A stretch of DNA of 64,000 nucleotides from contig BTUI01000009.1 in the NCBI GenBank assembly GCA_045863195.1, positions 51,951 to 115,950 of the forward strand, in the 5' to 3' direction. This DNA comes from Chloroflexota bacterium. Its GTDB lineage: Bacteria; Chloroflexota; Dehalococcoidia; UBA2979. Made by a program: the position numbers and the translations under genes. Positions 1 through 64,000 of this stretch are shown here, piece by piece (within the stretch, counting starts at the first letter, position 1; each line of letters begins with the position of its first letter). The notes under the pieces were generated by a model. It was not told the DNA's origin, searched no databases, and saw only the letters and a list, made by a program, of their open reading frames with translations.

Positions 1-1
1 C

Positions 2-1072
2 AACAACGGCGAACGCTACATTCCGGTCGGTTCCCAGTTCGTCTACTCGTGGGAACTCACGGACGCGGACGGGACGGTCCACACCCTGCCGGAGGAGTCG
101 TTCACCTTCCTCGATGGCCGCTACCAGTGGCAGGAGCGCACCGAGGGCGACGTGACGGTCTTCTGGTACGGCAACAGCGACCAGCAGGCGGCGCTGGCGT
201 TGCAGGCGACGGCGGACGCGATCACGGACATGGAGACGCTGCTCCAGGTCCAGATGCCGTATCCGGTGCGCCTGGTCGTCTACCGCAGCGAGTCCGAGGG
301 CGAGATGGCGCAGCGGCCCCGCGGTGGCTCCTTCGACTCGCAGGTGGTGACCGGGGGCGCGCGCGTCGCGACCGACCTCCTCCACGTGTACGACGCGCTG
401 GGCGGCTTCGTGGACGTGACGCGCCACGAGGCGGCCCACCTGGTCACGAAGGTCGCGGGCGACGGCCCGTTCACCTCGATCCCGTCATGGCTGGACGAGG
501 GCGTCGCCGTGTACGCGCAGAACGACCCTGGCGCCGGCTACCGGGGCGCGGTGGAGACGGCGATCCGCCTCGACCGCACGCTGCGCCTGCGCTCTCTCGC
601 CGGCCCGGTCAACGAGGCGTCCCAGGTCAACATCTTCTACGGCCAGTCGTGGGCGGTCGTGAAGTTCATGATCGACTCCTATGGCGAGGAGGCGTTCGCC
701 GAGGTGTTCCGCATCGTGAAGGCGGGCCAGCCGATCGACGCCGCCCTCGGCGAGGTCTACGGCCTCAACCAGGACACGCTCTACAACGCGTGGCGGGAGA
801 GCGTGGGGCTGGCGGCGATCGACTTCAGCCTGATCCCGGACGCCACGGCCGTCCCGCAGGCGGAGGGCACCCGAGCGCCGCTGGGCATCCCGACCTCGGT
901 CGCTGGGAGTGGCGGCGCTACGCCGGCGCCCGTGGGTGGCAGCGCCGGAGCCGCGAGCCCGTCGTCCGGGGGCAACTCCAACGCGACGACCGCGGCGATC
1001 ATCGGCGCGGTGACGCTACTGCTCGCGGGTGGCCTCGGCGGCCTCGGCTTCCGGATGCTGCGGAAGCGGTAG
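2..1072 (+). CDS. 5'-truncated putative zinc metallopeptidase (HExxH, MA-clan-like) with a Gly/Ser/Ala-rich linker and a C-terminal TM anchor
   Basis: The frame is open from the window start, so the true start lies upstream. HEAAH motif (TRHEAAHLV). C-terminal hydrophobic segment AAIIGAVTLLLAGGLGGLGF followed by RMLRKR. Confidence 0.5.
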   Translation, partial: NNGERYIPVGSQFVYSWELTDADGTVHTLPEESFTFLDGRYQWQERTEGDVTVFWYGNSDQQAALALQATADAITDMETLLQVQMPYPVRLVVYRSESEGEMAQRPRGGSFDSQVVTGGARVATDLLHVYDALGGFVDVTRHEAAHLVTKVAGDGPFTSIPSWLDEGVAVYAQNDPGAGYRGAVETAIRLDRTLRLRSLAGPVNEASQVNIFYGQSWAVVKFMIDSYGEEAFAEVFRIVKAGQPIDAALGEVYGLNQDTLYNAWRESVGLAAIDFSLIPDATAVPQAEGTRAPLGIPTSVAGSGGATPAPVGGSAGAASPSSGGNSNATTAAIIGAVTLLLAGGLGGLGFRMLRKR

Positions 1073-1078
1073 CGTCCG

Positions 1079-1891
1079 TCAGGGGACGATCAGGCCGGAC
1101 GTGGTGCGGCCGCCTGGCGGTACCGGCGGCGGCTGCGAGGCCATCGCGCGCGCCTGCGCCTCGCTGATGTAGGGCGCGGTGAACACGCGGTCGCGCACCA
1201 CCGGTTCGTCGTCGTCGGTGAGTACGCGGCCGATCTGCTCCATCAGCGTGCTCTCGTTCCACAGCCCCACGGAGCGACGGCCGTTGATGCTGATCACCGG
1301 CACCTCGCTCACCATCCGCTGCTCCGCGAGCCGCTCGAACTCCGCGATCTCGATGATGCGGACGTGGACGTGCTTGCTCTCCACCGCGAGCGCGCCGAGC
1401 AGCCGCGTCATCTGCACCGAGAACGGGTCGTACGGCGTGACCAGCGCCTCGATCGACAGCGGCGCCTCCAGCGTGCCGAGGGCGGCGCGCGAGGCCGGGG
1501 TGAGCGACGACTGCCCGCTGGAGATGAGCCAGATCAGGTCGAGGAGCCCCTGGAAGAGCGCCCCCGAGAAGTAGCCGACGAGGTGGATCGAGCGGCCGGT
1601 GGAGCGCAGCACCGTGGTCGGGGACATGGTGATCCCCGCCTCGCGCGCGCGGTCGGCGTGGCGGTCCAGGTCGTACGGCGTGACGGTGAGGGCGGGATGC
1701 AGCGCGCAGATCTGGCGGATCAGGCCGGCCACGTCCTCCGCGTGGATGCCCGGGTCGCGCTCGGGCGTCAGCACCGGCCCCGGCGTGCGCGTCCACACGT
1801 CGAACGCGACGCGGCGGCTGATGCGCTCCGAGAGGAGCCGCTGCACGTTGGCGAGTTCGGGACGGGAGAGCGGGCCCTTCACGACCGGCAT
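1079..1891 (-). CDS. thioredoxin-like-fold protein (AhpF N-terminal-domain/glutaredoxin-like, no CxxC)
   Basis: Its ATG overlaps the TGA of the upstream pgsA-like gene (TGATG). Segment HVRIIEIAEFERLAEQRMVSEVPVISINGRRSV resembles the AhpF-NTD / Grx-like fold. The longer 1079..2188 frame is a read-through extension. Confidence 0.4.
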   Translation of the reverse strand: MPVVKGPLSRPELANVQRLLSERISRRVAFDVWTRTPGPVLTPERDPGIHAEDVAGLIRQICALHPALTVTPYDLDRHADRAREAGITMSPTTVLRSTGRSIHLVGYFSGALFQGLLDLIWLISSGQSSLTPASRAALGTLEAPLSIEALVTPYDPFSVQMTRLLGALAVESKHVHVRIIEIAEFERLAEQRMVSEVPVISINGRRSVGLWNESTLMEQIGRVLTDDDEPVVRDRVFTAPYISEAQARAMASQPPPVPPGGRTTSGLIVP

Positions 1892-2544
1892 CAGCGGCCA
1901 CCCTTCGGCGCGTCTTCCTCGATCAGCATGCGCGCGGCGATCCACGTGCGCTGGGCGGCCGTGAACAACGTGAGCACCGCGAGCACCCAGAGCGCGGCGG
2001 TCACGAACCCGAGGATGAGCGCCACGCCCGTCAGCACCACGCGCTCCGAGCGCGTGAACAGCCCATCCTTCAGCGCCAGCCCCAGGCCCTCCGCGCGCGC
2101 CCGGACGTAGGAGACCATGAGCGACCCCACGACCGCGGCGAACGCCAGCAGCGCCTCCGTGTCGTGGCCGCCGTCGATCGCCCACCACGTGAGCCCGAAC
2201 AGCACCACCGCCTCCGACACGCGGTCGAGGACGGAGTCGTAGAGCGCGCCGAACCGGGAGGCCCGCCCCGTGGAGCGCGCCAGCGCGCCGTCCAGCATGT
2301 CCAGCGCGCTGAAGAACAGCACGAGGATGCCGCCGAGGAGGAACTCCCCCCGTGCGACGAAGACCGCTGCGAGCCCGTTCCCGAGGAAGCCGAGCGTGGT
2401 GAGCGCGTCCGGGCTGACCCCGGCGCTCGCCAGCACCCGGACGATGGGGTCCAGCACAGCCGCGGGGGCGCGGCGAGGGAGGAGGGCACGGCTCATTGGC
2501 GGCGACTCATTCCGTGCGTGCCAGCCGTCGCTGGCGGGTGTCAT
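1891..2544 (-). CDS. pgsA: CDP-alcohol phosphatidyltransferase (PgsA1 / phosphatidylinositol-phosphate synthase-like)
   Basis: Motif ALDMLDGALAR...G...DSVLDRVSE = D(x2)DG(x2)AR...G(x3)D(x3)D; multi-TM. An alternative start at 2496 (MSRALLP) would remove the 38-nt overlap with pimA. Confidence 0.8.
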   Translation of the reverse strand: MTPASDGWHARNESPPMSRALLPRRAPAAVLDPIVRVLASAGVSPDALTTLGFLGNGLAAVFVARGEFLLGGILVLFFSALDMLDGALARSTGRASRFGALYDSVLDRVSEAVVLFGLTWWAIDGGHDTEALLAFAAVVGSLMVSYVRARAEGLGLALKDGLFTRSERVVLTGVALILGFVTAALWVLAVLTLFTAAQRTWIAARMLIEEDAPKGGR

Positions 2545-3691
2545 GCATCACGCGCTGCTGATCGAGCAGCCGTTCGTAGTAGGAGATCACCTGCTGGGCC
2601 ACGCGCGGCCAGGAATACTCCTCCACCCGCTGCCGGCCCTCCACCACCAGGCGGATGCGGCGCTCCGGGCTGCGCACCAGTTCGGTGAGCGCGTCCGCCA
2701 GCGCCATCGCATCGTTGGGACGGACGAGCAGGCCGTCCACCCCGTGGGTGATGACGGAAGCGTACCCGTCGATGTTGGAGGCGACGACCGGCAGGCCGGA
2801 CGCCATCGCCTCCAGCAGCACATAGCCCTGCGACTCGTGACCGAGGGCCGGCGAGCAGAACACGTGGGCGCTGCGGTGATAGCGAGGCAGGTCCTGATAG
2901 GTGATGCCACCCTCCGGCGCCTGGACGAACGTGATCCCTCGGAGCCCGCGCGCGGCCACGGCGCGCTCGTAGCGGGCGCGGGTGGGCGAATCCGGCCCGA
3001 CGATGATCAGGCGGGTGTCCGGGACGCGTGCGTTCACCACGCCGAACGCGCGGATGAGGACGGCCAGGCCCTTCCGCTTCTCGGCGCGGCCCACGTACAG
3101 GATGTTCGTGGTGCCCTCGAACTCCGGCAGCGGCTCCACCGCCGGGTTCGCCCAGTGCGCGATATCGATGCCATTCGGGATCACGTTGTAGAAGCCCGGG
3201 AAGTAGCGGGCGACGTACTGCGCGGCGGGCGGCGAGACGGCGATCTTCCCGTGCAACTCGCGGAACCAGCGGTGCAGCAGCCGGCGGCCATACGAGTAGA
3301 GGCGGTTTCCGCCGTCCTTGCGTGCATGGAAGGTGCCCACGTTGATGACGTTGGGATTCGCGGCGCGTGAGTGACGGAGCACCTGGATCGGCAGCACCGG
3401 CATCAGCGGCTCGTGCACGTGCACCACGTCGAACTGCTCGCGGTCCAGCACCTCCCGCACCTGTCGCCCCAGGCGAGGGTTGACCGGGATGCGCACCACG
3501 GAGCCAGACGCCGACACCGGGATCGGCCGGCCGATGGTGACCACGCCGGGGGTGGCCAGCGGCTCGCTGCTCGGCGCGATGATCATCGCCTCGTGGCCGC
3601 GGGCGCGGAGTTCGTCCGCCATCACCGCCACGTGGCGGTTCACCCCACCGGGGTGCTTCCAGTCGTATGGAGAGACCAGCGCCACCTTCAT
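2507..3691 (-). CDS. pimA: GT4 glycosyltransferase, PimA-like (phosphatidylinositol alpha-mannosyltransferase)
   Basis: MKVALVSPYDW..PGGVNRHV, DVVHVHEP, KIAVS, IPNGID and E..MASGLPVV motifs, as in mycobacterial PimA. The ATG at 3689-3691 forms an ATGA overlap with the stop of the upstream PHP gene. Confidence 0.85.
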   Translation of the reverse strand: MKVALVSPYDWKHPGGVNRHVAVMADELRARGHEAMIIAPSSEPLATPGVVTIGRPIPVSASGSVVRIPVNPRLGRQVREVLDREQFDVVHVHEPLMPVLPIQVLRHSRAANPNVINVGTFHARKDGGNRLYSYGRRLLHRWFRELHGKIAVSPPAAQYVARYFPGFYNVIPNGIDIAHWANPAVEPLPEFEGTTNILYVGRAEKRKGLAVLIRAFGVVNARVPDTRLIIVGPDSPTRARYERAVAARGLRGITFVQAPEGGITYQDLPRYHRSAHVFCSPALGHESQGYVLLEAMASGLPVVASNIDGYASVITHGVDGLLVRPNDAMALADALTELVRSPERRIRLVVEGRQRVEEYSWPRVAQQVISYYERLLDQQRVMHDTRQRRLARTE

Positions 3692-4470
3692 CGTGCCGCC
3701 CGTGCCTCGCGCCAGCGTTCGATGCGCCCGCCGATCACCTTGCGCGGCGTCACGGAGAGCCCGCGGACCTGCTGGAGCACCAGGCGCCTCGCACCGATCT
3801 CCCGGTACGGCGTCGTGCGGACCAGCACGCCGGCGGTCCGCCGCTCGAGGATGGCACGGCGCAGGTCCTCCGCGGTGCGGCCGGGGAACTGCGTGTACGC
3901 CGTCCCCACCGTTTCGCAGAAGTGCGCGTCCGAACCGCCGGTCTCGGCGAGGTGCCACCGCTCGCGGTTGCCGCGCTCGGCACGCTCCCCCACGTCCCAC
4001 CCGCGCATCATCGGGTTCGCGAGTTCGATGCCGTCCGGGTGGGTGGCGGGGTCCTCGATGCGCATGACGCGGTCCAGGGTGCGACGTCCGACCGAGCGGG
4101 TGAGCAGCGAGAACGGGTGGGGCACCACGGCCAGGCCACCGGCCTGGTGGATCGCGGCGATGGTGTCCTCGATGCGCTTGAACGAGGCGACCGGGCGGTC
4201 GACCCAGAGCGCCAGCAGGTGGCCGTGCAGGGTGGTCACCTCGATGCCGGTCACCAGGTCGAAGTGGTAGCCGCCGCGCGCATGCACCTCGCGCGCCTCC
4301 AGGGCACCGCGGACATCGTCGTGGTCGGTGACGGCGACGACGTCGAGTTCAGCGCGGGCCTCGACGTGGTCGAAGACGCTGCGGGCGCTGTCCATGCCGT
4401 CGCCGTAGGCGGTGTGGACCTGCAGGTCAGCGCGCCCGAAGCGCGGCGGTCGAGGGGCAGCGTCAGTCAT
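3688..4470 (-). CDS. PHP-domain (polymerase/histidinol-phosphatase family) metal-dependent phosphoesterase
   Basis: HTAYGDGMDS...VVAVTDHDDV...HPF...GGSDAH His/Asp ladder of the PHP family. Translationally coupled to pimA by an ATGA overlap. Confidence 0.7.
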   Translation of the reverse strand: MTDAAPRPPRFGRADLQVHTAYGDGMDSARSVFDHVEARAELDVVAVTDHDDVRGALEAREVHARGGYHFDLVTGIEVTTLHGHLLALWVDRPVASFKRIEDTIAAIHQAGGLAVVPHPFSLLTRSVGRRTLDRVMRIEDPATHPDGIELANPMMRGWDVGERAERGNRERWHLAETGGSDAHFCETVGTAYTQFPGRTAEDLRRAILERRTAGVLVRTTPYREIGARRLVLQQVRGLSVTPRKVIGGRIERWREARAAR

Positions 4471-4593
4471 CGCCAGCGATCATAGCCCTCGGGCAGGTCC
4501 TATGCGCTCACCGGCCGGCGACGTTCGGGCCTTCCCGTCAGGTTCGCGAGTGTGCCTAACGAAGTCTGATCACGGCGCACCCAGCATGGGGAC

Positions 4594-5859
4594 ATGAGCA
4601 CACTCGCCACCCCTCCCGCGTCATCTGTCCTCATCACGAACGCCACGGTCGTCCTGCCGGATGAGTCGGTTCCACATGGCGCCGTCGCGGTGGTCGACGG
4701 GCGTATCGCGGAGGTCGGCACGGCCGAGACGCTGCGTGGTGGCGGCCTCCCCGTGGTCGATGCCGGCGGCGCCTACTGCCTGCCGGGCCTCGTGAACCTC
4801 CACGATGACGAGATCGAGACCGAGGTCAATCCGCGCGTCGGTGCGAACCTGCCCCTGCGGTTCGCGCGACGTAACTACGTGCAGCGCGCGGTCGGCGCCG
4901 GCGTGACGACCGCCTTCATGGCAGTCGCCTACGCCGACCTGGCCTTCACGATCGCCAACCCTCGGACGCTGGCCGCCGCGCTGGCGATCGGCGGCGAGAT
5001 CGAGCGCGACCGCAGCATGGGCGGGCTGGACCAGCACCTGCTCCCGCGCTTCGCGATCGACCGGCCGGAGATCGTCCGTGACGTGATCCTGCCGCTGCTC
5101 GACCAGCAGCCGGTGCGGGCGCTCGCCTTCCTCGGCGCGGGGTACTCGCGATTCAAGGACGACGACGCCATGGTGGCTCGGCTTCGGTCGATCTACCCCG
5201 ACCCCGCCGGGTGCGTGGCGCTCCAGGAGCGGTACTTCGCCGGTGACACCGGCGCGCGTGACGCGCTGCTGGCCCGCGAACCGCACGGCCTCGCGCCCGA
5301 GGAACTGGTGCCGTACCTGCTCTGCCTGCTCCAGCGGGAGCAGGAGCGCGCTCCCTTCGCCCTCTCCACGCACGATGACGAGAGCGCCGAGAAGGTGTCG
5401 CTGATGCACGCCGTCGGCGCGAACATCTGCGAGATGCCCGTCGAGATCGTCGCGGCGGAACGCGCGCGCGAACTAGGGATGTACGTGAGCGTGGGTGCAC
5501 CGAACATCGCCCGGGGCGGCTCCACGCGCGGGCGGCTCGCCGCCTCCGACCTGGTGGCACGCGGGCTGGCGGACATCATCGTCGCGGACTACCACGCCCC
5601 GTCGCTGCTCTACGCGCTGTTCGAGGTGGTCCGCCTCGGTGCGATCGATCTGCCGGGCGCGGTGCGACTCTGCGCGACCCATCCGGCAGCCGCGATGGGG
5701 ATGGCGGACCGGGGGCAGATCCAGCCCGGGCGTCGGGCCGACCTCGCTCTCGTCGGACTGGAGGACGGCGTGCCGGAGTGCCGCGCGACCTTCCTGGAAG
5801 GCGTGATGCGCTACTCCACGCTCCCGGTTGACGCGCGCGTGCCGGTCGGGGTCGCCTGA
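4594..5859 (+). CDS. amidohydrolase-superfamily protein (PhnM/cyclic-amidase-like)
   Basis: N-terminal beta-sandwich (ITNATVVLPDE..AVAVVDGRIAEVG) and an LPGLVNLHDDE metal-binding His-x-Asp start; 421 aa. GGGGA RBS lies before the ATG. Confidence 0.55.
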   Translation: MSTLATPPASSVLITNATVVLPDESVPHGAVAVVDGRIAEVGTAETLRGGGLPVVDAGGAYCLPGLVNLHDDEIETEVNPRVGANLPLRFARRNYVQRAVGAGVTTAFMAVAYADLAFTIANPRTLAAALAIGGEIERDRSMGGLDQHLLPRFAIDRPEIVRDVILPLLDQQPVRALAFLGAGYSRFKDDDAMVARLRSIYPDPAGCVALQERYFAGDTGARDALLAREPHGLAPEELVPYLLCLLQREQERAPFALSTHDDESAEKVSLMHAVGANICEMPVEIVAAERARELGMYVSVGAPNIARGGSTRGRLAASDLVARGLADIIVADYHAPSLLYALFEVVRLGAIDLPGAVRLCATHPAAAMGMADRGQIQPGRRADLALVGLEDGVPECRATFLEGVMRYSTLPVDARVPVGVA

Positions 5860-6776
5860 GACCAGATGGGCGAGAGCGGGAACCACTGGCCGGGCCAGCG
5901 GCGGATCCCCGCCTCCAGCGCAGACGTGAGTGCCGCCATCCCCGACTCGAGGTCGCCCTCGCGGTCGCCGGTGGGCGGCGGTAGCGGGAGCGGCTCGATG
6001 AGGACGCGGAAGCGGCCCGCGCCCGCCCTCGGTGCCCACGCGATGAACACGGGCGCCCCGGTGCGGCGGGCGAGTTCCACCGCGCCCGTCGGCAGGGGCG
6101 CGCGCTCGAGGAAGAACAGGCGTTGAGGCGCTGTGCCGAGGACATCGCGGTCGACGAGCATTGCGAGGATGCCACCGCCGCGCAGGTGCTCGATGGTTGC
6201 GCGCAGGCCCGCGGTCGTCGCGGGGATGAACCGCACGCCCTCACGGCCGCGGATGCGGTGCACGAACTCGTGGACACGCGGTGGTGACAGCGGCTCCGTG
6301 ACCGCCGCCAGCGGAAGTCCGAGGGAGGCGGCGGCTCGGATCACCATCTCCGGGTTCCCCAGGTGTGCGCCGACCACGATCACCCCGTGGCCGGCCGCAT
6401 GCGCCTCCCGCACCGCCTCGAGGCCCCGTACCTCCAGGATTGCGCCGGACACCGTCTCCGGGCTTGCTCCCGCGCGCGCGAAGTCGGCGTAGTAGCGGGC
6501 CACGCTGCGGGCGCACTCGCGCGCGGCGGCCTGGACACGCGCGCGGGGCGCACCGGGGCCCAGCACGTGGCGCATGTGGTCGGTGGTGACCTCCTGGATG
6601 CGGCGGGAGGCGTACCACGTGGCGGTGCCGGCCGCGGCCGCCAGCGCATCCAGCGCGCCCGCGGGGAGCCGCCCCACGACATGCACCAGGCTCCAGAGGA
6701 ACGCGAGCCGCAGCACCGGAGGCGTCAGGAGGCCGGGACGCGGTCTGCGACCCAGAGGTGTCGGAAGATGTACCAC
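5811..6776 (-). CDS. LpxL/HtrB-family lysophospholipid acyltransferase (PIM acyltransferase PatA-like), copy 1
   Basis: Lipid A biosynthesis acyltransferase fold with ..HLGNPEM.. and ..ILAMLVDRD.. blocks. Its 3' end overlaps the convergent amidohydrolase by 49 nt. Its start overlaps copy 2, so the true start may be internal. Confidence 0.7.
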   Translation of the reverse strand: MVHLPTPLGRRPRPGLLTPPVLRLAFLWSLVHVVGRLPAGALDALAAAAGTATWYASRRIQEVTTDHMRHVLGPGAPRARVQAAARECARSVARYYADFARAGASPETVSGAILEVRGLEAVREAHAAGHGVIVVGAHLGNPEMVIRAAASLGLPLAAVTEPLSPPRVHEFVHRIRGREGVRFIPATTAGLRATIEHLRGGGILAMLVDRDVLGTAPQRLFFLERAPLPTGAVELARRTGAPVFIAWAPRAGAGRFRVLIEPLPLPPPTGDREGDLESGMAALTSALEAGIRRWPGQWFPLSPIWSQATPTGTRASTGSVE

Positions 6777-7627
6777 TGGGACGGATCGCGTCGCACCAGG
6801 TCTTCCAGCGCCCGGAAGACCGCCTGTGTCAGGTCGCGGGCGTCGCGCTCGGCGTCGCCGCTGGGGGAGAAGGCGACCGGGGCCAGGTCCACGCCCACTC
6901 GGTCGCTCCAGGCGGAGAGGCGCGGGAGCGTGGCGGCGACCACGTTCGACCCGGCCCGAAGCGCGATGCGGGCCGGGCCGTCCGAGACGGCGATCGTCGC
7001 GCCGAAGAACTCCACCTCCACGCCGCCCTCGGGCTGCGGCACGTCGATCAGCATCGCGACGACGTCGTTGCCGCGGAGGGCGCGCAGGATGCCTGGCCCG
7101 AGCCGGTCCGCCTGGATGATCTTCATGCCGAGGTGCTCGCGGGAGCCGATCACCAGGCGGTTCACGCGCTCATTGGCGAACGAGTCCGCGATCGCCGAGA
7201 TCGGGAATTCGTTGATCGCGAGGACGGCGGCACCCAGGTCCCAGTTTCCGAAGTGCATCGTCAGGAACACGATCCCGTTGCCCTGCCGCTGCTCACGGAG
7301 CGCCGTCCACGTGCGCTCTCGGTCGAACACCACGCGCGCCTCCACACCCTCGCTCGTGAGTGAGAGGAAGCGGAAGAAGTCCACGAGGTAGACGACGTAG
7401 TTGGCGAAGGATCGGCGCGCGTGCCGCCTCGCGGCGCGGAGGTCGCCGCCGGTGACGTGCGCCATGTTCTGGATGCAGCGCCGCCGGCCGCCCGGCCAGG
7501 CGTAATAGGCGAGGGTGCCCGCGAGGCGGGCGAGCGCGTAGGACGCGCGGAGGGGGACGAAGCGGGCAAGCACGGTGGCTGCCCGGACGGCGATGTAGAG
7601 CGCCAACCTCGTCCCCCTCCCGGTCAT
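6725..7627 (-). CDS. LpxL/HtrB-family acyltransferase, copy 2 (tandem paralogue)
   Basis: ..MHFGNWDL..VVAMLIDVPQ..DPSQWYIFRHLW is typical of HtrB/MsbB C-termini. Confidence 0.7.
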   Translation of the reverse strand: MTGRGTRLALYIAVRAATVLARFVPLRASYALARLAGTLAYYAWPGGRRRCIQNMAHVTGGDLRAARRHARRSFANYVVYLVDFFRFLSLTSEGVEARVVFDRERTWTALREQRQGNGIVFLTMHFGNWDLGAAVLAINEFPISAIADSFANERVNRLVIGSREHLGMKIIQADRLGPGILRALRGNDVVAMLIDVPQPEGGVEVEFFGATIAVSDGPARIALRAGSNVVAATLPRLSAWSDRVGVDLAPVAFSPSGDAERDARDLTQAVFRALEDLVRRDPSQWYIFRHLWVADRVPAS

Positions 7628-7654
7628 TCCCGTGAGGGAGAGCCTAACGTCCGG

Positions 7655-8725
7655 CTAGCCGCGGATGAAGGCCTCCACGCCATCACGGGCGTCCTCGTCC
7701 AGCATCTGGCGGGGCGGGGACTTCATCAGGTAGGCGGAAGCGTCGTACACCGGGCCACCGTGGCCGCGGTCGAGCGCGATCTTCGCGAGGCGCACCGCGT
7801 CGATGACGACACCGGCGGAGTTCGGGCTGTCCCAGACCTCGAGCTTGGTCTCGAGCGTCAGCGGGACGTTGCCGAACGTGGTGCCCTCAATGCGGATGTG
7901 GCACCACTTGCGGTCCTTCAGCCACGGCACGTAGTCGGAGGGGCCCACGTGCACGTCCGCGGCCGGCAGGTCGTATTCGATCTGGCTGGTGACCGCGGAG
8001 GTCTTGGAGATCTTCTTGGACTCCAGGCGCTCGCGCTCCAGCATGTTCATGAAGTCGGTGTTGCCGCCGAAGTTCAGCTGGTAGGTGCGGTCGATCTTCA
8101 CGCCGCGGTCCTGGAAGAGGCGGACGAGCACGCGGTGGAGGATGGTGGCGCCGACCTGCGACTTGATGTCGTCGCCGATGATCGGGAGGCCCTTCTCCTC
8201 AAAGCGGGACGCCCAGTAGTTCTCCTTGGCGATGAACACCGGGATGCAGTTGATGAAGGCACAGCCGGCCTGCAGCACCTGCTCCACGTACCACTTGGTC
8301 GCCTCTTCGGAGCCGACCGGCAGGTAGTTGATGACGACGTGGGTGTTCGTCTCCTTCAGGATCTTCACGATGTCCGCGGTCTCGCCGGGGGCCTTCGTGA
8401 TCACCTGGGAGAGGTACTTGCCGATGCCGTCGTGCGTCATGCCGCGGTGCACGGTCACGCCGGAGTTCGGGACATCCGTGAACTTCACGGTGTTGTTCTG
8501 GCCGGCGAAGATCGCCTCAGACAGGTCCTTGCCCACCTTCTCCACGTCCACGTCGAACGCGGCGGTGAAGTTGATGTCGCGGATGTGGTACTGGCCGAGC
8601 ACCGGGTGCATCAGTCCCGGGATCTCGTCGCCGGATTCGGCGTTCTTGTAGAACTCCACGCCCTGCACGAGCGATGAAGCGCAGTTCCCCACGCCGATGA
8701 TGGCGACGTTGATCTTGTCTGACAT
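7655..8725 (-). CDS. ino1: myo-inositol-1-phosphate synthase (bacterial/archaeal short type)
   Basis: [22 protein letters not shown] Rossmann start, [11 protein letters not shown] and the conserved Lys-rich catalytic region. Codon usage is noticeably less GC-biased than in neighbouring genes. Confidence 0.9.
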
Positions 8726-8833
8726 GTTCTGGAGGTTCCCCTCGGGCTGCGGTGCGGCGGTCGCCCTCCATCTTGCGGCCGACGATTCGATTCGTCTAGC
8801 CTCTCAATCGTATGTGTTACATTGTGAACGCTT

Positions 8834-9763
8834 ATGAATGAGCGTCACGAGGCCCCCGCGTTCCCGTTTCACGCCCAGCAACTCGCCTGCCTGCGCGAGG
8901 TGGAGCGCGCCGGCACCTTCACCGCGGCCGCCGACCGGCTTGGCGTCAGCCAGCCCGCCCTCTCCCAGTCACTCGCCGACCTCGAACGCCGCCTCGGCGT
9001 GCCGCTCTTCGAGCGGCAGGGCCGCCTGCGCGTGCTGACCGAGGCGGGACGGGAGGCGGCGAGGTTCGCCTCGGAGGTGCTGGGACGCGCGGAGGACCTG
9101 CGCGGCTGGATCGACGCCTATCGCGATGGCGCGGGCGGCACACTGGCGGTGGGGATGATCGACGCCGCGAGCCTCTATGCCTTCCCGGAAGCGGTGCGGG
9201 CGTTCCGGGAGGCGTACCCCGGCGTCACGCTGCGGCTGGTCGTGGACGCGAGCAGCGCGCTGGCGGAGCGGCTGCGGCGGTACGAACTGGACCTGGCGAT
9301 CCTCGTCGGCCCCGCGCCCGCCGACCTCGACGCCGTCGAGGTCGCGCGCGAGCCGCTGCACATCTACGCGCCGGCCGGGGCGTCCGGTGCCGCGGCGGAG
9401 GCGGACTGGGTGCTGTATCCGGCCGCCTCCCACACGCGCGCGCAGATCGAGGAGGGGCTCGCCCGCCTCGGCATCACGCCTCGGGTGGTGCTGGAGTCCG
9501 GCAACCCGGAGGTGCTGCGCCAGATGGTCGCGCTCGGCTTCGGCTGGAGCGTGCTGCCGGCCGCCGTGGCGGACGCGGAACGCGCCGGTGGTGTGGAGCA
9601 GCGACAGGTGGTGGCGGAGCGCACGCTGCTCGGCGTGCGACGGCCGGGGGCGGCCTCCGACCCGCGCGCCGAGGCGTTCCTGCGTCTGGCCCGCGCGCAC
9701 GCCTGGGAGCGGCGCGGCCCGGAGACGGAGCGCGCCGCCCGGGTGGGGCGGCGCGGCTCGTAG
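8834..9763 (+). CDS. LysR-family transcriptional regulator, divergent from ino1
   Basis: N-terminal HTH: LREVERAGTFTAAADRLGVSQPALSQSLADLERRLGVPLFER, followed by a LysR substrate-binding domain. Confidence 0.85.
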   Translation: MNERHEAPAFPFHAQQLACLREVERAGTFTAAADRLGVSQPALSQSLADLERRLGVPLFERQGRLRVLTEAGREAARFASEVLGRAEDLRGWIDAYRDGAGGTLAVGMIDAASLYAFPEAVRAFREAYPGVTLRLVVDASSALAERLRRYELDLAILVGPAPADLDAVEVAREPLHIYAPAGASGAAAEADWVLYPAASHTRAQIEEGLARLGITPRVVLESGNPEVLRQMVALGFGWSVLPAAVADAERAGGVEQRQVVAERTLLGVRRPGAASDPRAEAFLRLARAHAWERRGPETERAARVGRRGS

Positions 9764-9781
9764 GTCACTGCGGGCGAGGGC

Positions 9782-9928
9782 TTACGCCTTCGCGGCGCCG
9801 ATCTTGAACATGCGGGTCTTGCAGACGGGGCAGGTGCCCTCCGTCGCCGGCTTCCCATTCTTCATGGTGATCGGCGTGGGCTTCACCATCTCTCGCTTCT
9901 CACGGCACTTCAGGCAGTAGGCTTCCAC
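9782..9928 (-). CDS. 48-aa zinc-ribbon mini-protein (CxxC-x24-CxxC), not in the ORF track
   Basis: GTG start preceded by GGGAGGGA 4 nt upstream. Translation: VEAYCLKCREKREMVKPTPITMKNGKPATEGTCPVCKTRMFKIGAAKA. Lies immediately downstream of truB. Confidence 0.55.
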   Translation of the reverse strand: MEAYCLKCREKREMVKPTPITMKNGKPATEGTCPVCKTRMFKIGAAKA

Positions 9929-10037
9929 AGAATCCCTCCCATGGCGGTTGGATCCGCCGGTTGACGCCGCGAGACTGCCCCCGCCCTCTCGCGACGTGCG
10001 GTGTACCTACAGTGCTACGCGAGTGCGGGAGCCAGTG

Positions 10038-10984
10038 TCAACGCGGGCGCGACACGGGCTGAGATTGCGTCTCAGGTGGGAACACCCGGAACGGGTGCCA
10101 CAATCCGAGGCCGGTGGCGGGTTCCAGCAGGGCGATCAGGTCACCGTCCGGCCCGTAGCACCTCATCCGGGACGCCGTGGCGGGGTCCGCCGGGGCCGCT
10201 CCCGGGACGATCAGCACGTCCATCCCCTGCCGGACGCGCGCCGCCTCCCTCGCTTCGAGGGTGACCGCGGGCCAGCCGCCGAGCACGATGTCCGGTGGCT
10301 GCACCAGCCCGGCGGCCTCACCCGCCTCCAGCAGCCGCACCGCCTCGTCCAGCGGCGTCGCCTCATCGGCGAGGAACGGGCCGACCTGCGTGCGCCGCAA
10401 CTCCGCGAGGTGCGCCCCCACGCCCAGTGTCTGGCCGGCGTCGTGCGCGAGCGATCGGACATAAAACCCACGCCCGCACCGCACATCGAGGACGGCGCGC
10501 GGCCGCGACGGGTCTGACGCGTCCCACGAAACGACCTCGACGCCGTAGATCGTGACCGGGCGTTCCTCCAGGTCGAGCGGCTCACCGCGGCGGGCGGCGC
10601 TGTAGGCGGTGACGCCCGCGCGCTTCACCGCGCTGAAGGCGGGCGGGCGCTGCATGATCTCGCCGTGGAACGGCGCAAGCGCCGCCTCCACCGCCTCGCG
10701 CGTCACGCCGGAGGCATCGTGCTCCTCGGTGACCTGGCCGTCCACGTCGTAGGAGTCGGTGGCGACGCCGAAGACGACCTCCGCGAGGTAGCGCTTGCGG
10801 GCGTCCATCAGTTCATCGACGAGGCGGGTCGCCTCGCCCAGGGCGACGGGGAGGACGCCGGTGGCGTTGGGGTCCAGGGTGCCGGCGTGGCCGACCCTGC
10901 GGATGCCGGCGGCGCGCCGCACGCGGCGCACCACGTCGAAGGAGGTGATCCCCTTCGGCTTGTTGATGTTGATGAAGCCGCGCA
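10038..10984 (-). CDS. truB: tRNA pseudouridine(55) synthase TruB
   Basis: ..GHAGTLDP.. catalytic Asp motif. The open frame extends upstream of the track's start (..LRGFININKPKGITSFDVV..) with no ATG/GTG/TTG, so the start is probably a CTG at about 10984 overlapping the rbfA stop. Confidence 0.85.
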
Positions 10985-10987
10985 GGA

Positions 10988-11428
10988 CTAGAGCTCCCGG
11001 CCCTCGGAGTGGGCCACATCCCGCAACAGGCGGGTCATGCGGTCCGCTTCTTCCATCGACTCGTCGAGGACGAAGGTGAGCTGGGGGACGCGCCGCATCC
11101 GCAGTTCGTGGTTCAACTCCCGGTGGAGGAACGGCGCGGAACGGGTGAGGGCGGCGATGACCTCGGTCTTCTGGGTGTCGTCGCCCATCACGGAGACCTT
11201 CACGCGCGCGTGGGCCAGGTCCGGGGAGACGTCCACCTCCGTGAAGGAGAAGAACGCGCCGTCCAGGCCGCGGTCTTTGACCCGCAGCCGCACCACGTCC
11301 GCCAGGGCGGCCTGGATGACGTCTCCGACCTTCTCCGTCCGCCTGCTCAGCGCACCTGCTCCATGTGGTGGGTCAGGATCTGGTCGCCCTCTTCGAACCC
11401 GTCGAAGTTGGAGATCATGATGCCGCAC
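10988..11428 (-). CDS. rbfA: ribosome-binding factor A
   Basis: SRRTEKVGDVIQAALADVV..DGAFFSFTEVDVSPDL.. matches the RbfA KH-like fold. The annotated ATG would overlap infB by 82 nt, so the real start is probably near 11350 (non-ATG). Confidence 0.8.
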   Translation of the reverse strand: MRHHDLQLRRVRRGRPDPDPPHGAGALSRRTEKVGDVIQAALADVVRLRVKDRGLDGAFFSFTEVDVSPDLAHARVKVSVMGDDTQKTEVIAALTRSAPFLHRELNHELRMRRVPQLTFVLDESMEEADRMTRLLRDVAHSEGREL

Positions 11429-13125
11429 TCCAGGCCGGCGTTGACCTCGCGCGCGTCCTCGTTCAGGCGCTTCAGCGACTCGATGATGCCCTCGTGGATC
11501 ACCTTGCCACCGCGCATGACGCGGCAGCGGGAGCCGCGGGTGACGCTGCCCTCGCGCACGTAGGAGCCGGCGATGGCGTTGCGGCGGCTGACGCGGAAAA
11601 TCTGGCGGACCTCCACCATGCCGTCCTGGACCTCCTTGTAGATGGGCTCCAGGAGGCCCTTCACGGCCTTCTCCACGTCCTCGATGATGTCGTAGATGAT
11701 CCGGTAATCGCGGATCTCGATCTTCTCGTGGTCCGCCAAGCGGCGCGCGCCCGGCTCCGTCGTCACGTTGAAGGCGACGATGACGCCCTTCGAGGCGACC
11801 GCGAGCTGCACGTCCGACTCCGTCACGGAGCCGACCGAGGCGTGGATCACGCGGACGTTGACCTCGTCCACGCTTAGTTCCTCGAGCGACTGCACGAGCG
11901 GGTCGATGGAGCCCTGGACGTCCGTCTTCAGGATCAGGTTGAAGTCGGTGACGTTGCCCTTGTGGATCTCGCCGAAGAGCGAGTCCAGGGTGACGCCGGT
12001 GGCCTGCTGCTGCCCGGCCGCGATCGCGCGCTCGCGGGTGTCCGCCTCCGCGCGCGCTTCCTTTTCGTTCTTGCGGACGACGAAGCGCTCGCCCGCCGGG
12101 GGCACGTCGTTCAGGCCGAGGATCTCGACCGGCGTGCTCGGGCCGGCCTCCGCCAGCCGCTGGCCGGAGGCGTCCGTCATCGCCTTCACGCGCCCGTAGG
12201 CGAGGCCGGCGAGGATCGTGTCGCCGGCGCGCAGCGTGCCGGTCTGGACGAGGACGGTGGCGACGACGCCGCGGTGGCGGTCCGTCTTCGCCTCCAGCAC
12301 CACGCCCACAGCGTCCTGGTCCGGGTTGGCGCGGAGGTCCTGCAGTTCGGCGACGACCTGCACGTTCTCCAGCAGCGTGTCGATGCCCTCGCCCTTCAGG
12401 GCGGAGATCGGGACGACGATCTGGTCGCCGCCGTACGCCTCCGGCACCAGCCCGACCTCGGTCAGTTGCTGCATGACGCGGTCCACATTGGCGTTGTTGG
12501 CGTCGATCTTGTTGACCGCGATCACCATCGGCACCTGCGCGGCCTTCACGTGGGCGAACGCCTCGCGCGTCTGCTGCATGATGCCGTCGTCCGCGGCGAC
12601 CACGATGATCGCCACGTCCGTGACCATGGCGCCGCGCGCCCGCATCTGGGAGAAGGCCTGGTGGCCGGGGGTGTCGATGAACGTGATCAGGCGGCCGTCC
12701 GGGCCCTTCGCCTGGTACGCACCGATGTGCTGCGTGATGCCGCCGGCCTCGCCGCCGGCGACGTTCGCGTGACGGATGCGGTCCAGCAGCGTGGTCTTGC
12801 CGTGGTCGACGTGGCCGAGCACCGTGACGACCGCCGGGCGGGGCGCCAGCCCGGCGCCCTCCTCCACGATGCGGAGCGTGCGAGGCGCGTCCGGGGACGC
12901 GTCCGCTTCCGCAGCCGGCGCTGCGGTCTCGAACTCCTCCGGGGAGAAGCCCAGGTCGGCGGCGACGATGGCGGCGGTGTCGAAGTCGATGGTCTGCGTG
13001 ATGGTGGCCATCACGCCGTTCTTCATCAGTTCCTTGATGATGTCGATGGCGGTGACGCCGAGGAGCTCAGCGAGCTCGCCGACGACGATGGCCGGGGGGA
13101 TCCTCACGACCTGCTGGTTCGTCAT
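11347..13125 (-). CDS. infB: translation initiation factor IF-2 (short form, 592 aa, no long N-terminal domain)
   Basis: G-domain GHVDHGKTTLLD, DTPGH, NKID; C-terminal beta-barrels. Confidence 0.95.
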   Translation of the reverse strand: MTNQQVVRIPPAIVVGELAELLGVTAIDIIKELMKNGVMATITQTIDFDTAAIVAADLGFSPEEFETAAPAAEADASPDAPRTLRIVEEGAGLAPRPAVVTVLGHVDHGKTTLLDRIRHANVAGGEAGGITQHIGAYQAKGPDGRLITFIDTPGHQAFSQMRARGAMVTDVAIIVVAADDGIMQQTREAFAHVKAAQVPMVIAVNKIDANNANVDRVMQQLTEVGLVPEAYGGDQIVVPISALKGEGIDTLLENVQVVAELQDLRANPDQDAVGVVLEAKTDRHRGVVATVLVQTGTLRAGDTILAGLAYGRVKAMTDASGQRLAEAGPSTPVEILGLNDVPPAGERFVVRKNEKEARAEADTRERAIAAGQQQATGVTLDSLFGEIHKGNVTDFNLILKTDVQGSIDPLVQSLEELSVDEVNVRVIHASVGSVTESDVQLAVASKGVIVAFNVTTEPGARRLADHEKIEIRDYRIIYDIIEDVEKAVKGLLEPIYKEVQDGMVEVRQIFRVSRRNAIAGSYVREGSVTRGSRCRVMRGGKVIHEGIIESLKRLNEDAREVNAGLECGIMISNFDGFEEGDQILTHHMEQVR

Positions 13126-13478
13126 GCGTCGCCTTCTCTCTCGTCGCCGCCGGTGCGGTCGGCGTCGTCTGTCTGCGTGGTGAAGCGCTCGGCGTGGGCC
13201 AGCAGGGCCGCGCGGTCCGCTTCGGTGATGGTGGCGCGCAGGCTGGCCGCCAGCGCGCCCTTCAATGCCCGGGTCCAGCAGGAGGCCTGCCGGCAGAGGT
13301 AGGCACCGCGCCCAGGGGCACGTCGCCGGCCTTCGTCGACGACGACCGGGCCTTCGGGCGACCGGACGAGGCGGACGAAGGAGGACTGGTCACCGCTTCG
13401 CCGGCACGCCACGCAGGTGCGCTGCGGAGCGGGCCGGTCGGTCCCGGGCCTAGTAGTCGTCCTCGTCGTCGCCCTCAT
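13122..13478 (-). CDS. ylxR: YlxR/DUF448 family protein (nusA-infB operon RNA-binding protein)
   Basis: RTCVACR..FVRLV..GRGAYLC..C pattern; sits between nusA and infB. ATGA overlap with the infB start. Confidence 0.8.
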   Translation of the reverse strand: MRATTRTTTRPGTDRPAPQRTCVACRRSGDQSSFVRLVRSPEGPVVVDEGRRRAPGRGAYLCRQASCWTRALKGALAASLRATITEADRAALLAHAERFTTQTDDADRTGGDEREGDA

Positions 13479-15081
13479 CGTCGTCCAGGAAGTCGTCGCC
13501 CTTCAGCGCGGCTTCGATCTCCTCGTCGTCGACCTCGAACCGACGGCCAGCGCCACCGCGCTGCGGGCCAGCGGCACGCACGCGCTGGGCCGGGCCGGGC
13601 CGGCGCGCCTTGCGCTTCGCCGCCGCACCGCGCCGGAGCGCGTCCGGGTCTTCTTCTTCGATGCGCAGTTCGCCGATCTCCTCGGCGAAGCGGAGGCCGG
13701 TGGGGGACTCGCGCTCGCGGCGCGGGGCCGCCGGCGTCTCGACCGCGGGGGCCGCCGCCACCGGCTCCTCGTCCTCCTCCACGAACGCCGCCAGCACCTC
13801 CTGCTCGGGGGTGAGGCGCACGTCCTCCTCTTCCTCCTCGTGCTTCGGCGCGACGGGGCGAGGCGTGAGCGGGGCGCGCTCGCCGGGCAGGCCCGGGCGG
13901 GCGTAGGCCGCCTGGGATGGCGCGACGATGTCCGGTAGCGGGGCAACCTCCGCGGCCGCGGCCGCAGCGCGCTCCACCGGGATCGCGTCCATGTTCGGCT
14001 CCGGGGGCGGGTAGAGGTCGTCCCCGGCGGAGATGACCGCGCTCTCCGCGCGGATGTCGATGCGGCGGCCGGTCAACTGGGCGGCCAGGCGGGCGTTCTG
14101 CCCCTCCTTGCCGATCGCCAGGCTCAACTGCTTGTCCGGCACGGCGAGGAACGCGGTGTTGGTGTCCCGGTCGATGCGGACGGAGACGACCTCCGCCGGG
14201 CTCAGGGCGTTGGCGACGTACGCCTCCTCCACCGGGTCCCAGCGGATGATGTCCAGGCGCTCGCCGCCCAGTTCGTTCACGATGTTCTGGATGCGCGAGC
14301 CGCGCACGCCCACGCACGCACCGATCGGGTCGATGCCGTGCTGGCGGGAGATGACCGCGATCTTCGCGCGGTGGCCGGCGTCACGGGCGATGCCCATGAT
14401 CTCGACCGCGCCGCGCGCGATCTCCGGGATCTCGAGTTCGAACAACCGCCGCAGCAGGTTCGGGTGGGAGCGGGAGACCACGACCTGCGGGCCCTTGGAG
14501 GCCTTGTAGACCTCCTTCACGTACACGCGCAGGCGCTGGCCCACGCGGTAGTGCTCCGCGCGGACCTGCTCCGCGGACGGCAGGACGGCCTCCGTGCGGC
14601 CCAGGTCCAGGATCACCTGGCGGCGGCCGCCCTCTACGCGCAGCACCGTGCCGGAGACGAGTTCGCCTTCCTTGCCGGTGAAGTCCTCGAAGACCGACTC
14701 GCGCTCCGCCTCGCGCAGGCGCTGCAGCACGACCTGCTTCGCGGTCTGCGCGGCGATGCGCCCGGCCTGCGCCGAGGCCTGCACCTCCTCGAGGACGAAG
14801 TCGCCGACCTTCTTGCCCGGGAAGCCCATGGCGGCGGCGCGCTCCGGCGAGACCTGGATCTCGTCGTCCTCGATGTCGTCGTCGTTCATGACCTCGTACT
14901 GGCGGAAGTACTTGATGTCACCGGAGTCCCGGTTGATCTGGACCTTCACGTCCGCGTACTGCAGGTCGTCCTTCTTGAGCGCGGACGCCATGGCGGCTTC
15001 GACCGCGGCGAACACCGTTGCCGTGTCGAGGTTCTTCTCCGCCGACAACTGGCTGATGGCGATCACGAACTCGTTCTTCAT
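13450..15081 (-). CDS. nusA: transcription termination/antitermination factor NusA with a long acidic Ala/Pro-rich C-terminal extension
   Basis: MKNEFV..; S1 and KH domains; C-terminal ..DDEGDDEDDY tail. Confidence 0.95.
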   Translation of the reverse strand: MKNEFVIAISQLSAEKNLDTATVFAAVEAAMASALKKDDLQYADVKVQINRDSGDIKYFRQYEVMNDDDIEDDEIQVSPERAAAMGFPGKKVGDFVLEEVQASAQAGRIAAQTAKQVVLQRLREAERESVFEDFTGKEGELVSGTVLRVEGGRRQVILDLGRTEAVLPSAEQVRAEHYRVGQRLRVYVKEVYKASKGPQVVVSRSHPNLLRRLFELEIPEIARGAVEIMGIARDAGHRAKIAVISRQHGIDPIGACVGVRGSRIQNIVNELGGERLDIIRWDPVEEAYVANALSPAEVVSVRIDRDTNTAFLAVPDKQLSLAIGKEGQNARLAAQLTGRRIDIRAESAVISAGDDLYPPPEPNMDAIPVERAAAAAAEVAPLPDIVAPSQAAYARPGLPGERAPLTPRPVAPKHEEEEEDVRLTPEQEVLAAFVEEDEEPVAAAPAVETPAAPRRERESPTGLRFAEEIGELRIEEEDPDALRRGAAAKRKARRPGPAQRVRAAGPQRGGAGRRFEVDDEEIEAALKGDDFLDDDEGDDEDDY

Positions 15082-15149
15082 TCGGTCATCCGTACCCGGG
15101 GGGTGCTCCCGGCTGCGCGGGCCGCCGACACGGCTACCCGGTGCGACTC

Positions 15150-15178
15150 AACAAAAAACGTGGGCACCGGGCCCACGT
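15150..15178 (-). terminator. GC-rich hairpin plus U6 tract in the nusA 5' leader (candidate attenuator / intrinsic terminator)
   Basis: The minus-strand RNA reads ACGUGGGC-CCGGU-GCCCACGU followed by UUUUUUGUU, about 70 nt upstream of the nusA ATG. No rimP gene lies in between. Confidence 0.5.
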
Positions 15179-15319
15179 CTCGATGAGAGGCGCTGCGAGG
15201 AACATCGTACCAGTCTTACCGCGCTGCCCTCAAGCATTCCGGACACCGGCCGATGATCCCCGTATCCCACCGGCGCGCCCTGTGCGCCGCCGCGTCTGGA
15301 TCGAGGAAGGCAGCCGCCC

Positions 15320-16543
15320 GTGCGACGCGTCTACCTGGACGACCCGCTCGTGGAGGGCGCCACCCTGGCCCGCGACATCGTCGGGCCCGGCGGCGACCCG
15401 ATCGCCCGCGCCGGGCACCGCCTGGCCGGGCGCGCGCTCCGGGCGCTGGCGGAGCGGGGCGCCACCGTCTGCTACGTGGAGGACGAGGCTGGCGCCGGCG
15501 TGGACGCGGCCCCGCTCCCCGACCACCCGGCCGTGGAGGCCACCCGGAACGCCCTGTCGGAGTTGTGCCGCGTCCTTGCGCGCGACCTCGGGCCCCTCCA
15601 GCGCCACCCCACCTCCCGGGCGTTGGAGGAGATCAAGAACGCGCGGCCGTTGAAGACGGCGGCGTTCGCGCTGGACGGCGTCCGGGCCACCGCGCCCGCG
15701 TTGGCTGGCGCCGCACGGAATGTGTCCGGCGCGGCCGGGCTCCTGTTCGACCGCCATCCCACCGATGACCTGGTGGGGCACTCCGTCCACGTTGCCGTCA
15801 TCGCCGGCCGCCTCGGCGCGGCGATCGGCTTCTCCGAGAACGACCTGGCGACGACGGTGTTCGCGGCCCTGCTCCACGACCTCGGCCTGCTGGCCGTGCC
15901 GGACGAGGTCCGGCGGACGCCCGAGGCGCGGCGGAGCCCCGCGGAGCAGCGGCGGTGGGAGGACCACACGCTCCTGGGCGAGATGATCCTCGGCCCGGCC
16001 TCGCTCCGCACGCCAGCGGTGCCGATCGTCGCGGTCGAGCACCACGAGTCGCAGAACGGCGCCGGGTTCCCGCGCGGCCTGACCGGCGGCAACCGCATCC
16101 TGCGAGCCGCGGAGCACGCCGCCGACCGCACCCGCATCGCCCTGGTCTCCGAGGTCATCGCCACGGCCGACCGCTACGAGCGCCTGGTGGCGCCGGCCGT
16201 GGGGACACGGCCGCTCAGCGCCGCGGCCGCACGCACCGTGCTCACCGTGGAAGCCGGCGCGGTGCTGAACGCGGAGGTGGTGGCGCGCATGCTCGATGTG
16301 ATCCCGGCGTGGCCGCTGGGGAGCGAGGTGCGGCTGCACGGCGGTGAGCATGACGGCGCGCACGCGGTGGTCACGGGCTTCGACGCACGGCTCCCCGAGC
16401 GTCCAGCGGTGCGCGTCTTCGCGGACGCCTCGCGACGCCCGGTGGAGCCGGTCGACCTGGACCTGCGCGAGGCGCCGGCGCTGATGCTGGAGCCGGTCGA
16501 CCTGCCCTCGCAGGCGCCGGGTCTCGCGGCGGGACGCGCCTAG
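15320..16543 (+). CDS. HD-GYP domain protein (metal-dependent phosphohydrolase, c-di-GMP PDE family)
   Basis: LHDLG (HD) and VEHHESQNGAGFPRGL (HHExxDGxGYP-like) motifs; GTG start. Confidence 0.7.
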   Translation: MRRVYLDDPLVEGATLARDIVGPGGDPIARAGHRLAGRALRALAERGATVCYVEDEAGAGVDAAPLPDHPAVEATRNALSELCRVLARDLGPLQRHPTSRALEEIKNARPLKTAAFALDGVRATAPALAGAARNVSGAAGLLFDRHPTDDLVGHSVHVAVIAGRLGAAIGFSENDLATTVFAALLHDLGLLAVPDEVRRTPEARRSPAEQRRWEDHTLLGEMILGPASLRTPAVPIVAVEHHESQNGAGFPRGLTGGNRILRAAEHAADRTRIALVSEVIATADRYERLVAPAVGTRPLSAAAARTVLTVEAGAVLNAEVVARMLDVIPAWPLGSEVRLHGGEHDGAHAVVTGFDARLPERPAVRVFADASRRPVEPVDLDLREAPALMLEPVDLPSQAPGLAAGRA

Positions 16544-18312
16544 CGGGCGCGGGCCCGGCGCTCCGCGGCGTCCACCGTCAGCGCCTCGATCAGCCCGCGC
16601 TTCGCCGCCAGCACGCGTTCGACCACCTCCGCGCGCGGCAGGTTCTCGCCCTCGCCCGTGGCGCGCACCTTGAACTCGACGACGCCTGCCGCCGTGTTGC
16701 GGCTGGAGACGGTGAGGCGCAGCGGCATGCCGATCAGGTCGGCGTCGTTGAACTTCACGCCCGGTCGCTCGTCGCGGTCGTCGAAGATCACCTGCAGCCC
16801 GGCGGCGCGCAGCTCGTCGTAGAGCGCTTCCGCATCCGCGCGTGCCGCCTCGTCACGGTCGAGCCCAATGCCCACCATGTGCACGTCGTACGGCGCGATC
16901 GAGGCGGGCCAGCAGATGCCGGCGTCGTCATGGTTCGCCTCCACCGCGGCGGAGAGCACGCGCTCCACGCCGATGCCGTAGCAGCCCATTGTGGGCATGA
17001 CCTGGCCGCCGTCCTGGCCGAGGACGTTCACGTTGAACGCCTTCGTGTAGACGTACTGCAGGCGGAAGACGTGGCCCATCTCGATGCCGCGGGAGGACTG
17101 GAGCGTGCCGCCGCAGCGGGCGCAGCCATGCCCGGCGCGCGCGCTCGCGATGTCCGCCACCGGTGCCTGCCAGTCCCGCCCGAAGTTCACGTTGCGCAGG
17201 TGCCAGCCGGGCCGGTTCGCGCCGGCCACGAGGTTCGGCGACCCCTCGAGCGAGAGGTCCGCGATCACGCGCACGCCGTCACGCACGCCGATCGGCGAGG
17301 CGTAGCCGGCGACCAGCCCGTACTCCGCCACCTCCGCGTCCAGCATCGGCCGCAGGTCGACGTTGCCGCCGAGCGCGTTCATCAACTTGACCTCGTTCAC
17401 CTCGAGGTCGCCGCGCACCACGGCGAAGACGGGCGTGCCGCGCTTGCCGTCCTTCGGCGTCGCCATCATGAAGACGGCCTTCGCCGTCTGCTTCGGCTCG
17501 ATCCCGAGGAACGCGGCGAGGTCCTCGATGGTGGTGACGCCGGGCGTCTCGACCTCCTCGGTCGGGAGCGGCTCACCCGCGACGGCGGTGGGGCGGACGA
17601 ATTCCGCCTTCTCGGTGTTCGCCGCGTAGTCGCAGGAGTCGCAGTAGACGATCGTGTCCTCGCCGTACTCGGTGAAGAAGATGAACTCCTGCGACCCCTT
17701 GCCGCCGATGGCGCCGGAGTCAGCCTCCACCGCCACCGTCGGCACGCCGCAGCGCGCGAAGATGCGGCGGTACGCCTGGAACATCGCCGCGTAGGAGCGG
17801 TCGAGGCCGGCGTCGTCCGCGTCGAAGGAGTAGGCGTCCTTCATCGTGAACTCGCGCACGCGCACCAGGCCCCCGCGGGGGCGAGCCTCGTCGCGGAACT
17901 TCCGCTGCAGCTGGTACAGGGTGGCGGGCAGGTCGCGGTAGGACTGGGCGTGGTCCTGGAAGAGGCGCGTCACGACCTCCTCGTGCGTCGGCCCCAGGGC
18001 CAGGCCGCGCTCGCGGCGGTCGCGGAGGTGGAAGAGCACGTCGCCCAGGGCGGCCTCGCGGCCGGACTGCTCCCAGAGTTCGACCGGCTGCAGCGCGGGG
18101 AGGTACACCTCCTGCGCGCCGGCGGCGTCCATCTCCTCGCGGATGACCTGCTCGATCTTCAGGCGCGCGCGGTTGCCCAGCGGCAGGAAGGAGTAGACGC
18201 CCGACATCAACTGGTCGATGTACCCGCCGCGCAGCAGCAGGCCGTGGGCCGGCGTCTCCGCCTCGTTGGGGAACTCGCGCAGGGTGTGGCCGAACAGTCG
18301 TGACATTCGCAT
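16540..18312 (-). CDS. proS: proline--tRNA ligase (bacterial type with INS editing domain)
   Basis: Class II aaRS motifs; 590 aa; MRMSRLFGHTLREFP start. Confidence 0.95.
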   Translation of the reverse strand: MRMSRLFGHTLREFPNEAETPAHGLLLRGGYIDQLMSGVYSFLPLGNRARLKIEQVIREEMDAAGAQEVYLPALQPVELWEQSGREAALGDVLFHLRDRRERGLALGPTHEEVVTRLFQDHAQSYRDLPATLYQLQRKFRDEARPRGGLVRVREFTMKDAYSFDADDAGLDRSYAAMFQAYRRIFARCGVPTVAVEADSGAIGGKGSQEFIFFTEYGEDTIVYCDSCDYAANTEKAEFVRPTAVAGEPLPTEEVETPGVTTIEDLAAFLGIEPKQTAKAVFMMATPKDGKRGTPVFAVVRGDLEVNEVKLMNALGGNVDLRPMLDAEVAEYGLVAGYASPIGVRDGVRVIADLSLEGSPNLVAGANRPGWHLRNVNFGRDWQAPVADIASARAGHGCARCGGTLQSSRGIEMGHVFRLQYVYTKAFNVNVLGQDGGQVMPTMGCYGIGVERVLSAAVEANHDDAGICWPASIAPYDVHMVGIGLDRDEAARADAEALYDELRAAGLQVIFDDRDERPGVKFNDADLIGMPLRLTVSSRNTAAGVVEFKVRATGEGENLPRAEVVERVLAAKRGLIEALTVDAAERRARAR

Positions 18313-18391
18313 GGGCGTGAGTCTACGTTCGGGCCGGTGAGCGGGCTAGGGAGCGCTCCCTCCAGTACGCTCGATCCGAGGAGCAGCGCGC

Positions 18392-18883
18392 ATGACCGAC
18401 ACCACCGAGGCGACCGCGAACCCGCCCGTCCCGCCCTCCCGGCGGCCGCGCGACGAGTTCGGGCGGCCGTTGCCGGCCGGCTCAGCGAGCCGCCTCGCGC
18501 TCCCCGACTTCGACGCCATGACGATGGACGTGGCCCACCTGGAGGCGATCCGCCTCTTCGACGAGGGCAACTACTTCGGCGCGCACGAGGCGTGGGAGAC
18601 GTGCTGGGCGCTCAGCAAGGACAGCCACGAGGAGGAGTTCTTCAAGGGGCTGGCGCAACTGGGCGCGGGGTACACCCACTGGATGCGCGGCAACGCGCAC
18701 GGCGTGGTCGCGCTCCTCGGGCGCGCGCTCGACCGCATCGGCCTCATGGGGTCGCCGTACGGTGGCGTGGACATCGAGGCGTTCATCGCACAGGTGTCGG
18801 AGGTGCGGGCGCTGGCGCAGGGCGCGGAGGCCGCCGGCGCGCCGCTCCCCAATCTTCCTCGACGCCCCGTCCCGCGCGCCTGA
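18392..18883 (+). CDS. DUF309-domain protein
   Basis: ..LFDEGNYFGAHEAWETCW..FFKGLAQLGAGYTHWMRGN.. is the DUF309 signature. Confidence 0.6.
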   Translation: MTDTTEATANPPVPPSRRPRDEFGRPLPAGSASRLALPDFDAMTMDVAHLEAIRLFDEGNYFGAHEAWETCWALSKDSHEEEFFKGLAQLGAGYTHWMRGNAHGVVALLGRALDRIGLMGSPYGGVDIEAFIAQVSEVRALAQGAEAAGAPLPNLPRRPVPRA

Positions 18884-18901
18884 CGGAGGCGGTCGACCGG
18901 G

Positions 18902-19867
18902 CTACTCGCCGGCGACGATCCCGGCGTCGATGAGGAGACGCAGGCCGCGCGCCACGTCCTCGTCCGGCTCGTGCTGGTCGATCTCGAAGGTGCGGAGGGC
19001 GTCCGGGTTCGCGCGGCGGATACGCTCGGCCAGCCACGCGAAGTCCACGTCGCCGTTGCCGGGCGCGCGGTGGTCGGTCAGGCCGCGCACGTCGTGCAGG
19101 TGCAGCAGCACCAGCCGGTCGCCGAGCAGATCCCACCACGCGCCTCGGTCGGTCACCCCCAGCCGGTGGTGGACCTCGGCGTGGCCGACATCGTGCAGGT
19201 AGCCCGCCACCGCCACCGGGTACGGCGCGAGGAGCGTCACGAGTTCCTGCGGCAGCGGGATCTCGTGGTAGTGCAGCCGCGTCTCGATCGCGAGCGTCAC
19301 GCGCGCCCGCGCCGCGCCCTCCACGAGGGCGTCGAGGCTGCGCGCGGCCGCTTCCAACCACGGCCCGGCTTTCGCGGCGCGCTCGCGGACGGTGGCGTCC
19401 ACGGTGCGGTCCCACTCCTCGCGCATCACCTCGCGCCGCTCGTACATCGAGCGCAGCCGGCGCTCGCCATCGAGCAGCCGCGCACCGACGCCGCCGAGGT
19501 GGACCGCGACGACCGAGGCGCCCGCCTGCGCGGCGAGCGCGATCGAGCGCAGGTGGTAGTCCACCGCGAGGGTGCGCTCGGCCTCGTCCGTGGCGGCGAG
19601 GTTCAGTTCACGGTTCCAGCCGCGCGCCGGGTGCCGCTCCAGCGGGGCAGGGGCGTGCACGCTGGTCGTCGGGAGCGAGCGGTAGGCGAGGATCGCGCCG
19701 GCCTGCTCCGCGTCCATGGAGTGGTTGATCTCCACGCCGCGGTATCCGAGTTCGTCCGCGCGCTCCATGAAGCGCTGCAGGTCGCGCTCGAAGCGCGGCT
19801 GCACCGCCCACATCGTGGACAGCGCCGGCCGGGGCGGCGTGGCGGGGTGCTCGGCGGCGGGGGGCAT
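18902..19867 (-). CDS. sugar phosphate isomerase/epimerase (xylose-isomerase-like TIM barrel)
   Basis: ..YRGVEIN..AVHLGG..LAIETR..LHLHD.. AP-endonuclease-2 / XylA-like barrel. Start taken at MPPAAEHP, 6 nt after the ispG stop; the longer frame is an overlap artefact. Confidence 0.65.
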   Translation of the reverse strand: MPPAAEHPATPPRPALSTMWAVQPRFERDLQRFMERADELGYRGVEINHSMDAEQAGAILAYRSLPTTSVHAPAPLERHPARGWNRELNLAATDEAERTLAVDYHLRSIALAAQAGASVVAVHLGGVGARLLDGERRLRSMYERREVMREEWDRTVDATVRERAAKAGPWLEAAARSLDALVEGAARARVTLAIETRLHYHEIPLPQELVTLLAPYPVAVAGYLHDVGHAEVHHRLGVTDRGAWWDLLGDRLVLLHLHDVRGLTDHRAPGNGDVDFAWLAERIRRANPDALRTFEIDQHEPDEDVARGLRLLIDAGIVAGE

Positions 19868-19872
19868 GAGGG

Positions 19873-21039
19873 TCAGGCGCCGGCCTTCGCCAGCCCGCGC
19901 TCCTCGATCACCCGGTCGAGCAGGATGCGCGCCTGGGCCAGCACCTGGTCGTAGGGGAAGTGGCCCACGACCTCTTCGCCGTGCTTCAGGTTTACGCCCA
20001 GCGGGCCGCACCAGAGGCCGATGTCGGCGTCGTCCGTCTCGCCGGGGCCGTTCACGCGGCAGCCCATGACGGCGATGGTGACCTGGTAGTCCTTCGCATA
20101 CGCCGTCATCTCCTTCATGTCCTGCGCGAGTTCGATGAACGCCTCGTTCTCCACGCGGGAGCAGGACGGGCAGGAGATGATGTTCAGGCCCTCGCCGAAG
20201 TTGGCCGGGACGGATCGGAAGCGGCCGGCCTGGATGTCCGCGATGATCTCGCGGCCCACCGTGACCTCCTGGCCCTTGTCCTCGAACGGCAGGGTGAGCG
20301 AGACGCGGATCGTGTCGCCGATGCCCTCCGCGATCAGCTGCTCGAAAGCGATGCGCGTCTTGATGATGCCGTCCGGCGGCATCCCCGCCTCCGTCACGCC
20401 GAGGTGGAGCGGCACGTCCGGGCGCTGCGCGGAGAAGCGCCGGTTGCCCTCCACCACCTTGCGCCAGTCGGAGTCCTTCAGCGAGACGACGTACCGGTGG
20501 AAGCCCAGGTCGTCCAGCATCTGCGCGTGTTCAAGCGCGCTCTCCACCATCGCGCCCACGTCGTCGTGGCCGAACTTCGCGGTCTTCTCCGGGTCCACGG
20601 AGCCGCAGTTCACGCCCACGCGCAGCGCGATGTCGTGCTTCACCGCGATCTCCGCGATGTAGGCGACCTTGTCGCGGATCGACTTCTCGCGCTCGTGGTG
20701 CCAGAGGTGGCCGGGGTTGTACCGGATCTTGTCCACGTGCGGCGCCACGATCTCGGAGAGCCGGTAGTTCTCCTGGAGGTCGACCGACAGGTTCGGGGCG
20801 ATGGTGTCCTTGAGGCGTGCACGGATCTCGGCGAGCGCCTCCACGTCCTTGCGCGAGTCGCAGGCGATACGGATCACGTCCGCGCCGGCGGCGTGGATCA
20901 ACTGCACCTGCCGGGTCGTCGCCTCGATGTCCTGTGTCTTCGTCGCGGCCATCGACTGCACGGCGATGGGTGCGCCGCCGCCGATCTGGGCGGAGCCGAC
21001 GCGGACGGCGCGGGTGGGCTTGCGACGGATGGGTGCCAT
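19873..21039 (-). CDS. ispG: 4-hydroxy-3-methylbut-2-enyl diphosphate synthase (flavodoxin)
   Basis: ..VQSMAATKT..; Cys ligands in the C-terminal domain ([10 protein letters not shown], ..[10 protein letters not shown]). Confidence 0.95.
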
Positions 21040-21125
21040 GGCTGCCTTGCCTCCGACCGGGGCCGCTGCGCCCCGCCTACCTCATCACGATATCGCGCCG
21101 CCCATGCGGCGTCCGAGTGGCCGCC

Positions 21126-22367
21126 TTAACGGAACACCGATTCGCCCGCGGCGATGCGGGAGATATCGAAGAACGTCACCACGATCGCCAGGCCGATGAA
21201 CATGACGAAGCCGACCATGTGCACCAGCGCCTCGCGTTCCGGCGCGATCCGGCGGCCGCCACGCAGCACCTCGATCACCACGAAGAACATGCGCCCGCCG
21301 TCCAGCATCGGCAGCGGGAGCAGGTTAAGGATGCCGAGGTTGATCGAGAGCAGCGCCGCCAGTTCCAGCAACGGCGAGATTGCCCCGGCCGCGCTCTCCG
21401 AGGACCGCGCGACCTCGCCGGTGGTCTGCGCGATACCGACGGGGCCCTGGAACTCCGGGCTGCCCGCGCCGCGGAACCACGAGATCACCTCGTTCCGCGC
21501 GAGGATGACGGTGTCCCACGTCATGCGGGAGGCCTGCGGGATCGCCTCCCACGGCGGGAGTGCCACCGTGATGGTGAACGGGCGTCCGTCCGGCGCGAGC
21601 ACGGCCGGCGCGATCGTGATGCCGGTCGGCCCCTCGCCGGCCGGGGGCGCCCAGCGCGACATGACCGGGACGGTCAGTTCCTCGCCGTTGCGGCGCACGG
21701 TGATGTCGATTTCGCGACCACGGTAGATGCGGACGAGGCGGCTCGCCTCCGGCAGGTTCTTCGCGTCGCGGCCCTCGATGGCGAGGATGACGTCGCCCGC
21801 CTGCAGGCCGGCCTCCGCGGCGGGCGCGCCGGCGATCGCCTCCTGGATGACGGCGCGGCCTTCCACCTCCTGGTGCGGCACCATCAGCGCGGCCGAGAAG
21901 AGGACGAGCGGCAGGACGAGGTTGATGGCGGCGCCGGAGCCCAGCACGATCAGCCGCTGCCACGCCGGGCGCGCGGCGAGCGAGCGCGGGCCGGTCGGGT
22001 TCTCCTCGCCCTCCAGGCGGACGAAGCCGCCGAGGGGGAGCCAGTTGATCGTGTACTCGGTCTCGCCGAAGCGCTTGCCCCAGATGCGGGGCGGGAAGCC
22101 GAAGGCGAACTCGTGGACGCGGATCCCGAACGCCTTGGCCGTCAGGAAGTGCCCGAGTTCGTGCATCATGACGATGCCGAGCAGGATCACGAAGAACAGC
22201 AGCGCGCTGGTCACCGCGTCCCGTGCGACGAAGAAGCCCGCCACGATCGCCACGAAGACGATCGCGGCGGTGATCTGCGAGCGCAGCGGCGGGCGGCCGC
22301 CGGCGGGCGGCACCGCGCCCGGCTCGCCGCGCTCGGCGCTGTCATCCATCCAGCGGTTGTCCATCAC
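21126..22367 (-). CDS. rseP: RIP site-2 metalloprotease RseP (M50) with PDZ domain
   Basis: HELGHFL (HExxH) in TM1, PDZ (..GLQAGDVILAIEG..), LDG motif. Confidence 0.9.
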   Translation of the reverse strand: MMDNRWMDDSAERGEPGAVPPAGGRPPLRSQITAAIVFVAIVAGFFVARDAVTSALLFFVILLGIVMMHELGHFLTAKAFGIRVHEFAFGFPPRIWGKRFGETEYTINWLPLGGFVRLEGEENPTGPRSLAARPAWQRLIVLGSGAAINLVLPLVLFSAALMVPHQEVEGRAVIQEAIAGAPAAEAGLQAGDVILAIEGRDAKNLPEASRLVRIYRGREIDITVRRNGEELTVPVMSRWAPPAGEGPTGITIAPAVLAPDGRPFTITVALPPWEAIPQASRMTWDTVILARNEVISWFRGAGSPEFQGPVGIAQTTGEVARSSESAAGAISPLLELAALLSINLGILNLLPLPMLDGGRMFFVVIEVLRGGRRIAPEREALVHMVGFVMFIGLAIVVTFFDISRIAAGESVFR

Positions 22368-23524
22368 ACCCTCGCTGCTACGGCCTCGTCCACGAAGCGG
22401 CGGCCCCAGGCCTCTGCCGCGAGCAACGTGTCGAGGTCGGGACGCGCGGTGGGAGCGTGCGCCTCGAGTGCGCGCCCGAGCAGGGGCGCGATGCTGGTGA
22501 AGGGGATGCGGCCGGCGAGGAAATGCTCCACCGCCGCCTCGTCCGCGCCGGCCACGGCCGCCGCGCTCGTATCGTCGCGCCGTCCCGCCTCGAGCGCGAT
22601 GCCGAGCGCGGGGAAGCGGTCCGCGTCCACGGTCCCGAAGTGGAGCGCGCCCCGCGCCGCGAGGTCGAGCGGCGGCGCCGGCTGTGCCGGGGCGCGGTCC
22701 GGGTAGCTGAGCGCGACCTGGATCGGCAGGCGCATGTCCGGCTCGCCGAGTTGCGCCTTGATCGACCCGTCACGGAACTGCACGAGCGAGTGGATGACGC
22801 TCTCGCGGTGCTGGAGCACGTCCACGCGCTCCAGCGGGATGTCGAACAGCCAGCGCGCCTCGATCGCCTCGAGTCCCTTGTTGAACAGGGTGGCGCTGTC
22901 GATCGTGATCTTCGGGCCCATCTTCCACGTCGGGTGGGCCAGCGCCTGCTCCGGCGTCACGGCGTCCAGCGCGGCGAGGTCGTAGTCGCGGAACGCGCCG
23001 CCAGAGGCGGTGAGGATGAGGCGGTCGATGCTCTCCGCCGGCTCGCCCCAGAGGCACTGCCAGATCGCCGAGTGCTCGGAGTCGACCGGGCGCAGTTCCG
23101 CGCCGGCGGCGCGGCCCGCCTCCAGCGCCTCACGCACCGCGTGGCCGCCGACGACGAGCGTCTCCTTGTTGGCGATGGCGACGGGCTTCCCGGCGCGCAG
23201 CGCCGCGATCGTCGGGTGCAGGCTGGCGAGACCGCTCGTCGCGACCAGCAGCACGTCCACGTCGTCGCGGACGGCGATCTCCTCGAGCGGCTGCCACTCG
23301 CCGAGGCCGGCCGCGCGCAGGGCGTCGGCGTCCGCGCTCGGGCGCGCGTAGAGGGCGCGGGGGTGGAACTCGCGGGCCTGCTCGGCCAGGCGGGCGGCGT
23401 TGCCGCCGGCTGCAAGCGCGACGACCTGGAACCGGTCGGGGAGCCCGCGGACCACGTCCAGCGCCTGCTCGCCCACCGACCCCGTGGAGCCGAGGATCGC
23501 GACGCGGATCGGGTCTACAGCCAT
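22364..23524 (-). CDS. dxr: 1-deoxy-D-xylulose 5-phosphate reductoisomerase
   Basis: MAVDPIRVAILGSTGSVG..; ..DSEHSAIWQCL..; NKG..E. ATGA overlap with rseP. The longer 22364..24091 ORF is a frame extension. Confidence 0.95.
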   Translation of the reverse strand: MAVDPIRVAILGSTGSVGEQALDVVRGLPDRFQVVALAAGGNAARLAEQAREFHPRALYARPSADADALRAAGLGEWQPLEEIAVRDDVDVLLVATSGLASLHPTIAALRAGKPVAIANKETLVVGGHAVREALEAGRAAGAELRPVDSEHSAIWQCLWGEPAESIDRLILTASGGAFRDYDLAALDAVTPEQALAHPTWKMGPKITIDSATLFNKGLEAIEARWLFDIPLERVDVLQHRESVIHSLVQFRDGSIKAQLGEPDMRLPIQVALSYPDRAPAQPAPPLDLAARGALHFGTVDADRFPALGIALEAGRRDDTSAAAVAGADEAAVEHFLAGRIPFTSIAPLLGRALEAHAPTARPDLDTLLAAEAWGRRFVDEAVAARV

Positions 23525-24303
23525 CTCACCATCCAGTATAGGCAGACCCCCACGACCAGCAGCGAATCCAGCCGGTCGAGCAGTCCACCGTGGCCCGGCA
23601 GCAGGTGGGACATGTCCTTCACGTCCATCCGCCGCTTCAGCGCGGACTCCACCAGGTCCCCGGCGATCGCCCCGACCGGGAGCACGAGCGCGAGCGCGGC
23701 GAGGCGCACCGCCGGCACCTCCAGCCCGAGCGCGAGCACGGCGCCGACGCCGGCAACGCCGCCGAACAGCAGGCCGCCGGCGGCTCCTTCCCACGTCTTC
23801 TTCGGCGAGATGCGCGGAGCGAACAGGTGGCGGCCGAGCAGCCGGCCGATGGCGTACGCGCCGGTGTCCGTGGCGAACGTCGCCGCGAGGAGTACGAGCA
23901 GCCAGTCGCGGCCCTCGGGCAGCCCGCGCAGCAGGACCAGGTGCGCGCCGAATGCGCCGGTGTAGAGGACCGCGGTGAGCCACCAGCCGCCGAGCGATGC
24001 AACCAGCCAGCCGCTCACCATCAGCGTCAGCGCCACCACGGTCATCGCGACGAACGCCCACAGCGGGAAGTCCGGCCACTCGGGCGGCCACGCCCGCGCC
24101 GTCGCCACCAGCAGGGCGCTCGCGGCGGCCGCGCCCACGGCGAGGGTGAGCGGCCGGTGCGGGTCGAGCGCGCGCACCATCTCGAACGCGGCGGCGGCGA
24201 GGATCACCTGGACAGTGGCAGCGAAGAGCGGCTCAGGGAGCAGCAGCAGGCCCGCGAGGAGCGGCAGGCCGATGGCGGCGACGAGGAGGCGCTGCGAGAG
24301 CAT
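23515..24303 (-). CDS. cdsA: phosphatidate cytidylyltransferase
   Basis: ISPKKTWEG..GHGGLLDRLDS signature; multi-TM. Confidence 0.9.
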   Translation of the reverse strand: MLSQRLLVAAIGLPLLAGLLLLPEPLFAATVQVILAAAAFEMVRALDPHRPLTLAVGAAAASALLVATARAWPPEWPDFPLWAFVAMTVVALTLMVSGWLVASLGGWWLTAVLYTGAFGAHLVLLRGLPEGRDWLLVLLAATFATDTGAYAIGRLLGRHLFAPRISPKKTWEGAAGGLLFGGVAGVGAVLALGLEVPAVRLAALALVLPVGAIAGDLVESALKRRMDVKDMSHLLPGHGGLLDRLDSLLVVGVCLYWMVRWL

Positions 24304-24309
24304 CCGCCG

Positions 24310-25077
24310 CTACCCGGCCGTCCCGGCATCCTCCACGCCATCGCTGGGGACGAGCCCGAACCGGCGGTTGCGTCGGGCGAACTCGATGAGGGCGGCGTCC
24401 ACCTGCGCGGCATCGAAGTCCGGCCAGTAGACGTCCGTGAAGTACAACTCCGCGTACGCGGCCTGCCAGACCAGGAAGTTGGAGACCCGGTGCTCGCCGC
24501 CGGTGCGGACGAGCAGGTCCACCTCCGGCAGCCCGGCCGTGGCCAGATGCGAGGCGATGGCCTCCTCCGTGATCTGGGACGGCTTCACGCCTTCCGCGAG
24601 GAGGGTGGCGGCGGCCTGCACGATGTCGGCCCGGCCGCCGTAGTTGAAGGCCAGGTTCACGACCATGCGGTTGTTGCCGGCGGTGCGGTCCACCGCCTTC
24701 TGGACGCGCCGCCGCAGCCAGACCGGCAGCCGCTTCGCATCGCCCAGGTGCTGCAGGCGGACGCCGTTTCGGTCCAGTTCGTCCGTGTAGGTGTCGATGA
24801 ACTCGGCGCCGAGCTTCAGGATCGTCTCCACCTCGGTGGTGGGGCGGCCCCAGTTCTCCGTCGAGAAGCCGAAGAGCGTGAGGACGCCGACGCCGTGCGC
24901 GCCGAGGCGTTCGATGACCGGGCGGATCGCCTGCGCGCCGGCGCGGTGACCCTCCGAGCGGCTGAGGCCGTGCGCCTTCGCCCAGCGGCCGTTGCCGTCC
25001 ATGATGATGGCCACGTGGGCGGGCCGGACGGCCAGCGCCGGCAGCGGGAGGGAGGCGGGCGCGGGGTTCACCACCAC
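24310..25077 (-). CDS. uppS: isoprenyl transferase (undecaprenyl-diphosphate synthase family)
   Basis: HVAIIMDGNGRWA; ..FSTENW.. Confidence 0.9.
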   Translation of the reverse strand: MVVNPAPASLPLPALAVRPAHVAIIMDGNGRWAKAHGLSRSEGHRAGAQAIRPVIERLGAHGVGVLTLFGFSTENWGRPTTEVETILKLGAEFIDTYTDELDRNGVRLQHLGDAKRLPVWLRRRVQKAVDRTAGNNRMVVNLAFNYGGRADIVQAAATLLAEGVKPSQITEEAIASHLATAGLPEVDLLVRTGGEHRVSNFLVWQAAYAELYFTDVYWPDFDAAQVDAALIEFARRNRRFGLVPSDGVEDAGTAG

Positions 25078-25083
25078 GGTGCG

Positions 25084-25647
25084 CTACACCTCCAGGAGCT
25101 CGCGCTCCTTCTCCTTCGCCAGCGCCTCGATCTTGCCGACGTACTCCTGGGTGAGCTTCTCCACCTGCTCGGCAGCGCGGCGCTCGTCGTCCTCGGAGAG
25201 TTCGCCCTCGCGCGCGGCCTTCTTCAGGTCGTCGTTGGCGTGGCGGCGGATGTTGCGGACGGCGATGCGGCCCTCCTCCGTCTTCGCGTGGACCTGTTTC
25301 ACGAGTTCCTTGCGGCGCTGCTCGGTGAGCGGCGGGACGGGAAGCCGGATCGTCCGCCCGTCGTTGGAGGGGGTGATGCCGATGTCGCTCATCTGGATGG
25401 CGCGCATGATCGCGTCCATCGTGGAGCGGTCGAACGGGGTGATGGTGATCAACTGCGCTTCGGGCGTGGCCAGGTTGGCCAGCTGGATGAGCTGCATCTT
25501 GGAGCCGTACACGTCCACCGTCAGGTGCTCGACGATCGCCGTCGAGGCGCGGCCGGTGCGGAGCGTCTGGAAGTCGCGCCGGGCGGCGGCGACCGCCGAC
25601 TCCATGCGCTCTTCCGCCTCCAGGAGGATCTCGTCGCTCACGGTCAT
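25084..25647 (-). CDS. frr: ribosome recycling factor
   Basis: 187 aa; ..RTGRASTAIVEHLTVDVYG..; GGAGG RBS. Confidence 0.95.
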   Translation of the reverse strand: MTVSDEILLEAEERMESAVAAARRDFQTLRTGRASTAIVEHLTVDVYGSKMQLIQLANLATPEAQLITITPFDRSTMDAIMRAIQMSDIGITPSNDGRTIRLPVPPLTEQRRKELVKQVHAKTEEGRIAVRNIRRHANDDLKKAAREGELSEDDERRAAEQVEKLTQEYVGKIEALAKEKERELLEV

Positions 25648-25737
25648 CCTCCGATCAGTCCGTGCGAGGGGAACCGGTTCACGATAGCGCGAGGCCGGGG
25701 ACGCGGCGAGCGCCCCCGGCCTCGGGTGGGTCGTCCG

Positions 25738-26250
25738 TTAGTCCCGCCCGAGCTCGAAGCGGGCGAACTTGGCGATGCGGATGTTCTCGCCGGTCTGGGC
25801 GATGGCGGCCTTGATCAGGTCGCCGACCGTCTTGCTGCCGTCCTTGATGAAGGTCTGGGTCAGCAGGGCGTTGTCCTTCGCCTCGCCGGGGGCGTCCGCC
25901 GGGACGTCCTCCGGGTTGAGGGCGAGCGGGCTCATCGCGGCGACCTGCATCGCCACGTCCTTCGCCAGCGCCTTGAAGGTGTCCGTGCGGGCGACGAAGT
26001 CCGTCTCGCAGCGGAGGTCCACCAGCGCGCCGATGCGGCCCTGGCCGTGGATGTACGCCTCCACGATGCCCTGGGAGGTCTCGCGCTCAGAGCGCTTCGC
26101 CGCGGCGGCGACGCCCTTCTCGCGGAGGATCTCCTTCGCCTGGGCGAAGTTGCCGCCCGCCTCGTCCAGCGCGCGCTTGGCGTCCATGACGCCCGCGCCG
26201 GTCTCCTCGCGGAGCCGCTTCACGTCTTCAGCGGTGACTGCCACGTTCAT
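25738..26250 (-). CDS. tsf: elongation factor Ts (unusually short, 170 aa)
   Basis: N-terminal UBA-like LREETGAGVMDAKRAL; ..DLRCETDFVARTD.. core. Confidence 0.85.
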   Translation of the reverse strand: MNVAVTAEDVKRLREETGAGVMDAKRALDEAGGNFAQAKEILREKGVAAAAKRSERETSQGIVEAYIHGQGRIGALVDLRCETDFVARTDTFKALAKDVAMQVAAMSPLALNPEDVPADAPGEAKDNALLTQTFIKDGSKTVGDLIKAAIAQTGENIRIAKFARFELGRD

Positions 26251-26287
26251 ACTCCTCGTGATCGTCGGTTGGGTGGAGGTGGGCGGA

Positions 26288-27046
<759 letters not shown>

Positions 27047-27209
27047 GGTCGTCAGTCCTGTTCTCTTGCCTGCCGGCGCATAGATTTACCCCCGCTGGCG
27101 GCGAGGGCAGGCGTCGGCCCCTCTGTTCTCGGATCTCCGTGCCTCGAAGAGACACCCGGCCAGTATGACACCCGGCCGCCGCAGCGGCCAACTCCCCCGG
27201 ACGCCGCCG

Positions 27210-27239
27210 TTGTTCGCGCCGTGGCCCCGTCCGTACAAT
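27210..27239 (+). promoter_or_regulatory. sigma-70-like promoter candidate for the fmdB-dtd unit (TTGTTC-N18-TACAAT)
   Basis: AT-rich hexamers in a GC-rich intergenic region, about 75 nt upstream of the GTG start. Confidence 0.3.
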
Positions 27240-27315
27240 CACGGTTCGGGGCCGCCGAGGCCCCACCCCGCCGACTGGCCCGATGCATCTGTTCGTGACC
27301 CACGGGAGGCGCAAC

Positions 27316-27657
27316 GTGCCCCGCTACGACTACCGCTGCGAAGCCGGACATAAGTACGAACTGACCGAGCCGTTCGGCTCGCCGGCCCAGCATCCCTGCA
27401 AGAAGTGCGGCAAGCCCGCGCTCCGCGTCCTCGTCGCGCCGCCGCTCGTCTTCAAGGCCGGCGGCTACTACAAGACCGAGAGCCGTGGCGGCTTCACCCG
27501 CTCCGACCGGGATGACACCCCCTCCGAGTCCACCTCGAAGGCGAAACCGAAGGCCGAGAAGGCGCCGAAGGCCGAACAGGCCGAGAAGCCGGCCGCGAAG
27601 GCTGAGAAGGCGGCCAAGCCCGCGAAGCCGGCCAAGCCCGCCGCCTCCGCGGACTAG
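27316..27657 (+). CDS. FmdB-family zinc-ribbon protein with a Lys/Ala/Pro-rich histone-H1-like C-terminal tail
   Basis: [21 protein letters not shown] (CxxC-like ribbon). GGGAGG lies 7 nt before the GTG. Tail: [39 protein letters not shown]. Confidence 0.65.
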
Positions 27658-27667
27658 CCCCGCCCCG

Positions 27668-28129
27668 ATGCGCGCGGTCGTCCAGCGGGTCGCCCGCGCA
27701 CGCGTCACGGTGGAGGGCGAGACGACCGGCGAGATCGGCCCCGGGCTCCTCGTCTACCTCGGCATCGGGCCGGGGGACGGCCCTCGCGAGGTCGAGTGGG
27801 CCGCCCGCAAGGTCGCCGAGATGCGCATCTTCCCGGACGAGGCCGGCCGCTTCGACCGCTCCGTCGAGGAGACCGGCGGCGCGGTGCTCGTCGTCTCGCA
27901 GTTCACGCTCTACGCCGACACCCGCAAGGGGCGCCGCCCCGCCTTTACCGACGCCGCGCCGCCCGAGGTGGCGGCGCCGCTCGTCGAGGCGGTGATCGGG
28001 GCGCTGCGCGCGCGCGGGCTACCGGTGGAGGGCGGTCGCTTCGGCGCCCACATGCTCGTGGACGCCGTGAATGACGGCCCGGTCACGATCATGCTCGACT
28101 CGACCGACCTCGACCGCCCGCGGGGCTAG
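27668..28129 (+). CDS. dtd: D-aminoacyl-tRNA deacylase
   Basis: MRAVVQRV..; SQFTL..D; ..GPVT..; 153 aa. Confidence 0.9.
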
Positions 28130-28680
28130 CGTCCGATCGGCTGCGCCGGGTCGATAAACAGCGCGAGCCCGCGCGACACCACGTCCTGCACGCGGTCGGC
28201 GGTCACCCACGCGTCCGCGTCCTCGGTGGTGTCGAGGACGGCGCCGGGCATGGAGGCGGCACGCACCGCGCCCGTGATCTCGGCGTGCACCTCCCGCACG
28301 CGGTCCGGGATCGAGTGGTCGCGCAGCGCGTCGCGTCGCAACGTCTCCTCGATGCTCGGGAGCAGCGTGACCAGGTGGACCGGCACGCCGATGCCGTGCA
28401 GCGCCGTGTAGTAGTGCTCGATCGCCGGGCCGAGGATGACGTCCGTGATCACCACCGCGTACCGCATCGCGATGCTCTCGCGAGCGATGGCGGAGGCGTT
28501 GCGGACGGCAAGCTCCAACTGCTCCTCCGCCTGGTGGTCGCCCGCCCACGGGTGGCGGTAGCCAGCCTTCACCCAGTGGCGGAGGTGGTCCACCTCGACG
28601 TGGATCATCCGGTCGAAGCGCTCGCAGAGCGCTTCCGCCACGGAGGACTTGCCGGAACCCGGCGGGCCGGAGATGAGCAT
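28126..28680 (-). CDS. P-loop NTPase/kinase (AAA_33 / zeta-toxin / CPT-like small kinase) translationally coupled to nadC
   Basis: Walker [10 protein letters not shown]. 184 aa. The start is 8 nt after the nadC stop, or an alternative GTG overlaps it. Confidence 0.6.
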
Positions 28681-28688
28681 CACCTGGT

Positions 28689-29579
28689 TCACGCGGGCCG
28701 GACCTCCAGCGACAGGTCGAGGGCGGGTGCGGAGTGCGTGAGCGCGCCGCACGAGATCAGGTCTACGCCGGTGGCGGCGACCTCCTTGATCGTGTCGAGG
28801 GTGATCCCGCCGGACGCCTCGAAGAGCACGCGCGCGTAGGCGGGGTTCGCGCGCGCCTCCGTCACGATGCCGCGCATCATGTCGGGCGTCATGTTGTCCA
28901 GCAGGATGACGTCCGCGCCGCCTTCCAGCGCCTCGCGCGCCATCTCCGGCGTCGTCACCTCGATCTCGATGCGCAGCGTGTGCGGCACCCGCTGGCGCAC
29001 CTCCGCGAGGAGCACGCGGATGCCGACGCCGCGCGCCGCGGCGGCGGCGAGGTGGTTGTCCTTGATCAGCACGCCGTCCTCGAGGGTGTTGCGGTGGTTG
29101 GCCGCGCCGCCCGTCCGCACGGCGTACCGCTCCAGCGCGCGCAGGCCGGGCGTGGTCTTCCGCGTGTCCACCACGCGCGCCGGGCCGCCATCGCGCGCCT
29201 TGTCCTGGTACTGCTGCGCGAGCGTGGCGATGCCGGACATGCGCTGCACGAGGTTCAACGCCACGCGCTCGGCGGAGAGGATCGCCGCGAGCGGGCCGGC
29301 GATCTCCGCGACCGTCATCCCGGCCTTCACCCACTGCCCCTCGTCGACGAGGAGTTCCACCTCCACGTCCGGGGAGACCTGCGCGAACGCCTCCGCGAAC
29401 ACCACCAGGCCGCAGATCACGCCGGACTGCTTCATCAGCAGCGTCGCCTCGCCCGGCTGGTCAGGCGGCACGGTCGCGCGGGTCGTGACGTCGAACCCGA
29501 CGCGGTCCTCCGCGAGGGCCAGCGCGACGATCTCGGCGACCGTCTCGGTGGCGGGGTGGTGCGGATTCTCGTCGGTCAT
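28689..29579 (-). CDS. nadC: nicotinate-nucleotide diphosphorylase (carboxylating)
   Basis: QPRTase fold; ..LLDNM..; 296 aa. Confidence 0.9.
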   Translation of the reverse strand: MTDENPHHPATETVAEIVALALAEDRVGFDVTTRATVPPDQPGEATLLMKQSGVICGLVVFAEAFAQVSPDVEVELLVDEGQWVKAGMTVAEIAGPLAAILSAERVALNLVQRMSGIATLAQQYQDKARDGGPARVVDTRKTTPGLRALERYAVRTGGAANHRNTLEDGVLIKDNHLAAAAARGVGIRVLLAEVRQRVPHTLRIEIEVTTPEMAREALEGGADVILLDNMTPDMMRGIVTEARANPAYARVLFEASGGITLDTIKEVAATGVDLISCGALTHSAPALDLSLEVRPA

Positions 29580-29589
29580 GTGCGTGCTC

Positions 29590-31152
29590 CTACGCCGGGC
29601 GGCCGGCGTCCTTGCGGAAGACGATGTGGCGACGCCACGCCTCGCGCGGCTCCGGGAAGTCGGTGCGGTAGTGCGCCCCGCGCGATTCCTCGCGCATCAA
29701 CGCGGCCTCCGAGGCCAGTCGAGCGCAGGTGATGATCGAGCGCAACTCGTAGCCCTCGCGGTCGGTCGGGCGGGGGACGGAGGCGGCCCAGCGGCGGAGC
29801 GTGGCGACGGCGCGCGTGAGGCTCTCCGCGCTCCGCACGATGCCCACGTCCTGCCACATCAGTTCCTTCACCTCGGCGGCCTGGGGGACGTGCCCGTCCG
29901 GCGTGAGCGGGAGCAGTTCGATGGCGTCTGCGGACCGGACAGGTGGCGGCGGGACGGGCTGGGGCGGGTTCAGCAGGCGCTCCACGGCCCGGTGCGCGAA
30001 CACGATCGTCTCGAGGAGCGAGTTGCTCGCGAGGCGGTTCGCGCCGTGGACGCCCGTGCAGGCCGCCTCGCCCACCACGTAGAGGCCGGGCAGCGTCGTC
30101 TCGCCCCAGGTGTTCGTGCGCACGCCACCCATCGTGTAGTGCGCGGCCGGTGAGACGGGCACGCGGTCGCGCGCCATGTCCAGGCCCGCTTCGAGGCACT
30201 TCGCGTAGATCTGAGGGAAGCGCGCGGCCAGCCAGCCCTCGTCGCGGTCGGTGATGTCCAGCAGGACGTGGTCCGCGCCCGTCTCCGCCATCTCACGCAC
30301 GGCGGCGCGCGCGACCACATCGCGCGGGGCGAGTTCGGCGCGCTCGCGGTCGTACTTCGTCATGAAGCGCTCGCCGCGCGTGTTGAAGAGCAGCGCGCCC
30401 TCACCGCGCACCGCCTCCGAGATCAGGAACACCGGCCTCCCCGGGATCACGAGGGCGGTCGGGTGGAATTGCGTGAACTCCATGTCCACGACCTCCGCGC
30501 CCGCCTCGTAGGCGATCGCGACACCGTCGCCGGTCGAGATCGGAGGGTTCGTGGTGGTGCGGTAGATCTGGCCCGCTCCGCCGGTGGCGAGGACGACCGT
30601 GCGCGCGGTGAAGATGCGGTGCTCGCCCGTGGTGCGCGTGAACACCTCCACGCCCGCGATCCGCCCGTCCTCCACCAGCAGCCGGTCCGCGAGGGTGTGT
30701 TCGAGGATCACGACCTCGCGCTGGGCGAGTGAGGAGAGCGAGAGTTCGATCTCCAGCCCGGTCGCGTCGCCGCGTGCGTGCAGGATGCGGGAGCGCGAAT
30801 GCGCCGCCTCGCGGCCCAGAGACACCTCGCCGTTCGTCGAGTCGAACTGCACCCCGTAGCGCACGAGGTCGGCGATGCGGTCGGCAGCCTCCTCCACGAG
30901 GATGCGCGCCGCCTCCTCGTTCACCAGGCCGGCGCCGGCCTCGATCGTGTCGTTGAGGTGGAAGGCGGGCGAGTCGCCGTCCCCGACGGCGGCGGCGATA
31001 CCGCCCTGGGCGTAGCGGGTGCTCGCCTCGCCGATGCCGGCCTTGGTGACGACGAGGACGCTGGCGCCCGACTCCTTCGCCTGGATCGCCGCGTACAGCC
31101 CGGCGATGCCGGAGCCGACGACGATGAGGTCGTAGTCGGAACGGCTGGTCAT
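29590..31152 (-). CDS. nadB: L-aspartate oxidase
   Basis: DLIVVGSGIAGL FAD motif; ..RYAQGGIAA..; 520 aa. Confidence 0.9.
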   Translation of the reverse strand: MTSRSDYDLIVVGSGIAGLYAAIQAKESGASVLVVTKAGIGEASTRYAQGGIAAAVGDGDSPAFHLNDTIEAGAGLVNEEAARILVEEAADRIADLVRYGVQFDSTNGEVSLGREAAHSRSRILHARGDATGLEIELSLSSLAQREVVILEHTLADRLLVEDGRIAGVEVFTRTTGEHRIFTARTVVLATGGAGQIYRTTTNPPISTGDGVAIAYEAGAEVVDMEFTQFHPTALVIPGRPVFLISEAVRGEGALLFNTRGERFMTKYDRERAELAPRDVVARAAVREMAETGADHVLLDITDRDEGWLAARFPQIYAKCLEAGLDMARDRVPVSPAAHYTMGGVRTNTWGETTLPGLYVVGEAACTGVHGANRLASNSLLETIVFAHRAVERLLNPPQPVPPPPVRSADAIELLPLTPDGHVPQAAEVKELMWQDVGIVRSAESLTRAVATLRRWAASVPRPTDREGYELRSIITCARLASEAALMREESRGAHYRTDFPEPREAWRRHIVFRKDAGRPA

Positions 31153-31607
31153 GACCGCTCGGTCCGTGCCGGTTCGGCCTCGAACACCTCGACCTCGGCC
31201 TCGAACGACTGAATGGCGCGCACGATGGCGTCCCAGTCGGCCGGCGTCTCCGGGCGGCCCGTGCTCGCGTTCAGGTAGGCGTAGCGGTGTGTGAACTGTG
31301 CCACCGTGCGGCCGTCGCTCGCCGCCAGCACCTCGCAGGCGAAGGTGAGGCGGCCCGGCCGCACCTCGGTGCAGCGGAGGCGCACGACCGCCGCGTCATC
31401 CCAGCGCAGCGGCGAGCGGTAGCGCACCTCGGACGAGACCTGGAAGCGCAGGACGTCGCGGTGGCTGGGGATGCCGGCCTCGCGGTCGTACGCGTCGAGG
31501 GCGATCTCGGTGAGCGCCAGCAGCACGCCGCCGTGCACGAACGGGGTGCCGCCGAAGGAGTCGGTGTGGCGGAGGGGGTAGCGCCCCTCGAAGCGGAACT
31601 CGGGCAT
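31149..31607 (-). CDS. hotdog-fold acyl-CoA thioesterase (4HBT/YbgC-like) embedded in the nad operon
   Basis: ..FVHGGVLLALTEIAL..; 152 aa. ATGA overlap with nadB. Confidence 0.6.
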   Translation of the reverse strand: MPEFRFEGRYPLRHTDSFGGTPFVHGGVLLALTEIALDAYDREAGIPSHRDVLRFQVSSEVRYRSPLRWDDAAVVRLRCTEVRPGRLTFACEVLAASDGRTVAQFTHRYAYLNASTGRPETPADWDAIVRAIQSFEAEVEVFEAEPARTERS

Positions 31608-31647
31608 GGCCGTCCTCGACCGGTGGTGGGGTGGGTGAGGTCGCGGA

Positions 31648-32865
31648 CTACTTCAGCGCGAGCATCCGGTCGAGCGCGACCTTCGCGTCCCGGCGGTGGT
31701 GCTCCGGCACCTGCAGCCGGTTCACCACGTGCCCCTCCACGAGTGCCTCCAGCACCCACGCGAGGTAGGCGGGGTGGACGCGGTACATCGTGCTGCACGG
31801 GCAGACGACGGGGTCCAGGCAGAACACGGTCTTGTCCGGGTGCTCCTTCGCCAGGCGGGAGACCAGGTTGATCTCCGTGCCCACGCCGATCACGGAGCCC
31901 GGCGGCGCCTGCTCGATGTACTTCACGATGTAGCCGGTGGAGCCGTTCGCGTCCGCCGCCTGCACCACGTCATACCGGCACTCCGGGTGGACGACGATCT
32001 TTACGTCCGGGTTGGCGGCGCGGGCCTGCTCGATCTGCTGCACCGTGAAGCGCTGGTGCACGGAGCAGTGGCCCTGCCACAGGATGATGCGGGAGCGCTC
32101 CAGCGCCTCGGCGGACGCGCCGCCGAGGTTCCCGGCGGGCATCCGCCAGTTCCAGAGCACCATCTCCTCCAGCGGGATGCCCATCGCGTGGCCGGTGTTA
32201 CGGCCCAGGTGCTGGTCCGGGAAGAAGAAGACGCGCTTGCCGCGCTCGAACGCCCAGTCCAGCACCTTGGTCGCGTTGGAGGAGGTACAGACCACGCCGC
32301 CGTTGGCCCCGCAGAACGCCTTCAGGCTGGCGGCGGAGTTCATATAGGTGACGGGGATGACGTCCTCGGTGGTGCCGAAGAACTCCTTGAGTTCCGCCCA
32401 GGCGCGGTGGACATCCGGCTCGGCGGCCATGTCCGCCATCGAACAGCCGGCGGCCATGTTCGGCAGGATCACCTGCTGGTGGTCGGCGCGGAGCACGTCC
32501 GCGGCCTCCGCCATGAAGTGCACGCCACAGAATACGATGAACTCGGACTCGCCCCGGTTCGCGGCGTACTGCGCCAGCTGGAAGGAGTCCCCGCGCTCGT
32601 CCGCGAAGGCGATGATGTCCTCGCGCTGGTAGTGGTGGCCGAGGATCACGACCCGCTCGCCGAGCGTGGCCCGCGCAGCGTGGATCCGCCGCGTCAGTTC
32701 GTCCGCGCCGAGGTCCATGTACGCCTCGGGGATGTCGTTCTGCCAGGAGCGGAACGCGACCTCCTCGCTCAGCGGGATGGTGGCGATGCCGGTGTCGGTC
32801 TCGCACTGCAACTGGGCGATGGGGTAGCGGTCCGCCGTGAGGGCGATGGTGCTGCTCGGTGCCAT
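31648..32865 (-). CDS. nadA: quinolinate synthase NadA (long type)
   Basis: ..VVILGHHYQ..FCGVHFMAE..VVHPEC.. with Cys ligands. GAGGTGG RBS before the ATG at 32865. The track ORF is 27 codons longer. Confidence 0.9.
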   Translation of the reverse strand: MAPSSTIALTADRYPIAQLQCETDTGIATIPLSEEVAFRSWQNDIPEAYMDLGADELTRRIHAARATLGERVVILGHHYQREDIIAFADERGDSFQLAQYAANRGESEFIVFCGVHFMAEAADVLRADHQQVILPNMAAGCSMADMAAEPDVHRAWAELKEFFGTTEDVIPVTYMNSAASLKAFCGANGGVVCTSSNATKVLDWAFERGKRVFFFPDQHLGRNTGHAMGIPLEEMVLWNWRMPAGNLGGASAEALERSRIILWQGHCSVHQRFTVQQIEQARAANPDVKIVVHPECRYDVVQAADANGSTGYIVKYIEQAPPGSVIGVGTEINLVSRLAKEHPDKTVFCLDPVVCPCSTMYRVHPAYLAWVLEALVEGHVVNRLQVPEHHRRDAKVALDRMLALK

Positions 32866-32926
32866 GTGCCACCTCGGAGGGGACGGCGCGCGGGATGCTC
32901 GGACGGGCAGGCGCTGCGCGGTCGAC

Positions 32927-32954
32927 TTTGCGTATCTAGTACGCAAACTGGTTT
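32927..32954. promoter_or_regulatory. AT-rich 21-bp palindrome TTTGCGTA-TCTAG-TACGCAAA plus overlapping CAAAC-TG-GTTTG dyad upstream of nadA (candidate NrtR operator)
   Basis: Perfect 8-bp arms, 70-90 nt upstream of the nadA ATG, in an otherwise GC-rich spacer. The only copy in the window. Confidence 0.5.
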
Positions 32955-32985
32955 GTGTTCACCTTACGCTCAGCCCCCGGGGGTG

Positions 32986-34308
32986 TCAACGCGCGCCCGG
33001 CGTCTCCTCGGGCGGTGCGGGCGGCGGCAACGGACGTGCGAGGAGCACGACCGCCGCGGCGACGAGCGTGATGCTGGCGGTGATGGTGAAGGAGGTGGTG
33101 TAGGAGCCGGTGCGGTCGTCCAGCAGGCCGATCGCGAACGGCCCGAAGCCGGACGACATCTGCCCGACCATGCTGATGATCCCGAACACCGCGCCGAACG
33201 ACACCACGCCGTAGATCTCGCTCACCAGCAACGACTGCATCATGTAGACGTTCCCAATGGTCATGCCGAAGAGCAGGATGAACAGGTAGGTCGCCCACGC
33301 GCTCTCCACGCGCAGCACCAGCAAGACCGCGACCGCCTGCACCACGAACACGCCCACCGTCAGCCAGCGCTTGTCCATCTCGTCCGCCACCACCCCCATC
33401 GCCAGCCGCGCGACGATGCTGCCGAACGCGGTGATCGAGAGCGCCCGCGCCGCCGCGCTCTGCGAGCCGAGGCGCTCCTCCAGGAACGCGATCTGGTGGA
33501 TGACGAACCCTGTCTGCGCCATCAGCACGAGCGCGAACGCCACGATGATCGCCCAGAACGGCACCGTCGCCATCGCCTGCCGGAGCGTCCACTTGCGTCG
33601 CTGGGTCGCCTCGCCCAGCGCGGAGTTCTGAGGGCGCTTCGCGAGCGCCTCCTCCTCGCTGCGGTCGCCGTCCGGGAGCATCCCCACGTCCCGCGGGTCG
33701 AAGACGAGCACCCAGATCACGATCGGGATCGTCACGAGGAACACCAGCGAGCCGAGCACCGGGGTGGCGAGCGCGAGCCCGCCCCGTTCCACGAGCGCGG
33801 CGCCGAGCGGCGCGAGGATCACACCACCCCAGGAGACGCCGGTGCTGGAGACGCTCATCGCCCGCGCGCGGCGGCGGATAAACCAGCGCGACATGATCGC
33901 GTTGATCGCCACGCCGGAGGCGAACCCGGAGCCGAGCGCGAGCGTGATGTAGACCGCGTACAACTGCCACAACGCGTCCACGTACCCGACCGAGGCAGCC
34001 GTGATGCCGATCAGCGTGAAGCCGATCAACTGGAACCGCTTCGGCCCGTACTTGTCGATCTGCGGGCCGATCAGCGCCGTCCACACCCCCGACATCACGA
34101 AGTACATCGAGGTCGCGCCGGAGACGGCCGCGTTCGACCAGCCGTGCTCCTCCTGTAGCGGCTTCAGGAACACCGCCAGGCCGTAGTAGCCGACCCCCGC
34201 CGTCACCATCCCCATCACCGCCGCCGCCACGGCGATGTTCCAGCCGTAGAAGTAGCGCTTCGGCAGCAACCGCACGCCGAGGGGGAGGCGGGACGGGGCG
34301 ACGCTCAC
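32986..34308 (-). CDS. MFS transporter (possible NiaP-like niacin/NAD-precursor permease by context)
   Basis: 12-TM MFS topology. The GTG start forms a GTGA overlap with the LLM gene stop. The 715-aa track ORF is a read-through artefact. Confidence 0.7.
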   Translation of the reverse strand: MSVAPSRLPLGVRLLPKRYFYGWNIAVAAAVMGMVTAGVGYYGLAVFLKPLQEEHGWSNAAVSGATSMYFVMSGVWTALIGPQIDKYGPKRFQLIGFTLIGITAASVGYVDALWQLYAVYITLALGSGFASGVAINAIMSRWFIRRRARAMSVSSTGVSWGGVILAPLGAALVERGGLALATPVLGSLVFLVTIPIVIWVLVFDPRDVGMLPDGDRSEEEALAKRPQNSALGEATQRRKWTLRQAMATVPFWAIIVAFALVLMAQTGFVIHQIAFLEERLGSQSAAARALSITAFGSIVARLAMGVVADEMDKRWLTVGVFVVQAVAVLLVLRVESAWATYLFILLFGMTIGNVYMMQSLLVSEIYGVVSFGAVFGIISMVGQMSSGFGPFAIGLLDDRTGSYTTSFTITASITLVAAAVVLLARPLPPPAPPEETPGAR

Positions 34309-35234
34309 CGGGCACCGCCGTGTCGCGCCTGCAGCGCGGGGATGACGTCTGTCGCCACGCGCGTGAGTTGCATCAGCCGGTCGCCGCCGGCGAAGACGAT
34401 GTTGATGTGACGGACGCCCGCATCGATGAACTCGCCGAGGCGCTCCATCCACATGCCGGCGTCGCCGTAGACCGTGTACCGCTCGAAGCGGTCGAACGGG
34501 ACGCGATAGGTGCTCTCGATGCGGGCCGCGATCGTCGGCAGCGCCTCGGCGAGGTCGTCGTCGAACTGGCCCCACAACTGCAACGCTGGGCGGATGGCGT
34601 CCGGGTCGCGGCCGAGGGCGGCCGCCTGCTCGCGCACGTTCGCCCAGCCCTCCGCGAACCGCTCCGGGGTGATGACGAAGGGCATCCAGGCGTCGCCGTA
34701 CCGCGCCGCGCGGCGCTGCGCCGCCGGAGCGCGGCCGCCGACCCACACGGGGATGCGCGGCTCCGGCACCAGGTCCAGGCGCGCCTCGGTCACGTCGATC
34801 TGGCGATTGTGGAGCGTGACCGGCTCGCCCGACCAGAGCGCGGCGAGCGCCTCCAGCGTCTCGTCCAGCGCGCGCCCGCGCTCCGCCAGCGGCACCCCAG
34901 ACGCCTCGAACTCCTTCGCGTACTCGCCGCCGACGCCGACGCCGAGGCGGAAGCGGCCGCCGGACATCCACTGGAGCGTCGCCGTCTCCTTCGCGAGCGG
35001 CGCGGGGCGGCGCAGCGCCGCCAGCAGCACACCCGTGCCGAGGCCGATCCGCTCGGTCACGGCGCTGGCGGCGGCCAGCATCGTGAGCGGCGCCGGCCAG
35101 AAGACCGGCCAGAGCACGTGGTCGCCGACCCACGCGGAGTCGTACCCCAGCGCCTCCGCCGTCTGCACGGCGGCGAGGAACTCCTGCGGGGTGCTACCGC
35201 CCGGGAGGACGCCAAAGGTGAGGTCGTGAGGCAT
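34305..35234 (-). CDS. LLM-class (luciferase-like) F420/flavin-dependent oxidoreductase
   Basis: ..LGYDSAWVGDH.. TIM-barrel LLM signature; 309 aa. Confidence 0.75.
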   Translation of the reverse strand: MPHDLTFGVLPGGSTPQEFLAAVQTAEALGYDSAWVGDHVLWPVFWPAPLTMLAAASAVTERIGLGTGVLLAALRRPAPLAKETATLQWMSGGRFRLGVGVGGEYAKEFEASGVPLAERGRALDETLEALAALWSGEPVTLHNRQIDVTEARLDLVPEPRIPVWVGGRAPAAQRRAARYGDAWMPFVITPERFAEGWANVREQAAALGRDPDAIRPALQLWGQFDDDLAEALPTIAARIESTYRVPFDRFERYTVYGDAGMWMERLGEFIDAGVRHINIVFAGGDRLMQLTRVATDVIPALQARHGGAR

Positions 35235-35272
35235 CGCGCGAGTCTACCGGACGCCGGTCAACCGTGGCCCGG

Positions 35273-35944
35273 CTACAGGAAGACGGGCTCGCGGCTGGCG
35301 AAGCGGTAGAGCGTGGCGGGGCGGTGCGCGCCTTCGCGCCGGGTTTCCCCGGTCGCCTCGATCAGTCCGGTGGAGAGCATGCGCTTGCGGAAGTTGCGGC
35401 GGTCCAGGTCTTCGCGCAGCACCGCCTCGTACGCGGTCTGGAGTTCGCGCAGCGTGAACTGCTCCGGCAGCAGGCCGTAGGCGATGTTGGTGTAGTCCAG
35501 TTTCGCGCCCACGCGCCGCACGGCCTGGTCGATCACGCGGTTGTTGTCGAACGCAAGCGGAGGGAGGTCGTCCACCGCGTGCCACGCCGGCCGCCACGCC
35601 TCCTCCTGCCGCAGCCGCACCTTCGCCGCCTCCACCAGCGCGAAGTAGGCGACCGCCACCGAGGGCTGCCGGGGGTCGAGGCCGGAGGTCGTGAACAGCT
35701 GCTCGAGGTACAGGTCTGCCACGCCGGTCTCCCGCACCAGGTTGCGGTGCGCGGCCTGCTCCAGCGACTCGTCGCCGCGCCAGCGGCCGCCGGGGAGCGC
35801 CCAGCGCTCCCGCTCCGGCTCCGCGGAGCGGTGCACGAGCAGCACCTGCAGCCGCTCTCCGATCACCGCGAGGATGACGACGATCGTCGCGACCACGGGC
35901 GTGCCGTCAGGGCCGTCGGGCGAAGTGCGGCGGGCGGGTGCCAT
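35273..35944 (-). CDS. nrtR: Nudix-domain transcriptional regulator, NrtR-like (Nudix + C-terminal winged HTH)
   Basis: Degenerate Nudix box LPGGRWRGDESLEQAAHRNLVRETGV. C-terminus ..FTLRELQTAYEAVLREDLDRRNFRKRMLSTGLIEATGE..RPATLYRF matches the NrtR DNA-binding domain as I remember it. Confidence 0.6.
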   Translation of the reverse strand: MAPARRTSPDGPDGTPVVATIVVILAVIGERLQVLLVHRSAEPERERWALPGGRWRGDESLEQAAHRNLVRETGVADLYLEQLFTTSGLDPRQPSVAVAYFALVEAAKVRLRQEEAWRPAWHAVDDLPPLAFDNNRVIDQAVRRVGAKLDYTNIAYGLLPEQFTLRELQTAYEAVLREDLDRRNFRKRMLSTGLIEATGETRREGAHRPATLYRFASREPVFL

Positions 35945-35968
35945 GCGTCGAGGGTAGCGGAGCGGCCG

Positions 35969-37285
35969 CTACAGGACGGCGAGCGCCAGGTCGCCGGCCA
36001 GGTGGCCCTGCAGCGACCATGGCGTGACCTGCGAGATGGTCACGTCCACCAGTTCGCCCAGCCGGCCGCGCCCGTCGAAGTGGACGATCTGGCCGCGGCG
36101 CGTGCGCCCGCTGGCGCGACCCTCCTCCTCGCGCTCCACGAGCACCTCCACGGTGCGCCCGAGGAGCGCCTGGTTGATGCGGTCGGAGGAGGCGCGGTGG
36201 ATGCCTTCGACCACCTGCAGGCGCTGCTTCTTCACCTCGGCAGGCACGTCGTCCGCGAGGTGGCGGGAGGCGTAGGTGCCGGGGCGCGGCGAGTAGGCCG
36301 CCACGTGCACCGTGTCGAACTGGATGCGCTCCAGGAGGTCCACGGTCGCCTGGAACTCCGCCTCCGTCTCGCCGGGGCACCCGACGATGACGTCCGTGAC
36401 GATCGCCGCGTCCGGCATCCGGCTGCGGATGCGCGCCACGCGATCCTCGAAGTCCGCCACGGTGTATCCGCGGCGCATCCGCTCCAGCATGGAGTCGGAG
36501 CCGGACTGCACCGGGATGTTGAAGTACTCGCACACCTTCGGCTGGTCGGCCACGGCGTCGATGATGCGGTCGGTCATGTCCTTCGGGTAGGAGGTCAGGA
36601 AGCGGACGCGCGTGATCCCGTCGATCGCGTCGATGCCCTCGAACAGCGTCGCGAGGTCGGGGCGGTCTGGCAGGTCGTGGCCGTACGCCTCCACGGTCTG
36701 GCCGAGGAGCGTGATCTCGCGCACGCCGTGCCCGGCGAGGAACCGCACCTCGTCCAGGATGTCGGCGGCGGGTCGGGACGCCTCGCGTCCGCGGCGGAGC
36801 GGGACGATGCAGTAGGTGCAGAACTTGTCGCAGCCGTGGATCACCGGCACGTATGCCGTGGGGCCGGTCGGTAGGCCGTAGGTGTTGCGCATCCCGCCAC
36901 CGACGAGCGCGCCGAGTTCGCCGCCGGACACGTCCCGCGCCTCGGCGGCCATCGAGAGGATGCCGTCGAACTCCTGAGGGCGGGCCCACACGTCCACGTA
37001 CGGGAAGCGCTTGCGGAGGTCGTCCGTCTTCGGGCCGACCATGCAGCCCATCACCACGATCTTCTGCTGTGCGCCCTCGGTGCGGCGCTTCCGCAGGATG
37101 CCGAGGCGGGAGTAGGCGCGGTCCTCCGCGTGCTGGCGGACGGAGCAGGTGTTGATCACCACCACGTCCGCCTCCGTGTCCTCGTCCACGGCGCGGTAGC
37201 CCAGCCGCTCCAGGCCGGCGGCGAGTTTGAGGGAGTCGGCCTGGTTCATCTGGCAGCCAAGCGTCCAGATGTGGAAGGTGGACAC
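35969..37285 (-). CDS. miaB: tRNA methylthiotransferase MiaB (radical SAM, TRAM domain)
   Basis: ..WTLGCQMNQADS.. and CTYCIVP radical-SAM cluster; 438 aa. Confidence 0.85.
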   Translation of the reverse strand: MSTFHIWTLGCQMNQADSLKLAAGLERLGYRAVDEDTEADVVVINTCSVRQHAEDRAYSRLGILRKRRTEGAQQKIVVMGCMVGPKTDDLRKRFPYVDVWARPQEFDGILSMAAEARDVSGGELGALVGGGMRNTYGLPTGPTAYVPVIHGCDKFCTYCIVPLRRGREASRPAADILDEVRFLAGHGVREITLLGQTVEAYGHDLPDRPDLATLFEGIDAIDGITRVRFLTSYPKDMTDRIIDAVADQPKVCEYFNIPVQSGSDSMLERMRRGYTVADFEDRVARIRSRMPDAAIVTDVIVGCPGETEAEFQATVDLLERIQFDTVHVAAYSPRPGTYASRHLADDVPAEVKKQRLQVVEGIHRASSDRINQALLGRTVEVLVEREEEGRASGRTRRGQIVHFDGRGRLGELVDVTISQVTPWSLQGHLAGDLALAVL

Positions 37286-37355
37286 GGTGCGTGCTCCCTG
37301 CTGCGGGGTGGTCGCCCGCGGTCGGCCTCCGGGGTGGTCTACCCGGGCGGCCTGG

Positions 37356-37447
37356 TGGCGGAGGGGGAGGGATTCGAACCCTCGGTCCCGGAAACCCGAG
37401 ACAAGCGCTTAGCAGGCGCCCGCACTAGACCACTATGCGACCCCTCC
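37356..37447 (-). tRNA. tRNA-Ser (anticodon GCU), long variable arm, CCA encoded
   Basis: Manual fold: acceptor GGAGGGG/CCCCUCC, anticodon stem GGCGC/GCGCU, loop CUGCUAA, 6-bp variable-arm stem, T-arm GAGGG-UUCGAAU-CCCUC. Confidence 0.85.
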
Positions 37448-37498
37448 AGAGCCGGATCGTGATCGTAGGCGGGCGTCCCACCCGCGGGCAATCGAGGG

Positions 37499-37852
37499 CT
37501 ACCCCCCCGCCGGCGGTGACGGCGTGTCGTCCGCCGTCCCCGGTTCGAACTCCTCGACGACCACGACCACCCGCGGCGCGCCGGAGCGCCACGCGGCACG
37601 GCCGAGGACGTAGCCGCTGATCGGCGCGGTGAGCAGGAAGAAGGCGATCCCGGCGATGGCGCGCGACGCCACGGCGGTGTCGCGCGAGGCGATCGCCGCG
37701 GCCCCGAGGACGACCGCCGCGCCGAGCGTGACCGCCTTCCCCGTGGCCGAGAGACGCCCGAAGGAGTCCGGCATCCGGAACAGCGCCAGCGCCGCCAGCA
37801 GCAAGAACGACGCGCCGAGGAGCGCGACCAGCGCGGCGATCAGGTCAATCAT
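37499..37852 (-). CDS. mrpG: Na+/H+ antiporter subunit G
   Basis: 117 aa, 3 TM, MrpG/MnhG-like. Confidence 0.8.
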   Translation of the reverse strand: MIDLIAALVALLGASFLLLAALALFRMPDSFGRLSATGKAVTLGAAVVLGAAAIASRDTAVASRAIAGIAFFLLTAPISGYVLGRAAWRSGAPRVVVVVEEFEPGTADDTPSPPAGG

Positions 37853-38123
37853 CGGGACGCCTCCGCTCCACGAAGGAGGCGAACGCCACCGTCCCGCAGA
37901 ACGCGACGAGGGCCACCGCCAGCGCCACGTCCAGCATGGTGGGGTCGTCGTTCTCCAGCGCCATCAGCGCCGCCCCCGCGACCGTCACCGCGGCGATCAC
38001 CTCGAGCGCGATCACCCGGTCGAGGAGGCTCTTCGCCTTCAGCAGGAACGCGACCGACCCCAGCAGCGCGGCCACCGTCACCGCCTCCACCGCGATCAGG
38101 AGGGCGTCCGTGATCGCGGTCAT
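37845..38123 (-). CDS. mrpF: Na+/H+ antiporter subunit F
   Basis: 92 aa, 3 TM. Confidence 0.8.
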   Translation of the reverse strand: MTAITDALLIAVEAVTVAALLGSVAFLLKAKSLLDRVIALEVIAAVTVAGAALMALENDDPTMLDVALAVALVAFCGTVAFASFVERRRPDD

Positions 38124-38596
38124 CGCACCGCCTCCAGCACCCGCCGCACGATGCCGTTCTGGATCTCGCTCCGGGCTGCCTCCACGTCCCCGTCCGGCAG
38201 GTTCGTCAGATGCACCACCATCGCGCCGTCACGGGCGACCTCGAGCACGGTCGATCCGGGCGTCACGGTGATGAACGCGACCACGAGCACGCGCTCCAGG
38301 TCCGTCCGTGCGTCGGTGGGGAGGACGATGATCGCGGAGTGCAGTCGCGTCCCCCGGACCAGGTCACGCGTGACGCGCAGGTTGGCCCGCCACACGTCCA
38401 TGAGGAAGAACGCCGCCAGCGCGAGGATCGTCCAGGTCCGCCGGGAGTAGCCGGGCACGCCCGGCACGCTCCGCACGAGCGAGAGCGCGACGAAGCCGGC
38501 CACGAGCCCCGCGCCGAAGTTGAGCGGGGTGAACGATCCGGTGATCGCCGTCCACAGCAGGGCCAGCAGGATGTTGGCGATCGCGGCGTTGTTCAT
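38120..38596 (-). CDS. mrpE: Na+/H+ antiporter subunit E
   Basis: MNNAAIANILLALLWTAI..; 158 aa. ATGA overlap with mrpD. Confidence 0.8.
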   Translation of the reverse strand: MNNAAIANILLALLWTAITGSFTPLNFGAGLVAGFVALSLVRSVPGVPGYSRRTWTILALAAFFLMDVWRANLRVTRDLVRGTRLHSAIIVLPTDARTDLERVLVVAFITVTPGSTVLEVARDGAMVVHLTNLPDGDVEAARSEIQNGIVRRVLEAVR

Positions 38597-40080
38597 GGCG
38601 CGCGGCTCCCGAGGACGGCCTCGACGTACGCGGCGGGCGACGCGATCGCCGCCCCGGCCTCCACCGCCATCTCCACCAGTGGCGCGCCGACGATCCCCAT
38701 GCCGGCGCTCACCAGCGCGAGCGCCGCGCCCGGCAGCAGGAAGCGCCGCGCGGGCTGCTGCCACGTCTCGCCCTCCGGGGCGACCTTCCAGAACGCCTCG
38801 GTCCAGATCTTCACCATCGAGAGCAGCGTCAGCAGGCTCACCGCTAGCGAGACGCCGACGAGGAGCCACGCCTCCGACTCCACGCCGGCGCGCGCCAGCG
38901 TGAACTTCGCGATGAACCCGGCGAACGGCGGGATGCCGGCCAGCGCGAAGGCCGCGACGAGGAACACCGCCGCCGTTGGCGCGTCCTGCCGGTAGAGGCC
39001 ACCGAGGCGCCTCAACTGCCCTGTCCCTGCGCCGCGCTCGATGAACCCGGCCACCAGGAAGAGCGCGGTCTTCGTGATCATGTGCTGCATCATGTAGAAC
39101 GTCGCGCCGGCCAGCGCGAGCGGCGTCGTCAGGCCGATGCCCATCAGCATGTAGCCCACCTGGCTTGAGATGTGGAACGAGAGCAGCCGCCGCAGTTCGT
39201 ACTGCGCGAGCGCGCCCAGCACACCCACCACCATGGTGAGCCCGGCGATGACGAGCACGGCGGTGCGGACCGCCTCGTCGCCCGGGAAGAGCAACGTCAC
39301 CGTCCGCGCGACCGCGTATACGCCGACCTTCGTGAGCAAGCCGGAGAACAGCGCCGACACGTCCGTGCCGGGGGTGTGGTAGGAGGCCGGCAGCCACGCG
39401 GCGAACGGGAACGCCGCCGACTTCGTGATGAACGCGCCGAGGAGCAACAGCGCCAGCGCCAGCACCAGGGCGCGGTTCTCCACCAGCGCGAGGCGCTCGG
39501 ACAGGTCGGCGAAGTTCAGCGTCCCGGCGAGCGCGTACGCGAGGCCGGCGCCGACGAGGAAGGTGGCGGACGCGATCAGGTTCAGCGTCACGTACACCGC
39601 TGCCCCGCGCGCCTGCCTCGGTGCGTGGCCGACCGAGAGCAGGACGAAGGAGGCGATCAGCATCACCTCGAACGCCACATAGAGGTTGAACAGGTCGCCG
39701 GTCAGGAACGCCGCCGCCACCGCCGCGAGCAGGACGTTCGTGAAGACGAAGTAGCCGTGGCCCGACCGTTCGGCCTCCACGTGCATGGCGGCGAATGCGA
39801 GGGAGGCGAGGCCGGCGACGGCGCCCGCGAGCAGGACGAGCGCGGCGAACTGGTCGGCGACGAGCGAGATGCCGAACGGGGCGGGCCAGTCGCCGGCCTG
39901 CAGGACCAGCGTGCCGTGCGTGTTCACCTGCCGCAGGAGCATGACCGCGGCGAGCGTCTGCACGACCGCCCCTGCCAGCCCGGCCGCCACCTGCACGCGG
40001 TGGCGCGACATGAACGGGATCGCCGCCGCCGCGGCCACCAGCGGCCCGCCGAGGGCGAGGAGCAGCCATGTCCCGGTCAT
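38593..40080 (-). CDS. mrpD: Na+/H+ antiporter subunit D (NuoN/ND2-like)
   Basis: 495 aa, 14 TM, complex-I antiporter-like subunit. Confidence 0.85.
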   Translation of the reverse strand: MTGTWLLLALGGPLVAAAAAIPFMSRHRVQVAAGLAGAVVQTLAAVMLLRQVNTHGTLVLQAGDWPAPFGISLVADQFAALVLLAGAVAGLASLAFAAMHVEAERSGHGYFVFTNVLLAAVAAAFLTGDLFNLYVAFEVMLIASFVLLSVGHAPRQARGAAVYVTLNLIASATFLVGAGLAYALAGTLNFADLSERLALVENRALVLALALLLLGAFITKSAAFPFAAWLPASYHTPGTDVSALFSGLLTKVGVYAVARTVTLLFPGDEAVRTAVLVIAGLTMVVGVLGALAQYELRRLLSFHISSQVGYMLMGIGLTTPLALAGATFYMMQHMITKTALFLVAGFIERGAGTGQLRRLGGLYRQDAPTAAVFLVAAFALAGIPPFAGFIAKFTLARAGVESEAWLLVGVSLAVSLLTLLSMVKIWTEAFWKVAPEGETWQQPARRFLLPGAALALVSAGMGIVGAPLVEMAVEAGAAIASPAAYVEAVLGSRAP

Positions 40081-40433
40081 CGCGCGGCCTCCTCGGTGTC
40101 CGGGATCGCATCCACGTCGTCCGAGCCGGTGAGGCGGTACACGCGGTAGGAGAGCGTGATGAAGAACGCGAGCAGGCCGAAGCCGATCACGATCGCAGTC
40201 AGAATCAGCGCCTGCGGGACCGGATCGGCGGCGTCAGACGGCGGGATCACCTCGCCGGCCCGCACCAGCGGCGCGGGGCCGTCGCCGAGGCCGGCGGCGA
40301 CGAAGATGAACAGGTTCGCGGCGTTCGAGAGCAGCGCGAGGCCGATGATCGCCTGCCCGCGCGAGCGCTGCAGCAGGAGATAGATCGCGCACCCGAACAG
40401 CAGGCCAATGACCGGGGCGAAGAGCGCTTCCAT
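40077..40433 (-). CDS. mrpC: Na+/H+ antiporter subunit C (NuoK-like)
   Basis: [21 protein letters not shown]..; 118 aa. Confidence 0.8.
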   Translation of the reverse strand: MEALFAPVIGLLFGCAIYLLLQRSRGQAIIGLALLSNAANLFIFVAAGLGDGPAPLVRAGEVIPPSDAADPVPQALILTAIVIGFGLLAFFITLSYRVYRLTGSDDVDAIPDTEEAAR

Positions 40434-43135
40434 CAGCGCTCCTCCAGCAACGCCGTGGCCAGCGCACTCGCCACGCCCAGCACCACCAGCAGCACGCCGA
40501 GGTCGAAGATCACTGGCGTCCCCAGTTTCGCCTCGGTCCCGCCGAGGGTGGCGTACCACCAGGTGCCGGTGAAGATCGGGTCGCCGGACAGCATCGGGAT
40601 CAGCGCGCTCAGGAGGGCGATCAGCAGGCCCGCGCCGATCAGCGTTGCTGGGGAGACGCGCAGCAGGCGTCGGGCGGTCGCTGCGTCGTACGCGATCGCG
40701 TACAGCGCGATGCCGGCAGCGGCGACAAGGCCGGCGACGAAGCCGCCGCCCGGGTAGTCATGGCCTCGCCAGAACAGGAACAGCGAGAACAGCAGCAGAA
40801 CCGGGAGCGTCGCGCGGACCGCCGCCCGCAGGACGCCAGCCGAGGAGGTCGCGTCCCAGGTGGACGCGGACGGCCGCCCGGCCAGCCGCAGCAGCGCGAG
40901 GATGCCGAGCGCGGCGACGGCCAGCACCGTGATCTCGCCCATCGTGTCCAGCGCTCGGAAGTCCACGAGGATCGTGTTCACCACGTTCCGCCCCTTCGCC
41001 TCCGGGTAGGCGGCCGCATCGAAGAACTCGTGCAGCACCGGCGGCGCGGGCGTGACGCCGGCGGCGAGCGCGATCGTGGTCATTCCCACGCCGCCCGCGG
41101 CCGCGATCAGCACCGTCGCCCGCTGGCGGCGTGAACTCGTGGAGGGCGGGCGCAGCGGCAGGAACCGGAACGCGAAGATGAACAGGACCACCGTTAGCGT
41201 TTCCACCAGCACCTGCGTCATCGCCAGGTCGGGCGCGCCGAAGCGCATGAACGTCCACGTCATCCCGAACCCGGCCGCGCCCAGCGCCGCCACCGCCCGC
41301 AGACGCGAGGTAGAGGTGGCCGCCGCCAGCGCGCCGAGCGCGATCACCAGCGCTCCCGCCGCCGCCATCAGGTCGAATTCGGGCGTTAGCGAGACGTCGG
41401 CCAGCGCGGCGACGCCGAGGACGGCGAGCGGCACCGTCACGAGCAGCATCGTGGTCGCGATGTGCCCGGGGAGTGAGTCGTGTTGCACCGTCGCGGTCAG
41501 GCGGGCCGCGCCGGCGGCGAGGCCGTCGAGGATGCCGCCCGTCACCGCCTCGGAGCGGACGGGCAGCCACGGCAGGCGTCCCGCCTCGCGGTGGCGGAGC
41601 GCGAGGATCGCGCCGCCGGCGATGGCGACGGCGCTCATCGCCAGCACCCGGTCGAGGCCGGCCCACAGGTAGAGCGACACCTTCGCCGGCGCGCCGAACG
41701 CGGCCGACACCGCCGGCGCGATCGCGTCGCCCAGCCAGCCCGTGGCGAGCGGCCCGGCGGCGAGGCCCGCGACCGCGAGGAGTGCGGGTGGCCCCCACAG
41801 CGCGAGGGGGCCCTCGTGCGGGTGCTTCGGCGTCTCCGTGGGGCGGCCGAGGAACGGCGCGACGCCTGCGACGTAGGCGGCCACGAGGGTCAGCGCGCCC
41901 GCGACCACGACCGCCGCGACCGGCAGCCACGAGGCGGGCTGCGCGAAGCCCGCTGCCAGCGCCGTCTCCTTCGCGAGGAAGCCGATCGCCGGCGGCAGGC
42001 CCGCCATGGAGAACGCGGCCAGCCCGGCGGCGATGCCGAGGCGAGGCATGCTCACGAACAGCCCGCCGAGGGCGAGGCGGTCGCGCGTCCCCGTCTCGTG
42101 GTCGATCGCCCCGGCGACCATGAACAGCGCCGCCTTGTAGCAGGCGTGGGCGAGGATCGTGACGATGAGCGCCTTCATCGCCGCCTCGGTGCCGAGCCCG
42201 GCGAGGAAGATCATGGTGCCGAGCGCGCTGACCGTGCTGTAGGCGAGCACGCGCTTCAGGTCCGACTCGCGCACCGCGAGCACCGCGCCGAGCAACATCG
42301 TGACGCCGCCGGCGACCGGCAGGACCGCCTCCCACACCGCCACGTCACCGAGCGCGGGGTGCATCCGCGCGACCAGGTAGACGCCGAGTTTCACCATCGT
42401 CGCGGAGTGCAGGTACGCGGAGATCGGCGTCGGCGCGGCCATCGCGCCCGGGAGCCAGCCGTGGAACGGCCACTGGGCCGACTTCGTGAGCGCGCCGAGG
42501 AGCACGAGCACCGTGGCCGCCGTCACCAGTGCGGCATCCGCGCCCGCGACCGCCTCGCCGGTGATCGCGGAGAGGCGCGTCTCGCCGGTGATCCCGGTCA
42601 GCAGCACGAGGCCGCCGAGGAGCGCCAGCCCGCCCGCGCCGGTGATGAACAGCGCCTGGCGCGCCGCCTCGCGCGCCTCCTCCCGGTCGTGCGCGTAGCC
42701 GATGAGCAGGAACGAGGCGACCGAGGTCAGTTCCCAGCCGACGAACAGCAGCACGGCGTCGTCCGCGAGCACGGCGATGAGCATGCCGGCCTGGAAGAGC
42801 AGCAGCGGCGTGAACAGCCGCGCGAGGCGGGCGTCCGGGCCGAAGTAGCCCATCGCGTACCAGGCGATGAGCGCGCCGATGCCCGTGATGAGCAGCGCGA
42901 ACAGGAGCCCGAGGCCGTCCGCGCGCAGGGCCACCTCCCACCCCAGCGCTGGGACCCACGCCCGCGACCACTCCGCGACCTCGCCGTCCATCGCGCCCGG
43001 CACGAGCGAGGCGAGCCACGCGAAGGAGGCGGCGGAGAGCGCGAGCATCACCAGCGCCGATGCACGGCGCACGCCGGCCACTGCCGGGATGGCGGCGGCG
43101 GCGAGCAGCGGGGCGCAGGCGATCACGGCCAGCAT
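40433..43135 (-). CDS. mrpA: Na+/H+ antiporter subunit A with fused MrpB-like C-terminal domain (900 aa)
   Basis: NuoL-like N-terminal domain plus extra C-terminal TMs. No separate mrpB gene lies between mrpA and mrpC. Confidence 0.85.
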
Positions 43136-43338
43136 GGCGGAGGTCCCGTCAGGGGTTGGTCATGGCGTCTCGGTCAGGCCGGGGTGCCCTCGGCGGGCGG
43201 AAGCGCTGCTAGCGGCCGTCCGGCGGACGCCGCCTCCGGAACGCGCCAAGCCGTGATCGGCGGCGCTGCGCTCGGGTGGTGGTGAGCCTGATCTCCACGT
43301 GTCCAACATACACGATCCCGGCCCGCGTCCCGGACGCA

Positions 43339-43364
43339 GACGGGGCGCCCGAAGGCGCCCCGTC
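43339..43364 (-). terminator. perfect 11-bp GC hairpin (GACGGGGCGCC-cgaa-GGCGCCCCGTC) 25 nt downstream of the sucD stop
   Basis: Seen directly in the sequence. No clean U tract. Confidence 0.4.
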
Positions 43365-43391
43365 GTCTCATCGAACTCACCGCCGCGCCGG

Positions 43392-44273
43392 TTACGCGAG
43401 GCCGCGCTCCTTCAGGACGCGCTGCATCGTGCTGCCGATGTCGCCGGGGTTCTGCACCACCGCCGCGCCGGCGGCGCGGAGCGCCTCCTGCTTCGCGGCG
43501 GCCGTCCCGGCCGCGCCGGCGATGATCGCGCCGGCGTGGCCCATCCGGCGGCCCGGAGGCGCCGTCGCGCCGGCGATGAACGCCACCACCGGCTTCGACA
43601 TCGTCTTGATGAACTCGGCGGCCTCCTGCTCGGCCGTGCCGCCGATCTCACCGATCAGCACCACCGCCGCCGTGTCCGGGTCCGCCTCGAACATCTCCAG
43701 CGCCTGGCGCTGAGAGGTGCCGATGATCGGGTCGCCGCCCACGCCCACCGAGCCCGACTGGCCGATGCCGAGGCGGGTCAACTGGTCCACCGTCTCGTAC
43801 ACCAGCGTGCCGGAGCGCGAGATCACGCCCACGTTGCCCGGCAGGTACACGTCCACCGGCATGATGCCGGCGCGGGAGTTGTGCATCGGCGAGATCACGC
43901 CGGGGCAGTTCGGGCCAATGAGGACGGACTTGCTGCCCGTCATCGCCCGCTTCACGCGCATCATGTCCAGGACCGGGACGCCCTCCGTGATGCAGATGAT
44001 CACGGGGACCTCCGCGTCCACGGCTTCGAGGATCGCGTCCGCCGCGCCCGGCGCGGGGACGAAGATCAGCGACACGTTGGCGCCGAACTCCTGCACCGCC
44101 TCGCGGACGGTGTTGCGGATCGGGAAGCCCTCGATCTCCTGGCCACCGCGGCCCGGGGTGACGCCGCACACCACCTGCGTGCCGTAGGCGCGGCTCGTCT
44201 TCGCCTCGCGCTGCCCGGCGGCGCCGAAGCCCTGGATGACCACGCGGCTGTTGCTGTCCATCAGGACGGCCAT
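43392..44273 (-). CDS. sucD: succinate--CoA ligase [ADP-forming] subunit alpha
   Basis: [16 protein letters not shown]..; GxxGHAGA phosphohistidine loop ([10 protein letters not shown]). Confidence 0.95.
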
Positions 44274-44305
44274 GGCTGCTTGCCTTTCTTCCGGTGTCGC
44301 CCGGG

Positions 44306-45469
44306 CTATTTCGCGGCCGCGACCGCCTTCGTGGCGGCCTCCGCGAACCCGTCCGCGCGGATGAGGTCGTTGATGCCGGACTCGTCGAGGATCTTCAGGC
44401 CCAGGTCCACGTTCGTGCCGGCCAGCCGCACCACCGTCGGCTGCGTCACGTGGCCGCCCTTGATCGCCTGCACCACGCCCTCCGCGATGATGTCGGTGCG
44501 CGCCAGGCCGCCGAAGATGTTGACCAGCACGGCCTTCACATCCGGGTCGGAGCCGATGATCCGCAGCGCGGCCACGACCGCCTCCGGGTTGTTCGCGGTG
44601 CCGATGTCCAGGAAGTTCGCCGGGTTGCCGCCCGCGAACTTGATCGCGTCCATCGTCGCCATCGCCAGGCCGGCGCCGTTCACCAGGCAGCCGATGTTGC
44701 CGTCCAGCTTCACGTAGTTCTGGATGCCGGCGTCGTGCGCCTCGAGCTCCTTCTCCGCCTCCTGCGAGCGGTCGCGGAGGGCGGCGAGCGCCTTTTGGCG
44801 GTAGTCCGCGTTGTCGTCGATGGAGAACTTGGCGTCGGCGGCCAGGATGCGGCCGTCCTTCGTCACCACCACCGGGTTGATCTCCACGATCGACCCGTCG
44901 CTCTCCAGGAACGCGCGGGCGACGCTGCCGATCAGCGCCGTGGCCGCCGCGAGGTGGTCGCCGCCGAGGCCCACGGCGTACGCGAGCTGCCGGCCCTGGA
45001 ACGGCTGGAAGCCGCACGCGGGGTCGATCCAGGTCTTGTGGATCGCCTCCGGCGTCTTCGCCGCGACCTCTTCGATGTCCATGCCGCCCTGCGCGGAAGC
45101 GATCAGCACCGGCTTGCCGGGGGAGTTGTCGATGGCGGCGGAGAGGTAGATCTCCCGCTCGATCTCGATCGCCTCTTCGACGAGGACAGAGTGGACCGGG
45201 AGGCCCTGCGGGCCGGTCTGGTGGGTGACCAGGGTCATGCCGATGATGGCGGCGGCGTGCGCCTTCGCCTCCTCCGGGGTGGCGGCCACCTTCACGCCGC
45301 CGGCCTTGCCGCGCGCGCCGGTGTGGGCCTGAGCCTTGATGACCACGCGGCCGCCCAGTTCGCGGGCGATCGCCTCCGCCTCCTCCGGGGTCGTCGCGAC
45401 GCGCCCCTTCGGCACCGGCACGCCGAAGCGGGCCAGCAGCTCCTTCGCCTGGTACTCGTGCAGTTTCAT
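44306..45469 (-). CDS. sucC: succinate--CoA ligase [ADP-forming] subunit beta
   Basis: [12 protein letters not shown].. ATP-grasp fold; 387 aa. Confidence 0.95.
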
Positions 45470-45593
45470 GACGCCTCGATCCCCTCGGGGTGCGTGTTCG
45501 CTCGGTCGCTCGGACGTGGAAGGGGCCGCCGATGGCGGCCCGGGCGATGGTACTACGGCGCAGGTTGGGGGCTAGGCGGGAGGGGCCGCGCCG

Positions 45594-46427
45594 CTACCGG
45601 GCTTTCTCAAAGACATGAAGGCTGCGCCCGAGTGGCGAGTCCTCGAGGAACCAGATGACCTCCTCGCCCTCGACGGTTCGAACGACCGCCTTAGCGAACA
45701 GTTCGTTGAACAACCCGCGAATCCGAAGCGCCGTGTCTTGGGCTCCGCTCCTGACGGGGATCGCGTCGAATGGGACGATGAAAGTGACGACGGCGGTCGT
45801 CTCATCAATGAGATACGGTTGGCCGTCCCGGTGGTTCTGTGCAGCTTCAACACGGCTTTGCAGAGTGCCGCTGCGGAATCGTCCGGCCACGTGCCGAATC
45901 GAATATCCCCCGAACCAATCCTCGACCTGGTCAAGCACCCGCTGTTCGTAGGCTGCATCGGTCTCGCCGTCGATGCGCGGGATCAGGGTATCGAGCTGCC
46001 GTGCCCCGATCTCGCCTAGGCGCTGCCGCAAGCTGTCCGTGTAAAACAGGTCGTCGAGCGCGGCGCGCAGTTGGGCTTCCCTCGTGAGGGGCAGGAGGAA
46101 CTCGAAGATCGAGACATGGCCGTACGTTCGCGGAGCGAACGAGCCGTACGGACGTCGCTTCTGGGAGGAGTGCTCGATGAACTGCTCAACGGTGACCCGA
46201 CGAAACTCTGGCAGTACTTCAACGCTTTGGCCGTGATGTCGAAGCCAACCCTGCCAGTACTTCGTGATGTTTGTGTAGGCCGTGCCCGGCTTCCACCCTG
46301 CCGCTGCGTCGATTTCCGAGATGTCGAAAGACTGGTTGGGCGTCTTCGTCTTCAGGAATTCGAACGCCTTCTCCTGTCGTTCATGTTTCCGCAAAGCGGC
46401 CCCCAATCCACCGGATATCACGTGCAT
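45594..46427 (-). CDS. hypothetical protein, low-GC orphan (about 57% GC in a roughly 70% GC background)
   Basis: Long ORF with atypical composition (GC estimated by eye from 100-nt blocks). No family recognised. A longer start at 46484 would overlap the divergent PEBP start. Confidence 0.5.
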   Translation of the reverse strand: MHVISGGLGAALRKHERQEKAFEFLKTKTPNQSFDISEIDAAAGWKPGTAYTNITKYWQGWLRHHGQSVEVLPEFRRVTVEQFIEHSSQKRRPYGSFAPRTYGHVSIFEFLLPLTREAQLRAALDDLFYTDSLRQRLGEIGARQLDTLIPRIDGETDAAYEQRVLDQVEDWFGGYSIRHVAGRFRSGTLQSRVEAAQNHRDGQPYLIDETTAVVTFIVPFDAIPVRSGAQDTALRIRGLFNELFAKAVVRTVEGEEVIWFLEDSPLGRSLHVFEKAR

Positions 46428-46471
46428 GGTACGCGGAGGTGCGTCGACCTGGGTACCGCTATCCTCACCCC

Positions 46472-47158
46472 ATGACCCACTCACACCTCCCCCGCCGCCA
46501 CCTCATCGCCGCGCTCGCCGCGCTAGCCGCGCTAGCCGCGCTCGGGCTGCTGCTCGCTGCGTGCGGGGGCGGGACGTCCGAGGCAGACCGGGACGCCGAG
46601 GCGACGCCGAGCGCGGAGGCGACCGCCGCCGAGACGGCCGCTGCGACCGTGACCGCGACGCCGGATGCGGGCGGGGCGGGGACGCCCTCGGGCGGGCCGG
46701 GCGGGATGCCGCCGGCGCCGTTCGCGGTGACCTCCGCGGCGTTCGAGCCGGGCGGGGCGATCCCGGTGGAGTTCACCTGCGACGGCGCGGACACCAGCCT
46801 GCCGCTGGAGTTCACCCGCTTCGACGCGCGCACGCAGACCCTCGCGATCATCTTCGAGGACCCGGACGCGCCGGGCGGCACCTTCGTCCACTGGACGGCG
46901 TGGAACATCCCGCCCGGCAACATCGAGGCCGGCGCGCTGCCCGCGGGCTCCGTGGAGGGCGTGAACGACACCGGCGCGACCGGCTACGCCGGCCCCTGCC
47001 CGCCGGAGGGCCAGTCCCACCGCTACATCGTCACCGCGTACGAGGTCGACACCACGATCGCCCTCGGCGAGTTCGCGATCGTCGACGAACTGCGCGCGGC
47101 GCTGGAGGGCCACATCGTCTCCGAGGCGCGGTACGAGGGCGTCTACCCGGCGCGATAG
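46472..47158 (+). CDS. PEBP-family (YbhB/YbcL) lipoprotein
   Basis: Signal peptide plus lipobox LLLAAC; ..DPDAPGGTFVHW..GPCPP..HRY.. PEBP motifs. Confidence 0.8.
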   Translation: MTHSHLPRRHLIAALAALAALAALGLLLAACGGGTSEADRDAEATPSAEATAAETAAATVTATPDAGGAGTPSGGPGGMPPAPFAVTSAAFEPGGAIPVEFTCDGADTSLPLEFTRFDARTQTLAIIFEDPDAPGGTFVHWTAWNIPPGNIEAGALPAGSVEGVNDTGATGYAGPCPPEGQSHRYIVTAYEVDTTIALGEFAIVDELRAALEGHIVSEARYEGVYPAR

Positions 47159-47197
47159 CGGCCTCGCGGCTGCCGTGGAGCCCGCTAGACTCCGCGC

Positions 47198-47974
47198 ATG
47201 ACCCACACCCGTCGCCTCCTCTTCGCATCCCTCGCCGCGCTCGGCGTGCTGCTCGCCGCCTGTGGCGGGGGCGAGGACGCCGAGGGCATCACCGCCGAGG
47301 AGAACCTGGCGATCCGCAATACCATCGACGTGACCGCGTGGGCGCTGATGCTCGTGCTCCCGGACGCGGCGACGGTGGAGGCGCACACGGGCATCGCGCC
47401 CGCGGCGTTCCACGTCCTGGAGTACGACGCCGGCGGACGCCTGCTCGCCGCCGCCGTGGACATCGAGGGCGTGCCAGTCGCCACGTTCGACCTCCACCTG
47501 GCCGCCGGCGCCGCCGCAGAGCGGGCGGAGGGGGCCATGACGCTCGGCCGGTTCAGCGTCGCCACCACCGTGCACGCCGGCGAGATGCCGGAGGCGGCCG
47601 CGGGCGCGCTCAACCTCGCCGCGCTCGTGAACGCGCAGCGCATCATCGACATCAACTACACGCCGCCCGCCACGCCGGCCTCGCTGGACGTGGGCCTCAA
47701 CCTCCTCGACGCGTTCGAGGCGGCCGGGCGCGAGTGGCAGACGGCGCTCGCGGCCGGGGACGCCTCCCACGAGCCGCGCGTCCTGGGCACGTGCGAGGAG
47801 ACCCGCCAGTTCGAGCGCGGCCTCTGGATGTTCATCGCGCGGCCGTGCCTGGAGTACGGGCGCGGCGATGCCCTCCTCTCCGCCGGCGACACCGAGGCCG
47901 CCCTGGTCGCCGTCCGGGAGGCGGTGGAGCGCACCGTGGCGGTCAGCGCCTCGATGCGCGCGGCCCTCGACTAG
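47198..47974 (+). CDS. hypothetical lipoprotein
   Basis: MTHTRRLLFASLAALGVLLAACGGG lipobox. Its signal peptide is almost identical to that of the PEBP gene. Confidence 0.55.
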   Translation: MTHTRRLLFASLAALGVLLAACGGGEDAEGITAEENLAIRNTIDVTAWALMLVLPDAATVEAHTGIAPAAFHVLEYDAGGRLLAAAVDIEGVPVATFDLHLAAGAAAERAEGAMTLGRFSVATTVHAGEMPEAAAGALNLAALVNAQRIIDINYTPPATPASLDVGLNLLDAFEAAGREWQTALAAGDASHEPRVLGTCEETRQFERGLWMFIARPCLEYGRGDALLSAGDTEAALVAVREAVERTVAVSASMRAALD

Positions 47975-48052
47975 GCGGACGTCACCTGCGACCCCGCCGC
48001 CGGGCGCCCCTCGGTCGCCCGTAGGCGGCGAGGCGTGTCACACTGCCGCCCT

Positions 48053-48568
48053 ATGGCGCGCATCGTGGTCGTTGGCGACACCCATGTCCGGTACTGGGAT
48101 GAGATCCCGGAGGCGCTCCGCGCGGCCATGCGCGAGGCGGACATCGCCGTGCACTGCGGCGACTGGGTCGGCATCGACGCCGTCGAAGGCTTCCTCCGCG
48201 AGCACCCCGGGGGCGTGGCCGTCCACGGCAACTCCGACCCGGTGGAGGTGCGCCAGCGGCTGCCGTACCGCGCGCTCTTCGAGGTAGATGGCGTGCGCAT
48301 CGGCGTGACGCACCCCGCGTGGGGGCGGGAAGAACCGCCACCGCCGGCGCTCTTCGGGGACTTCCCGGAGGTGGAGGAGGGCACCGTGGACATCATCTGC
48401 TACGGCCACATCCACGTGCCGATGAACGAGGTGCACCAGGGGGTGCGCTTTGTGAACGGCGGGCAGGGGTACCCCTCGTTCCGCGTCCCCGGTACCTACG
48501 CGCTGATCGAGACCGCCCCCGGCGGCCACTTCACCGTCTCGATCGAGGAGTTCGCGCCCGCCCGCTAG
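48053..48568 (+). CDS. metallophosphoesterase (YfcE/MJ0936-like)
   Basis: VVVGDTHV..; GDWV; ..CYGHIH.. Confidence 0.75.
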   Translation: MARIVVVGDTHVRYWDEIPEALRAAMREADIAVHCGDWVGIDAVEGFLREHPGGVAVHGNSDPVEVRQRLPYRALFEVDGVRIGVTHPAWGREEPPPPALFGDFPEVEEGTVDIICYGHIHVPMNEVHQGVRFVNGGQGYPSFRVPGTYALIETAPGGHFTVSIEEFAPAR

Positions 48569-49998
48569 CGCCCGGCAGCGATGGCCTCGGCGCGCCGCGC
48601 GATCCGTTCCGTCATACGGCCGAAGATGGCGGCGTGCACGGGGATGAGCGGGATCCAGTAGAGCAGTCCCAGGATGCCCGCCGGGTGGAAGTAGGCGGTG
48701 GTCGTCAGGCGCGATCCGCCGTCCGGCCTCGGCGTCACCTCGTACTCCAGCACGGCGGAGCCCGGCAACATCATCTCGGCGACCAGCGTGAGGCGCCGTC
48801 CCGGCTCCACACCCGCGACGCGCCACCAGTCGATGGCGTCGCCCACGCGCACCTCCGTCGGGTGCCGGCGTCCTCGGCGCATCCCCGTGCCGCCGATCAG
48901 CCGGTCGAGGATGCCGCGGGCGCGCCAGAGCGGGTTGAACGCGTACCAGCCGTTGCGCCCGCCCACGCCGGAGACCACGCCCCACAGCGCCTCTGCGCTG
49001 GCGGTGCAGTCGCGCGTCGCGCCCGCCCGTTTGGAGTAGAACGCCACGTCCGAGCGGTAGCCGCGGTAGAGCAGCGCCCCCTCCGTCCAGCGCGCCGGGA
49101 CCGCCTCCGCCCGCTCCGCCTCGATCGCCGCGGTCACCGCCTGGCGGTAGGTGTGGAGGGGGATCGGGATGAGCGCGCGGATCGCCGTGTCGTCCGCGAG
49201 CAGGTCGTGCTTCAGGCCGTCGATGAGCGGCTTCGCGATGTTCCTCGGCACGGCCGTGACGAGGTCGAGCCAGTAGGAGGAGATGCGGGGCGAGAGCACG
49301 GGGACGGGGATGATCGTCACCCGACGCCCGTTCACCTCCGCGAACTGCTTGATCATCGACTCGTACGACAGCACCTCCGGCCCGCCGACATCGAACGTGC
49401 CGCCCGCGGTGGACGGGGTGTCGAGCAGCCGCACGAGGTACGCGAGCAGGTCGCCGAGCGCGATCGGCTGCGTGCGCGAGCGTACCCAGCGGGGCGTGGT
49501 CATCACCCGCAGGTGCAGCGCCAGGTCGCGGATCACCTCGAACGCCGCGCTCCCGGCCCCCACGATGATGCCGGCGCGGATCTCGGTCACCGGGACCGGG
49601 CCGTCCCGCAGCACGTCGCCGGTCTCGGCGCGGGAGGAGAGGTGCTCGGAGGTGTCGCCGCCCGGCTGCAGCCCGCCGAGGTAGACGATCCGCTGCACGC
49701 CGGCGCGTTCCGCCGCCCGCCGGAAGTGGCGCGCAGCCTGCCGGTCCAGCCGCGCGAAGTCATGCCCCGCCGCCATGGAGTGGACCAGGTAGTACGCCAC
49801 CTCGATGCCCTCGAGCGCGGCGTCCAGCGACCCCTCGTCCTGCGCGTCCGCGGCGACGACCTCCACCCCCGCCCACCCGCGGGCGCGCAGCACCTCCGCG
49901 CGGCGCGCGCTCGCCCGCACCTCGTGCCCCGCGGCCGTGAGGTGCGGGACCAGGTGGGTGCCGATGTAGCCGCTGGCGCCGAAGACGAGCACGCGCAT
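48565..49998 (-). CDS. NAD(P)H-binding SDR/NmrA-like protein with C-terminal DUF2867 domain
   Basis: MRVLVFGASGYIGTHL Rossmann; 477 aa. Confidence 0.75.
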   Translation of the reverse strand: MRVLVFGASGYIGTHLVPHLTAAGHEVRASARRAEVLRARGWAGVEVVAADAQDEGSLDAALEGIEVAYYLVHSMAAGHDFARLDRQAARHFRRAAERAGVQRIVYLGGLQPGGDTSEHLSSRAETGDVLRDGPVPVTEIRAGIIVGAGSAAFEVIRDLALHLRVMTTPRWVRSRTQPIALGDLLAYLVRLLDTPSTAGGTFDVGGPEVLSYESMIKQFAEVNGRRVTIIPVPVLSPRISSYWLDLVTAVPRNIAKPLIDGLKHDLLADDTAIRALIPIPLHTYRQAVTAAIEAERAEAVPARWTEGALLYRGYRSDVAFYSKRAGATRDCTASAEALWGVVSGVGGRNGWYAFNPLWRARGILDRLIGGTGMRRGRRHPTEVRVGDAIDWWRVAGVEPGRRLTLVAEMMLPGSAVLEYEVTPRPDGGSRLTTTAYFHPAGILGLLYWIPLIPVHAAIFGRMTERIARRAEAIAAGR

Positions 49999-50064
49999 GG
50001 GGAGCCTCCACGTTCCAGCCTATCGCCGGTGCGACCAGGGGCGAGCGCGGAGTAGGGTGCACTC

Positions 50065-51129
50065 ATGCGCTACCTCCACCTCGCCCGTGTCCCGGCCCTG
50101 GCGCTCGCCCTGCTCCTCGTCGCGTGCGAGGCGGAGCCGTCGCGCGGCACCGCAGCGGACGCCGAGCCCTCACCGACGGTCACGCCCGCGCCCGACGGGC
50201 CAGACGGCCCCGCGTACGGCATCGCCGGGCTGGTCCCGCCGCACCACCCCGCGCCGCAGGAGGCGGACTACCTCGCCTTCTTCGAGGCGCTGGAAGGCCT
50301 CGGCGGGTGGGTCGGGACCTACGTCGCGTGGACGCCGGAGGAGGGCGTGCCGGAGGCCGTCCGCACGCAGCCGGAGGTGGGCCGGCGGTACGGCTACCGC
50401 ACGCTCCCGATCGTCGGGTTCCACCGCGATGTCGCCGGTGGCGTGGCGCTCACCGTGGACTTCGCCGACCCCGCGCAGGTGGACGCTTACACCGACGCGC
50501 TGGTCGACCTCGTGCAGACGCTCCAGCCGCCGTTCCTCGGCGTGGGGAACGAGGTCAACCGCATCTGGGAGGACGACCCCGCCGGGTACGAGGCGTGGGT
50601 GCGGGCGCTGCCCGGGATCACGGACGCGGTCCGTGCCGCCTCGCCGGACACGCGCGTCTTCGTGACGTTCCAGTACGAGTTCCTGCGCGGCGCGGGGGCG
50701 ATCTCCGGCGAGGCACGGGAGCCCCAGTGGGCGCTGCTCGATGGTGTCCGCGATGCGCTCGACCTGATCGCGTTCACGACTTACCCGTACTTCGACTTCG
50801 GGACACCCGATGCGATCCCGGCGGACTACTACGCGGAGGCCGCGGCCCGCGCGGGGACCCCCGTCGCCTTCACCGAGGTGGGGTGGCCCTCCGCGCCGCT
50901 GGCGGTCGCGACCGCCTCTCCGCTCGGCGGGACACCGGAGGAGCAGGCGGCGTTCATCGAGCGGCTGTCGTTGCTCCTCGACGGGGTCGAGCCGGCGTTC
51001 GTGATGTGGGTGTGGGCGTACGACTCGCCCGCGACGGGCCCGCTGTTCGAGTCGCTCGGCCTCTCGACGAACGATGGCACCCCGAAGCCCGCGCTGGACG
51101 CGTGGCGACGGTTCCTCGGCGTGCGGTGA
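50065..51129 (+). CDS. lipoprotein with clan GH-A (GH5-like) glycoside-hydrolase TIM barrel
   Basis: Lipobox LLLVAC. ..LGVGNEVN.. (acid/base Glu) and ..FTEVGWPS.. (nucleophile Glu) spacing. Confidence 0.5.
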   Translation: MRYLHLARVPALALALLLVACEAEPSRGTAADAEPSPTVTPAPDGPDGPAYGIAGLVPPHHPAPQEADYLAFFEALEGLGGWVGTYVAWTPEEGVPEAVRTQPEVGRRYGYRTLPIVGFHRDVAGGVALTVDFADPAQVDAYTDALVDLVQTLQPPFLGVGNEVNRIWEDDPAGYEAWVRALPGITDAVRAASPDTRVFVTFQYEFLRGAGAISGEAREPQWALLDGVRDALDLIAFTTYPYFDFGTPDAIPADYYAEAAARAGTPVAFTEVGWPSAPLAVATASPLGGTPEEQAAFIERLSLLLDGVEPAFVMWVWAYDSPATGPLFESLGLSTNDGTPKPALDAWRRFLGVR

Positions 51130-51142
51130 GGGGCTGGGCCGC

Positions 51143-52111
51143 CTAGCGGCCGCCGGCGGCGTTCTCGATGAACGCCGCGACCTTCTGCAGAATGCCGTCC
51201 AGCCCGCCGCTCTGCGTGAGCGCAGGGCCGACCGGCGGCTCGGACCACTCGCGCCCGGCCTGGTCGCGCTTGAGGGGCGTCTCGTAGCCGTCCGTGATGC
51301 CGTAGGCGCGCGCGTACATGCGCGCCCGCACCACGTGGGCGGTGACGCTCCGCGGGTCGGGCAGGTGGTTCACATCGAACTGGTGGCCGGCCACGGCGTC
51401 CGCGAGATCGGACGGGAAGTTCCAGTGCAGCGCCAGCGCGCCGCCCAGTTCCGCGTCCGTGAAGCCGAGGACGGCCCGCTGCGCTTCCGCGATCGGGAGG
51501 CCGCGCTGCTGCGCGAGGATGCGAGAGGCGGCGAGTTCGCGCGGCCGCTGCTGGTCGAGCGCGAGCCGGCCGATGTTGTGGATGATGCCGGCGGTGAACG
51601 CCTCGTCCTGGTGCAACTTCGTCGCGCGCGCCATCACCTCCGCGAGCAGGCCGACCGTCACCGAGAAGCGCCACGCTTCCACCGGGTCCAGCACCTCGCC
51701 GCCCGGCAGCGTGTCGATGACGCACGAGGCGAGCGTGGCGGAACGCACGGCCCGGAAGCCGAGCAGCACCACGGCATCGCGGACGGTGGTGATGCGCCGC
51801 GGGAACCCGTAGTAGGCGCTGTTGGAGAGCCGGAGCACCTTCGCGGTCAGCGCCTGGTCGGTGGCGATGGCCTGCGCGAGTTCATGCGCTGAGAACCGCT
51901 CGCCCTCGGCGATTTCGAGGACGCGCACGGCGACCATCGGGAGGGGGCGCAGTTCCGCCACCTCCGCGATCACCAGGTCCAGGGCCGGGTTCGGCTCCAC
52001 CGGTCGCGCTCCACTCGCCCCTCGAACGACGGCATATGTCTTGTGTTCATCATCGGCGGGGCGGGCGAGTCCACGATGGGGGGAACCCTGACAGTTCCCG
52101 CACAAGTTCAC
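51143..52111 (-). CDS. HDOD-domain signalling protein
   Basis: ..LLAEVMARATKL..AGIIHNIGRLAL.. HDOD signature; start uncertain. Confidence 0.65.
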   Translation of the reverse strand: MNLCGNCQGSPHRGLARPADDEHKTYAVVRGASGARPVEPNPALDLVIAEVAELRPLPMVAVRVLEIAEGERFSAHELAQAIATDQALTAKVLRLSNSAYYGFPRRITTVRDAVVLLGFRAVRSATLASCVIDTLPGGEVLDPVEAWRFSVTVGLLAEVMARATKLHQDEAFTAGIIHNIGRLALDQQRPRELAASRILAQQRGLPIAEAQRAVLGFTDAELGGALALHWNFPSDLADAVAGHQFDVNHLPDPRSVTAHVVRARMYARAYGITDGYETPLKRDQAGREWSEPPVGPALTQSGGLDGILQKVAAFIENAAGGR

Positions 52112-52189
52112 GTGCCGGAAATCGAGGCGTCACCGCGCCGTCATTCGCGTCCGTCAGGATGCAAATGAAGGGAGCGGACGATGACTCGA

Positions 52190-52320
52190 ATCCTCATGCG
52201 CCGGTGTGACGACTGCGACACGGCCCCGGAGTCGGTGCGCCACGCGCCCGAGGCGACCCGCTGCTCGCACGGCCGCCGGCTCCGCGTGACGGTGCGGCTG
52301 GAGCGCCCTCGCACCCGGTA
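52190..52320 (+). CDS. possible 43-aa Cys-containing mini-protein (MTRILMRRCDDCDTAPESVRHAPEATRCSHGRRLRVTVRLERPRTR)
   Basis: GGGAG lies 7 nt upstream of the ATG. Not in the ORF track (under 60 aa). Weak. Confidence 0.25.
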
Positions 52321-52414
52321 GCGCCCCGTGGTGGCGCGCCGGTCGCGCAGGCCGCATGATCGGCGCCTCCGGTGACCGGTCGGGGCGGCGCGACCGCCCG
52401 AGGGCGGGTGACGC

Positions 52415-52726
52415 GTGGCGTGGGAAGACCTGGTGCTCGCCGCGGGCGGGTTCATCATCTCGTTCGGGATCATCCCGACCATCCGCGGCCCGGTGAAGCC
52501 ACCGCTGATCACCACGCTCACGTTCGTGGGCGTGCTCACCGCCTCGTTCGTCGCGTTCGTGTCGCTCGGGCTGTGGCTGACGGCGGTGGGGATCGGCGCG
52601 CAGGCGATCCTCTGGGCGGTGATCATGGCGCAGACGCTCATGATCCGCCGCAACGCGCAGGCGCTCACCCACCCGACCGTGGCGACGCCGGACCTGGGGT
52701 TCGAGGAGTACCGGCCCGCCGACTAA
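52415..52726 (+). CDS. small 3-TM membrane protein
   Basis: GTG start with GAGGGCGGG upstream; hydrophobic. Confidence 0.4.
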   Translation: MAWEDLVLAAGGFIISFGIIPTIRGPVKPPLITTLTFVGVLTASFVAFVSLGLWLTAVGIGAQAILWAVIMAQTLMIRRNAQALTHPTVATPDLGFEEYRPAD

Positions 52727-52746
52727 CGGAGGCAGGCGGGGCCGTC

Positions 52747-52836
52747 TGGCGGAGGGGGTGGGATTCGAACCCACGGGCCCCTCGCGGGGCCGGTCGTTTT
52801 CAAGACGACTGCGTTCAACCGCTCCGCCACCCCTCC
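52747..52836 (-). tRNA. tRNA-Ser (anticodon UGA), long variable arm, CCA encoded
   Basis: Manual fold: acceptor GGAGGGG; anticodon stem GUCGU/ACGAC with loop CUUGAAA; variable-arm stem GGCCCC/GGGGCC; T-arm GUGGGUUCGAAUCCCAC. Confidence 0.8.
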
Positions 52837-52905
52837 GAGCGCCGGTGGCTCCAGCCTACGCCACGCCCTCGCCGTTCCGCACGGCCCGTGTCGCGTCGTG
52901 CCGCC

Positions 52906-54003
52906 CTAGCCCTGGCCGGTGCCGGCGGGCCTCCGCCGGATGTCGACGTAGGCCCACAGCGCGAGCGCGATCGCGAGCACCGCGAAGGTCGCGCGGATCG
53001 CGTCCGCGGCGCGCTCGCCCGCGCCCTCGGATGCGGTGGCGTCCACGTACAGGTAGAGGACATAGGCGGCGTAGAGGGCGATGAACAGCACGCCATTGAG
53101 GCGGGTGATGATGGAGCCCGTCATGAACACCGGCAGGCAGATCACCGCCACGCCGATCATCACGATGATGTCGACGTTGATCGCCGTCGCGGACACGGGG
53201 ATGCCGCCCTCCACCACCAGGCTGCTGGCGCCGACCACGGCGAGGATGTTGAAGATGTTGCTCCCAACGACGTTGCCGACGGCGATGTCGCGCTCGCCCC
53301 GGATGCTCGCGACGACCGAGGTCGCCAGTTCGGGCATCGACGTGCCTGCGGCCACCACCGTGAGCCCGATCACCAGTTCGCTCACGCCCAGCGCCTCAGC
53401 CGCTTCCGTCGCGCCGTCCACGAACCATCGTGAGCCGAGGATGAGCAGCCCGAGGCCGGCCGCGACACGGACCGCGTCGTAGGCGAGTTGCGAGGCCGAC
53501 CGGCGCTCCGCGCCGAACGCCTCGCCGTACTCGGCGGCGATCGCCTTCCCCTCGCGGCGGCTGGAGACGATCGCCCAGCCGGTGTAGGCGACGATGCCCG
53601 CGAACAGCAGCGCCCCCTCCAGCCGGCTCACCACCCCGCCGATCGACACCAGCAGGAGCGCCGCGGAGGCCGCGATCATGAGCGGCACGTCCAGGCGGAT
53701 GAGCTGGCTCGTCACCACCAGCGGCGCGACCACCGCCGAGACACCGAGGATGAACAGCACGTTGAAGATGTTGCTGCCCACCACGTTGCCGATCGCGACG
53801 TCCGCGCTTCCATCGAGCGCGGACGAGACGCTAACGGCGAACTCCGGTGCACTGGTGCCGAACGCGACGATCGTGAGCCCGACGACCAGCGGCGAGATGC
53901 CGAGCGTGGTAGCGATGCGGGACGCTCCCCGGACCAGCGCCTCCGCCCCCACCACCAGCAGCACCAGGCCGGCGACGAACAGAACCACCGTGAGCGGATC
54001 CAT
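52906..54003 (-). CDS. Ca2+/Na+ antiporter (CaCA family, YrbG-like)
   Basis: Two alpha-repeats GTSAPEF.. and GTSMPEL..; 365 aa. Confidence 0.9.
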   Translation of the reverse strand: MDPLTVVLFVAGLVLLVVGAEALVRGASRIATTLGISPLVVGLTIVAFGTSAPEFAVSVSSALDGSADVAIGNVVGSNIFNVLFILGVSAVVAPLVVTSQLIRLDVPLMIAASAALLLVSIGGVVSRLEGALLFAGIVAYTGWAIVSSRREGKAIAAEYGEAFGAERRSASQLAYDAVRVAAGLGLLILGSRWFVDGATEAAEALGVSELVIGLTVVAAGTSMPELATSVVASIRGERDIAVGNVVGSNIFNILAVVGASSLVVEGGIPVSATAINVDIIVMIGVAVICLPVFMTGSIITRLNGVLFIALYAAYVLYLYVDATASEGAGERAADAIRATFAVLAIALALWAYVDIRRRPAGTGQG

Positions 54004-54095
54004 GGGGGCGTGCGGCTTTCTCTAGAGGTGAGCAGACACGCCTATTCTCCGCCCGCGTGGAACTCCGCGCACTCGGCCTCCGGTTGCCGGGCGTG

Positions 54096-54136
54096 CTCGT
54101 GGCCCGGAGGGCGCTCAGCGCTCTCTGGGCCACGAG
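54096..54136 (-). terminator. 10-bp stem (CTCGTGGCCC/GGGCCACGAG) enclosing a second inner palindrome, 5 nt downstream of the copB stop
   Basis: Nested dyad symmetry read directly from the sequence. Confidence 0.35.
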
Positions 54137-54140
54137 CGCC

Positions 54141-56387
54141 TTACCGATCCGTGCCCGGCCGCAGGTCGAGCCGGCGGAGCAACTGGGCGTTCACGGCCAC
54201 GATGATCGTCGAAAGGCTCATGAACACCGCGCCGAGCGCCGGAGGCATGACGACCCCGGCCCAGGCCAGCGCGCCGGCCGCGAGCGGGATCGCCACCACG
54301 TTGTAGCCCGTCGCCCACGCCAGGTTCTGCACCATCTTGCGGTAGGAGGCCGCGGACAGCCGGATCACACCTACGACGGATCGCGGGTCGTCCGAGGCAA
54401 GCACGACACCCGCCGACTCGATCGCGACGTCCGTGCCCGCGCCGATCGCTAGGCCCACGTCCGCCTGTGCGAGCGCCGGCGCATCGTTGACGCCATCACC
54501 GACCATCGCCACTCGCAGACCGCGCCGCTGGAGGGCGACGACCTGCTCCGCCTTGTGCTCAGGGAGGACCTCCGCGAACACCTCGTCGATGCCGAGGTCG
54601 GCCGCGACCGCCTCCGCCACGCTGCGCGCGTCGCCGGTCACCATCGCGACCTTCACACCGAGCGCGTGGAGCGCCTCGACGGCCTCGCGCGACTTGGGGC
54701 GGACCTCGTCCTCCAGGGCGAGCGATCCGGCCACGCTGCCGTCACGCAGCAGGTAGAGCACGGTGGCACCACGGCGCTGCCACTGTGTAATCGCCGAGGC
54801 GGCACCGGCCGGGATCTCGATCGCCCGTTCGCGGAGCCGTCTCGGCCCCACGACCTCGACGTTTGCGCCCTCGACGATGCCGCGGACGCCCCGACCGGGG
54901 TCGGCGGCGAACGCCGACACCGGCGGGAGCGTGCCCGCGGCCCGGGCGCGCTCCACGATGGCGCGGGCGAGGGGGTGCTCCGATTCCGCCTCCACCGCTC
55001 CGGCGAGGCGGAGCATCCCCGCCTCGTCGCTGTCGGCTGCCCAGACCCCGGTCACCCGCGGACGGCCGAGGGTTAGTGTGCCGGTCTTGTCGAACAGCAC
55101 GATGTCCAGGCGCCGCGTCCGCTCCAGCGCCAGGCGGTCCTTCACCAGGATGCCGTTTCGCGCCGACACTTCCGTCGAGATCGCGATCACGAGCGGGATT
55201 GCAAGCCCCAGCGCATGAGGGCAGGCGATCACAAGCACCGTGACCGTGCGCGCGATCGCTTCGTCGACGTTGCCGAGGAGTGACCACGCGACGAACGTCA
55301 CGAGGCCAGCCCCAATGGCGACGTAGAAGAGCACCGCGGCCGCCCGGTCGGCGATCGCCTGCGCGCGCGAGCGTGACTGCTGCGCCTGCGCGACCAGGCG
55401 TTGGATGCCGGCGAGAGCCGTGTCGTCGCCGACCGCATCCACACGGACACGGACGGCCGAGCCGAGCGCGACCATGCCGGCAGCGACTCGGTCGCCCTGC
55501 TGGCGGAGTATCGGACGGGACTCGCCCGTGAGCATGGACTCATCGAAGTCGGCCTGTCCCGCCTCGACCGTCCCGTCCGCCGGCACCCGGCCGCCCGGCC
55601 GCACGAGCACCACGTCGCCGGCCTGCAGGTCCGCCAGCGACACGAGGCGCGTGGTGTCGCCCTCAATGCGCTCCGCCTCGTCGGGCAACAGTTCGGCGAG
55701 TGCCGCCAGCGCCCCCCGGGTCAGCCCCAGGGCGCGCATCTCCTGCCAGTGGCCGAGGAGCATCACGGTCACCAACGCCGCGAGTTCCCACCAGAAGTCG
55801 AGGTCAACCCAGCCAAACTCGTGCGCGACCGATGAGACAAACGCGACCGCGATCGCCAGCGAGATGAGCAACATCATCCCGGGCTGACGCAGCCTGACCT
55901 CGTCCCACCCGCCACGGAGGAACACCCGTCCGCCGTACAAGAACACCGCGGAGCCGAGGGCAGGTGAGACCAGTGCGTGTCCGGGCACCCGGGCGAGTGA
56001 GTATCCGAGCCAGTGCTGCACCATCTCGCTGAACGCAATGGCCGGAACCGTCAGGATCAGTGAGAGCCAGAACAGGCGTCGGAACGCCTCCGGGTCATGC
56101 CCGGCGTGCTTGTCATGCCCGCTGTGCGCGCCGTGACCGGCATGCTCCGGCTCCTGGTGGTGTTCACCGTGACTGCTGTGTGCCCCGTGAACCGGTGCCG
56201 GGTGGTGGCCGCCGTGCTCGCCGTGGCTCGCGTGCTCTGAGCTGCCAGCGGTGACGGCGGGCGCGTTCCCGGACCGTTCCGGCTCCACGTGGCAACCGCC
56301 CGATGCGGAGTGCCCATCGTGGTCGTGGGGCCCGTCACCGGTGCGGGGCGGAGCGGGATGCTTCGAGTGGTCGTGTGGCGCTGGCAT
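54141..56387 (-). CDS. copB: P1B-type heavy-metal ATPase, CopB-like (His-rich N-terminus, CPH motif)
   Basis: N-terminal H-rich metal-binding region (no CxxC HMA); TM6 IACPHALGLA; DKTGTLT; GDGVNDAPAL. Confidence 0.9.
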   Translation of the reverse strand: MPAPHDHSKHPAPPRTGDGPHDHDGHSASGGCHVEPERSGNAPAVTAGSSEHASHGEHGGHHPAPVHGAHSSHGEHHQEPEHAGHGAHSGHDKHAGHDPEAFRRLFWLSLILTVPAIAFSEMVQHWLGYSLARVPGHALVSPALGSAVFLYGGRVFLRGGWDEVRLRQPGMMLLISLAIAVAFVSSVAHEFGWVDLDFWWELAALVTVMLLGHWQEMRALGLTRGALAALAELLPDEAERIEGDTTRLVSLADLQAGDVVLVRPGGRVPADGTVEAGQADFDESMLTGESRPILRQQGDRVAAGMVALGSAVRVRVDAVGDDTALAGIQRLVAQAQQSRSRAQAIADRAAAVLFYVAIGAGLVTFVAWSLLGNVDEAIARTVTVLVIACPHALGLAIPLVIAISTEVSARNGILVKDRLALERTRRLDIVLFDKTGTLTLGRPRVTGVWAADSDEAGMLRLAGAVEAESEHPLARAIVERARAAGTLPPVSAFAADPGRGVRGIVEGANVEVVGPRRLRERAIEIPAGAASAITQWQRRGATVLYLLRDGSVAGSLALEDEVRPKSREAVEALHALGVKVAMVTGDARSVAEAVAADLGIDEVFAEVLPEHKAEQVVALQRRGLRVAMVGDGVNDAPALAQADVGLAIGAGTDVAIESAGVVLASDDPRSVVGVIRLSAASYRKMVQNLAWATGYNVVAIPLAAGALAWAGVVMPPALGAVFMSLSTIIVAVNAQLLRRLDLRPGTDR

Positions 56388-56444
56388 GCGTCGGCTCCTT
56401 TCGAGGACCTGTGTGCCTCTGTAGACGCAGCCGCCCCTACGGGA

Positions 56445-57011
56445 TTACACCGCCGGCGCCGTCTTGCAGGTGCAGTCGAGACAACCGTGGTCGGCGCAGA
56501 TGCGGCAGGTCGCCTCGAGCGACTCGCGCAGGGCGCGGCGAGCGCGGTGCCGCCGGACGTTCAGGTTGTTGACCGTCAGTCCCAACTCCCCGGCCACCTC
56601 CTGAGGCGACCGCTCATCGAGGTCGACCGCGGAGAGGACGGCGGCGTATTCGGGTCGGAGCGCCGGGAGCAGGTCCCGAAAGCACTCGCAGAGGGTGCGC
56701 TCGTCCGCTTCGGAGAGATCGGGGACGTCGTGGTTCTCCCCGAGACGCTCGGTTCGCCGCGCGTGGACGTCCTGCCGTCGGTACGTATCCACGATCGCAT
56801 TCCGGAGCACCCGGTAGAACCACGCCGCGAGCCGCTCCCCGTCCTCAATGTCTGGTGCAGATCGCAGGGCGCGCAGGAGCGCGTCCTGGAGGATGTCCTC
56901 GGCGAGGTCGGGATCCGCAATGCGGCGTCGGACGAACGCGAGGTACTGGCCGCGCGCCGCGCTGAGGGCTTCGGCGACCGGGGAGTGGGTATTGTGGTCG
57001 TGGACGGTCAC
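56445..57011 (-). CDS. ECF sigma factor with C-terminal Cys-rich extension (CorE-like)
   Basis: Sigma2/sigma4 regions followed by TLCECF...TCRICADHGCLDCTCK. GTG start. Lies directly upstream of copB on the same strand. Confidence 0.7.
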   Translation of the reverse strand: MTVHDHNTHSPVAEALSAARGQYLAFVRRRIADPDLAEDILQDALLRALRSAPDIEDGERLAAWFYRVLRNAIVDTYRRQDVHARRTERLGENHDVPDLSEADERTLCECFRDLLPALRPEYAAVLSAVDLDERSPQEVAGELGLTVNNLNVRRHRARRALRESLEATCRICADHGCLDCTCKTAPAV

Positions 57012-57052
57012 CGGTCGACCTGATCCGCTTCCGTGGCTCGCCTGGCCTCGCG

Positions 57053-57487
57053 CTACTTCTCGCGGGCGGCGGCCTGCGCGGCGGCGAGCTGCTTGCGGAG
57101 GTCTCGGAGTTCGTTGAACGTCTCCGTCGCGTCGCGCAGCACGGCCACGGCGAGGAGGCCGTGCTCCGGGTGCTGCACCATCTGCAGGGTGAACTCCACG
57201 GAGACGCGCGAACCATCCTTGCGGAGCGCCGGCACCTTCAGCATCTCGCGACGGCCATACCGGGACGGCTGCCCGTCCACCATCACCCGGTCGTAGCCCT
57301 CCCAGTGCCGCGCTCGGAGGTTCTCCGGGATGATCAGGTCCAGGCTCTGGCCCAGTGCTTCCTCGGCCGTAAAGCCGAGGACCTCGTGCGCCGCCTCGTT
57401 CCAGTAGCGGATGATCCCGTCCGCGCCGGCCCAGACGGTCGCCTCGGGCGATCCGTCCATGATCGTGCGGTAGATGTCGTCGGACAT
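57053..57487 (-). CDS. stand-alone PAS domain protein
   Basis: ..AGADGIIRYWNEAAHEVLGFTAEEALGQSLDLIIP..; 144 aa. Confidence 0.75.
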   Translation of the reverse strand: MSDDIYRTIMDGSPEATVWAGADGIIRYWNEAAHEVLGFTAEEALGQSLDLIIPENLRARHWEGYDRVMVDGQPSRYGRREMLKVPALRKDGSRVSVEFTLQMVQHPEHGLLAVAVLRDATETFNELRDLRKQLAAAQAAAREK

Positions 57488-57547
57488 GGCGCGCTCCCTC
57501 CGTGCCCGGCCAGCCTACGCCACGAGGCAACTCGCCTGGGCGAGGGG

Positions 57548-58213
57548 CTAGTGGGTGAACGCGCCGTAGTGGTAGGCGTTGCACACGCCACACAGGCCGT
57601 GGCTCGTGTTCGCCGGTGAGATGTGGACCCATCGAGGGACCCAGTCCCACCGCTCGACCTCGGATTCCCCGCGCTGGAACCGCACCCGCCGGCAGTGCGC
57701 GCACTGGATCACCTGTCCGTGCTCGTTCCGGTACGCCTCCTCCACCTGCGGTGGGACCTCCACCGCCGCGCCTGGCGGCGACTCGCAGGCCGCGAGCAGG
57801 GAGTTCACGACCAGGACGCCGCGTCCGTCCAGCAGGCCGTACACGGTCATGCGGAAGATGCGCGTGACGGTCGGACTGGAGCATTCGTACGTGTGCGACC
57901 AGGGCTGGCCGGACTCGCGGGCCCACTCCATGCCCTCCCGGTAGAAGCGGTCGAGGACGGGAGGGATCGCCCGCCAGAGGTTCGACTCGAGCGCGCCTTC
58001 CTCGCCAAGGTCGGGGTCGCCGTTCTCCCGAGCGAAGGTGCGCCACGCCTCGTTGACGTAGCCCAGGCGTCCATCCGACCAGGCGCCGTAGATCACGTTG
58101 GCGGAGCGGTCCAGGTCGTCCAGGTCGAACGCCGCGAGGAGCGGTGCGAACTCAGGGTCGAGGTGCATCGGGCCGCCTCCATGCCGCATGACACGCCCGT
58201 CCGGCGTCACCAT
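57548..58213 (-). CDS. PAS-like protein with C-terminal CxxC...CxxC zinc ribbon
   Basis: ..NVIYGAWSDGRLGYVNEAWRTF.. PAS-like block; CAHCRRV...CGVC. Confidence 0.45.
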   Translation of the reverse strand: MVTPDGRVMRHGGGPMHLDPEFAPLLAAFDLDDLDRSANVIYGAWSDGRLGYVNEAWRTFARENGDPDLGEEGALESNLWRAIPPVLDRFYREGMEWARESGQPWSHTYECSSPTVTRIFRMTVYGLLDGRGVLVVNSLLAACESPPGAAVEVPPQVEEAYRNEHGQVIQCAHCRRVRFQRGESEVERWDWVPRWVHISPANTSHGLCGVCNAYHYGAFTH

Positions 58214-58251
58214 AGCGGCCGGATGGGGAGGTGGCACATGATTCGAGGCGG

Positions 58252-59076
58252 TCACGCCTCGGGCGGGAGTCCCGGGCGGATGAGGCGGTCGTACAGGAGG
58301 CCGCCGGCGAGCCCGCCGATGAGCGGCCCCGCGAGGTAGACCCAGAAGCCGCCACGCGGGCCGGGGATCGCGATCTCGCCCCACCCCGCCGCGAGCGCGA
58401 CGAGCCTTGGCCCGAGGTCGCGCGCCGGATTCCACCCGGCCTGTGTCGCGGGCGCGAACAGGCTGATGAGTACGGCCACCGTGAAGCCGATGAAGAACGG
58501 GGCGAGCCACTTCGGCCGGACGCCGTTCCGGGGCTCGGTCAGGGCGAAGATCATGCACACCAGCACAGCCGTCCCGAACGCCTCGATGCCTGCGGCCATC
58601 AGCGGGGAGACCAGTGCTTCCGCCTCCGGCCCCGTGCCGAAGATCGCCGGGTTCGGGAAGTACTCGCCGAAGACCATCGCGGAGCGCTCGGAGCCGGGCG
58701 CGCCGCGCTCGATCCCCTCGGCGGCCTCGAACCGCTCGATGAACGGGTGGAAGGTGGCGAGGACGACCGCGCCCGCGAGCGCCGCGCCCGCGAGTTGCGC
58801 TCCCCAGTAGGGAAGGACGCGCGACCTCGGGAAGGTGTCCGGTCGCAGGACGGCGACAGCGAGCGTCACCGCCGGGTTCAGGTGCGCTCCGGACACGGCG
58901 GCGGTCGCGTAGATCGCGAGCGTGACGCCGAAGCCCCAGACCACGGCCACCTGCCAGAGGCCGACCTGGGCGCCGGTCACCACCGCGGCGGCGACTGACC
59001 CGGTGCCGAACAACACCAGCAGGAAGGTTCCGACGACCTCCGCGGTGCAGGCGCGTGCGAGCGAGGTCGAGGTCAC
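58252..59076 (-). CDS. MIP-family aquaglyceroporin (AqpS/GlpF-like)
   Basis: Two NPA boxes (HLNPAV, NPARD). The GTG start forms a GTGA overlap with the upstream arsC-like stop. Confidence 0.85.
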   Translation of the reverse strand: MTSTSLARACTAEVVGTFLLVLFGTGSVAAAVVTGAQVGLWQVAVVWGFGVTLAIYATAAVSGAHLNPAVTLAVAVLRPDTFPRSRVLPYWGAQLAGAALAGAVVLATFHPFIERFEAAEGIERGAPGSERSAMVFGEYFPNPAIFGTGPEAEALVSPLMAAGIEAFGTAVLVCMIFALTEPRNGVRPKWLAPFFIGFTVAVLISLFAPATQAGWNPARDLGPRLVALAAGWGEIAIPGPRGGFWVYLAGPLIGGLAGGLLYDRLIRPGLPPEA

Positions 59077-59714
59077 CGGCCCACCGGCTGGTGCGACTCG
59101 ACCGCGATCCCGAGTTCCGCGAGCAGCCACATGACGCGGTCGCGGATCTCGTCACGGATGCGGCGCACCACCTCGATCCCCTGTCCGGCCGGGTCGTCTA
59201 GTTCCCAGTCCAGGTAGCGCTTACCGGGGTAGATGGTGCACGCGTCGCCGCAGCCCATGGTGATCACCACGTCCGCCGCCTCCACGAGTTCGTCCGTGAG
59301 CGGCTTTGGGAACTCCTGGTCGAGCGAGAGCCCGAGCTCCGCCATCGCCTCGCGCACCACGGGGTTGATCTCCCACGCCGGCGCGGAGCCGGCGGAGCGG
59401 ACGTGCACCCGGTCGCCGCCAAGGGCCGCCGTCAGAACCGCCGCCATCTGCGACCGGCCCGCATTGTGGACGCAGACGAACAGGACTTCCGGGACGTCCT
59501 TCCGGATCGTGCCGCGGGCCTGTGCCAGCGCCGTCAGGCGCTCGCGCGCCGTGCGCCGCGCGAAGAGCGGCACGAACGCGTCGATGCGCGCTCGGGCGAA
59601 GTGCTCCGTCGCCTGCTCCATGTACCGCAGCACGGTCTCGCGGCTCACCTGGCCGGCGAACTCCGCCGCCAGCAGTTCCGCTTCGTGCCGCAGTCGCTCG
59701 TCACGGTCGTCCAT
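59073..59714 (-). CDS. arsC: LMW-PTP-family arsenate reductase (Trx-coupled ArsC type) with about 75-aa N-terminal helical extension
   Basis: P-loop CVHNAGRS; second/third Cys in TMGCGDAC; 213 aa. Confidence 0.7.
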   Translation of the reverse strand: MDDRDERLRHEAELLAAEFAGQVSRETVLRYMEQATEHFARARIDAFVPLFARRTARERLTALAQARGTIRKDVPEVLFVCVHNAGRSQMAAVLTAALGGDRVHVRSAGSAPAWEINPVVREAMAELGLSLDQEFPKPLTDELVEAADVVITMGCGDACTIYPGKRYLDWELDDPAGQGIEVVRRIRDEIRDRVMWLLAELGIAVESHQPVGR

Positions 59715-59715
59715 C

Positions 59716-60420
59716 TCACTCCCCCGCCTGCGGCACGCGGTGCCGCGTCCGTGGCCGCACGTGCTGGGCGAGCGTGCTGACACGCGCTTCCAGCCGGTGC
59801 AGCGCCGCTTCGAAGTCCTCCGGTCGCCCGCCCGCCGCCGGGTCAGGCACCGACCAGTGCAGGTCCGCCGGGGGCGCGCCGCGTTCCTCGTGCGCCTGGT
59901 CGCACACCGTGACCACGAGGTCACCGGGACGCGCGACCGCACCGAGTTCGGCCGGGGCGTGGTCGAGGTCCAGGCCGGCGCGCTCCGCCGTCGCGCGTGC
60001 CAGCGGATGCACCTCGGGCGCCGGGTGCGTGCCGGCGCTCGCGACGCCGACGGCGGCGCCGGAGCGACGCCAGAGCGCCTCCGCCAGCGGCGAGCGCGCC
60101 GAGTTCGCCGTGCAGACAAAGAGCACCCGGTCTGCCTCCAGCGGCGCGCCCCGCTCCGGCAGCATCGCGCGTCCCGCCTCGGTCAGCACGAGGTAGCGAC
60201 GGCGATGGTCGCCCGCGGAGACGCGGCGCTCGATGAGCCCGGCCGCCTCCAGGGTGCGGAGGTGGTGGGCGAGCAGGTTGGACGGCACCGCCAACGCCGC
60301 TTCCACCTCGGACGGGGCGAGGTCGGTGAGCGCGAGCGCCTCGACGATCGCCAGCCGGAGCGGTTCGCCGAGGGCGGCGTGCGCGGCCGCGCGGGCCGTG
60401 AGGGCGGCGGTGAACTCCAT
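59716..60420 (-). CDS. arsR: ArsR-family HTH regulator fused to an LMW-PTP/ArsC-like domain
   Basis: N-terminus LRLAIVEAL..LLAHHLRTLEAAGLIERR (ArsR wHTH); C-terminus VLFVCTANSARS (CX5R P-loop) and VTVCDQAHEE. Confidence 0.75.
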   Translation of the reverse strand: MEFTAALTARAAAHAALGEPLRLAIVEALALTDLAPSEVEAALAVPSNLLAHHLRTLEAAGLIERRVSAGDHRRRYLVLTEAGRAMLPERGAPLEADRVLFVCTANSARSPLAEALWRRSGAAVGVASAGTHPAPEVHPLARATAERAGLDLDHAPAELGAVARPGDLVVTVCDQAHEERGAPPADLHWSVPDPAAGGRPEDFEAALHRLEARVSTLAQHVRPRTRHRVPQAGE

Positions 60421-60434
60421 GCGGCGAGGCTAGT

Positions 60435-60448
60435 ATCTCGCAAGAGAT
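60435..60448. promoter_or_regulatory. dyad ATCTC-GCAA-GAGAT in the AT-rich arsR / ferredoxin divergent region (candidate ArsR operator)
   Basis: Seen in the sequence, 15 nt upstream of the arsR start. Confidence 0.3.
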
Positions 60449-60598
60449 TGAGTCAAGATGTATCGAGTGATAGCACGCCAGCCGAGGGGCGCACGCCCCC
60501 GCTGCCGAGGGGCATTAGACCTCGGGCGGGAGTCTCGGTAGGATTCTGCCGGACTCTGCCCCGACGGCGCGTGCCGTCCGCGCGGAAAGGCTCAGCGC

Positions 60599-61795
60599 GT
60601 GGCGTTCGTCATTACCGAGACCTGCATCGACACGCGGGACCAGGCGTGTGTGGACGTTTGCCCGGTGGATTGCATCCACTTCGAAGATGGCAAAGACCGC
60701 ATGCTCTACATCAACCCTGCGGAATGCATCGACTGCGGGGCGTGCCAGCCGGCCTGCCCCGTCAGCGCGATCTTCCCGGAGGGTGACGTCCCGGCGAACC
60801 TGAACCGGTTCATCGAGATCAACTCGCTCTGGTACGAGAACGCGGACGCCGCCCGCGCCAAGGTCGGCGGTGGCGGTGGTGCCGCCGCGCCGGCCGCTGC
60901 TCCGGCGGCCGCGCCCGCCGAGGGCGGTGAAGCGCCGGCCGAGGCCCCCGCTGCTGCGGAGGCCGCGCCCGTTGCCGCTGCCGCCGCGCCCGCGGCCCCG
61001 GCCGCGAAGGCCGCCCCGGTGGCGGCGGTACAGCAGGTGCCCGCGGTTCCGGTCGGAAGCCACGGCGGCGTCCAGGCCTCGAAGTACCGCCTCCCGAAGG
61101 CGACCGGTGTCGCCTCCCTCGCCGCGTTCGCGGCGGCGGTGTATGTGATGTTCGTCTTCCCCGGCCCAACCTGGATCGAACTGTCCTGGGCGGAGGGGTT
61201 GTTCAAGGCGATCGGCATCGACAACGGTGGCGGCGTGGGCATCACGGTGGCGCTGCTGCTGCCGCTGGCGCCGCTGCTGCTCCTCGTCCACCTCGCGATC
61301 CAGTTCGGCGACTTCAACAAGTTCGCCGCCTCGCACGAGCGCAACCTCGCCAAGTGGCGGGCGCGCGGCCCGCAGTGGCGGCGCAACGAGGAGTCCCGCC
61401 GCTACCTGCTCGCGGAGACGGTCGCCGCGATCGCCAAGGACCGCTTCGACTACACGCCCGAGGTCGGCGTGAAGACGTACGTGAACCTCCCGGAGCCCCA
61501 GATGGGCGTGGAGGTCCGCGGCACGGGCGACAAGGTCTTCCCGGACATCGTTACGCTGCGCCCCGGCAACCAGCCGGTCGCCATCGTGCAGGTGGAGACG
61601 AAGGAGACGGTCACGCGCGACCAGGCGGCGTACGTCTGGGCGATGCTGGAGAACCGCACCTGCCCGCTCTACATTTACGTCCCCGCCGGCATGCTCCGCC
61701 GCGCGAAGGACTACGCGAAGGCGGTCGGGCTGAAGAACGTGAAGTTCCGCACCTGGCGCTGGAGCCCCAACGGCATGGTCGTGAAGGAGGCGTAG
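60599..61795 (+). CDS. 7Fe (FdxA-type) ferredoxin domain fused via Ala/Pro-rich linker and a TM segment to a C-terminal PD-(D/E)xK-like domain
   Basis: N-terminus CIDTRDQACVDVCPVDCI...CIDCGACQPACP (3Fe-4S/4Fe-4S pattern); linker AAAPAAAPAAAPAEGG..; TM helices; C-terminus ..PDIVTLRPGNQPVAIVQVETKE.. (PD...ExK). Confidence 0.6.
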   Translation: MAFVITETCIDTRDQACVDVCPVDCIHFEDGKDRMLYINPAECIDCGACQPACPVSAIFPEGDVPANLNRFIEINSLWYENADAARAKVGGGGGAAAPAAAPAAAPAEGGEAPAEAPAAAEAAPVAAAAAPAAPAAKAAPVAAVQQVPAVPVGSHGGVQASKYRLPKATGVASLAAFAAAVYVMFVFPGPTWIELSWAEGLFKAIGIDNGGGVGITVALLLPLAPLLLLVHLAIQFGDFNKFAASHERNLAKWRARGPQWRRNEESRRYLLAETVAAIAKDRFDYTPEVGVKTYVNLPEPQMGVEVRGTGDKVFPDIVTLRPGNQPVAIVQVETKETVTRDQAAYVWAMLENRTCPLYIYVPAGMLRRAKDYAKAVGLKNVKFRTWRWSPNGMVVKEA

Positions 61796-61822
61796 TCCTC
61801 CACACCCTCGGCGATGACAGAC

Positions 61823-61852
61823 GGCCCCGGCACCTGCCGGGGCCGTTTCGTT
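61823..61852 (+). terminator. intrinsic terminator GGCCCCGGC-acct-GCCGGGGCC followed by GTTTCGTT
   Basis: 9-bp GC stem plus T-rich tail immediately after the ferredoxin-fusion stop. Confidence 0.55.
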
Positions 61853-61940
61853 GGCGCTCGTTGTGGGCCGGTGGGTGCGGCCAGGAGACGCGTAGGATCG
61901 GGCCGCGTTCGTTGCGTGCTGCATCCAGGGAGGTGCCCCC

Positions 61941-62336
61941 ATGCCGCGGTTCGTCGTCGACGCTGGCGTCGTGCTCCACCTGGCCAGCACCGGCTTCGAG
62001 GTCGGCACGGATCACCGCCTGCTCGCGCCCACGCTGCTGCGCTCGCAGGTGCTGTCCGTGCTGCACGAGGCGGTCCAGCGAGGCGACCTGCCCGCAGACG
62101 TTGCTCGAGGCCAGCTCAAGCGGGTGGGGAAGATGCCGATCCGGCTCCTTGGCGACGCGGTCCTGCGCGAGCGGGCCTGGCAGGTAGCGGACCAGCTGGG
62201 GTGGCCGTCGACCTACACGGCGGAGTACATCGCGTTGACGCAGTTGCAGGCGGACGCGTTCGTCACCCTCGATGCGGATCTCGCGCTGAGCGTGCGCGGG
62301 CTGGTGGCGACCGCGTCCGTCGACGACCTGCGCTGA
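61941..62336 (+). CDS. PIN-domain protein (VapC-like), no adjacent antitoxin ORF
   Basis: MPRFVVDAGVVL..D..; ..TLDADL.. acidic residues in PIN spacing; GGGAGG RBS. Confidence 0.65.
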   Translation: MPRFVVDAGVVLHLASTGFEVGTDHRLLAPTLLRSQVLSVLHEAVQRGDLPADVARGQLKRVGKMPIRLLGDAVLRERAWQVADQLGWPSTYTAEYIALTQLQADAFVTLDADLALSVRGLVATASVDDLR

Positions 62337-62358
62337 CGGCTGGTGACGGGGGCGCCCT

Positions 62359-63078
62359 CTACGGGATCGAGGCGATGCGGCCCGCCTTCAGGACGTTCTT
62401 GAGCGCCTCGCGCTTGCTGAGGGGGCTGAGGCGGTCCGCGTGCGCCGTCACGTACCGCACCACCTCGTCCGGGTCGGTCCAGGCGTACTGGCGGAGCGCC
62501 CAACCGATCGCCTTGCGGATGAAGAACTCGCGGTCGCCCAGATTCGGCTCGATGCAGTCGTACAGCAGGCGCAGGTCGGTCGCCTGCTTGTGCTTCAACT
62601 GGCAGATGATGGCAGCGCGCCGCTTCCACATCTCGGGCGCGGTGCTCCACTCGCGCATGCGGGCCGCCGTCCAGTCGGGCTCGCGTTGGTGCAGTTCGTC
62701 GAGCAGATTGCCGGCGGTCTCGTCGACCAGGTCCCACCACGCGCCGGTGACCACGAACTCCTCGTACATCGGGAATGCCGCGCGCGTCCGGTGCCCCCGG
62801 TAGAGGCGGTGCTGCGCCAGCGCGAGCGTCGCGTATCGTTCCTCGCGGTGGGTCGCCTCGCGCCACAGGGCGAGCACGGTGTCGCGCCAGTCATCGAACC
62901 CGTCGAGGGGATGCGTGGCGAAGACCTCGCGGAAGATGCGTTGCACCTGCGGGAGCGTGACGCCGTAGTAGGGCATCGTGGACTTCATGTAGTGCTGCAT
63001 CTGCGGCGCTTTCGCCGGGTCGGCGGCGGCCTGCAGCGCCTCGCGGACGGCGGCGATGAGCACGCGGTCGGCGGTCAC
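62359..63078 (-). CDS. DNA alkylation repair protein (AlkC/AlkD HEAT-like repeat family)
   Basis: ..QMQHYMKSTMPYYGV..; ..REFFIRKAIGWALRQY.. typical AlkD. The GTG start forms a GTGA overlap with the DUF488 gene. Confidence 0.75.
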   Translation of the reverse strand: MTADRVLIAAVREALQAAADPAKAPQMQHYMKSTMPYYGVTLPQVQRIFREVFATHPLDGFDDWRDTVLALWREATHREERYATLALAQHRLYRGHRTRAAFPMYEEFVVTGAWWDLVDETAGNLLDELHQREPDWTAARMREWSTAPEMWKRRAAIICQLKHKQATDLRLLYDCIEPNLGDREFFIRKAIGWALRQYAWTDPDEVVRYVTAHADRLSPLSKREALKNVLKAGRIASIP

Positions 63079-63437
63079 GACGCCCCGCTCAGCCGCTCCC
63101 GGATGACCGCGGCCAGCACGGCGCGGTGGCACGCCGTCTCGTCCGCGGCCTCGCCGAGCAACACCACGCCCGTCCCGGCGGCCATCCGTGCGGCCCACGC
63201 CACGAGGTTGGCGCGCCCCGCCAGCTCCTCCCGGTAGCGCGCCTCGAACGTCGCGGGGTCGAGCGCCCCGGCGTCGCGCGCCGCCTCGAGGGCAACGCTG
63301 GGCGCGAGGTCGGGCTCCCACTGGTCGACCGCGCGGCGGTCGATGCCGGCGGGCCAGCGCCGTGTGGTCAGCAGGCGCGGCAGGGGATCCTCGGGCGGTG
63401 CGTGGACGCTTCCGAGGACGATGCGCGCTTCGCTCAA
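63075..63437 (-). CDS. DUF488-family protein
   Basis: ..WPAGIDRRAVDQWEPDLAPS..LR..F..DP.. pattern. TTG start overlapping the upstream stop (TTGA). Confidence 0.6.
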   Translation of the reverse strand: MSEARIVLGSVHAPPEDPLPRLLTTRRWPAGIDRRAVDQWEPDLAPSVALEAARDAGALDPATFEARYREELAGRANLVAWAARMAAGTGVVLLGEAADETACHRAVLAAVIRERLSGAS

Positions 63438-64000
63438 CGCGTGGCCGCCATCGTGTGCGCGAGCGCGCCCGGCAGCCCGAGGTCGGGGGCGCCCGCGAGC
63501 GATCCGACCGACTGCAGCTCGCCGGCGTGCGAGAAGACGTGCGCGGCGCTTCGGGCGACCTGCACGCCGATGGGGCCGCGAGTACGACCGGCCTCGATCG
63601 CCGCGCCGAGCGCTGCTGCGTCGAGGCTGGCGAGCCACGCGTCGGCCGTTGCGAGCGTGCGCCCCATCGCATCGAGCACCTCGGACGGCGGCACCGGCGC
63701 GGGCGGGGCTCGGAAGTCGAACGAGCCGACGAACGGGTCGGCGTCGCGGCGCTGCGCGAGCACGTTCCAGAAGCGGTCCTCGCGCGCGAGGGTGTGGAGG
63801 GCGGTGTAGGAGCCGGGGTTGAGCGACACGATCTCGCCGGTCAACGCCGGCAGCGGCAGCGCCGCGAACGTCCGCCGGAGTTCCACGTAGCCATCGCGCA
63901 GCAGCGCCGCCACCATCGATGCGGAGGCATCGTCGGTGTCGATACCCTCGGTGGTGCGGGTGAGCGGGCCGGGGAGCCCGAGGTCTCCCGCGCCGGCGAG
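63434..64000 (-). CDS. DinB_2/DUF664-like protein; the frame stays open to the window edge (5'-partial or tandem repeat)
   Basis: 160-aa ORF from 63916. The same frame upstream to 64000 has no stop and repeats the motif LAGA(P/G)DLGLPG(A/P)L. Confidence 0.45.
   Translation of the reverse strand, partial: LAGAGDLGLPGPLTRTTEGIDTDDASASMVAALLRDGYVELRRTFAALPLPALTGEIVSLNPGSYTALHTLAREDRFWNVLAQRRDADPFVGSFDFRAPPAPVPPSEVLDAMGRTLATADAWLASLDAAALGAAIEAGRTRGPIGVQVARSAAHVFSHAGELQSVGSLAGAPDLGLPGALAHTMAATR

Follow-up and report, generated by a model that had tools for sequence, protein, structure and literature searches.

The rimP-leader has been described as the most widespread bacterial attenuator (Naville and Gautheret 2010, Genome Biol 11:R97, PMC2965389). 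It consists of a short terminator, whose GGGc...gCCC stem is unusually well conserved, and a U-stretch, and it lies 4-130 nt before the first gene of the rimP-nusA-infB operon. It has no antiterminator, and the motif was not found at other terminators. NusA was proposed as the ligand, with RimP feedback as an alternative (PMC2965389). Rfam covers part of this group with RF01770 ('Gammaproteobacteria rimP leader'). The second hairpin of RF01770 is the same terminator, GGGC...GCCC with U7, before E. coli rimP-nusA-infB. The 102-nt model also contains an upstream CCCCG...CGGGG terminator/antiterminator module, which is specific to Gammaproteobacteria.

A role of NusA has been reported in two model organisms. 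In E. coli, NusA represses the metY-rimP-nusA-infB operon (Plumbridge 1985; Nakamura 1985; both cited after PMC2965389). For the B. subtilis nusA leader, NusA-stimulated termination was shown experimentally (Mondal et al. 2016, Nat Microbiol 1:15007, as described in PMC12288461 and PMC8060035). According to these later papers of the same group, NusA-dependent terminators of B. subtilis have a weak hairpin and/or a distal interruption of the U-tract, as well as terminal A-U/G-U pairs.

We analysed a stretch of 64 kb with a G+C content of 71.7%, which is called the window in the following. A protein of a 'Chloroflexota bacterium' MAG is 100% identical to the NusA encoded in the window, whose nearest relatives carry the labels Dehalococcoidia or Chloroflexota. 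nusA is the first gene of the operon nusA-ylxR-infB-rbfA-truB, and Pfam domains were found in all five genes (Table 1). The spacer between nusA and the divergent HD-domain gene comprises 238 nt (15082..15319). The original prediction had described this spacer as a 238-nt leader. The intergenic distance is indeed 238 nt, but the conserved promoter predicts a 5'UTR of ~115 nt. The NusA protein is long, with ~190 residues past the KH domains (C-terminal third, window 13450..14050) that include the acidic runs KHEEEEED and DDDEGDDE. Pfam assigned no domain in this C-terminal third.

Table 1. Features of the nusA operon, its leader and the upstream genes (coordinates of the window; DNA hexamers and RNA motifs are written in the sense of the strand given)
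Feature	Position	Strand	Remarks
truB	10038..10934	minus	Pfam-confirmed
rbfA	10988..11428	minus	Pfam-confirmed
infB	11347..13125	minus	Pfam-confirmed
ylxR	13122..13478	minus	Pfam-confirmed
nusA	13450..15081	minus	543 aa; Pfam NusA_N, S1, KH_5
Variable rest of the 5'UTR	15082..15148	minus	Reaches the nusA start codon; length 40-159 nt in relatives, without clade-wide sequence conservation
U-tract UUUUUU-G-UU-G	15149..15158	minus	T6 at 15158..15153; distal interruption G15152
Terminator hairpin	15158..15178	minus	5' arm ACGUGGGC at 15178..15171, loop CCGGU at 15170..15166, 3' arm GCCCACGU at 15165..15158
Purine flank GAGA	15178..15181	minus	A15178 is the first stem base
CGCCUC box	15187..15192	minus	Short 5' tail, between the predicted start and the hairpin
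Predicted transcription start zone	15193..15199	minus	Most likely G15196, predicted from promoter geometry
Extended -10 TGG-TACGAT	15204..15212	minus	TG at 15212..15211, hexamer at 15209..15204, 18-nt spacer
-35-like hexamer TTGAGG	15228..15233	minus	Putative nusA operon promoter
HD-domain gene	15320..16543	plus	Divergent to nusA; Pfam HD_5, HD, HDOD
proS	16540..18312	minus	Beyond the HD-domain gene, upstream of nusA

On the minus strand, the element in the spacer reads GAGACGUGGGC-CCGGU-GCCCACGUUUUUUGUUG. It is an intrinsic terminator by the usual definition: a G+C-rich hairpin is followed directly by a U-rich tract on the transcribed strand. The stem consists of eight Watson-Crick pairs (six of them G-C) and is closed by a 5-nt loop, exactly the 8-bp GC stem that had been predicted from the sequence. 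The predicted distance of about 70 nt to the nusA start was likewise accurate, with 71 nt from the end of the T-run to the ATG (15081). The predicted U6 tract needs a qualification. Six consecutive T are present, but the first of them was counted twice: it may also close the eighth stem pair, which leaves only U5-G-UU-G after the stem. In addition, pairing of the GAG flank with the U-run (G-U, A-U and G-U) can lengthen the stem, as found both by RNAalifold and by single-sequence folding.

The predicted short RNA of 48 nt has a folding energy of -17.3 kcal/mol with z = -1.95, a value that is only slightly out of the ordinary in this GC-rich context. The whole 261-nt spacer taken as one structured RNA was not unusual (z = -0.66).

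Apart from the T6 run, neither strand of the 64-kb window has five or more T in a row, with ~2.3 such runs expected from Markov-1 simulations. As no other such run exists, the rest of the window (72% GC) seems to contain practically no canonical U-tract terminators. In the window, one perfect stem of 7 bp or more with a following T5 occurred, compared with 0.01 per window (3/300) in first-order Markov simulations. The original prediction had called it the only clean intrinsic terminator in the window. A scan of the window with a consensus terminator tool did not list the site, which our own scan for stem plus T-run did list. We think that the consensus scan extended the stem through GAGA/UUUU, leaving too few T.

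By its sequence features, the element is the rimP-leader already described by Naville and Gautheret (2010; PMC2965389). The similarity to the published examples extends from the primary sequence of the element (compare GGGAUGGGCGUUUCGCCCAUUUUUUGUUUC of Pseudomonas, GAAAGUGGGCCGCGGUCGCCCACUUUUUC of Anaeromyxobacter and GGAAGUGGGUUAAUGCCCACUUUUUUUAUU of Nostoc) to its position in the 5'UTR of an operon with nusA and infB, where the 71 nt to the first gene fall within the published range of 4-130 nt. The stem of the window is GUGGGC...GCCCAC, and the U-stretch (T6-G-TT-G, 15158..15149) follows straight after the hairpin. The same core and the same U6-purine-UU tail occur in the rimP-leaders of Proteobacteria, Firmicutes, Cyanobacteria, Chlorobi and others in the published sequence lists (PMC2965389). 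As in the published leaders, no conserved antiterminator or larger sensing structure was found in the clade of the window. Two differences were observed. The first downstream gene is nusA and not rimP, making the element a rimP-less variant, and the stem is flanked by ACGU in the window versus AGAGU or GAU. The published rimP-leader lists contain no Chloroflexi, and the Dehalococcoides label does not occur in them, although D. ethenogenes was in the genome set (PMC2965389). Two of the four parts of these lists contain one actinobacterium only, Rubrobacter (PMC2965389).

The Rfam model did not recognise the element. RF01770 gave no match, neither in the whole window at the gathering threshold (47 bits) nor at E≤10 in 501 nt and 81 nt of the leader region, whereas the E. 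coli control reached 102 bits. At the gathering threshold, the whole window yielded two tRNAs only. A permissive Rfam search of the leader returned Actino-ugpB, STnc390 and asX2, all with E of 1 or more, i.e. at chance level. According to ARAGORN, the leader contains neither a tRNA nor a tmRNA, and thus no metY-like gene. In E. coli, too, the first protein gene is separated from the operon promoter by terminators, and NusA represses the operon (PMC2965389). However, E. coli has the tRNA gene metY and two tandem terminators before rimP, and the leader in the window has no tRNA, a single terminator and no rimP.

The leader of B. subtilis, as described in the papers cited above, resembles the leader of the window in having an intrinsic terminator in the nusA operon leader and no antiterminator. 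Moreover, terminal A-U/G-U pairs and a distal interruption of the U-tract are found in both, and in the clade of the window these features are invariant (GAGA-UUUU; U6-G-UU). In these sources, the two systems differ in three respects. NusA dependence was determined experimentally in B. subtilis and would be an extrapolation for the window, rimP (ylxS) is the first gene in B. subtilis, and the hairpin of the window is stronger than typical NusA-dependent terminators.

For the original prediction, a nusA start downstream of the hairpin or a lack of conservation in relatives would have been refuting; at the level of the sequence, both checks turned out in its favour. Relatives were retrieved via the NusA protein only, so the sample was unbiased towards the hairpin. 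It comprised 11 genome loci of Chloroflexota/Dehalococcoidia with 60-89% NusA identity, plus two distant outgroups. In all 11 NusA-retrieved loci, a hairpin with T6 was found before nusA, in one copy each and 41-98 nt upstream of the gene. In the alignment of the 12 NusA-found leaders, the spacer around the element was diverged. Within the element, GAGACGUGG and CCACGUUUUUU with the following U-G were invariant, as were the T6 with the following TG and the GAGA flank (12/12). GG...CC was invariant in 12/12, and the next two pairs were G-C and C-G in 10/12, with compensatory variants in the others.

A covariance model was built from the 12 NusA-found sequences. It scored the site in the window with 76.6 bits, compared with 8.5 bits for the next, unrelated site in the window, and detected one site per locus in 87 loci. 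When 82 distinct sequences were aligned to the model, 99.5% of cells were paired. The six lower pairs never varied, an invariance that is forced by the search pattern in the metagenome sequences and genuine in the 12 NusA-found sequences. Compensatory changes were seen at the two top pairs (GC to CG and CG to AU three times each, CG to GC twice). Both the length and the sequence of the loop varied among orthologues.

In the metagenome scan, we searched for the pattern GAGACGTGG-N3-15-CCACGTTTTTT, which was found in at least 120 loci. Among the matches listed, nusA was located downstream in 75 of 120. Two arrangements were distinguished. At least 31 loci were of the Chloroflexota type (NusA mostly 60-98% identical), with nusA 40-160 nt after the motif. 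They add to the 11 NusA-retrieved loci, and the hairpin was conserved in every relative examined. In at least 44 loci, nusA followed 515-725 nt after the motif, with rimP filling the gap. The NusA of these 44 rimP-bearing loci had ~79% identity with the NusA of an 'Actinomycetes bacterium' MAG, which assigns the group to Actinomycetota. About 20 further matches among those listed were recognised as the actinobacterial rimP-nusA leader by their upstream sequence; their contigs end before nusA. The remaining listed matches, on AT-rich phage-like contigs or inside coding regions, were regarded as unrelated. Seven of them (L019, L046, L068, L077, L086, L118 and L133) were AT-rich (32-38% GC) and phage-like with small ORFs and no nusA, and also seem unrelated. 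These seven share the terminator GAGACGUGGCGAGAUUUAUCUCGCCACGUUUUUU after a conserved 45-nt block.

The Actinomycetota copies (e.g. L040:2726-2807; also L020, L024, L089 and ~60 other loci) have an identical hairpin before rimP, GAGACGUGGGCG(C/A)AAGCCCACGUUUUUU, whose loop is of the GNRA type. Ahead of this hairpin runs a conserved ~55-nt leader, GGUUCGGU(A/U)GG...ACCCACCGGUCCCCAUCGGUCC, which itself follows a TATACT -10. This leader matched no Rfam family, and RNAalifold predicted the terminator only. An upstream CCCAC, which duplicates part of the 3' arm, could in principle compete for GUGGG as an antiterminator; this pairing had no RNAalifold support on the alignment. One copy before rimP (L012:4270-4345, from an 'Actinomycetes bacterium' MAG) is a variant, GAAAGCGUGGGC-CGCC-GCCCACGCUUUC followed by GUGGUUGUUGG. 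Its GUGGGC/GCCCAC core is unchanged but its U-tract is degenerate, and at E≤0.001 it escaped the covariance model.

A more distant lineage (L065:925-991 and L104:1868-1934), whose NusA is 38-51% identical to that of the window, carries the hairpin 41-49 nt before nusA. Here, no rimP lies between hairpin and nusA, and the extended -10 is TGTATAGT.

The absence of rimP, already noticed in the original prediction, was confirmed for the operon position, for the window and for the sampled clade. The tblastn queries were five RimP proteins, three of them from actinobacteria, one from E. coli and one from an unknown phylum. In the window and 42 further clade loci (383 kb in total), they gave nothing better than E ~0.8, whereas in the positive control 43 of 43 actinobacterial loci were matched. 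A match with E=7 at 15257..15180 was considered as a rimP remnant; its position upstream of the terminator is wrong for one, and we took it for noise. The spacing is tight in about a dozen loci, where 60-200 nt separate the end of proS from the hairpin and nusA follows 40-110 nt after the hairpin, leaving no room for rimP. rimP is thus missing from the operon position in the whole sampled clade (43 loci). Judging from this arrangement, the element serves the nusA-infB operon and not rimP, and since it is intact without rimP in the operon, cis-encoded RimP cannot be the sensor here.

The upstream neighbour varied between the clade loci: it was a co-directional proS in 21, a divergent HD-domain gene in 15 and another gene in 4, and the element always stayed with nusA. 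In 15 of 43 clade loci, the divergent HD-domain gene separates proS from the nusA leader, and proS directly abuts the leader in about a dozen others. Owing to the latter, the HD-domain gene looks like an insertion into an ancestral proS-leader-nusA order. Upstream of the -35 of nusA, a block GGGATCATCGG (minus strand; CCGATGATCCC on the plus strand, 15250..15260) is conserved in the window, L001 and L003, with a near-match in L005. This block was conserved in several loci with the HD-domain gene as divergent neighbour and may be part of the promoter or the regulation of that gene.

A promoter pattern was found at a fixed place before the hairpin. TTGnnn-N17/18-TAnnnT was present in 37 of the 42 distinct leaders of the Chloroflexota type, with the -10 ending 20-27 nt before GAGA; the chance rate of this pattern was 0.3% in random 80-nt windows of the same loci. 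The commonest -35 was TTGAGG (21/37), the commonest -10 was TACGAT (17/37), and 35 of 37 had the TGn extension. The five leaders without the full pattern still had the extended -10. In the alignment of NusA-found leaders, the T and A of the -10 hexamer were invariant. As for sigma-70 promoters in general, a start ~7 nt after the -10 was assumed. This geometry predicts the 5'UTR of ~115 nt mentioned above and places the hairpin at about +16 to +39, with ~15 nt of predicted transcript ahead of it.

Downstream of the terminator, no promoter-like site or extended -10 was found before the nusA ATG (0 of 33 distinct leaders). A conserved TTG after the U-tract was considered as part of a second promoter; no -10 follows it, and none of the 33 leaders is promoter-like there. 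With no promoter-like site downstream and a divergent gene upstream, transcription of nusA-ylxR-infB would have to pass the terminator. The possibility that nusA transcription starts downstream of the hairpin, which would have spoken against the attenuator, thus finds no counterpart in the sequences: the only conserved promoter is upstream. In the variable part of the 5'UTR, a leader peptide of three codons (AUG-ACC-GAA-UGA, 15081..15092, minus strand), with an AUGA overlap with the nusA start, was discarded as it is not conserved in relatives.

The short 5' tail contains the CGCCUC box. In the alignment of the 12 NusA-found leaders, its positions G21, C22, C23 and T24 were invariant or nearly so, and the metagenome leaders have CG(C/G)CUC. 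The box is absent from actinobacterial leaders. RNAalifold predicted no pairing partner for it. By eye, the CUC could pair with GAG at 15181..15179 in a helix of 3-5 bp, which is also present in the MFE fold; as both sides are invariant, this helix is beyond covariation analysis. Some leaders contain CGCCUCCCUCC, which is like the 16S 3' end, and a mimic of the anti-Shine-Dalgarno sequence was considered; it was rejected as only CG(C/G)CUC is conserved clade-wide. RNAalifold predicted no antiterminator in the 12 NusA-found Chloroflexota leaders, only the terminator.

Taken together, we consider it likely that the element is a promoter-proximal attenuator of nusA-ylxR-infB-rbfA-truB of the rimP-leader type, with NusA as the best candidate for the sensor. 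Transcription would start near 15196 from a sigma-70-type promoter (TTGAGG, 18 nt, TGG-TACGAT). About 15 nt further on, RNA polymerase would make the hairpin ACGUGGGC-loop-GCCCACGU and the U6-G-UU-G tract. Then either an RNA of ~45 nt would be released or the polymerase would read through into nusA. The original prediction had offered an attenuator or the terminator of a small upstream transcript. These two readings are one, because a promoter-proximal terminator gives either the ~45-nt transcript, when it fires, or nusA mRNA, when it is read through. The attenuator itself is in line with the conserved hairpin and the promoter upstream of it.

As no antiterminator fold was found, the fraction of read-through is most likely set by a trans-acting factor at the hairpin or the U-tract. 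If this factor is NusA, more NusA would lead to more termination and hence to less nusA/infB mRNA, i.e. to negative feedback. Attenuation tuned by NusA is the most likely mechanism, because the E. coli operon is repressed by NusA and the terminator features known from B. subtilis are invariant here. We infer the start site and the partial termination from the sequence, and NusA as the sensing factor from the precedent of E. coli and B. subtilis. A strong hairpin of this kind may also terminate well without NusA, and read-through into an essential operon would then need another cause.

That the sequence of the lower stem is strictly invariant suggests a sequence-specific reader, and for such a binding motif NusA is only a candidate. 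The same attenuator could therefore be read by another sensor: NusG, RimP encoded elsewhere, IF2 or another product of the operon, or nucleotide or growth-rate sensing at the U-tract. We consider this unlikely. A specific reader other than NusA would fit the lower stem and the GAGA flank, which are invariant in the NusA-found leaders and recur in Actinomycetota, and Naville and Gautheret mentioned RimP feedback (PMC2965389). However, the element is intact even though rimP is missing from the operon in 43 of 43 clade loci, which leaves no cis-encoded RimP as a sensor, and the only experimental precedents (E. coli and B. subtilis) favour NusA.

The terminator could also be constitutive and unregulated, a fixed damper on a strong promoter that doubles as the proS terminator where proS adjoins. 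For such a role, structure alone would suffice, and a stem sequence that is invariant across two phyla would not be needed. The canonical strong hairpin, for which no alternative fold was predicted, agrees with a fixed damper, and so does the same-strand proS that ends 60-200 nt upstream in about a dozen loci. Yet a dedicated promoter lies between proS and the terminator, and the upstream gene in the window is divergent, so insulation from proS cannot be the main role. The motif is also tied to one operon across many phyla (PMC2965389). An unregulated terminator is therefore improbable.

Promoter, short 5' tail and terminator together have the complete minimal architecture of a small-RNA gene, and no intramolecular partner was predicted for the conserved CGCCUC box. 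On this basis, the ~45-nt RNA could act in trans, with nusA expression as a by-product of read-through. This is very unlikely: the element is always located directly before nusA or rimP and was never seen elsewhere, and nusA has no promoter of its own. Moreover, Chloroflexota and Actinomycetota have an identical hairpin but wholly different 5' tails, which means that the conserved part is the terminator and not a seed. It is equally doubtful that the ~45-nt terminated RNA of the attenuator is itself a trans-acting, 5'UTR-derived sRNA that reports NusA activity. If this were true, its C/U-rich 5' tail (CGCCUC...) could pair with purine-rich sites such as Shine-Dalgarno regions, and the autoregulation of nusA would be coupled to a wider post-transcriptional response.

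Finally, the inverted repeat ACGTGGGC-N5-GCCCACGT at ~+18 to +38 forms a perfect palindrome, and its half-sites are invariant, but a DNA operator for a dimeric repressor just past the start site is scarcely credible, since the varying loop, i.e. a half-site spacing that dimeric operators rarely tolerate, favours an RNA hairpin, and the one-sided invariant T6-G-TTG and the compensatory changes in the top stem fit an RNA terminator.

We regard the feature as a strongly conserved transcription attenuator of a known kind, which is newly documented for Chloroflexota in a rimP-less form and, to judge by its sequence, involves no new mechanism. The picture of how such attenuators work is unchanged, and the value of the finding lies chiefly in annotation, next to a comparative argument on the sensor. 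The 'most ubiquitous attenuator' now includes Chloroflexota as well as many Actinomycetota, the latter with a longer leader. The loss of rimP from the operon, with hairpin, exact sequence and U-tract kept, is a natural experiment. It narrows the question of what reads the GGGC/GCCC stem, which has been asked since 2010, to NusA or another trans-acting factor. Rfam, with its single gammaproteobacterial model, covers neither Chloroflexota nor Actinomycetota. With a general covariance model, a regulatory site before an essential operon would be annotated in many uncultured lineages.

Follow-up and report, generated by a model that had tools for sequence, protein, structure and literature searches.

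A P-loop kinase gene is linked to nadC in about 90 loci, which fall into five deep clades, and stands last in the NAD operon of uncultured Chloroflexota genomes; this linkage is the new, comparative result reported here. Because the same operon-last position recurs in about 90 other Chloroflexota genomes, the kinase makes a promising candidate for a step, or a point of control, not yet described in NAD (or PRPP) metabolism. The reading we tentatively prefer, without claiming that it outweighs the alternatives together, is that of an active ribosyl 5'-OH kinase, made as the last coupled cistron of an NrtR-repressed nad operon and serving the NadC step. The de novo NAD pathway is taken to be completely mapped, and here an extra kinase is bound to nadC under candidate NrtR control in a large, mostly uncultured phylum, with a sister kinase within the trp operon. 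Our search of the literature on BH3686/Atu3015, on nadC-linked P-loop kinases and on NrtR regulons found no description of the gene or its family. The window analyzed is a stretch of 64,000 nucleotides (64 kb) from a Dehalococcoidia genome (contig BTUI01000009.1).

The kinase gene and its operon

The operon lies on the minus strand in the order nadA–4HBT–nadB–nadC–kinase, and its features, together with the convergent neighbour, are:

27668..28129 (+): dtd (D-aminoacyl-tRNA deacylase), convergent with the kinase
28126..28692 (-): P-loop kinase coding sequence (protein GMU41117.1), 188 aa plus stop; GTG start, TAG stop
28689..28692 (-): GTGA junction of kinase start and nadC stop, GTG 28692-28690 overlapping the nadC TGA 28691-28689
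28703..28707 (-): GGAGG Shine-Dalgarno-like element, 10 nt 5' of the GTG, within the 3' end of nadC
28689..29579 (-): nadC (quinolinate phosphoribosyltransferase), 296 aa; Pfam QRPTase_N and QRPTase_C; TIGR00078 306 bits vs 198
29590..31152 (-): nadB (L-aspartate oxidase), 520 aa; start overlaps the 4HBT stop (ATGA)
31149..31607 (-): 4HBT/hotdog thioesterase-like gene between nadA and nadB, 152 aa; Pfam 4HBT_2 and 4HBT
31648..32865 (-): nadA (quinolinate synthase), likely ATG at 32865 with GAGG 6 nt upstream

The kinase reading frame is a genuine gene rather than a chance open frame in high-GC DNA, as four observations confirm: a search at E ≤ 1e-3 yields 268 homologues, the best of them 96% identical; the frame has diverged from three orthologues by 0.34-0.37 at codon position 3 but by 0.05-0.14 at positions 1 and 2; its GC3 of 0.95 is similar to that of the neighbouring genes; and its AlphaFold2 model has a pLDDT of 90.7. 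A first-pass annotation, made from the letters of the window, had placed an open reading frame here, and it is borne out on the minus strand with 188 codons and with the Walker A motif GPPGSGKS at residues 9-16 of the frame 28692..28126. That annotation had offered two starts, one within 8 nt of the nadC stop and one at an upstream, overlapping GTG, and both exist as described. The ATG at 28680, 8 nt beyond the nadC stop, gives 184 aa and, unlike the GTG, has no GGAGG-type site upstream. We take the GTG as the true start, because orthologues align from M-N-Q at this codon, because the overlap with the nadC stop recurs among them, and because GGAGG lies 10 nt upstream of it. The GTGA overlap also supports the earlier suggestion that the two genes are translationally coupled, a coupling predicted here from the overlapping start and stop. 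At the other end of the gene, the stop codons of the kinase and dtd share CTAG at 28126-28129, so that the operon ends without intergenic space. A terminator-like hairpin at 28161-28174 (-) was dismissed, as it lies within the kinase coding sequence and is poor in its T-tract.

The operon had been annotated as nadA-nadB-nadC; these genes are all present, but the description was incomplete, since it lacked the 4HBT gene between nadA and nadB. This gene, whose product has no NCBIfam match, is found in 33 of 66 related loci. It is one of the other odd passengers seen in biosynthetic operons of these genomes, together with an Rce1-like gene in trp. From nadA to the kinase, the five genes are separated by overlaps or short gaps throughout, and a consensus scan found no promoter-like site inside the operon, from which we infer that the kinase is co-transcribed with nadA-nadC. 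The surroundings of the operon showed no PnuC-type riboside transporter.

A candidate NrtR operator

Upstream of nadA we find the following elements:

35273..35944 (-): nrtR, with Nudix and NrtR winged-helix domains, 223 aa; NrtR_WHD 8e-27 and NUDIX (Pfam)
32927..32947 (no strand): candidate NrtR operator, a perfect 21-bp palindrome TTTGCGTA-N5-TACGCAAA with a GT-N7-AC core
32952..32972 (no strand): second, weaker NrtR-like box of 13.7 bits, 25 nt from the main box and overlapping a -10-like hexamer
32961..32989 (-): tentative promoter-like element, TTGACA at 32989-32984, a 17-nt spacer and TAAGGT at 32966-32961

The nrtR gene lies 2.4 kb upstream of the operon on the same strand; its product scores 151 bits against NCBIfam NF050029, below the cut-off of 400. 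The candidate operator is 62 nt upstream of the nadA ATG (an alternative nadA frame from a TTG at 32946 would cross it), and is the sole match to the palindrome in the window, where 0.01 would be expected by chance. The tandem layout of the two boxes is also seen in many related loci. In the promoter-like element, the -35 hexamer TTGACA overlaps the stop codon of the upstream MFS gene, the -10 hexamer matches at only 3 of 6 positions, and the element failed a stricter consensus scan. Rfam models, run over the whole window, returned two tRNAs only, and thus no NAD riboswitch or leader before nadA.

The operator consensus TTTGCGTA-N5-TACGCAAA was derived here from sequence alone, and the site fits the NrtR motif description of Rodionov et al. 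(2008; PMC2330246). A position weight matrix scan of 939 kb, comprising 72 loci and the window, gave 72 NrtR-box matches of at least 14 bits, and every one of them was at the 5' end of nadA or, in split operons, at the 5' end of 4HBT/nadB. Another clade carries a diverged yet perfect palindrome, TTAGTGTAC-N3-GTACACTAA, upstream of nadB-nadC-kinase; the putative box tracks the operon across loci and clades. Where an insert separates the kinase from nadC, no box was found directly 5' of the kinase. We thus find both hallmarks of an NrtR regulon, in that the genome carries nrtR and the transcription unit is preceded by a palindromic 21-bp operator with a GT-N7-AC core, and we would expect NrtR to control the operon in vivo. 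The NAD operons described by Rodionov et al. (2008; PMC2330246), among them the NrtR-regulated nadC-nadA-nadB operon of Roseiflexus (Chloroflexi), likewise combine nrtR with a GT-N7-AC palindrome before de novo NAD genes. Those regulons, however, contain neither a P-loop kinase nor a 4HBT gene, both of which are fixed members of the Chloroflexota transcription unit here.

Conservation of the nadC linkage

The first-pass annotation had proposed a link between the kinase and the nad genes, and a gene-neighbourhood survey upholds it, with the same conserved NrtR-type operator. The five nadC-linked clades are 34–45% identical to the window kinase. Taking one genome per species, all 66 genome loci have nadC upstream of the kinase and on its strand, and so do all six loci of the P0129 clade. 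The gap between the two genes is at most 200 nt in 57 of these 72 loci; start and stop overlap (ATGA, GTGA or TAGTG) in 22, and a further 21 have a gap of 0-30 nt. In a metagenome scan, nadC was upstream in 13 of roughly 17 informative loci of the P0132 clade and in both of two further loci that belong to the window's own clade; the adjacency is also found in the P0127 and P0144 clades. It persists where the dtd-rpsB-tsf synteny and even nadA have been lost. Exceptions do occur: another gene stands between nadC and the kinase in 15 of the 72 loci (in L027 and L054, one encoded on the opposite strand), and a few family members (L084, L095) are away from nadC altogether.

Distant homologues have other surroundings. 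Those found by tblastn on plasmids of Bacillus and Streptomyces are less than 35% identical, are labelled 'AAA family ATPase' and lie in unrelated accessory contexts; one on a Streptomyces chromosome lies in a sugar-ABC/phosphodiesterase/GntR cluster, and the P0464 homologue has no NAD context. The nad linkage is therefore a trait of the Chloroflexota clades and not of the superfamily as a whole. Since all labelled members are Chloroflexota, it may also have its source in inherited gene order.

This bears directly on the best surviving alternative, which we nonetheless consider unlikely: that the kinase is a passenger with a non-NAD function, such as detoxification of xenobiotics or antibiotics (like CPT, TmrD or Gar) or a general nucleotide-kinase role, which uses the operon's promoter and stays behind nadC because compact genomes seldom rearrange. 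Slow rearrangement fits poorly with five clades at 34-45% identity that keep this adjacency while every other neighbour changes, and with a 4-nt start/stop overlap kept in 22 of 72 loci. Typical resistance genes also evolve fast, whereas within a clade the kinase and NadC change at similarly slow rates (57-83% identity where NadC has 57-87%, across related loci). Finally, a passenger would not be expected to have a paralogue fixed in a second biosynthetic operon, as described below.

Kinase family, trp-operon paralogue and candidate functions

The kinase had been described from its motif as AAA_33/zeta/CPT-like. The profile search supports an AAA_33/CPT-like fold: Pfam AAA_33 (PF13671) scores 42.7 bits against a cut-off of 27, aligning residues 4-133 to profile positions 1-130 of 143, and also matches 25 of 25 orthologues, while CPT (PF07931) aligns over the full length with 23.4 bits against a cut-off of 22. 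Zeta_toxin (PF06414), at 27.6 bits, is above its cut-off but covers only residues 4-41 (profile 18-58 of 199), and AAA_28 (PF13521), at 24.5 bits against 27, covers only residues 6-33, so that both reflect the P-loop alone. None of the best 25 NCBIfam matches reaches its cut-off, the first being PRK06762 with 24 bits against 258, and the NadR family is absent among them. Membership of the gluconokinase or shikimate kinase families, with no nad linkage elsewhere, was the outcome that the first-pass annotation had held against its own reading. The gluconokinase model TIGR01313 scores 14.3 bits against 113.75 and covers only the P-loop, no shikimate kinase model is among the best 25 NCBIfam or Pfam matches, and the linkage recurs. 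PADLOC gave P-loop matches only, so the kinase does not belong to a defence system.

The model has the three layers of an NMP-kinase-like fold, with Walker A, a Walker-B-like Asp and lid arginines. Its nearest relatives by both sequence and structure are Atu3015 from Agrobacterium (PDB 1zp6) and BH3686 from Bacillus (PDB 2bdt), two structural-genomics P-loop proteins that are 24-25% identical to it, share the motif G-x-x-x-P-W after strand 2 and, unlike the nadC-linked kinase, have no known nad linkage. The kinase thus belongs to the functionally uncharacterised Atu3015/BH3686 branch of AAA_33/CPT-like kinases. The titles under which the two structures were deposited, 'putative cytidylate kinase' for one and 'putative gluconate kinase' for the other, are conjectural. 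The nadC-linked clades and the trp-linked paralogue have in common, among other residues, R25, R28, H31, R38, G44, P48, Q58, D84, R120 and R124; the P0132 clade has Ser or Gly in place of Asp35. G-x-x-x-P-W, a candidate acceptor loop, and other conserved residues also occur in family members from unrelated contexts, and no NAD-specific signature was found among the conserved residues. CPT (PDB 1grq/1qhx) is 17% identical and differs in that Asp35 is not kept in all nadC-linked clades; it is the self-resistance enzyme of an antibiotic producer, whereas the kinase is a slowly evolving core gene of an NAD operon without an antibiotic cluster, a context that argues against chloramphenicol phosphorylation.

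The paralogue is a fusion with an N-terminal Nudix-like domain, found in Dehalococcoidia trp operons in the order trpE-[Nudix-kinase]-trpG-trpD in five of five loci. The fusions are 41-100% identical to each other and are embedded in the operon by start/stop overlaps, including one with trpG. Their kinase domain is 37-45% identical to the nadC-linked kinase and has the same conserved residues, but the fusion lies between trpE and trpG without an NrtR box, whereas the nadC-linked kinase follows nadC under one. The Nudix box has degenerated, with RELEAR, RVLEDS or REVERL in place of REUxEE, suggesting that the domain serves for binding rather than hydrolysis. Against the window's NrtR, BLASTP aligned only 40 residues of this domain (E 1e-4), and PDB sequence and Foldseek searches returned generic MutT/YmfB/RppH-type proteins, with no ADP-ribose-specific tie. 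NadC and TrpD both use PRPP and each makes a 5-phosphoribosyl adduct, so the two kinases share a setting, a biosynthetic operon with a PRPP-dependent phosphoribosyltransferase.

We consider it probable that the kinase is functionally tied to NAD or phosphoribosyl metabolism. From its fold and conserved residues we infer catalytic activity, as an ATP-dependent small-molecule phosphotransferase with an NMP-kinase-like P-loop. Encoded by the translationally coupled final cistron of a nadA-4HBT-nadB-nadC-kinase transcript under NrtR repression, it would be made in amounts that parallel NadC, and would rise when NAD turnover (ADP-ribose) relieves NrtR repression. It would phosphorylate the 5'-hydroxyl of a ribosyl compound of the NadC step, the most likely reaction being that of nicotinate or nicotinamide riboside to NaMN or NMN, by which a salvaged or accidentally dephosphorylated riboside would join the pool filled by NadC. 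The NadR ribosylnicotinamide kinase domain (AAA_28) and eukaryotic Nrk1 are P-loop kinases that convert ribosides to NMN or NaMN; by analogy such an activity, in line with the NR/NMN salvage that the first-pass annotation had suggested as one possibility, is our best guess, and it would fit naturally within an NAD regulon. That the substrate is specifically a pyridine riboside is nevertheless doubtful when taken as a claim of its own, and the trp paralogue may point to shared PRPP/phosphoribosyl chemistry as much as to pyridines. A wider and still rather speculative proposal is that the nadC-linked kinases and the Nudix-fused trp paralogues form a new family for phosphoribosyl-transfer steps. 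Its members might be 5'-kinases that restore NaMN, or in the paralogue phosphoribosyl-anthranilate, from dephosphorylated ribosides; or they might provide a second, Prs-independent PRPP route beside PRPP-consuming enzymes. Either version, if true, would bring a reaction not yet described into each of two textbook pathways, in a large uncultured phylum.

A pyridine-riboside kinase would be a third, non-homologous type of bacterial NR/NaR kinase, and a ribose-phosphate kinase would mean local PRPP supply for phosphoribosyltransferases. Either way, the Atu3015/BH3686 group, whose two members of solved structure have been without a role since 2005, would gain a function, and metabolic models of Dehalococcoidia-type Chloroflexota would improve. 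Because the kinase is small, confidently predicted and easily expressed, the question of its substrate is directly testable.

The PRPP branch may also be considered in its own right, and as such we rate it slightly below the passenger reading: the kinase would phosphorylate a ribose phosphate (ribose 1,5-bisphosphate to PRPP, like PhnN, or for ribose 5-phosphate supply), and the paralogues would stand beside NadC and TrpD so as to guarantee these enzymes their co-substrate. Two paralogous lineages in two operons, whose obvious common feature is the PRPP-dependent phosphoribosyltransferase, speak for it, and a Nudix fold binds nucleoside-diphosphate-X and ribose-diphosphate ligands, in keeping with a degenerate, binding-type domain in the fusions. 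Elsewhere, prs itself belongs to NrtR regulons (PMC2330246). However, the basis is just two operon types, and the paralogue adjoins trpE and trpG, not trpD directly. PhnN is of the guanylate-kinase branch, with no PhnN model among the NCBIfam matches listed; the best structural relatives are hydroxyl kinases and not phosphate-acceptor kinases; and the Nudix domain resembles the generic MutT/YmfB type and shows no particular link to ADP-ribose or PRPP. Nearly all organisms have a PRPP synthetase (Prs), so that there is no need for a second route.

Start/stop overlaps commonly mark subunits produced at fixed ratios, and the Nudix domain of the fusion that overlaps trpG is probably a non-catalytic sensor, like NrtR. 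The kinase could then be a regulatory or structural partner, a nucleotide-binding protein in a NadC complex (or, for the paralogue, with anthranilate synthase or TrpD) through which NadC activity is tuned by ATP or another nucleotide without phosphorylation of a metabolite. The full catalytic kit is conserved, however, and the protein folds like metabolite kinases that act as monomers or dimers, which makes this improbable. We give still less weight to a 2'/3'-hydroxyl kinase acting on a dinucleotide, either a P-loop NAD(H)/NaAD kinase as a non-orthologous NadK or an AvrRxo1-like enzyme forming 3'-NADP, because the zeta-toxin match is confined to the P-loop and the trp-operon paralogue has no obvious dinucleotide substrate.

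The toxin-like role raised in the first-pass annotation, as a zeta-type toxin or similar kinase, is effectively refuted: the above-cut-off Zeta_toxin score and the PADLOC matches come from the P-loop, nadC on the upstream side and the convergent dtd on the downstream side leave no spare reading frame for an antitoxin-sized partner, and the gene is stable within housekeeping synteny, vertically inherited and of native composition.

The kinase gene and the nad operon

The reading frame at 28126–28692, which the first-pass annotation described as a P-loop kinase gene coupled to nadC, is a real and native gene; its coordinates, fold and junction were all confirmed, with the gene on the minus strand. 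Specifically, the frame 28692..28126 encodes 188 amino acids, with the Walker A motif GPPGSGKS at residues 9–16, and opens at a GTGA junction where its GTG (28692–28690) shares bases with the TGA of nadC (28691–28689). A start giving 184 amino acids had been proposed, and the corresponding ATG does exist at 28680, but the upstream GTG is the start, because GGAGG lies 10 nt 5′ of it, because no element of that type precedes the ATG, and because orthologues line up from codon 1 (M-N-Q-V), many of them with ATGAAC at the nadC junction. The protein has 268 homologues, the closest 96% identical, and against three orthologues the divergence is 0.34–0.37 at codon position 3 and 0.05–0.14 at positions 1 and 2. 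GC3 (0.95) is similar to that of the neighbouring genes, the AlphaFold2 model has a mean pLDDT of 90.7, and the exact sequence is on public record from a Chloroflexota MAG as a ‘hypothetical protein’ (GMU41117.1).

The kinase is the translationally coupled final cistron of a five-gene nad operon, set among the following features.

Features in and around the nad operon
52750–52836 (–): second tRNA gene
38120–43135 (–): Mrp/Mnh-type cation/proton antiporter cluster, upstream of nrtR
37359–37447 (–): tRNA gene, upstream of nrtR
35969–37285 (–): MiaB-type radical-SAM methylthiotransferase, upstream of nrtR
35944–35273 (–): nrtR, Nudix and NrtR winged-helix domains
35234–34305 (–): F420-type luciferase-like oxidoreductase (TIGR03619 family, 185 bits)
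~34300–32986 (–): MFS transporter, lactate/oxalate-formate type
32989–32984 and 32966–32961: promoter-like TTGACA and TAAGGT, 17-nt spacer, between MFS stop and nadA
32952–32972: weak palindromic box, between MFS stop and nadA
32927–32947: perfect 21-bp palindrome TTTGCGTA-N5-TACGCAAA, between MFS stop and nadA
32865–31648 (–): nadA, probable ATG start at 32865
31607–31149 (–): 4HBT thioesterase-like gene, begins 40 nt past nadA stop
31152–29590 (–): nadB, ATGA overlap with 4HBT stop
29579–28689 (–): nadC, begins 10 nt past nadB stop
28692–28126 (–): kinase, GTGA overlap with nadC stop

The 4HBT/hotdog gene between nadA and nadB recurs in 33 of 66 related loci; we know of no step in NAD synthesis that needs a thioesterase. 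At the other end of the operon, the kinase TAG and the stop of the convergent dtd gene both fall within CTAG (28126–28129), so that the two coding regions overlap by 4 nt on this palindrome and neither transcript has space for a terminator between them. Convergent dtd lies downstream of the kinase in 46 of the 66 loci, always accompanied, between kinase and rpsB-tsf, by a gene for a small Zn-ribbon protein (27283–27657, plus strand, in the window; PF09723 below cut-off) with a long Lys/Ala/Pro-rich C-terminal tail. About 35 nt short of its stop, the kinase coding sequence contains a GC hairpin that resembles a terminator (28161–28174, minus strand); its T-tract is poor, and the match is probably due to chance.

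The operon comes with both an nrtR gene and a conserved operator of the NrtR type. Published NrtR operators have 21-bp symmetry and a GT-N7-AC core (PMC2330246), a description that the palindrome at 32927–32947 matches; it is the sole match in the 64 kb with three mismatches allowed, where 0.01 are expected by chance. NrtR would control the kinase together with its operon. The hexamers, read from the sequence, form at best a candidate promoter; the –10 is weak, the element as a whole did not pass a stricter promoter scan, and the 3′ end of the MFS gene falls inside the –35 hexamer. Apart from the two tRNAs, an Rfam scan found no riboswitch or other element. The genes nrtR, oxidoreductase and MFS transporter follow one another in that order on the minus strand (32986–35944), and none of the three is preceded by an NrtR box.

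A position weight matrix built from the palindromes and run over 939 kb, the window and 72 loci together, gave 72 matches of at least 14 bits. They all fall at the 5′ end of either nadA or, in split operons (L019, L022, L040, L049, L053, L069–L071), 4HBT/nadB; the predicted operator tracks the nad operon across loci. In L019, L040, L049 and L053 the box stands directly 5′ of the 4HBT gene. The P0132 clade of homologues has a diverged yet perfect palindrome, TTAGTGTAC-N3-GTACACTAA, directly 5′ of nadB-nadC-kinase (L093, L094, L098, L099). No box directly precedes the kinase in loci with an insert between nadC and kinase.

Linkage of the kinase to nadC

The kinase stays linked to nadC almost without exception, across deeply diverged lineages. 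When 185,579 species, each represented by one genome, were scanned with two peptide patterns taken from the family, 66 loci were recovered. All come from Chloroflexota/Dehalococcoidia MAGs, at 44–83% identity, and every one has nadC 5′ of the kinase in the same orientation. Six more loci, from three look-ups in a second clade (P0129-like, about 40% identical), share this arrangement, and in one of them nrtR directly precedes nadA. From nadC stop to kinase start, these 72 loci divide into overlaps (22), gaps of 0–30 nt (21), gaps of 31–200 nt (14) and gaps above 200 nt with another gene inserted (15). About a fifth thus tolerate an insert. Secreted proteins and a nucleotidyltransferase-like ORF are among the inserted genes, and L027 and L054 have a regulator on the opposite strand.

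A third clade (P0132-like, 35–40% identical) served as the seed for a metagenome scan, which gave 24 loci; here the genes downstream of the kinase are wholly different and dtd is missing. The order nadB-nadC-kinase is found in 13 of the roughly 17 loci of this clade with enough upstream sequence; L102 and L105, which belong to the window's own clade, both have nadC upstream. The clear exceptions are L084 and L095, and L097 and L101 show no nadC match within the 0.7–1.2 kb of upstream sequence present. One look-up each in the P0127 (43%) and P0144 (34%) clades again found nadC-kinase. The adjacency is therefore kept in five lineages diverged to 34–45% identity, while nadA, the 4HBT gene, dtd and all else come and go around it. 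It is no less stable than the nadB-nadC pair; five loci (L032, L058, L059, L060, L063) lack nadB and keep nadA-nadC-kinase, which suggests that nadB is elsewhere or that another enzyme supplies iminoaspartate. Every carrier with a taxonomic label comes from a single phylum.

In the P0129 clade (L069 1570–3353, L070 1575–3353, L071 715–2498, L072 1710–2198) an opposite-strand gene of the RidA/YjgF enamine/imine deaminase family lies between nadA and nadB, which is notable because iminoaspartate, the NadB product, is a reactive imine. Beyond this gene, nadB-nadC-kinase has its own NrtR-like box in L069–L071. The neighbourhood contains a second NAD-related gene, for bifunctional NAD(P)HX repair (YjeF_N + Carb_kinase; L067 8924–10564, L069 and L070 9027–10562), which lies some 2.5 kb downstream of the kinase, beyond dtd, the Zn-ribbon gene, folD and acpS.

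Fold, paralogues and candidate functions

The fold is that of a kinase, and its catalytic apparatus is intact. Pfam AAA_33 covers the core (residues 4–133; 42.7 bits, cut-off 27) and CPT the full length (23.4 bits, cut-off 22). All NCBIfam models fall far short of their cut-offs, and gluconokinase was rejected at 14 bits against 114. The two top structural matches, Atu3015 (PDB 1zp6) and BH3686 (2bdt), are structural-genomics proteins without established function, and a literature search found no paper on either. The kinase looks catalytically competent, because the conserved positions comprise Walker A, D84, R120 and R124 together with R25, R28, H31, R38, G44, P48 and Q58, and every sequence inspected has an acidic residue at 33 or 35 after strand 2. 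The conserved residues are family-wide and not NAD-specific. The protein's neighbours in fold space are mostly hydroxyl-group kinases.

Among 1.84 billion cluster representatives, searched exhaustively with a profile, there are 1,914 relatives, 19 of them with E<1e-30. The nearest outside the nadC-linked clades include Dehalococcoidia fusions of 315–350 amino acids, with an N-terminal Nudix domain, its Nudix box degenerate (REUxEE reads RELEAR, RVLEDS or REVERL), and a C-terminal kinase. The position of this paralogue in trp operons is fixed: all five loci (L073 7001–8005, L074 7001–8041, L076 7001–7984, L077 4887–5870, L078 7001–7942; 41–100% mutual identity) have it between trpE and trpG-trpD-trpC-trpF-trpB-(Rce1-like)-trpA. 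Its stop overlaps the trpG start in L073, and trpG follows without a gap in L078. The gene between trpB and trpA encodes an Rce1-like (CPBP) membrane protease; the trp loci have no NrtR box. A model of the fusion (pLDDT 89) matched only a generic MutT/YmfB-like Nudix domain in a PDB search, from which no ligand could be inferred.

The ranking of functions draws wholly on genomic context, in which the nadC-linked kinases form a new subfamily of a known fold. The nadC linkage lends strong comparative support to the general proposal of an NAD-related kinase, and we lean towards a function tied to NAD or phosphoribosyl metabolism. That the kinase turns over a metabolite, and which one, we infer. 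NadC and TrpD both use PRPP to phosphoribosylate an aromatic acid, the most obvious feature common to the two operons and the basis for two readings, 5′-kinases of ribosyl products or PRPP supply. Tentatively, and as the first-ranked single reading, the kinase may be a ribosyl 5′-OH kinase acting on NaR/NR.

A passenger gene of unrelated function is unlikely given the adjacency across five lineages, even with the inserts that some loci tolerate. More distant relatives occur in unrelated contexts (one on a Streptomyces chromosome, in a sugar-ABC/phosphodiesterase operon, and others as stand-alone genes, annotated ‘AAA family ATPase’, on plasmids of Streptomyces and Alkalihalophilus), so the NAD link is limited to the Chloroflexota clades and does not extend to the whole superfamily. 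A PRPP-branch kinase, the second reading of the shared chemistry, is slightly less likely than the passenger gene. The coupling to nadC could also fit a regulatory ATPase that binds NadC, which we find improbable for a protein with a conserved catalytic apparatus; a 2′/3′-kinase of NAD/NaAD is, with a paralogue in trp operons, more improbable still. The two specific analogies drawn at first fail: AAA_28, the NadR kinase domain family, stays below cut-off (24.5 bits against 27) and touches only the P-loop (residues 6–33), and Zeta_toxin, despite 27.6 bits against 22.3, is likewise confined to the P-loop (residues 4–41), a toxin being the least credible reading by far.

Follow-up and report, generated by a model that had tools for sequence, protein, structure and literature searches.

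In the 64,000-nucleotide stretch of DNA analysed here (the window), genes for a Nudix-related protein, an F420-dependent oxidoreductase and a transporter precede the NAD synthesis gene nadA on the same strand. This arrangement raises the question of whether the Nudix-related protein regulates NAD synthesis, through which DNA site, and whether the two intervening genes belong to its regulon. The locus is judged with considerable confidence to represent a system in which an NrtR-type repressor controls NAD synthesis, in the genome of an uncultured Dehalococcoidia-class member of the Chloroflexota.

The Nudix-related regulator

35273..35944, minus strand: nrtR, Nudix-related transcriptional regulator, 223 aa (Pfam and structure matches)

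The original prediction of an NrtR-family regulator is borne out by both domains of the nrtR product: the N-terminal domain matches Pfam NUDIX (PF00293, E 8.6e-16, residues 22-138) and the C-terminus matches NrtR_WHD (PF21906, 93.5 bits versus a cutoff of 27, residues 157-215). BtAraR (5bs6, E 4e-33) and SoNrtR (3gz5, E 9e-25) are full-length matches. The Nudix domain aligns with those of SoNrtR and BtAraR as well as with NadM-type Nudix domains, while the C-terminal block RNFRKRMLSTGLIEATGE...RPATLYRF is found in the translation and aligns with BtAraR and SoNrtR. With the model NF050029 ("ADPR responsive transcriptional repressor NtrR") the protein scores 151.2 bits, below the curated cutoff of 400, and is thus a member of the family and not that equivalog. 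An identity as NadQ (COG4111) was considered and rejected; the match to 7q91 is confined to the winged helix (residues 129-216, E 3e-13), and since the N-terminal domain of NadQ finds no match, the window protein is an NrtR.

Conservation of the Nudix box and of the ligand pocket was assessed for the window NrtR and 120 homologues. The Nudix box of the nrtR product (G-GRWRGD-E-SLEQAAH-R-N-L-V-R-E-T-G-V) is degenerate, as had been proposed: REUXEE has become RNLVRE with the loss of two of the three Glu residues. Across the clade the motif reads R-[K/V/N]-L-V-[E/R]-E; in 121 of 121 sequences, i.e., in the window protein and in every homologue, it lacks the first Glu. A perturbed Nudix signature (GX5EX7REUXEEXGU) is typical of non-catalytic NrtR members, but not obligatory (PMC2330246).

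Predicted tandem operators upstream of nadA

32927..32947, no strand assigned: O1, predicted strong NrtR operator (conservation, PWM 34.5 bits)
32952..32972, no strand assigned: O2, predicted weaker NrtR site upstream of O1 (PWM 14.0, conservation)

The 21-bp, near-perfect and AT-rich dyad with 8-bp arms that had been noted before nadA was found at 32927-32947. This site, O1 (TTTGCGTATCTAGTACGCAAA; on the nadA strand TTTGCGTACTAGATACGCAAA), has perfect 8-nt arms around a 5-nt centre, occurs as a single copy in the window and lies between the stop codon of the transporter (MFS) gene (32986-32988) and the nadA ATG (32863-32865), 61 nt ahead of the latter. Its GC content is 38 % versus 71.7 % for the window, and it is the sole AT-rich dyad among the 8-5-8 repeats of the window. 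The palindrome on its own is not significant, since nine perfect 8-5-8 inverted repeats are present in the window versus 4.1 in shuffled sequences (shuffle maximum 9). What makes O1 convincing is its conservation: as the original prediction had named retention of the dyad before nadA in related genomes as its test, it is relevant that the dyad precedes nadA in 44 of 44 related Dehalococcoidia loci with nadA (species-level relatives with NrtR 55-86 % identical), embedded in DNA that is otherwise not conserved.

The abundance of such repeats, together with a terminator scan that marked 32927-32947 on the plus strand, could be read as pointing to an RNA or DNA structure (termination of the MFS transcript, or attenuation or riboswitch-like control within the nadA leader) or to mere chance. 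Conservation across 44 species rules out chance. With respect to structure, no plus-strand gene ends at 32927-32947, the minus-strand hairpin lacks a U-run, no Rfam match with E ≤1 (NAD+ riboswitches included) was obtained within 32600-33200, and the fold of the nadA 5'UTR is unexceptional (z = -0.65). Furthermore, the two arms vary independently and without compensatory changes (pair 5-17: C-G 12, C-A 11, T-G 6, T-A 5), and all nine complementary positions pair in just 2 of 34 distinct sites. Structure or chance is accordingly considered extremely improbable.

The conserved pattern fits an NrtR operator instead. In the 44 loci, the arms carry 1.5-2 bits of information per position, the centre and flanks about 0.1-0.3 bits, and the extended 25-bp consensus reads A-S-TTWGYGTAC-N3-GTACRCWAA-S-T. 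By the rule of the NrtR family, operators are palindromes of 21 bp whose core is GT-N7-AC (PMC2330246); O1 (TTTGCGTA-N5-TACGCAAA) agrees with this rule, G6T7 and A15C16 being invariant in 44 of 44 loci. PWM matches of at least 14 bits were absent from 638 kb of shuffled DNA. Taken together, the conservation and the fit to the family motif make it very probable that the dyad serves as NrtR operator in front of nadA...nadC, as had been proposed.

O2 reads TGAGCGTAAGGTGAACACAAA on the nadA strand; its centre is 25 bp upstream of that of O1. Across loci, GCGTA is invariant and ACRC conserved in O2, and in 39 of the 44 loci an O2-type site at 24-26 bp spacing beats the null maximum. The overlapping second dyad described earlier, CAAAC-TG-GTTTG, is indeed present (32944-32955), but it arises where the outer arms of the tandem sites O1 and O2 meet and is not an independent element. 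A precedent for tandem NrtR sites is prs-nadV of Shewanella (PMC2330246).

The dyad might also be the operator of a different regulator (of TetR type, or an unlinked NAD regulator), with NrtR controlling something else or nothing. Dyads of the same degenerate pattern do occur beside TetR-family genes in unrelated metagenome contigs (L117, L130, L197), and the pattern is thus not restricted to NrtR; in addition, the effector pocket of this NrtR is atypical and its binding to the dyad is a prediction. Against this stand the NrtR geometry of the dyad (21 bp, GT-N7-AC), its proximity to nrtR (0.1-10 kb in 44 species) and a neighbourhood that holds no other conserved regulator gene. The motif also moves with nrtR in other phyla: in Binatia, Bacteroidota, Woeseiaceae and Lacunisphaera (NrtR identities of 38-49 %), the top PWM match lies directly upstream of nrtR or nadA-nrtR. 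Control by another regulator hence appears unlikely, and the pairing of NrtR with O1 and O2 is predicted on the grounds of co-localisation, motif class and conservation.

Genes under predicted operator control

31648..32865, minus strand: nadA, quinolinate synthase, first gene of the operon (Pfam NadA E 2.4e-96; TIGR00550 319 bits versus cutoff 263)
31149..31607, minus strand: thioesterase-like (hot-dog fold) gene (Pfam 4HBT_2 and 4HBT, E ~2e-7)
29590..31152, minus strand: nadB, L-aspartate oxidase (TIGR00551 541 bits versus cutoff 453)
28689..29579, minus strand: nadC, quinolinate phosphoribosyltransferase (TIGR00078 306 bits versus cutoff 198)

Among about 52 related loci, 44 have nadA within 0.1-10 kb of nrtR. 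The thioesterase-like gene occupies the same operon slot in approximately 20 of 44 related loci, and where the thioesterase-like gene, nadB and nadC are split from nadA, they have a strong operator of their own (L012, L018, L087, L122); the thioesterase-like gene is counted as a predicted regulon member. The same operator is found upstream of the glutamine-dependent nadE in 7-9 metagenome contigs. In Dehalococcoidia-type assemblies, it precedes nadE in five of seven loci (4 distinct genes), and one metagenome-assembled genome (MAG) with the operator at nadE also contains an nrtR locus.

Putative promoter and proposed mechanism

32984..32989, minus strand: TTGACA, inferred -35 hexamer of the nadA promoter (conservation; overlaps the MFS stop codon)
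32961..32966, minus strand: TAAGGT (TAnnnT), inferred -10 hexamer of the nadA promoter (from conservation)

In the window, the two hexamers are 17 nt apart, with the MFS stop codon (32986-32988) inside the -35 hexamer and the -10 hexamer in the centre of O2. TTGAC at 17-18 nt spacing recurs in essentially all related loci, the T-A...T of the -10 hexamer is kept in the alignment of upstream regions (43 of 44 have T12 of O2), and the arrangement TTGAC-17-TAnnnT-operator is also present at nadE. A strict sigma-70 promoter scan of the window did not call the TAAGGT -10. Relative to the inferred nadA transcript, O1 would occupy about +8 to +28.

In the proposed mechanism, nadA-(thioesterase-like)-nadB-nadC would be transcribed from this sigma-70-type promoter of its own. 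NrtR dimers, each combining a presumably catalytically dead Nudix domain with a winged helix, would bind to O2 and O1, one per palindrome, and exclude or block RNA polymerase, O2 wrapping the -10 hexamer. As no terminator separates the upstream genes from nadA, bound NrtR probably also acts as a roadblock to read-through from miaB-nrtR-LLM-MFS. Occupation of the Nudix pocket by an NAD-derived ligand would lower the affinity for DNA and thereby de-repress the operon; by family precedent, this ligand may be ADP-ribose. The same operator would control nadE in related MAGs. The nrtR gene itself is predicted to escape autoregulation and to be co-transcribed with miaB, and the oxidoreductase (LLM) and MFS genes would be passengers lodged between regulator and target.

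Neighbouring genes

35969..37285, minus strand: MiaB-family radical-SAM methylthiotransferase (TIGR00089 449 bits)
34305..35234, minus strand: F420-dependent LLM-class oxidoreductase (TIGR03619 185 bits versus cutoff 167)
32986..34308, minus strand: MFS transporter, monocarboxylate / oxalate-formate type (MFS_1 E 2e-42)

The miaB gene ends 24 nt before nrtR, and the order miaB-nrtR is retained in about 50 loci; miaB is a conserved upstream neighbour and probably the source of nrtR transcription.

The original prediction regarded nrtR-LLM-MFS-[operator]-nadA...nadC as one NAD-responsive unit, with the LLM gene and the MFS gene, possibly for a NiaP-type importer, probably under NrtR control. The gene arrangement is suggestive: the genes are co-directional and tightly packed, the stop codon of the LLM gene and the GTG start of the MFS gene overlap as GTGA (34305-34308), just as had been described, no terminator is present between MFS and nadA, and 17 of 35 relatives have LLM after nrtR, at times at a distance of 5-10 nt. 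However, a PWM scan of the window at threshold 10 detected no NrtR-type site ahead of nrtR, LLM or MFS, about 50 related loci have none of at least 14 bits ahead of these genes, and both O1 and O2 are located downstream of LLM and MFS on a separate, conserved promoter. Moreover, the presence of the two genes varies. Among the 35 loci with nadA downstream of nrtR, LLM is present in 17 and MFS in eight, and in one relative (L019) the homologue of LLM lies on the opposite strand, at a distance of 6 kb. The gap between nrtR and nadA extends from 135 bp to 9.6 kb among related loci, and the slot is shared with unrelated genes (glycosyltransferase, HDOD, CoA-transferase, methyltransferase, GNAT, LtrA, MatE), several of them on the opposite strand.

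The importer function does not fit either. The best NCBIfam match of the MFS protein is an L-lactate MFS model (146.6 bits, below the model cutoff), followed by matches to bile-salt MFS and oxalate/formate (88.7 bits) models; SfMCT (6g9x) is a full-length match (E 5e-28). As nicotinate is a monocarboxylate and the transporter MCT-like, import of a pyridine carboxylate would be chemically conceivable. However, the family profile sets the protein apart from the NiaP/AAHS subfamily, with TIGR00895 (aromatic acid/H+ symport) scoring 31.8 bits versus a cutoff of 418. A single NAD-responsive unit is therefore improbable, and inclusion of LLM and MFS in the regulon is not supported. The LLM gene is probably co-transcribed with nrtR, yet is not counted as a regulon member; the MFS gene is best interpreted as a variable passenger that is neither NiaP-like nor operator-controlled.

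Effector pocket

ADP-ribose relieves DNA binding in SoNrtR, syNrtR and MsNrtR. Of the six ADP-ribose contacts of SoNrtR, the sole one with an invariant equivalent in the clade is Arg41; Asn43 is replaced by A/G/S, Lys76 by Glu and Arg98 in most sequences by A/S/T. The clade also lacks the aromatic N-terminal arm, SoNrtR Tyr10 and Phe15 not being conserved. The ribose-binding Arg/His pair common to SoNrtR and BtAraR is replaced by invariant Leu89 and Asn134, and the clade has an invariant pocket set of its own (R39, W55, E72, L89, D90, N134). Since several contact residues are replaced, ADP-ribose as effector, which had been taken as typical, is plausible but unproven. It is conceivable, though rather doubtful, that the Dehalococcoidia NrtR clade senses a ligand other than ADP-ribose and that the hot-dog "thioesterase" contributes to de novo NAD synthesis through an accessory step not recognised so far. 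In a weaker form of this speculation, the LLM enzyme often co-transcribed with nrtR may make or remove the effector.

Implications and comparison with known systems

The present findings broaden the NrtR scheme of NAD regulation to include a large group of Dehalococcoidia-class Chloroflexota that are uncultured; the switch itself is of the ordinary, already well-described type. The operator model (A-S-TTWGYGTAC-N3-GTACRCWAA-S-T, in tandem over TTGAC-17-TAnnnT) can serve for annotating the regulation of nadABC and nadE in MAGs of this lineage. The findings also correct an earlier over-extension: adjacency of LLM and MFS to nrtR does not equal regulon membership.

Among Nudix-related regulators, NadQ (COG4111, 7Q91), a nadABC regulator of other bacteria, resembles the window protein in the winged helix only. 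The best solved relative is AraR of Bacteroides thetaiotaomicron (BT0354, 5BS6), which has the same Nudix-wHTH dimer architecture and on a promoter produced two shifted bands, which the authors took for binding of one dimer and of two dimers (PMC4666351). In contrast to the system described here, BtAraR senses L-arabinose and controls arabinose utilisation rather than NAD genes (PMC4666351); its arabinose contacts Arg86/His131 correspond to Leu89/Asn134 in the window protein. As cited in PMC4666351 and PMC6800001, NdnR of Corynebacterium glutamicum also belongs to the NrtR family and represses a nadA-nadC operon, but it shares an operon with its targets, and NAD improves its DNA binding as co-repressor. 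On this account, the effector logic of the NrtR family is not uniform and should not be assumed for the present case.

NrtR of Shewanella oneidensis (3GZ5/3GZ6/3GZ8) shares full-length homology, a 21-bp GT-N7-AC palindrome and tandem sites with the window system, and hydrolase activity is likewise not expected; however, it controls salvage (prs-nadV) instead of nadABC (PMC2330246). The predicted regulon of Roseiflexus sp. (Chloroflexi) belongs to the same phylum and family and has de novo nad targets, but its nrtR gene is autoregulated, with linkage to salvage pncA/pncB, whereas in the window system neither a salvage gene nor an autoregulatory site was seen and nadE (in related MAGs) and the hot-dog gene are predicted targets.

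Mycobacterium smegmatis NrtR (MSMEG_3198) likewise combines Nudix and winged-helix domains with an inactive Nudix box, neighbours nadABC and controls de novo NAD synthesis via a palindromic operator at the nadA promoter (PMC6800001). Its genes are, however, divergent, NrtR is an auto-repressor and one 23-bp site, GTTTTCGA-N7-TCGAAAAC, serves as the single operator (PMC6800001), whereas nrtR of the window is co-directional, follows miaB without a site of its own and is associated with tandem TTWGYGTAC-N3-GTACRCWAA.

Gene organization and the NrtR regulator

All genes of the region are encoded on the minus strand, in the following order of transcription:

35969-37285, minus strand: miaB-like gene, MiaB-family radical-SAM methylthiotransferase (first in transcription order)
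35273-35944, minus strand: nrtR, Nudix domain plus NrtR winged helix, 223 aa
34305-35234, minus strand: LLM, F420-dependent LLM oxidoreductase (TIGR03619)
32986-34308, minus strand: MFS transporter; the LLM stop overlaps its GTG start as GTGA
32866-32985: MFS/nadA intergenic region, 120 nt
31648-32865, minus strand: nadA, quinolinate synthase
31149-31607, minus strand: thioesterase-like gene, hot-dog fold (Pfam 4HBT_2)
29590-31152, minus strand: nadB, L-aspartate oxidase
28689-29579, minus strand: nadC, quinolinate phosphoribosyltransferase

The longest ORF running through the dyad in front of nadA (32936-34315) was rejected as the MFS gene, being a GC-rich shadow frame; the GC content of the window is 71.7 %.

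The nrtR product carries the Pfam domains NUDIX and NrtR_WHD, in agreement with the NrtR-family regulator of the original prediction. Its Nudix box (G-x5-E-x7-R-N-L-V-R-E-T-G-V) is indeed degenerate, since the segment RNLVRE lacks two of the three REUXEE glutamates. NadQ was rejected as its identity on sequence comparison. An identical protein was found only on two short assemblies from public sequencing runs, and the relatives are all metagenome-assembled genomes (MAGs) labelled Dehalococcoidia or Chloroflexota. Querying the GTDB species representatives with this NrtR in a single scan yielded 76 loci, about 52 of them from Chloroflexota (55–86 % NrtR identity). Across the latter, the order miaB then nrtR is near-invariant, and nadA-(thio)-nadB-nadC, with or without the thioesterase-like gene, lies near nrtR in 44. 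The gene preceding nrtR encodes a MiaB-family methylthiotransferase in about 50 species (L003-L055).

A conserved, probable NrtR operator in front of nadA

The dyad TTTGCGTATCTAGTACGCAAA (O1, 32927-32947) has two perfect 8-nt arms and occurs once in the window, even with 3 mismatches allowed. Perfect 8-5-8 inverted repeats are not statistically unusual here (9 observed vs 4.1 in shuffles), so that the case for an operator rests on conservation and comparison rather than on symmetry. A search for the best match within 300 nt upstream of nadA recovered the dyad in 44/44 loci, with 13–16 of the 16 arm positions retained in all but the most distant locus (10/16). The O1-anchored alignment holds 1.5–2 bits of information at positions 1–9 and 13–21, ~1 bit at two positions in either flank, and about 0.1–0.3 bits at the central three positions and elsewhere, giving the footprint A-S-TTWGYGTAC-N3-GTACRCWAA-S-T. 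Its invariant positions G6T7 and A15C16 coincide with the GT-N7-AC core of the common 21-bp palindromic NrtR motif of Rodionov et al. (PMC2330246), the comparison being with the general rule of the main text of that study only.

Run over 638 kb of shuffled sequence from the loci, a position weight matrix (PWM) built from the operators of the related nadA loci gave no match of ≥14 bits. In other phyla (NrtR 38–49 % identical), the best PWM match immediately precedes nrtR itself or a nadA-nrtR operon, so that motif and regulator move together. MAGs of Binatia (L056-L064, L066; NrtR homologues 45–48 % identical) possess a nadA-nrtR operon with a related motif, TATGCGTCA-N3-TTACGCAAA, about 100–270 nt upstream of nadA. 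This strong phylogenetic footprinting supports the 21-bp dyad as the predicted NrtR operator, and the identification of an NrtR repressor with its operator at nadA appears to be correct, as judged from comparative genomics.

O1 was also flagged by a terminator scan. This reading was rejected: as a terminator it would be on the wrong strand, and it lacks both a U-run and compensatory changes. Instead, the arms vary independently (pair 5-17: C-G 12, C-A 11, T-G 6, T-A 5) and full self-complementarity over 9 positions is seen in just 2 of the 34 distinct sites, which fits two protein half-sites rather than a selected hairpin. An NAD riboswitch or otherwise structured leader was rejected, since the nadA leader matches no Rfam family and folds in an ordinary manner (z-score −0.65).

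Inferred promoter and predicted second operator site

Cross-species alignment of the nadA upstream regions, from which the promoter was assigned, revealed a universally conserved TTGACN, 17-18 nt, TAnnnT arrangement. The predicted elements in the window are:

32984-32989, minus strand: -35 hexamer TTGACA, containing the MFS stop codon
32973-32983, minus strand: palindrome CCCCCGGGGG, filling the -35/-10 spacer
32961-32966, minus strand: -10 hexamer TAAGGT
32952-32972: O2, second NrtR site (PWM 14 bits)
32927-32947: O1, beginning 13 nt past the -10 hexamer

A sigma-70 scan of 32700-36100 called no promoter, because TAAGGT fits TATAAT at only 3/6 positions. Most loci contain a second, weaker PWM site centred 24–26 bp upstream of O1, and the conserved TAnnnT falls within it. 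In the O2-anchored alignment GCGTA is invariant and A15-C16-R17-C18 is conserved, while position 12, the final T of the -10 hexamer, is T in 43/44 loci; the O2 score exceeds the shuffled-null maximum in 39/44. The overlapping dyad CAAAC-TG-GTTTG noted originally does exist (32944-32955), but is formed where O1 and O2 face each other with their outer arms, and it decays in those relatives that have CGAA at the end of O2. In refined form, the predicted nadA operator thus comprises two sites wrapped around a defined promoter. Transcription is predicted to start near 32954 on the minus strand. Tandem NrtR sites have a precedent at Shewanella prs-nadV (PMC2330246), and BtAraR on a promoter produced two shifted bands, read by the authors as one and two bound dimers (PMC4666351).

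The spacer palindrome CCCCCGGGGG is shared with three related loci (L003, L004, L033) and only partial in others; as a terminator it is too short and loop-less.

Extent of the regulon

Membership of LLM and MFS in the regulon, as originally proposed, is not supported. Neither nrtR nor LLM nor MFS is preceded by an NrtR-type site, be it in the window, scanned down to 10 bits, or in any of the relatives, for which the cutoff was 14 bits. The distance between nrtR and nadA ranges from 135 bp to 9.6 kb, and this slot houses LLM in 17/35 loci and MFS in 8/35, besides genes for a PMT_2 glycosyltransferase, HDOD, CoA-transferase III, methyltransferase, GNAT, LtrA and MatE proteins, several of these on the opposite strand. 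LLM often starts just 5–10 nt past nrtR, making co-transcription of the two likely, which is not the same as regulation by NrtR. The suggested NiaP-type importer function of the MFS protein was likewise rejected: its nearest relatives are the SfMCT L-lactate transporter (E 5e-28) and oxalate/formate antiporters, whereas NiaP is closest to the PcaK/BenK aromatic-acid symporters (PMC2330245), the family model of which scores only 31.8 bits.

The thioesterase-like gene (152 aa product) resides between nadA and nadB in about 20/44 related loci. Where nadA is split from the operon, a second strong site stands directly upstream of this gene or of nadB (L006, L012, L018, L087, L122). Loci in which it heads thio-nadB-nadC are:

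L012: 17871-18341
L018: 19224-19712
L087: 7836-8349
L122: 103-590

Possession of its own operator in split operons argues for the hot-dog gene as a genuine regulon member. Its product is not known to have a role in NAD synthesis, and a sequence search of the PDB with this protein gave no match.

A metagenome scan with a degenerate operator pattern returned 120 matches, most of them in low-GC contigs of unrelated organisms, which were left out of the analysis. Many matches represent nad-operon sites. In high-GC contigs, the operator also occurs directly upstream of nadE, encoding glutamine-dependent NAD synthetase (L184, L114, L095, L125, L186, L153, L115, as well as L109 and L112, which are truncated). 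Positions given for the operator at nadE, in metagenome contigs and Dehalococcoidia-type MAGs, are:

L184: 6991-7011
L114: 4692-4712
L200-L204: around 2925-3020

Where homologues of the operator-bearing nadE have a named source, it is a MAG with the label Dehalococcoidia or Chloroflexota, and MAG Dino_bin15 holds both such a nadE and an nrtR locus (L019). Five of the seven nadE loci fetched (four distinct genes) carry a 30–36 bit site behind a TTGAC-17-TAnnnT promoter, as at nadA. No operator was found at nadE in L199 and L205, from the MAGs of nrtR loci L044 and L027, which have kept miaB-nrtR and contain no nadA within 10 kb. Operator-bearing nadE is usually divergent from ctaG, beside a cytochrome oxidase cluster. 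The predicted regulon of the lineage thus extends to nadE and the hot-dog protein. Searches of the window and the nrtR loci found no nadE in either, and we infer, by analogy only, that nadE may be under an NrtR-type operator in the window genome as well.

Dyads of the form TTTGYGTAC-N3-GTACACWAA also adjoin TetR-family genes on three unrelated high-GC metagenome contigs (L117 7543, L130 4435, L197 3358). These dyads were excluded as look-alike operators; accordingly, the degenerate pattern by itself is not diagnostic of NrtR.

Effector pocket

ADP-ribose frees SoNrtR, syNrtR and MsNrtR from DNA (PMC2330246, PMC6800001); DNA binding of C. glutamicum NdnR is strengthened by NAD, as cited in PMC4666351 and PMC6800001. 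The ADP-ribose contacts of SoNrtR (listed in PMC4666351) were transferred via HMMER alignments, with a 3-residue numbering offset verified on both structures:

SoNrtR Arg41: R39 in the window NrtR, invariant in the clade
SoNrtR Asn43: A/G/S in the clade
SoNrtR Lys76: E72 in the window NrtR, invariant in the clade
SoNrtR Arg98: R92 in the window NrtR, A/S/T in most relatives
SoNrtR Tyr10, Phe15: no counterpart in the clade, N-terminus variable
BtAraR Arg86, His131 (spatially conserved in SoNrtR): L89, N134, both invariant in the clade

The predicted pocket shows conservation inside the clade, yet departs from the solved examples. ADP-ribose represents the default guess for the effector, with about an even chance of being right.

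Comparison with known NrtR systems

The operator system can help to annotate genomes of this uncultured lineage, and should surprise a specialist only mildly. The 24-nt miaB-nrtR gap in the window (35945-35968) contains nothing that resembles a promoter, and an NrtR site is absent from this gap in all loci. Transcription of nrtR thus seems to ride on the transcript of the tRNA-modification gene miaB without autoregulation. This differs from the autoregulated nadA-nrtR arrangement in Binatia, and also from Mycobacterium, where nrtR is autoregulated while the dehalococcoidial nrtR seemingly is not.

Follow-up and report, generated by a model that had tools for sequence, protein, structure and literature searches.

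A stand-alone gene long resident upstream of sucCD belongs to an unannotated family from Dam-centred restriction-modification and defence modules

Gene X, an open reading frame (ORF) directly upstream of sucC in the 64-kb stretch of DNA analysed here (the window), is a long-resident, selected and solitary member of an unannotated protein family that comes from Dam-centred restriction-modification (R-M) and defence modules. The known part of this picture is methylation-linked defence in which winged helices and effectors are combined in modular fashion; the new part is two unknown components, X itself and a small protein designated hereafter as Y.

Gene X occupies positions 45594..46427 on the reverse strand, with an ATG start codon at 46427 and the stop codon at 45594-45596 in the ORF list, and encodes a polypeptide of 277 amino acids belonging to an uncharacterised family; an alternative GTG start at 46484 would yield a product of 296 amino acids. 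The 277-amino-acid frame given in the preliminary description was confirmed by the ORF list and by a gene called independently on a public contig of 7.7 kb, whose product has the same length and is 100% identical. The GC content of the ORF is 60.4%, compared with 71.7% for the whole window, which upholds the contrast reported earlier (about 57% against about 70% for the neighbours), though the figure of 57% was slightly low. In a sliding-window analysis, X was the lowest 800-nt segment of the 64 kb, approximately 4.6 SD under the mean (mean 0.717, SD 0.024), and 300-nt segments within it ranged from 58 to 64%. The foreign look ascribed to its composition was borne out at synonymous sites also, with a GC3 of 0.737 in X versus 0.927-0.974 in sucC, the PEBP-family gene, a 258-amino-acid ORF, Metallophos_2 and an NmrA-like gene. 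The second low-GC gene of the window (7655-8725, ino1-like), used as a control, has a GC3 of 0.952, indicating that its low GC is due to amino-acid composition alone and that X is the sole gene of the window atypical at synonymous sites. The X polypeptide is enriched in Phe (6.1 vs 3.1%), Lys (3.2 vs 1.4%), Tyr (2.9 vs 1.9%) and Gln (5.4 vs 1.4%), and its Ala content is halved (8.7 vs 18.1%); the excess of Phe, Tyr and Lys claimed earlier was thus found, whereas Ile, named with them, is hardly raised (5.4 vs 5.0%). X is a real gene under purifying selection, with dN/dS against its orthologues of 0.13-0.17.

Downstream of X on the same strand lies sucC (44306..45469, reverse strand), encoding the succinyl-CoA synthetase beta subunit (Pfam ATP-grasp_2, 2.3e-73, and Ligase_CoA). 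Divergent from X is a gene for a PEBP-family lipoprotein (46472..47158, forward strand; Pfam PBP PF01161, 4.3e-32), in whose translation a signal/lipobox sequence, LLAAC, is visible; this gene is not at the corresponding position in two of the orthologous loci described below (L010 and L008). Coordinates and Pfam matches agree with the neighbours named in the preliminary description and with its distance of 44 nt between the PEBP start and the X ATG. A promoter scan of this divergent spacer (46428..46471, between the two start codons) gave no sigma-70-like match. The spacer between X and sucC (45470..45593, reverse strand, 124 nt) contains landmarks kept in four genomes, namely CCTAGCCC, GCTA[C/A]CAT, an all-G-C hairpin of 8 bp whose loop varies and, ahead of the sucC start, GGATCGAGGCG. 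The hairpin, GGGCCGCC-AUC-GGCGGCCC (45523..45541, reverse strand), has eight G-C pairs and no U-tract; its stem pairs are identical in the three aligned spacers (window, L010 and L008) while the loop differs, and L014, which carries the same landmarks, has GGGCCGC-CCA-GCGGCCC as its counterpart. The hairpin was not flagged by a simple terminator scan, no canonical terminator signal was found, and Rfam gave no match in the 124 nt; the element is either the terminator of X or part of the sucC 5'-UTR.

No repeats, insertion scars, tRNA or mobile genes were found at the borders of X, and no defence gene, methyltransferase or mobile-element scar adjoins it in the window. HMM searches of the 64 kb detected no Dam (D12) or N6_N4 methyltransferase, no PDDEXK_11 protein, no Y and no second protein with the N-terminal domain of X. 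Avoidance of GATC as a mark of restriction pressure was considered and rejected, the observed/expected ratio in the window being 0.92. With no partners in 64 kb and GATC undepleted, the window itself shows no methylation-linked role for this copy of X.

Three other genomes (L010, L008/L013 and L014) have an orthologue of X upstream of sucC-sucD. The proteins P0004 (67% identical to X) and P0015 (61-63%) are encoded directly upstream of sucC-sucD in the same orientation, and a tblastn search with sucC added L014, whose X is 50% identical. Over the same pairs of genomes, identities are 86/76/74/74/73/71% for sucC and 67/63/50/60/49/56% for X; this concordance indicates that X co-diverges with sucC at roughly twice the sucC rate, and gives no support to allele replacement at the site. 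The corresponding dS values (2.0 vs 0.5) are not comparable, because the GC3 of sucC is about 0.96. The shared spacer landmarks point to one orthologous junction rather than four independent insertions. Judged from these comparisons, solo X has long been passed on vertically at its place upstream of sucCD in the window lineage. The preliminary description had taken X for a likely horizontal acquisition. A recent transfer is contradicted by the presence of X at the same sucC site in the three further genomes, with concordant landmarks and divergence and with similarly low GC3 (the four syntenic copies have 0.59-0.74, the adjoining sucC genes 0.94-0.97), which is the kind of finding that the preliminary description itself had named as a refutation. 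At every locus examined (nine loci and L014; hosts of 62-73% GC), X lies 5-13 GC points under its flanks, so its low GC characterises the family and does not date a transfer. Amelioration of the GC3 of X may have been prevented by selection that favours poor codons and a low level of expression, the protein being potentially harmful.

The earlier designation of X as an orphan did not survive database searches. A word-indexed search of a large protein collection revealed 101 homologues, mostly of 270-310 amino acids and all labelled 'hypothetical', and an exhaustive profile search retrieved 792 cluster representatives, of which 220 reach E <= 1e-30; no remote domain fusions were seen among the matches listed (the best 150 of the 792, all of the same architecture). 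The statement that no family could be assigned holds for curated libraries, X having no match in Pfam (E <= 1), NCBIfam, PADLOC (0 families, E <= 1) or PHROGs, and no credible match among PDB sequences in single-sequence or profile searches. A PDB profile match to glucose-6-phosphate isomerase (E 0.006) over a helical stretch was judged spurious. X was not found in phage, plasmid or viral-contig collections, and a metagenome scan with the single X protein gave two weak partial matches only. Among 185,579 species, each represented by one genome, approximately 82 carry X; they are scattered over Chloroflexota, Acidobacteriota, Myxococcota, Verrucomicrobiota, Armatimonadota, Spirochaetota, Gammaproteobacteria and others, nearly all being MAGs, with the cultured Colwellia psychrerythraea ND2E in addition. 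The family is thus rare and patchily spread across many phyla. An alignment of 81 sequences contains 20 invariant columns, and the window protein has all 20 residues.

The genomic context of the family was surveyed by clustering all ORFs within 6 kb of X (approximately 80 loci), followed by HMM searches; the counts given here are for the 63 loci at which X is flanked by 2.5 kb or more on each side. An adenine methyltransferase is encoded within 2.5 kb of X at 43 of these loci (68%); defence genes near homologues, which the preliminary description had advised looking for, are present. Dam-family enzymes (Pfam MethyltransfD12; NCBIfam TIGR00571, 266 bits vs a cutoff of 115) are present at 36 loci and N6_N4-type enzymes at 14, and the nearest Dam gene is on the X strand in 29 of the 36 Dam loci. 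Two further proteins recur at 26 of the 63 loci each: a PDDEXK_11 protein (Pfam, about 133 amino acids, with a conserved D...E-x-K core) and Y, a conserved basic-tailed protein of about 100 amino acids with no match in Pfam, NCBIfam or PADLOC. The usual gene orders are Dam-PDDEXK_11-X-Y and Dam-X-Y, and X is solo at 17 loci (27%). Y may stand free, or it may be joined to the C-terminal end of X (P0089-92) or to either end of Dam (L059, L070 and L073); these Rosetta-stone fusions argue that X, Y and Dam work together. An arrangement of two Dam genes flanking X was rejected, since the downstream HMM match corresponds to a C-terminal extension of some Dam proteins only, that is, to Y.

In a neighbour-joining tree, solo X arose several times inside the methyltransferase-linked family. 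The window clade comprises the window, L010, L013, L014 and the Myxococcota locus L015, with L019 (gene set X-Dam-N6_N4-BglII-like) as its sister; other members of the clade adjoin Type I R-M, recombinase or transposase genes. A defence-module remnant, as suggested earlier, is a fair label in that the family is tied to R-M and defence clusters, but no defence gene stands beside the window copy itself.

The clusters resemble DpnII/MboI-type cassettes, which likewise combine a Dam-family methyltransferase (sometimes with an N6_N4 enzyme) and a PD-(D/E)xK nuclease in tight same-strand operons. They differ from the described cassettes in carrying two extra conserved genes, X and Y, and in having a nuclease of the uncharacterised PDDEXK_11 family; the window copy lacks any DpnII/MboI-type partner gene. 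Some islands containing X also recall MADS, Pgl/BREX type 2 and Thoeris ThsB in joining adenine methyltransferases to a kinase (PD-T4-6/mad6-like) and a TIR protein (ThsB-like), but the ATPase, PglZ and other hallmarks of these systems were not seen next to X. No PADLOC model (2.0) matches X, Y or PDDEXK_11 (0 matches for each of the last two), the PADLOC matches in these neighbourhoods being confined to methyltransferase, REase_II, TIR and kinase proteins.

The X polypeptide is predicted to consist of two domains. X-N (46137..46427, reverse strand; residues 1-97) is a predicted winged helix-turn-helix with two linker helices (H16-27, b33-35, H37-43, H49-56, wing b62-71), in which F34, K56 and Q89 are invariant in the family and W45 and T52 nearly so. 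X-C (45597..46136, reverse strand; residues 98-277) is a predicted PII-like/ferredoxin-like a+b domain with a four-helix insert, its elements following the PII-like ferredoxin order b1-a1-b2-b3-a2-b4. Its conserved residues are E109, E117, R121, D125, D131, R136, G174-Y175-S176, G182-R183-[F/Y]184, Y205, D208-E209-T210-T211, G254-E255, W259 and E262. Foldseek searches against the PDB gave only generic PII-like matches, all with E > 0.001, and structure matches in BFVD were to unannotated small phage proteins; neither Pfam nor Foldseek matched X-C to a nuclease family or fold. The ferredoxin/PII-like fold is a very common one.

The two domains also occur apart. The X-N HMM matches other proteins in X islands (E 1e-7 to 1e-16), where the domain is fused to TIR_2 (PADLOC PDC-S66/ThsB-like) or to a Ser/Thr kinase (PD-T4-6/mad6-like), suggesting that this domain serves X and these proteins as a common targeting or sensor module. 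X-C was seen only in X, and in Spirochaetota it stands alone as a protein of about 205 amino acids with all invariant residues kept, which suggests an autonomous unit in the effector position. In prokaryotic Type IV enzymes (DpnI, HhiV4I, FcyTI and Ahi29725I; PMC11037411), a winged helix serves as a reader of Gm6ATC and is joined to one of several exchangeable nuclease effectors. With these X shares the winged helix, the defence contexts and, in the association of X-N with three different C-terminal domains, the interchangeable effectors, and solo copies such as that in the window resemble their stand-alone organisation. In contrast, their effectors are PD-(D/E)XK, HNH, GIY-YIG and PLD nucleases and 87% of them have no methyltransferase nearby (PMC11037411), whereas X-C has no nuclease fold and 68% of X loci have a methyltransferase. 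A PDB profile search gave no sequence match between X-N and DpnI.

S-adenosylmethionine (SAM) lyases cleave SAM to MTA and homoserine lactone. They are PII-like trimers with active sites at the subunit interfaces, and their few conserved residues comprise a G-x-Y that precedes the T-loop, a catalytic Glu where the T-loop ends and a Gln or Glu in the B-loop (PMC7877911, PMC12255297). By secondary-structure position, the putative counterparts in X are G182-R183-[F/Y]184, which closes b2, the invariant D208-E209-T-T, which opens b3, and the invariant G254-E255 of the a-b4 loop, E255 standing where some SAM lyases have a conserved B-loop Gln. This positional match is suggestive. At the level of profiles, PF23780 (T3 SAMase) in the Pfam library gave no match to X at E <= 1, PHROGs gave none, and hhalign of X-C with an alignment of more than 40 T3-type SAMases gave a probability of 0.4%; similarity between SAMase subfamilies is itself barely detectable (PMC7877911). 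Given this negative profile comparison, we describe X-C as resembling SAM lyases and PII-like proteins and do not claim membership. X-C shows no detectable sequence or profile similarity to T3 SAMase, Svi3-3 (PDB 6ZM9) or the CRISPR-associated SAM-AMP lyase (PDB 9GAB). It also differs from SAM lyases in length (about 180 vs about 130-150 amino acids) and in its four-helix insert and long T-loop, which are missing from them. X is moreover bacterial, chromosomal and fused to a winged helix, and is encoded beside a methyltransferase, whereas phage SAM lyases are phage-borne and used against methyltransferases. With PII/GlnB-like proteins (GlnK, CutA, SbtB and CPII) the matches are generic ones at the level of the fold, all Foldseek E-values against the PDB exceeding 0.001; X has no Pfam P-II match, other conserved residues, a helical insert and a predicted fused DNA-binding domain, and its context is DNA methylation instead of nitrogen or carbon metabolism.

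The reading we favour, with a confidence just short of even, is that X is a functional, partner-less copy of a two-domain protein from a Dam-type module, in which it would serve as the DNA-reading, SAM-related effector or modulator arm. The evolutionary and contextual parts of this reading are well supported; the biochemical part is doubtful. The ancestral home of X would be a module of Dam, often PDDEXK_11, X and the small basic Y, and in the window lineage X has lost all partners and been kept as a single gene upstream of sucCD. Its winged helix would bind DNA and probably read a short target such as GATC or the adenine-methylation state of that site, a role modelled on the winged helices of DpnI and HhiV4I; such reading would explain the conserved recognition helix. 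An effector activated by Gm6ATC would clash with a Dam enzyme encoded next to it; the winged helix would therefore need to recognise unmethylated DNA or some other feature. X-C may assemble as a PII-like trimer and bind, or like SAM lyases cleave, SAM or a derivative at the subunit interfaces, the candidate pocket residues being E209 (T-loop end), E255 (B-loop) and G182-x-[F/Y]184. Together with Y, X would then modulate or complement a Dam-based self/non-self system, the window copy acting as a stand-alone sentinel or being kept for a derived role; its poor codon and GC3 match would fit a gene held at low expression. A bolder version, which we regard as a long shot, is that X, Y, Dam and PDDEXK_11 form an as yet undescribed methylation-based immune module in which a GATC-methylation reader is wired to a SAM-lyase-like effector, with TIR and kinase domains as alternatives. 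Such a module would sense unmethylated or foreign DNA and destroy or sequester SAM, so that the host methyltransferase could not protect the incoming DNA, and the window copy would be a domesticated stand-alone version.

The leading alternative, itself unlikely, is that X is a ligand-responsive transcription factor in which a winged helix is coupled to a PII-like sensor after the logic of Lrp/AsnC or IclR regulators. It might act as a C-protein-like controller that times methyltransferase and nuclease expression in R-M modules, and here be co-opted for sucCD or the PEBP gene, perhaps sensing ATP or 2-oxoglutarate as PII proteins do. The domain architecture would fit, as would the linkage to sucCD in four genomes with a conserved element in the spacer, and the association with methyltransferases is independent of nuclease type, as expected of a regulator. 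C proteins are of about 80-100 amino acids, have an Xre-type HTH, precede the R gene and use C-box operators, whereas X is three times that size, consists of a winged helix and a 180-amino-acid enzyme-like domain, and has no HTH_3 or HTH_XRE Pfam match. Lrp/AsnC and IclR regulators combine a family-specific HTH with a RAM or IclR effector domain, and X matches neither group in Pfam or NCBIfam; IclR structures were weakly matched by Foldseek against the PDB (probability 0.15-0.41, TM about 0.2). The sensor role would be in keeping with PII proteins, whose trimers take up ATP and 2-oxoglutarate at the subunit interfaces (PMC7877911). No link of the X family to TCA-cycle genes was seen beyond the small window clade, and neither the 44-nt nor the 124-nt spacer showed a palindromic operator. 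Against a regulator also speak the occurrence of X-C with all its invariant residues but without any DNA-binding domain, the presence of X-N on TIR and kinase effectors, as expected of a targeting module that is not regulator-specific, and the approximately 20 invariant, mostly charged residues, which would suit an enzyme or an extended binding site. Regulators with differing operators, finally, usually vary in the recognition helix, which in X is constant from phylum to phylum.

It is rather improbable that X is itself a restriction endonuclease or its DNA-recognition subunit, with a new nuclease fold cognate to the Dam-type methyltransferase, solo copies being tolerated through a matching methyltransferase elsewhere in the genome. 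Approximately 10 Dam-X(-Y) loci have no other recognisable nuclease, X takes the place at many loci that an R gene would hold, next to the M gene and on its strand, and it combines many invariant acidic residues with a winged helix. FokI has a winged-helix DNA-binding domain. So does DpnI (PMC11037411). At L001, however, X stands beside a complete M+R pair with a BglII/BamHI-like nuclease, and elsewhere beside a DUF6996-DUF6997-DUF7226 protein matching the PADLOC Type II REase model (REase_II), which argues that X is an accessory of Dam-type modules and not the restriction enzyme; we downgraded the nuclease assignment because X was found beside three other REase families. Least probable by far is a recent horizontal transfer that put a single foreign gene into a housekeeping locus, for which the strongly deviant GC and GC3, the patchy spread and the Myxococcota member of the solo clade among transposases might be cited, but against which stand the same site filled in four genomes with sucC proteins 71-86% identical, the conserved junction, the concordant divergence, the clean borders and the low GC of X relative to its host at each locus.

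For the window itself, the locus is a quiet one, at which a foreign-looking composition has been kept through long vertical inheritance at a single site. A deviant GC or GC3 is not a clock, and caution is warranted where recent transfer is called from GC; the question raised is why some defence-derived genes resist amelioration. From this one gene we were led to an unannotated family of approximately 800 clusters and to a recurrent Dam-centred module, with a winged-helix module common to X, TIR and kinase effectors. Should X-C prove to bind or cleave SAM, it would rank as the first relative of the phage anti-restriction SAM lyases that is cellular and linked to a methyltransferase, and if the immune-module reading is true, it would represent a host-side use of a phage trick against R-M. 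The X family is therefore worth experimental follow-up and can be tested by simple biochemistry.

In the spacer between sucC and X, the uncharacterised low-GC gene encoding 277 amino acids at window positions 45594-46427 (-), a hairpin with an 8-bp stem composed entirely of G-C pairs and a variable loop was identified at 45523-45541 (-). This hairpin was retained in four genomes, those of the window and of loci L010, L008 and L014, in which X also lies upstream of sucC. It lacked a U-tract and had no match in Rfam, and could either act as a terminator for X or belong to the leader of sucCD. On the other side of X, the window contains a PEBP lipoprotein gene followed by an ORF of 258 amino acids without any Pfam match (46472-47974); neither was present at the corresponding position in L010 or L008, indicating that the upstream side of X is variable and the X-sucCD side fixed. 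In L008 (identical to L013), from a Dehalococcoidia MAG, X carried an in-frame stop directly after the N-terminal MKRHER (~7940-8000) and was consequently called as a 216-aa fragment; either the sequencing or the assembly is at fault here, or the winged helix is beginning to be lost.

The two domains of X were also encountered separately. Its N-terminal winged-helix module was joined to TIR_2 or to a PD-T4-6/mad6-like Ser/Thr kinase in proteins encoded 1-3 kb from X, inside islands that carry Dam/N6_N4-MTase genes, in Pyrinomonadaceae and other MAGs (L043 11332-12231 (-), L055 11412-12383 (-) and L060 8022-8828 (-); L060 9748-10785 (+), L083 11952-12863 (+) and L063 2356-2733 (+)). The PII-like C-terminal domain occurred alone, as a protein of ~205 aa without the winged helix, in the Spirochaetota loci L076, L078, L079 and L082; no methyltransferase was found near it in these loci, and a conserved, uncharacterised ORF of 122 amino acids lay within 0-5 kb of it in all four.

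Directly 3' of X, many loci (L024, L026, L036, L040, L053, L055, L060, L063, L064, L067 and others) encode a protein of ~100 aa, here termed Y, with an Arg/Lys-rich tail and the motif W..NGY.DV..LIDE......G.K.RRNWW..LAG...G.P..V.G..FPVL..AQ, which was not matched by Pfam, NCBIfam or PADLOC. Y was fused to X in the homologues P0089-92 and to a Dam-family adenine methyltransferase in L059, L070 and L073. In the phage T3 record included among the loci (L093, NC_003298), the gene 0.3 SAMase, a SAM lyase (901-1359), was deposited as 'SAM-dependent methyltransferase', a misleading product name.

An ORF with the PCHRVV motif, typical of O6-alkylguanine-DNA alkyltransferases (Ogt/MGMT), was located 0.1-2.5 kb from X in 11 loci (L021, L027, L031, L090 and seven more), a recurrence that in some of these loci is due to local synteny of related Dehalococcoidia MAGs. 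X was also adjoined by a 435-aa DUF6996-DUF6997-DUF7226 protein in L020, L047, L083 and L034. This protein matched a PADLOC Type II restriction-enzyme model (2.9e-49), pointing to a likely function for the three DUFs.

Within the window, the second-lowest GC patch was the gene of a 356-aa protein (7655-8725, -), the N-terminus of which presumably resembles inositol-1-phosphate synthase. Analysis of codon-position composition gave a GC3 of 0.95 despite a GC of 0.64, indicating that the gene is compositionally native; its amino-acid content accounts for the low GC. Across the whole window, AGCT was strongly depleted (37 observed against 136 expected under a second-order model, ratio 0.27), to a greater degree than CTAG (ratio 0.46), and a past AluI-type restriction system in this organism could be the cause.
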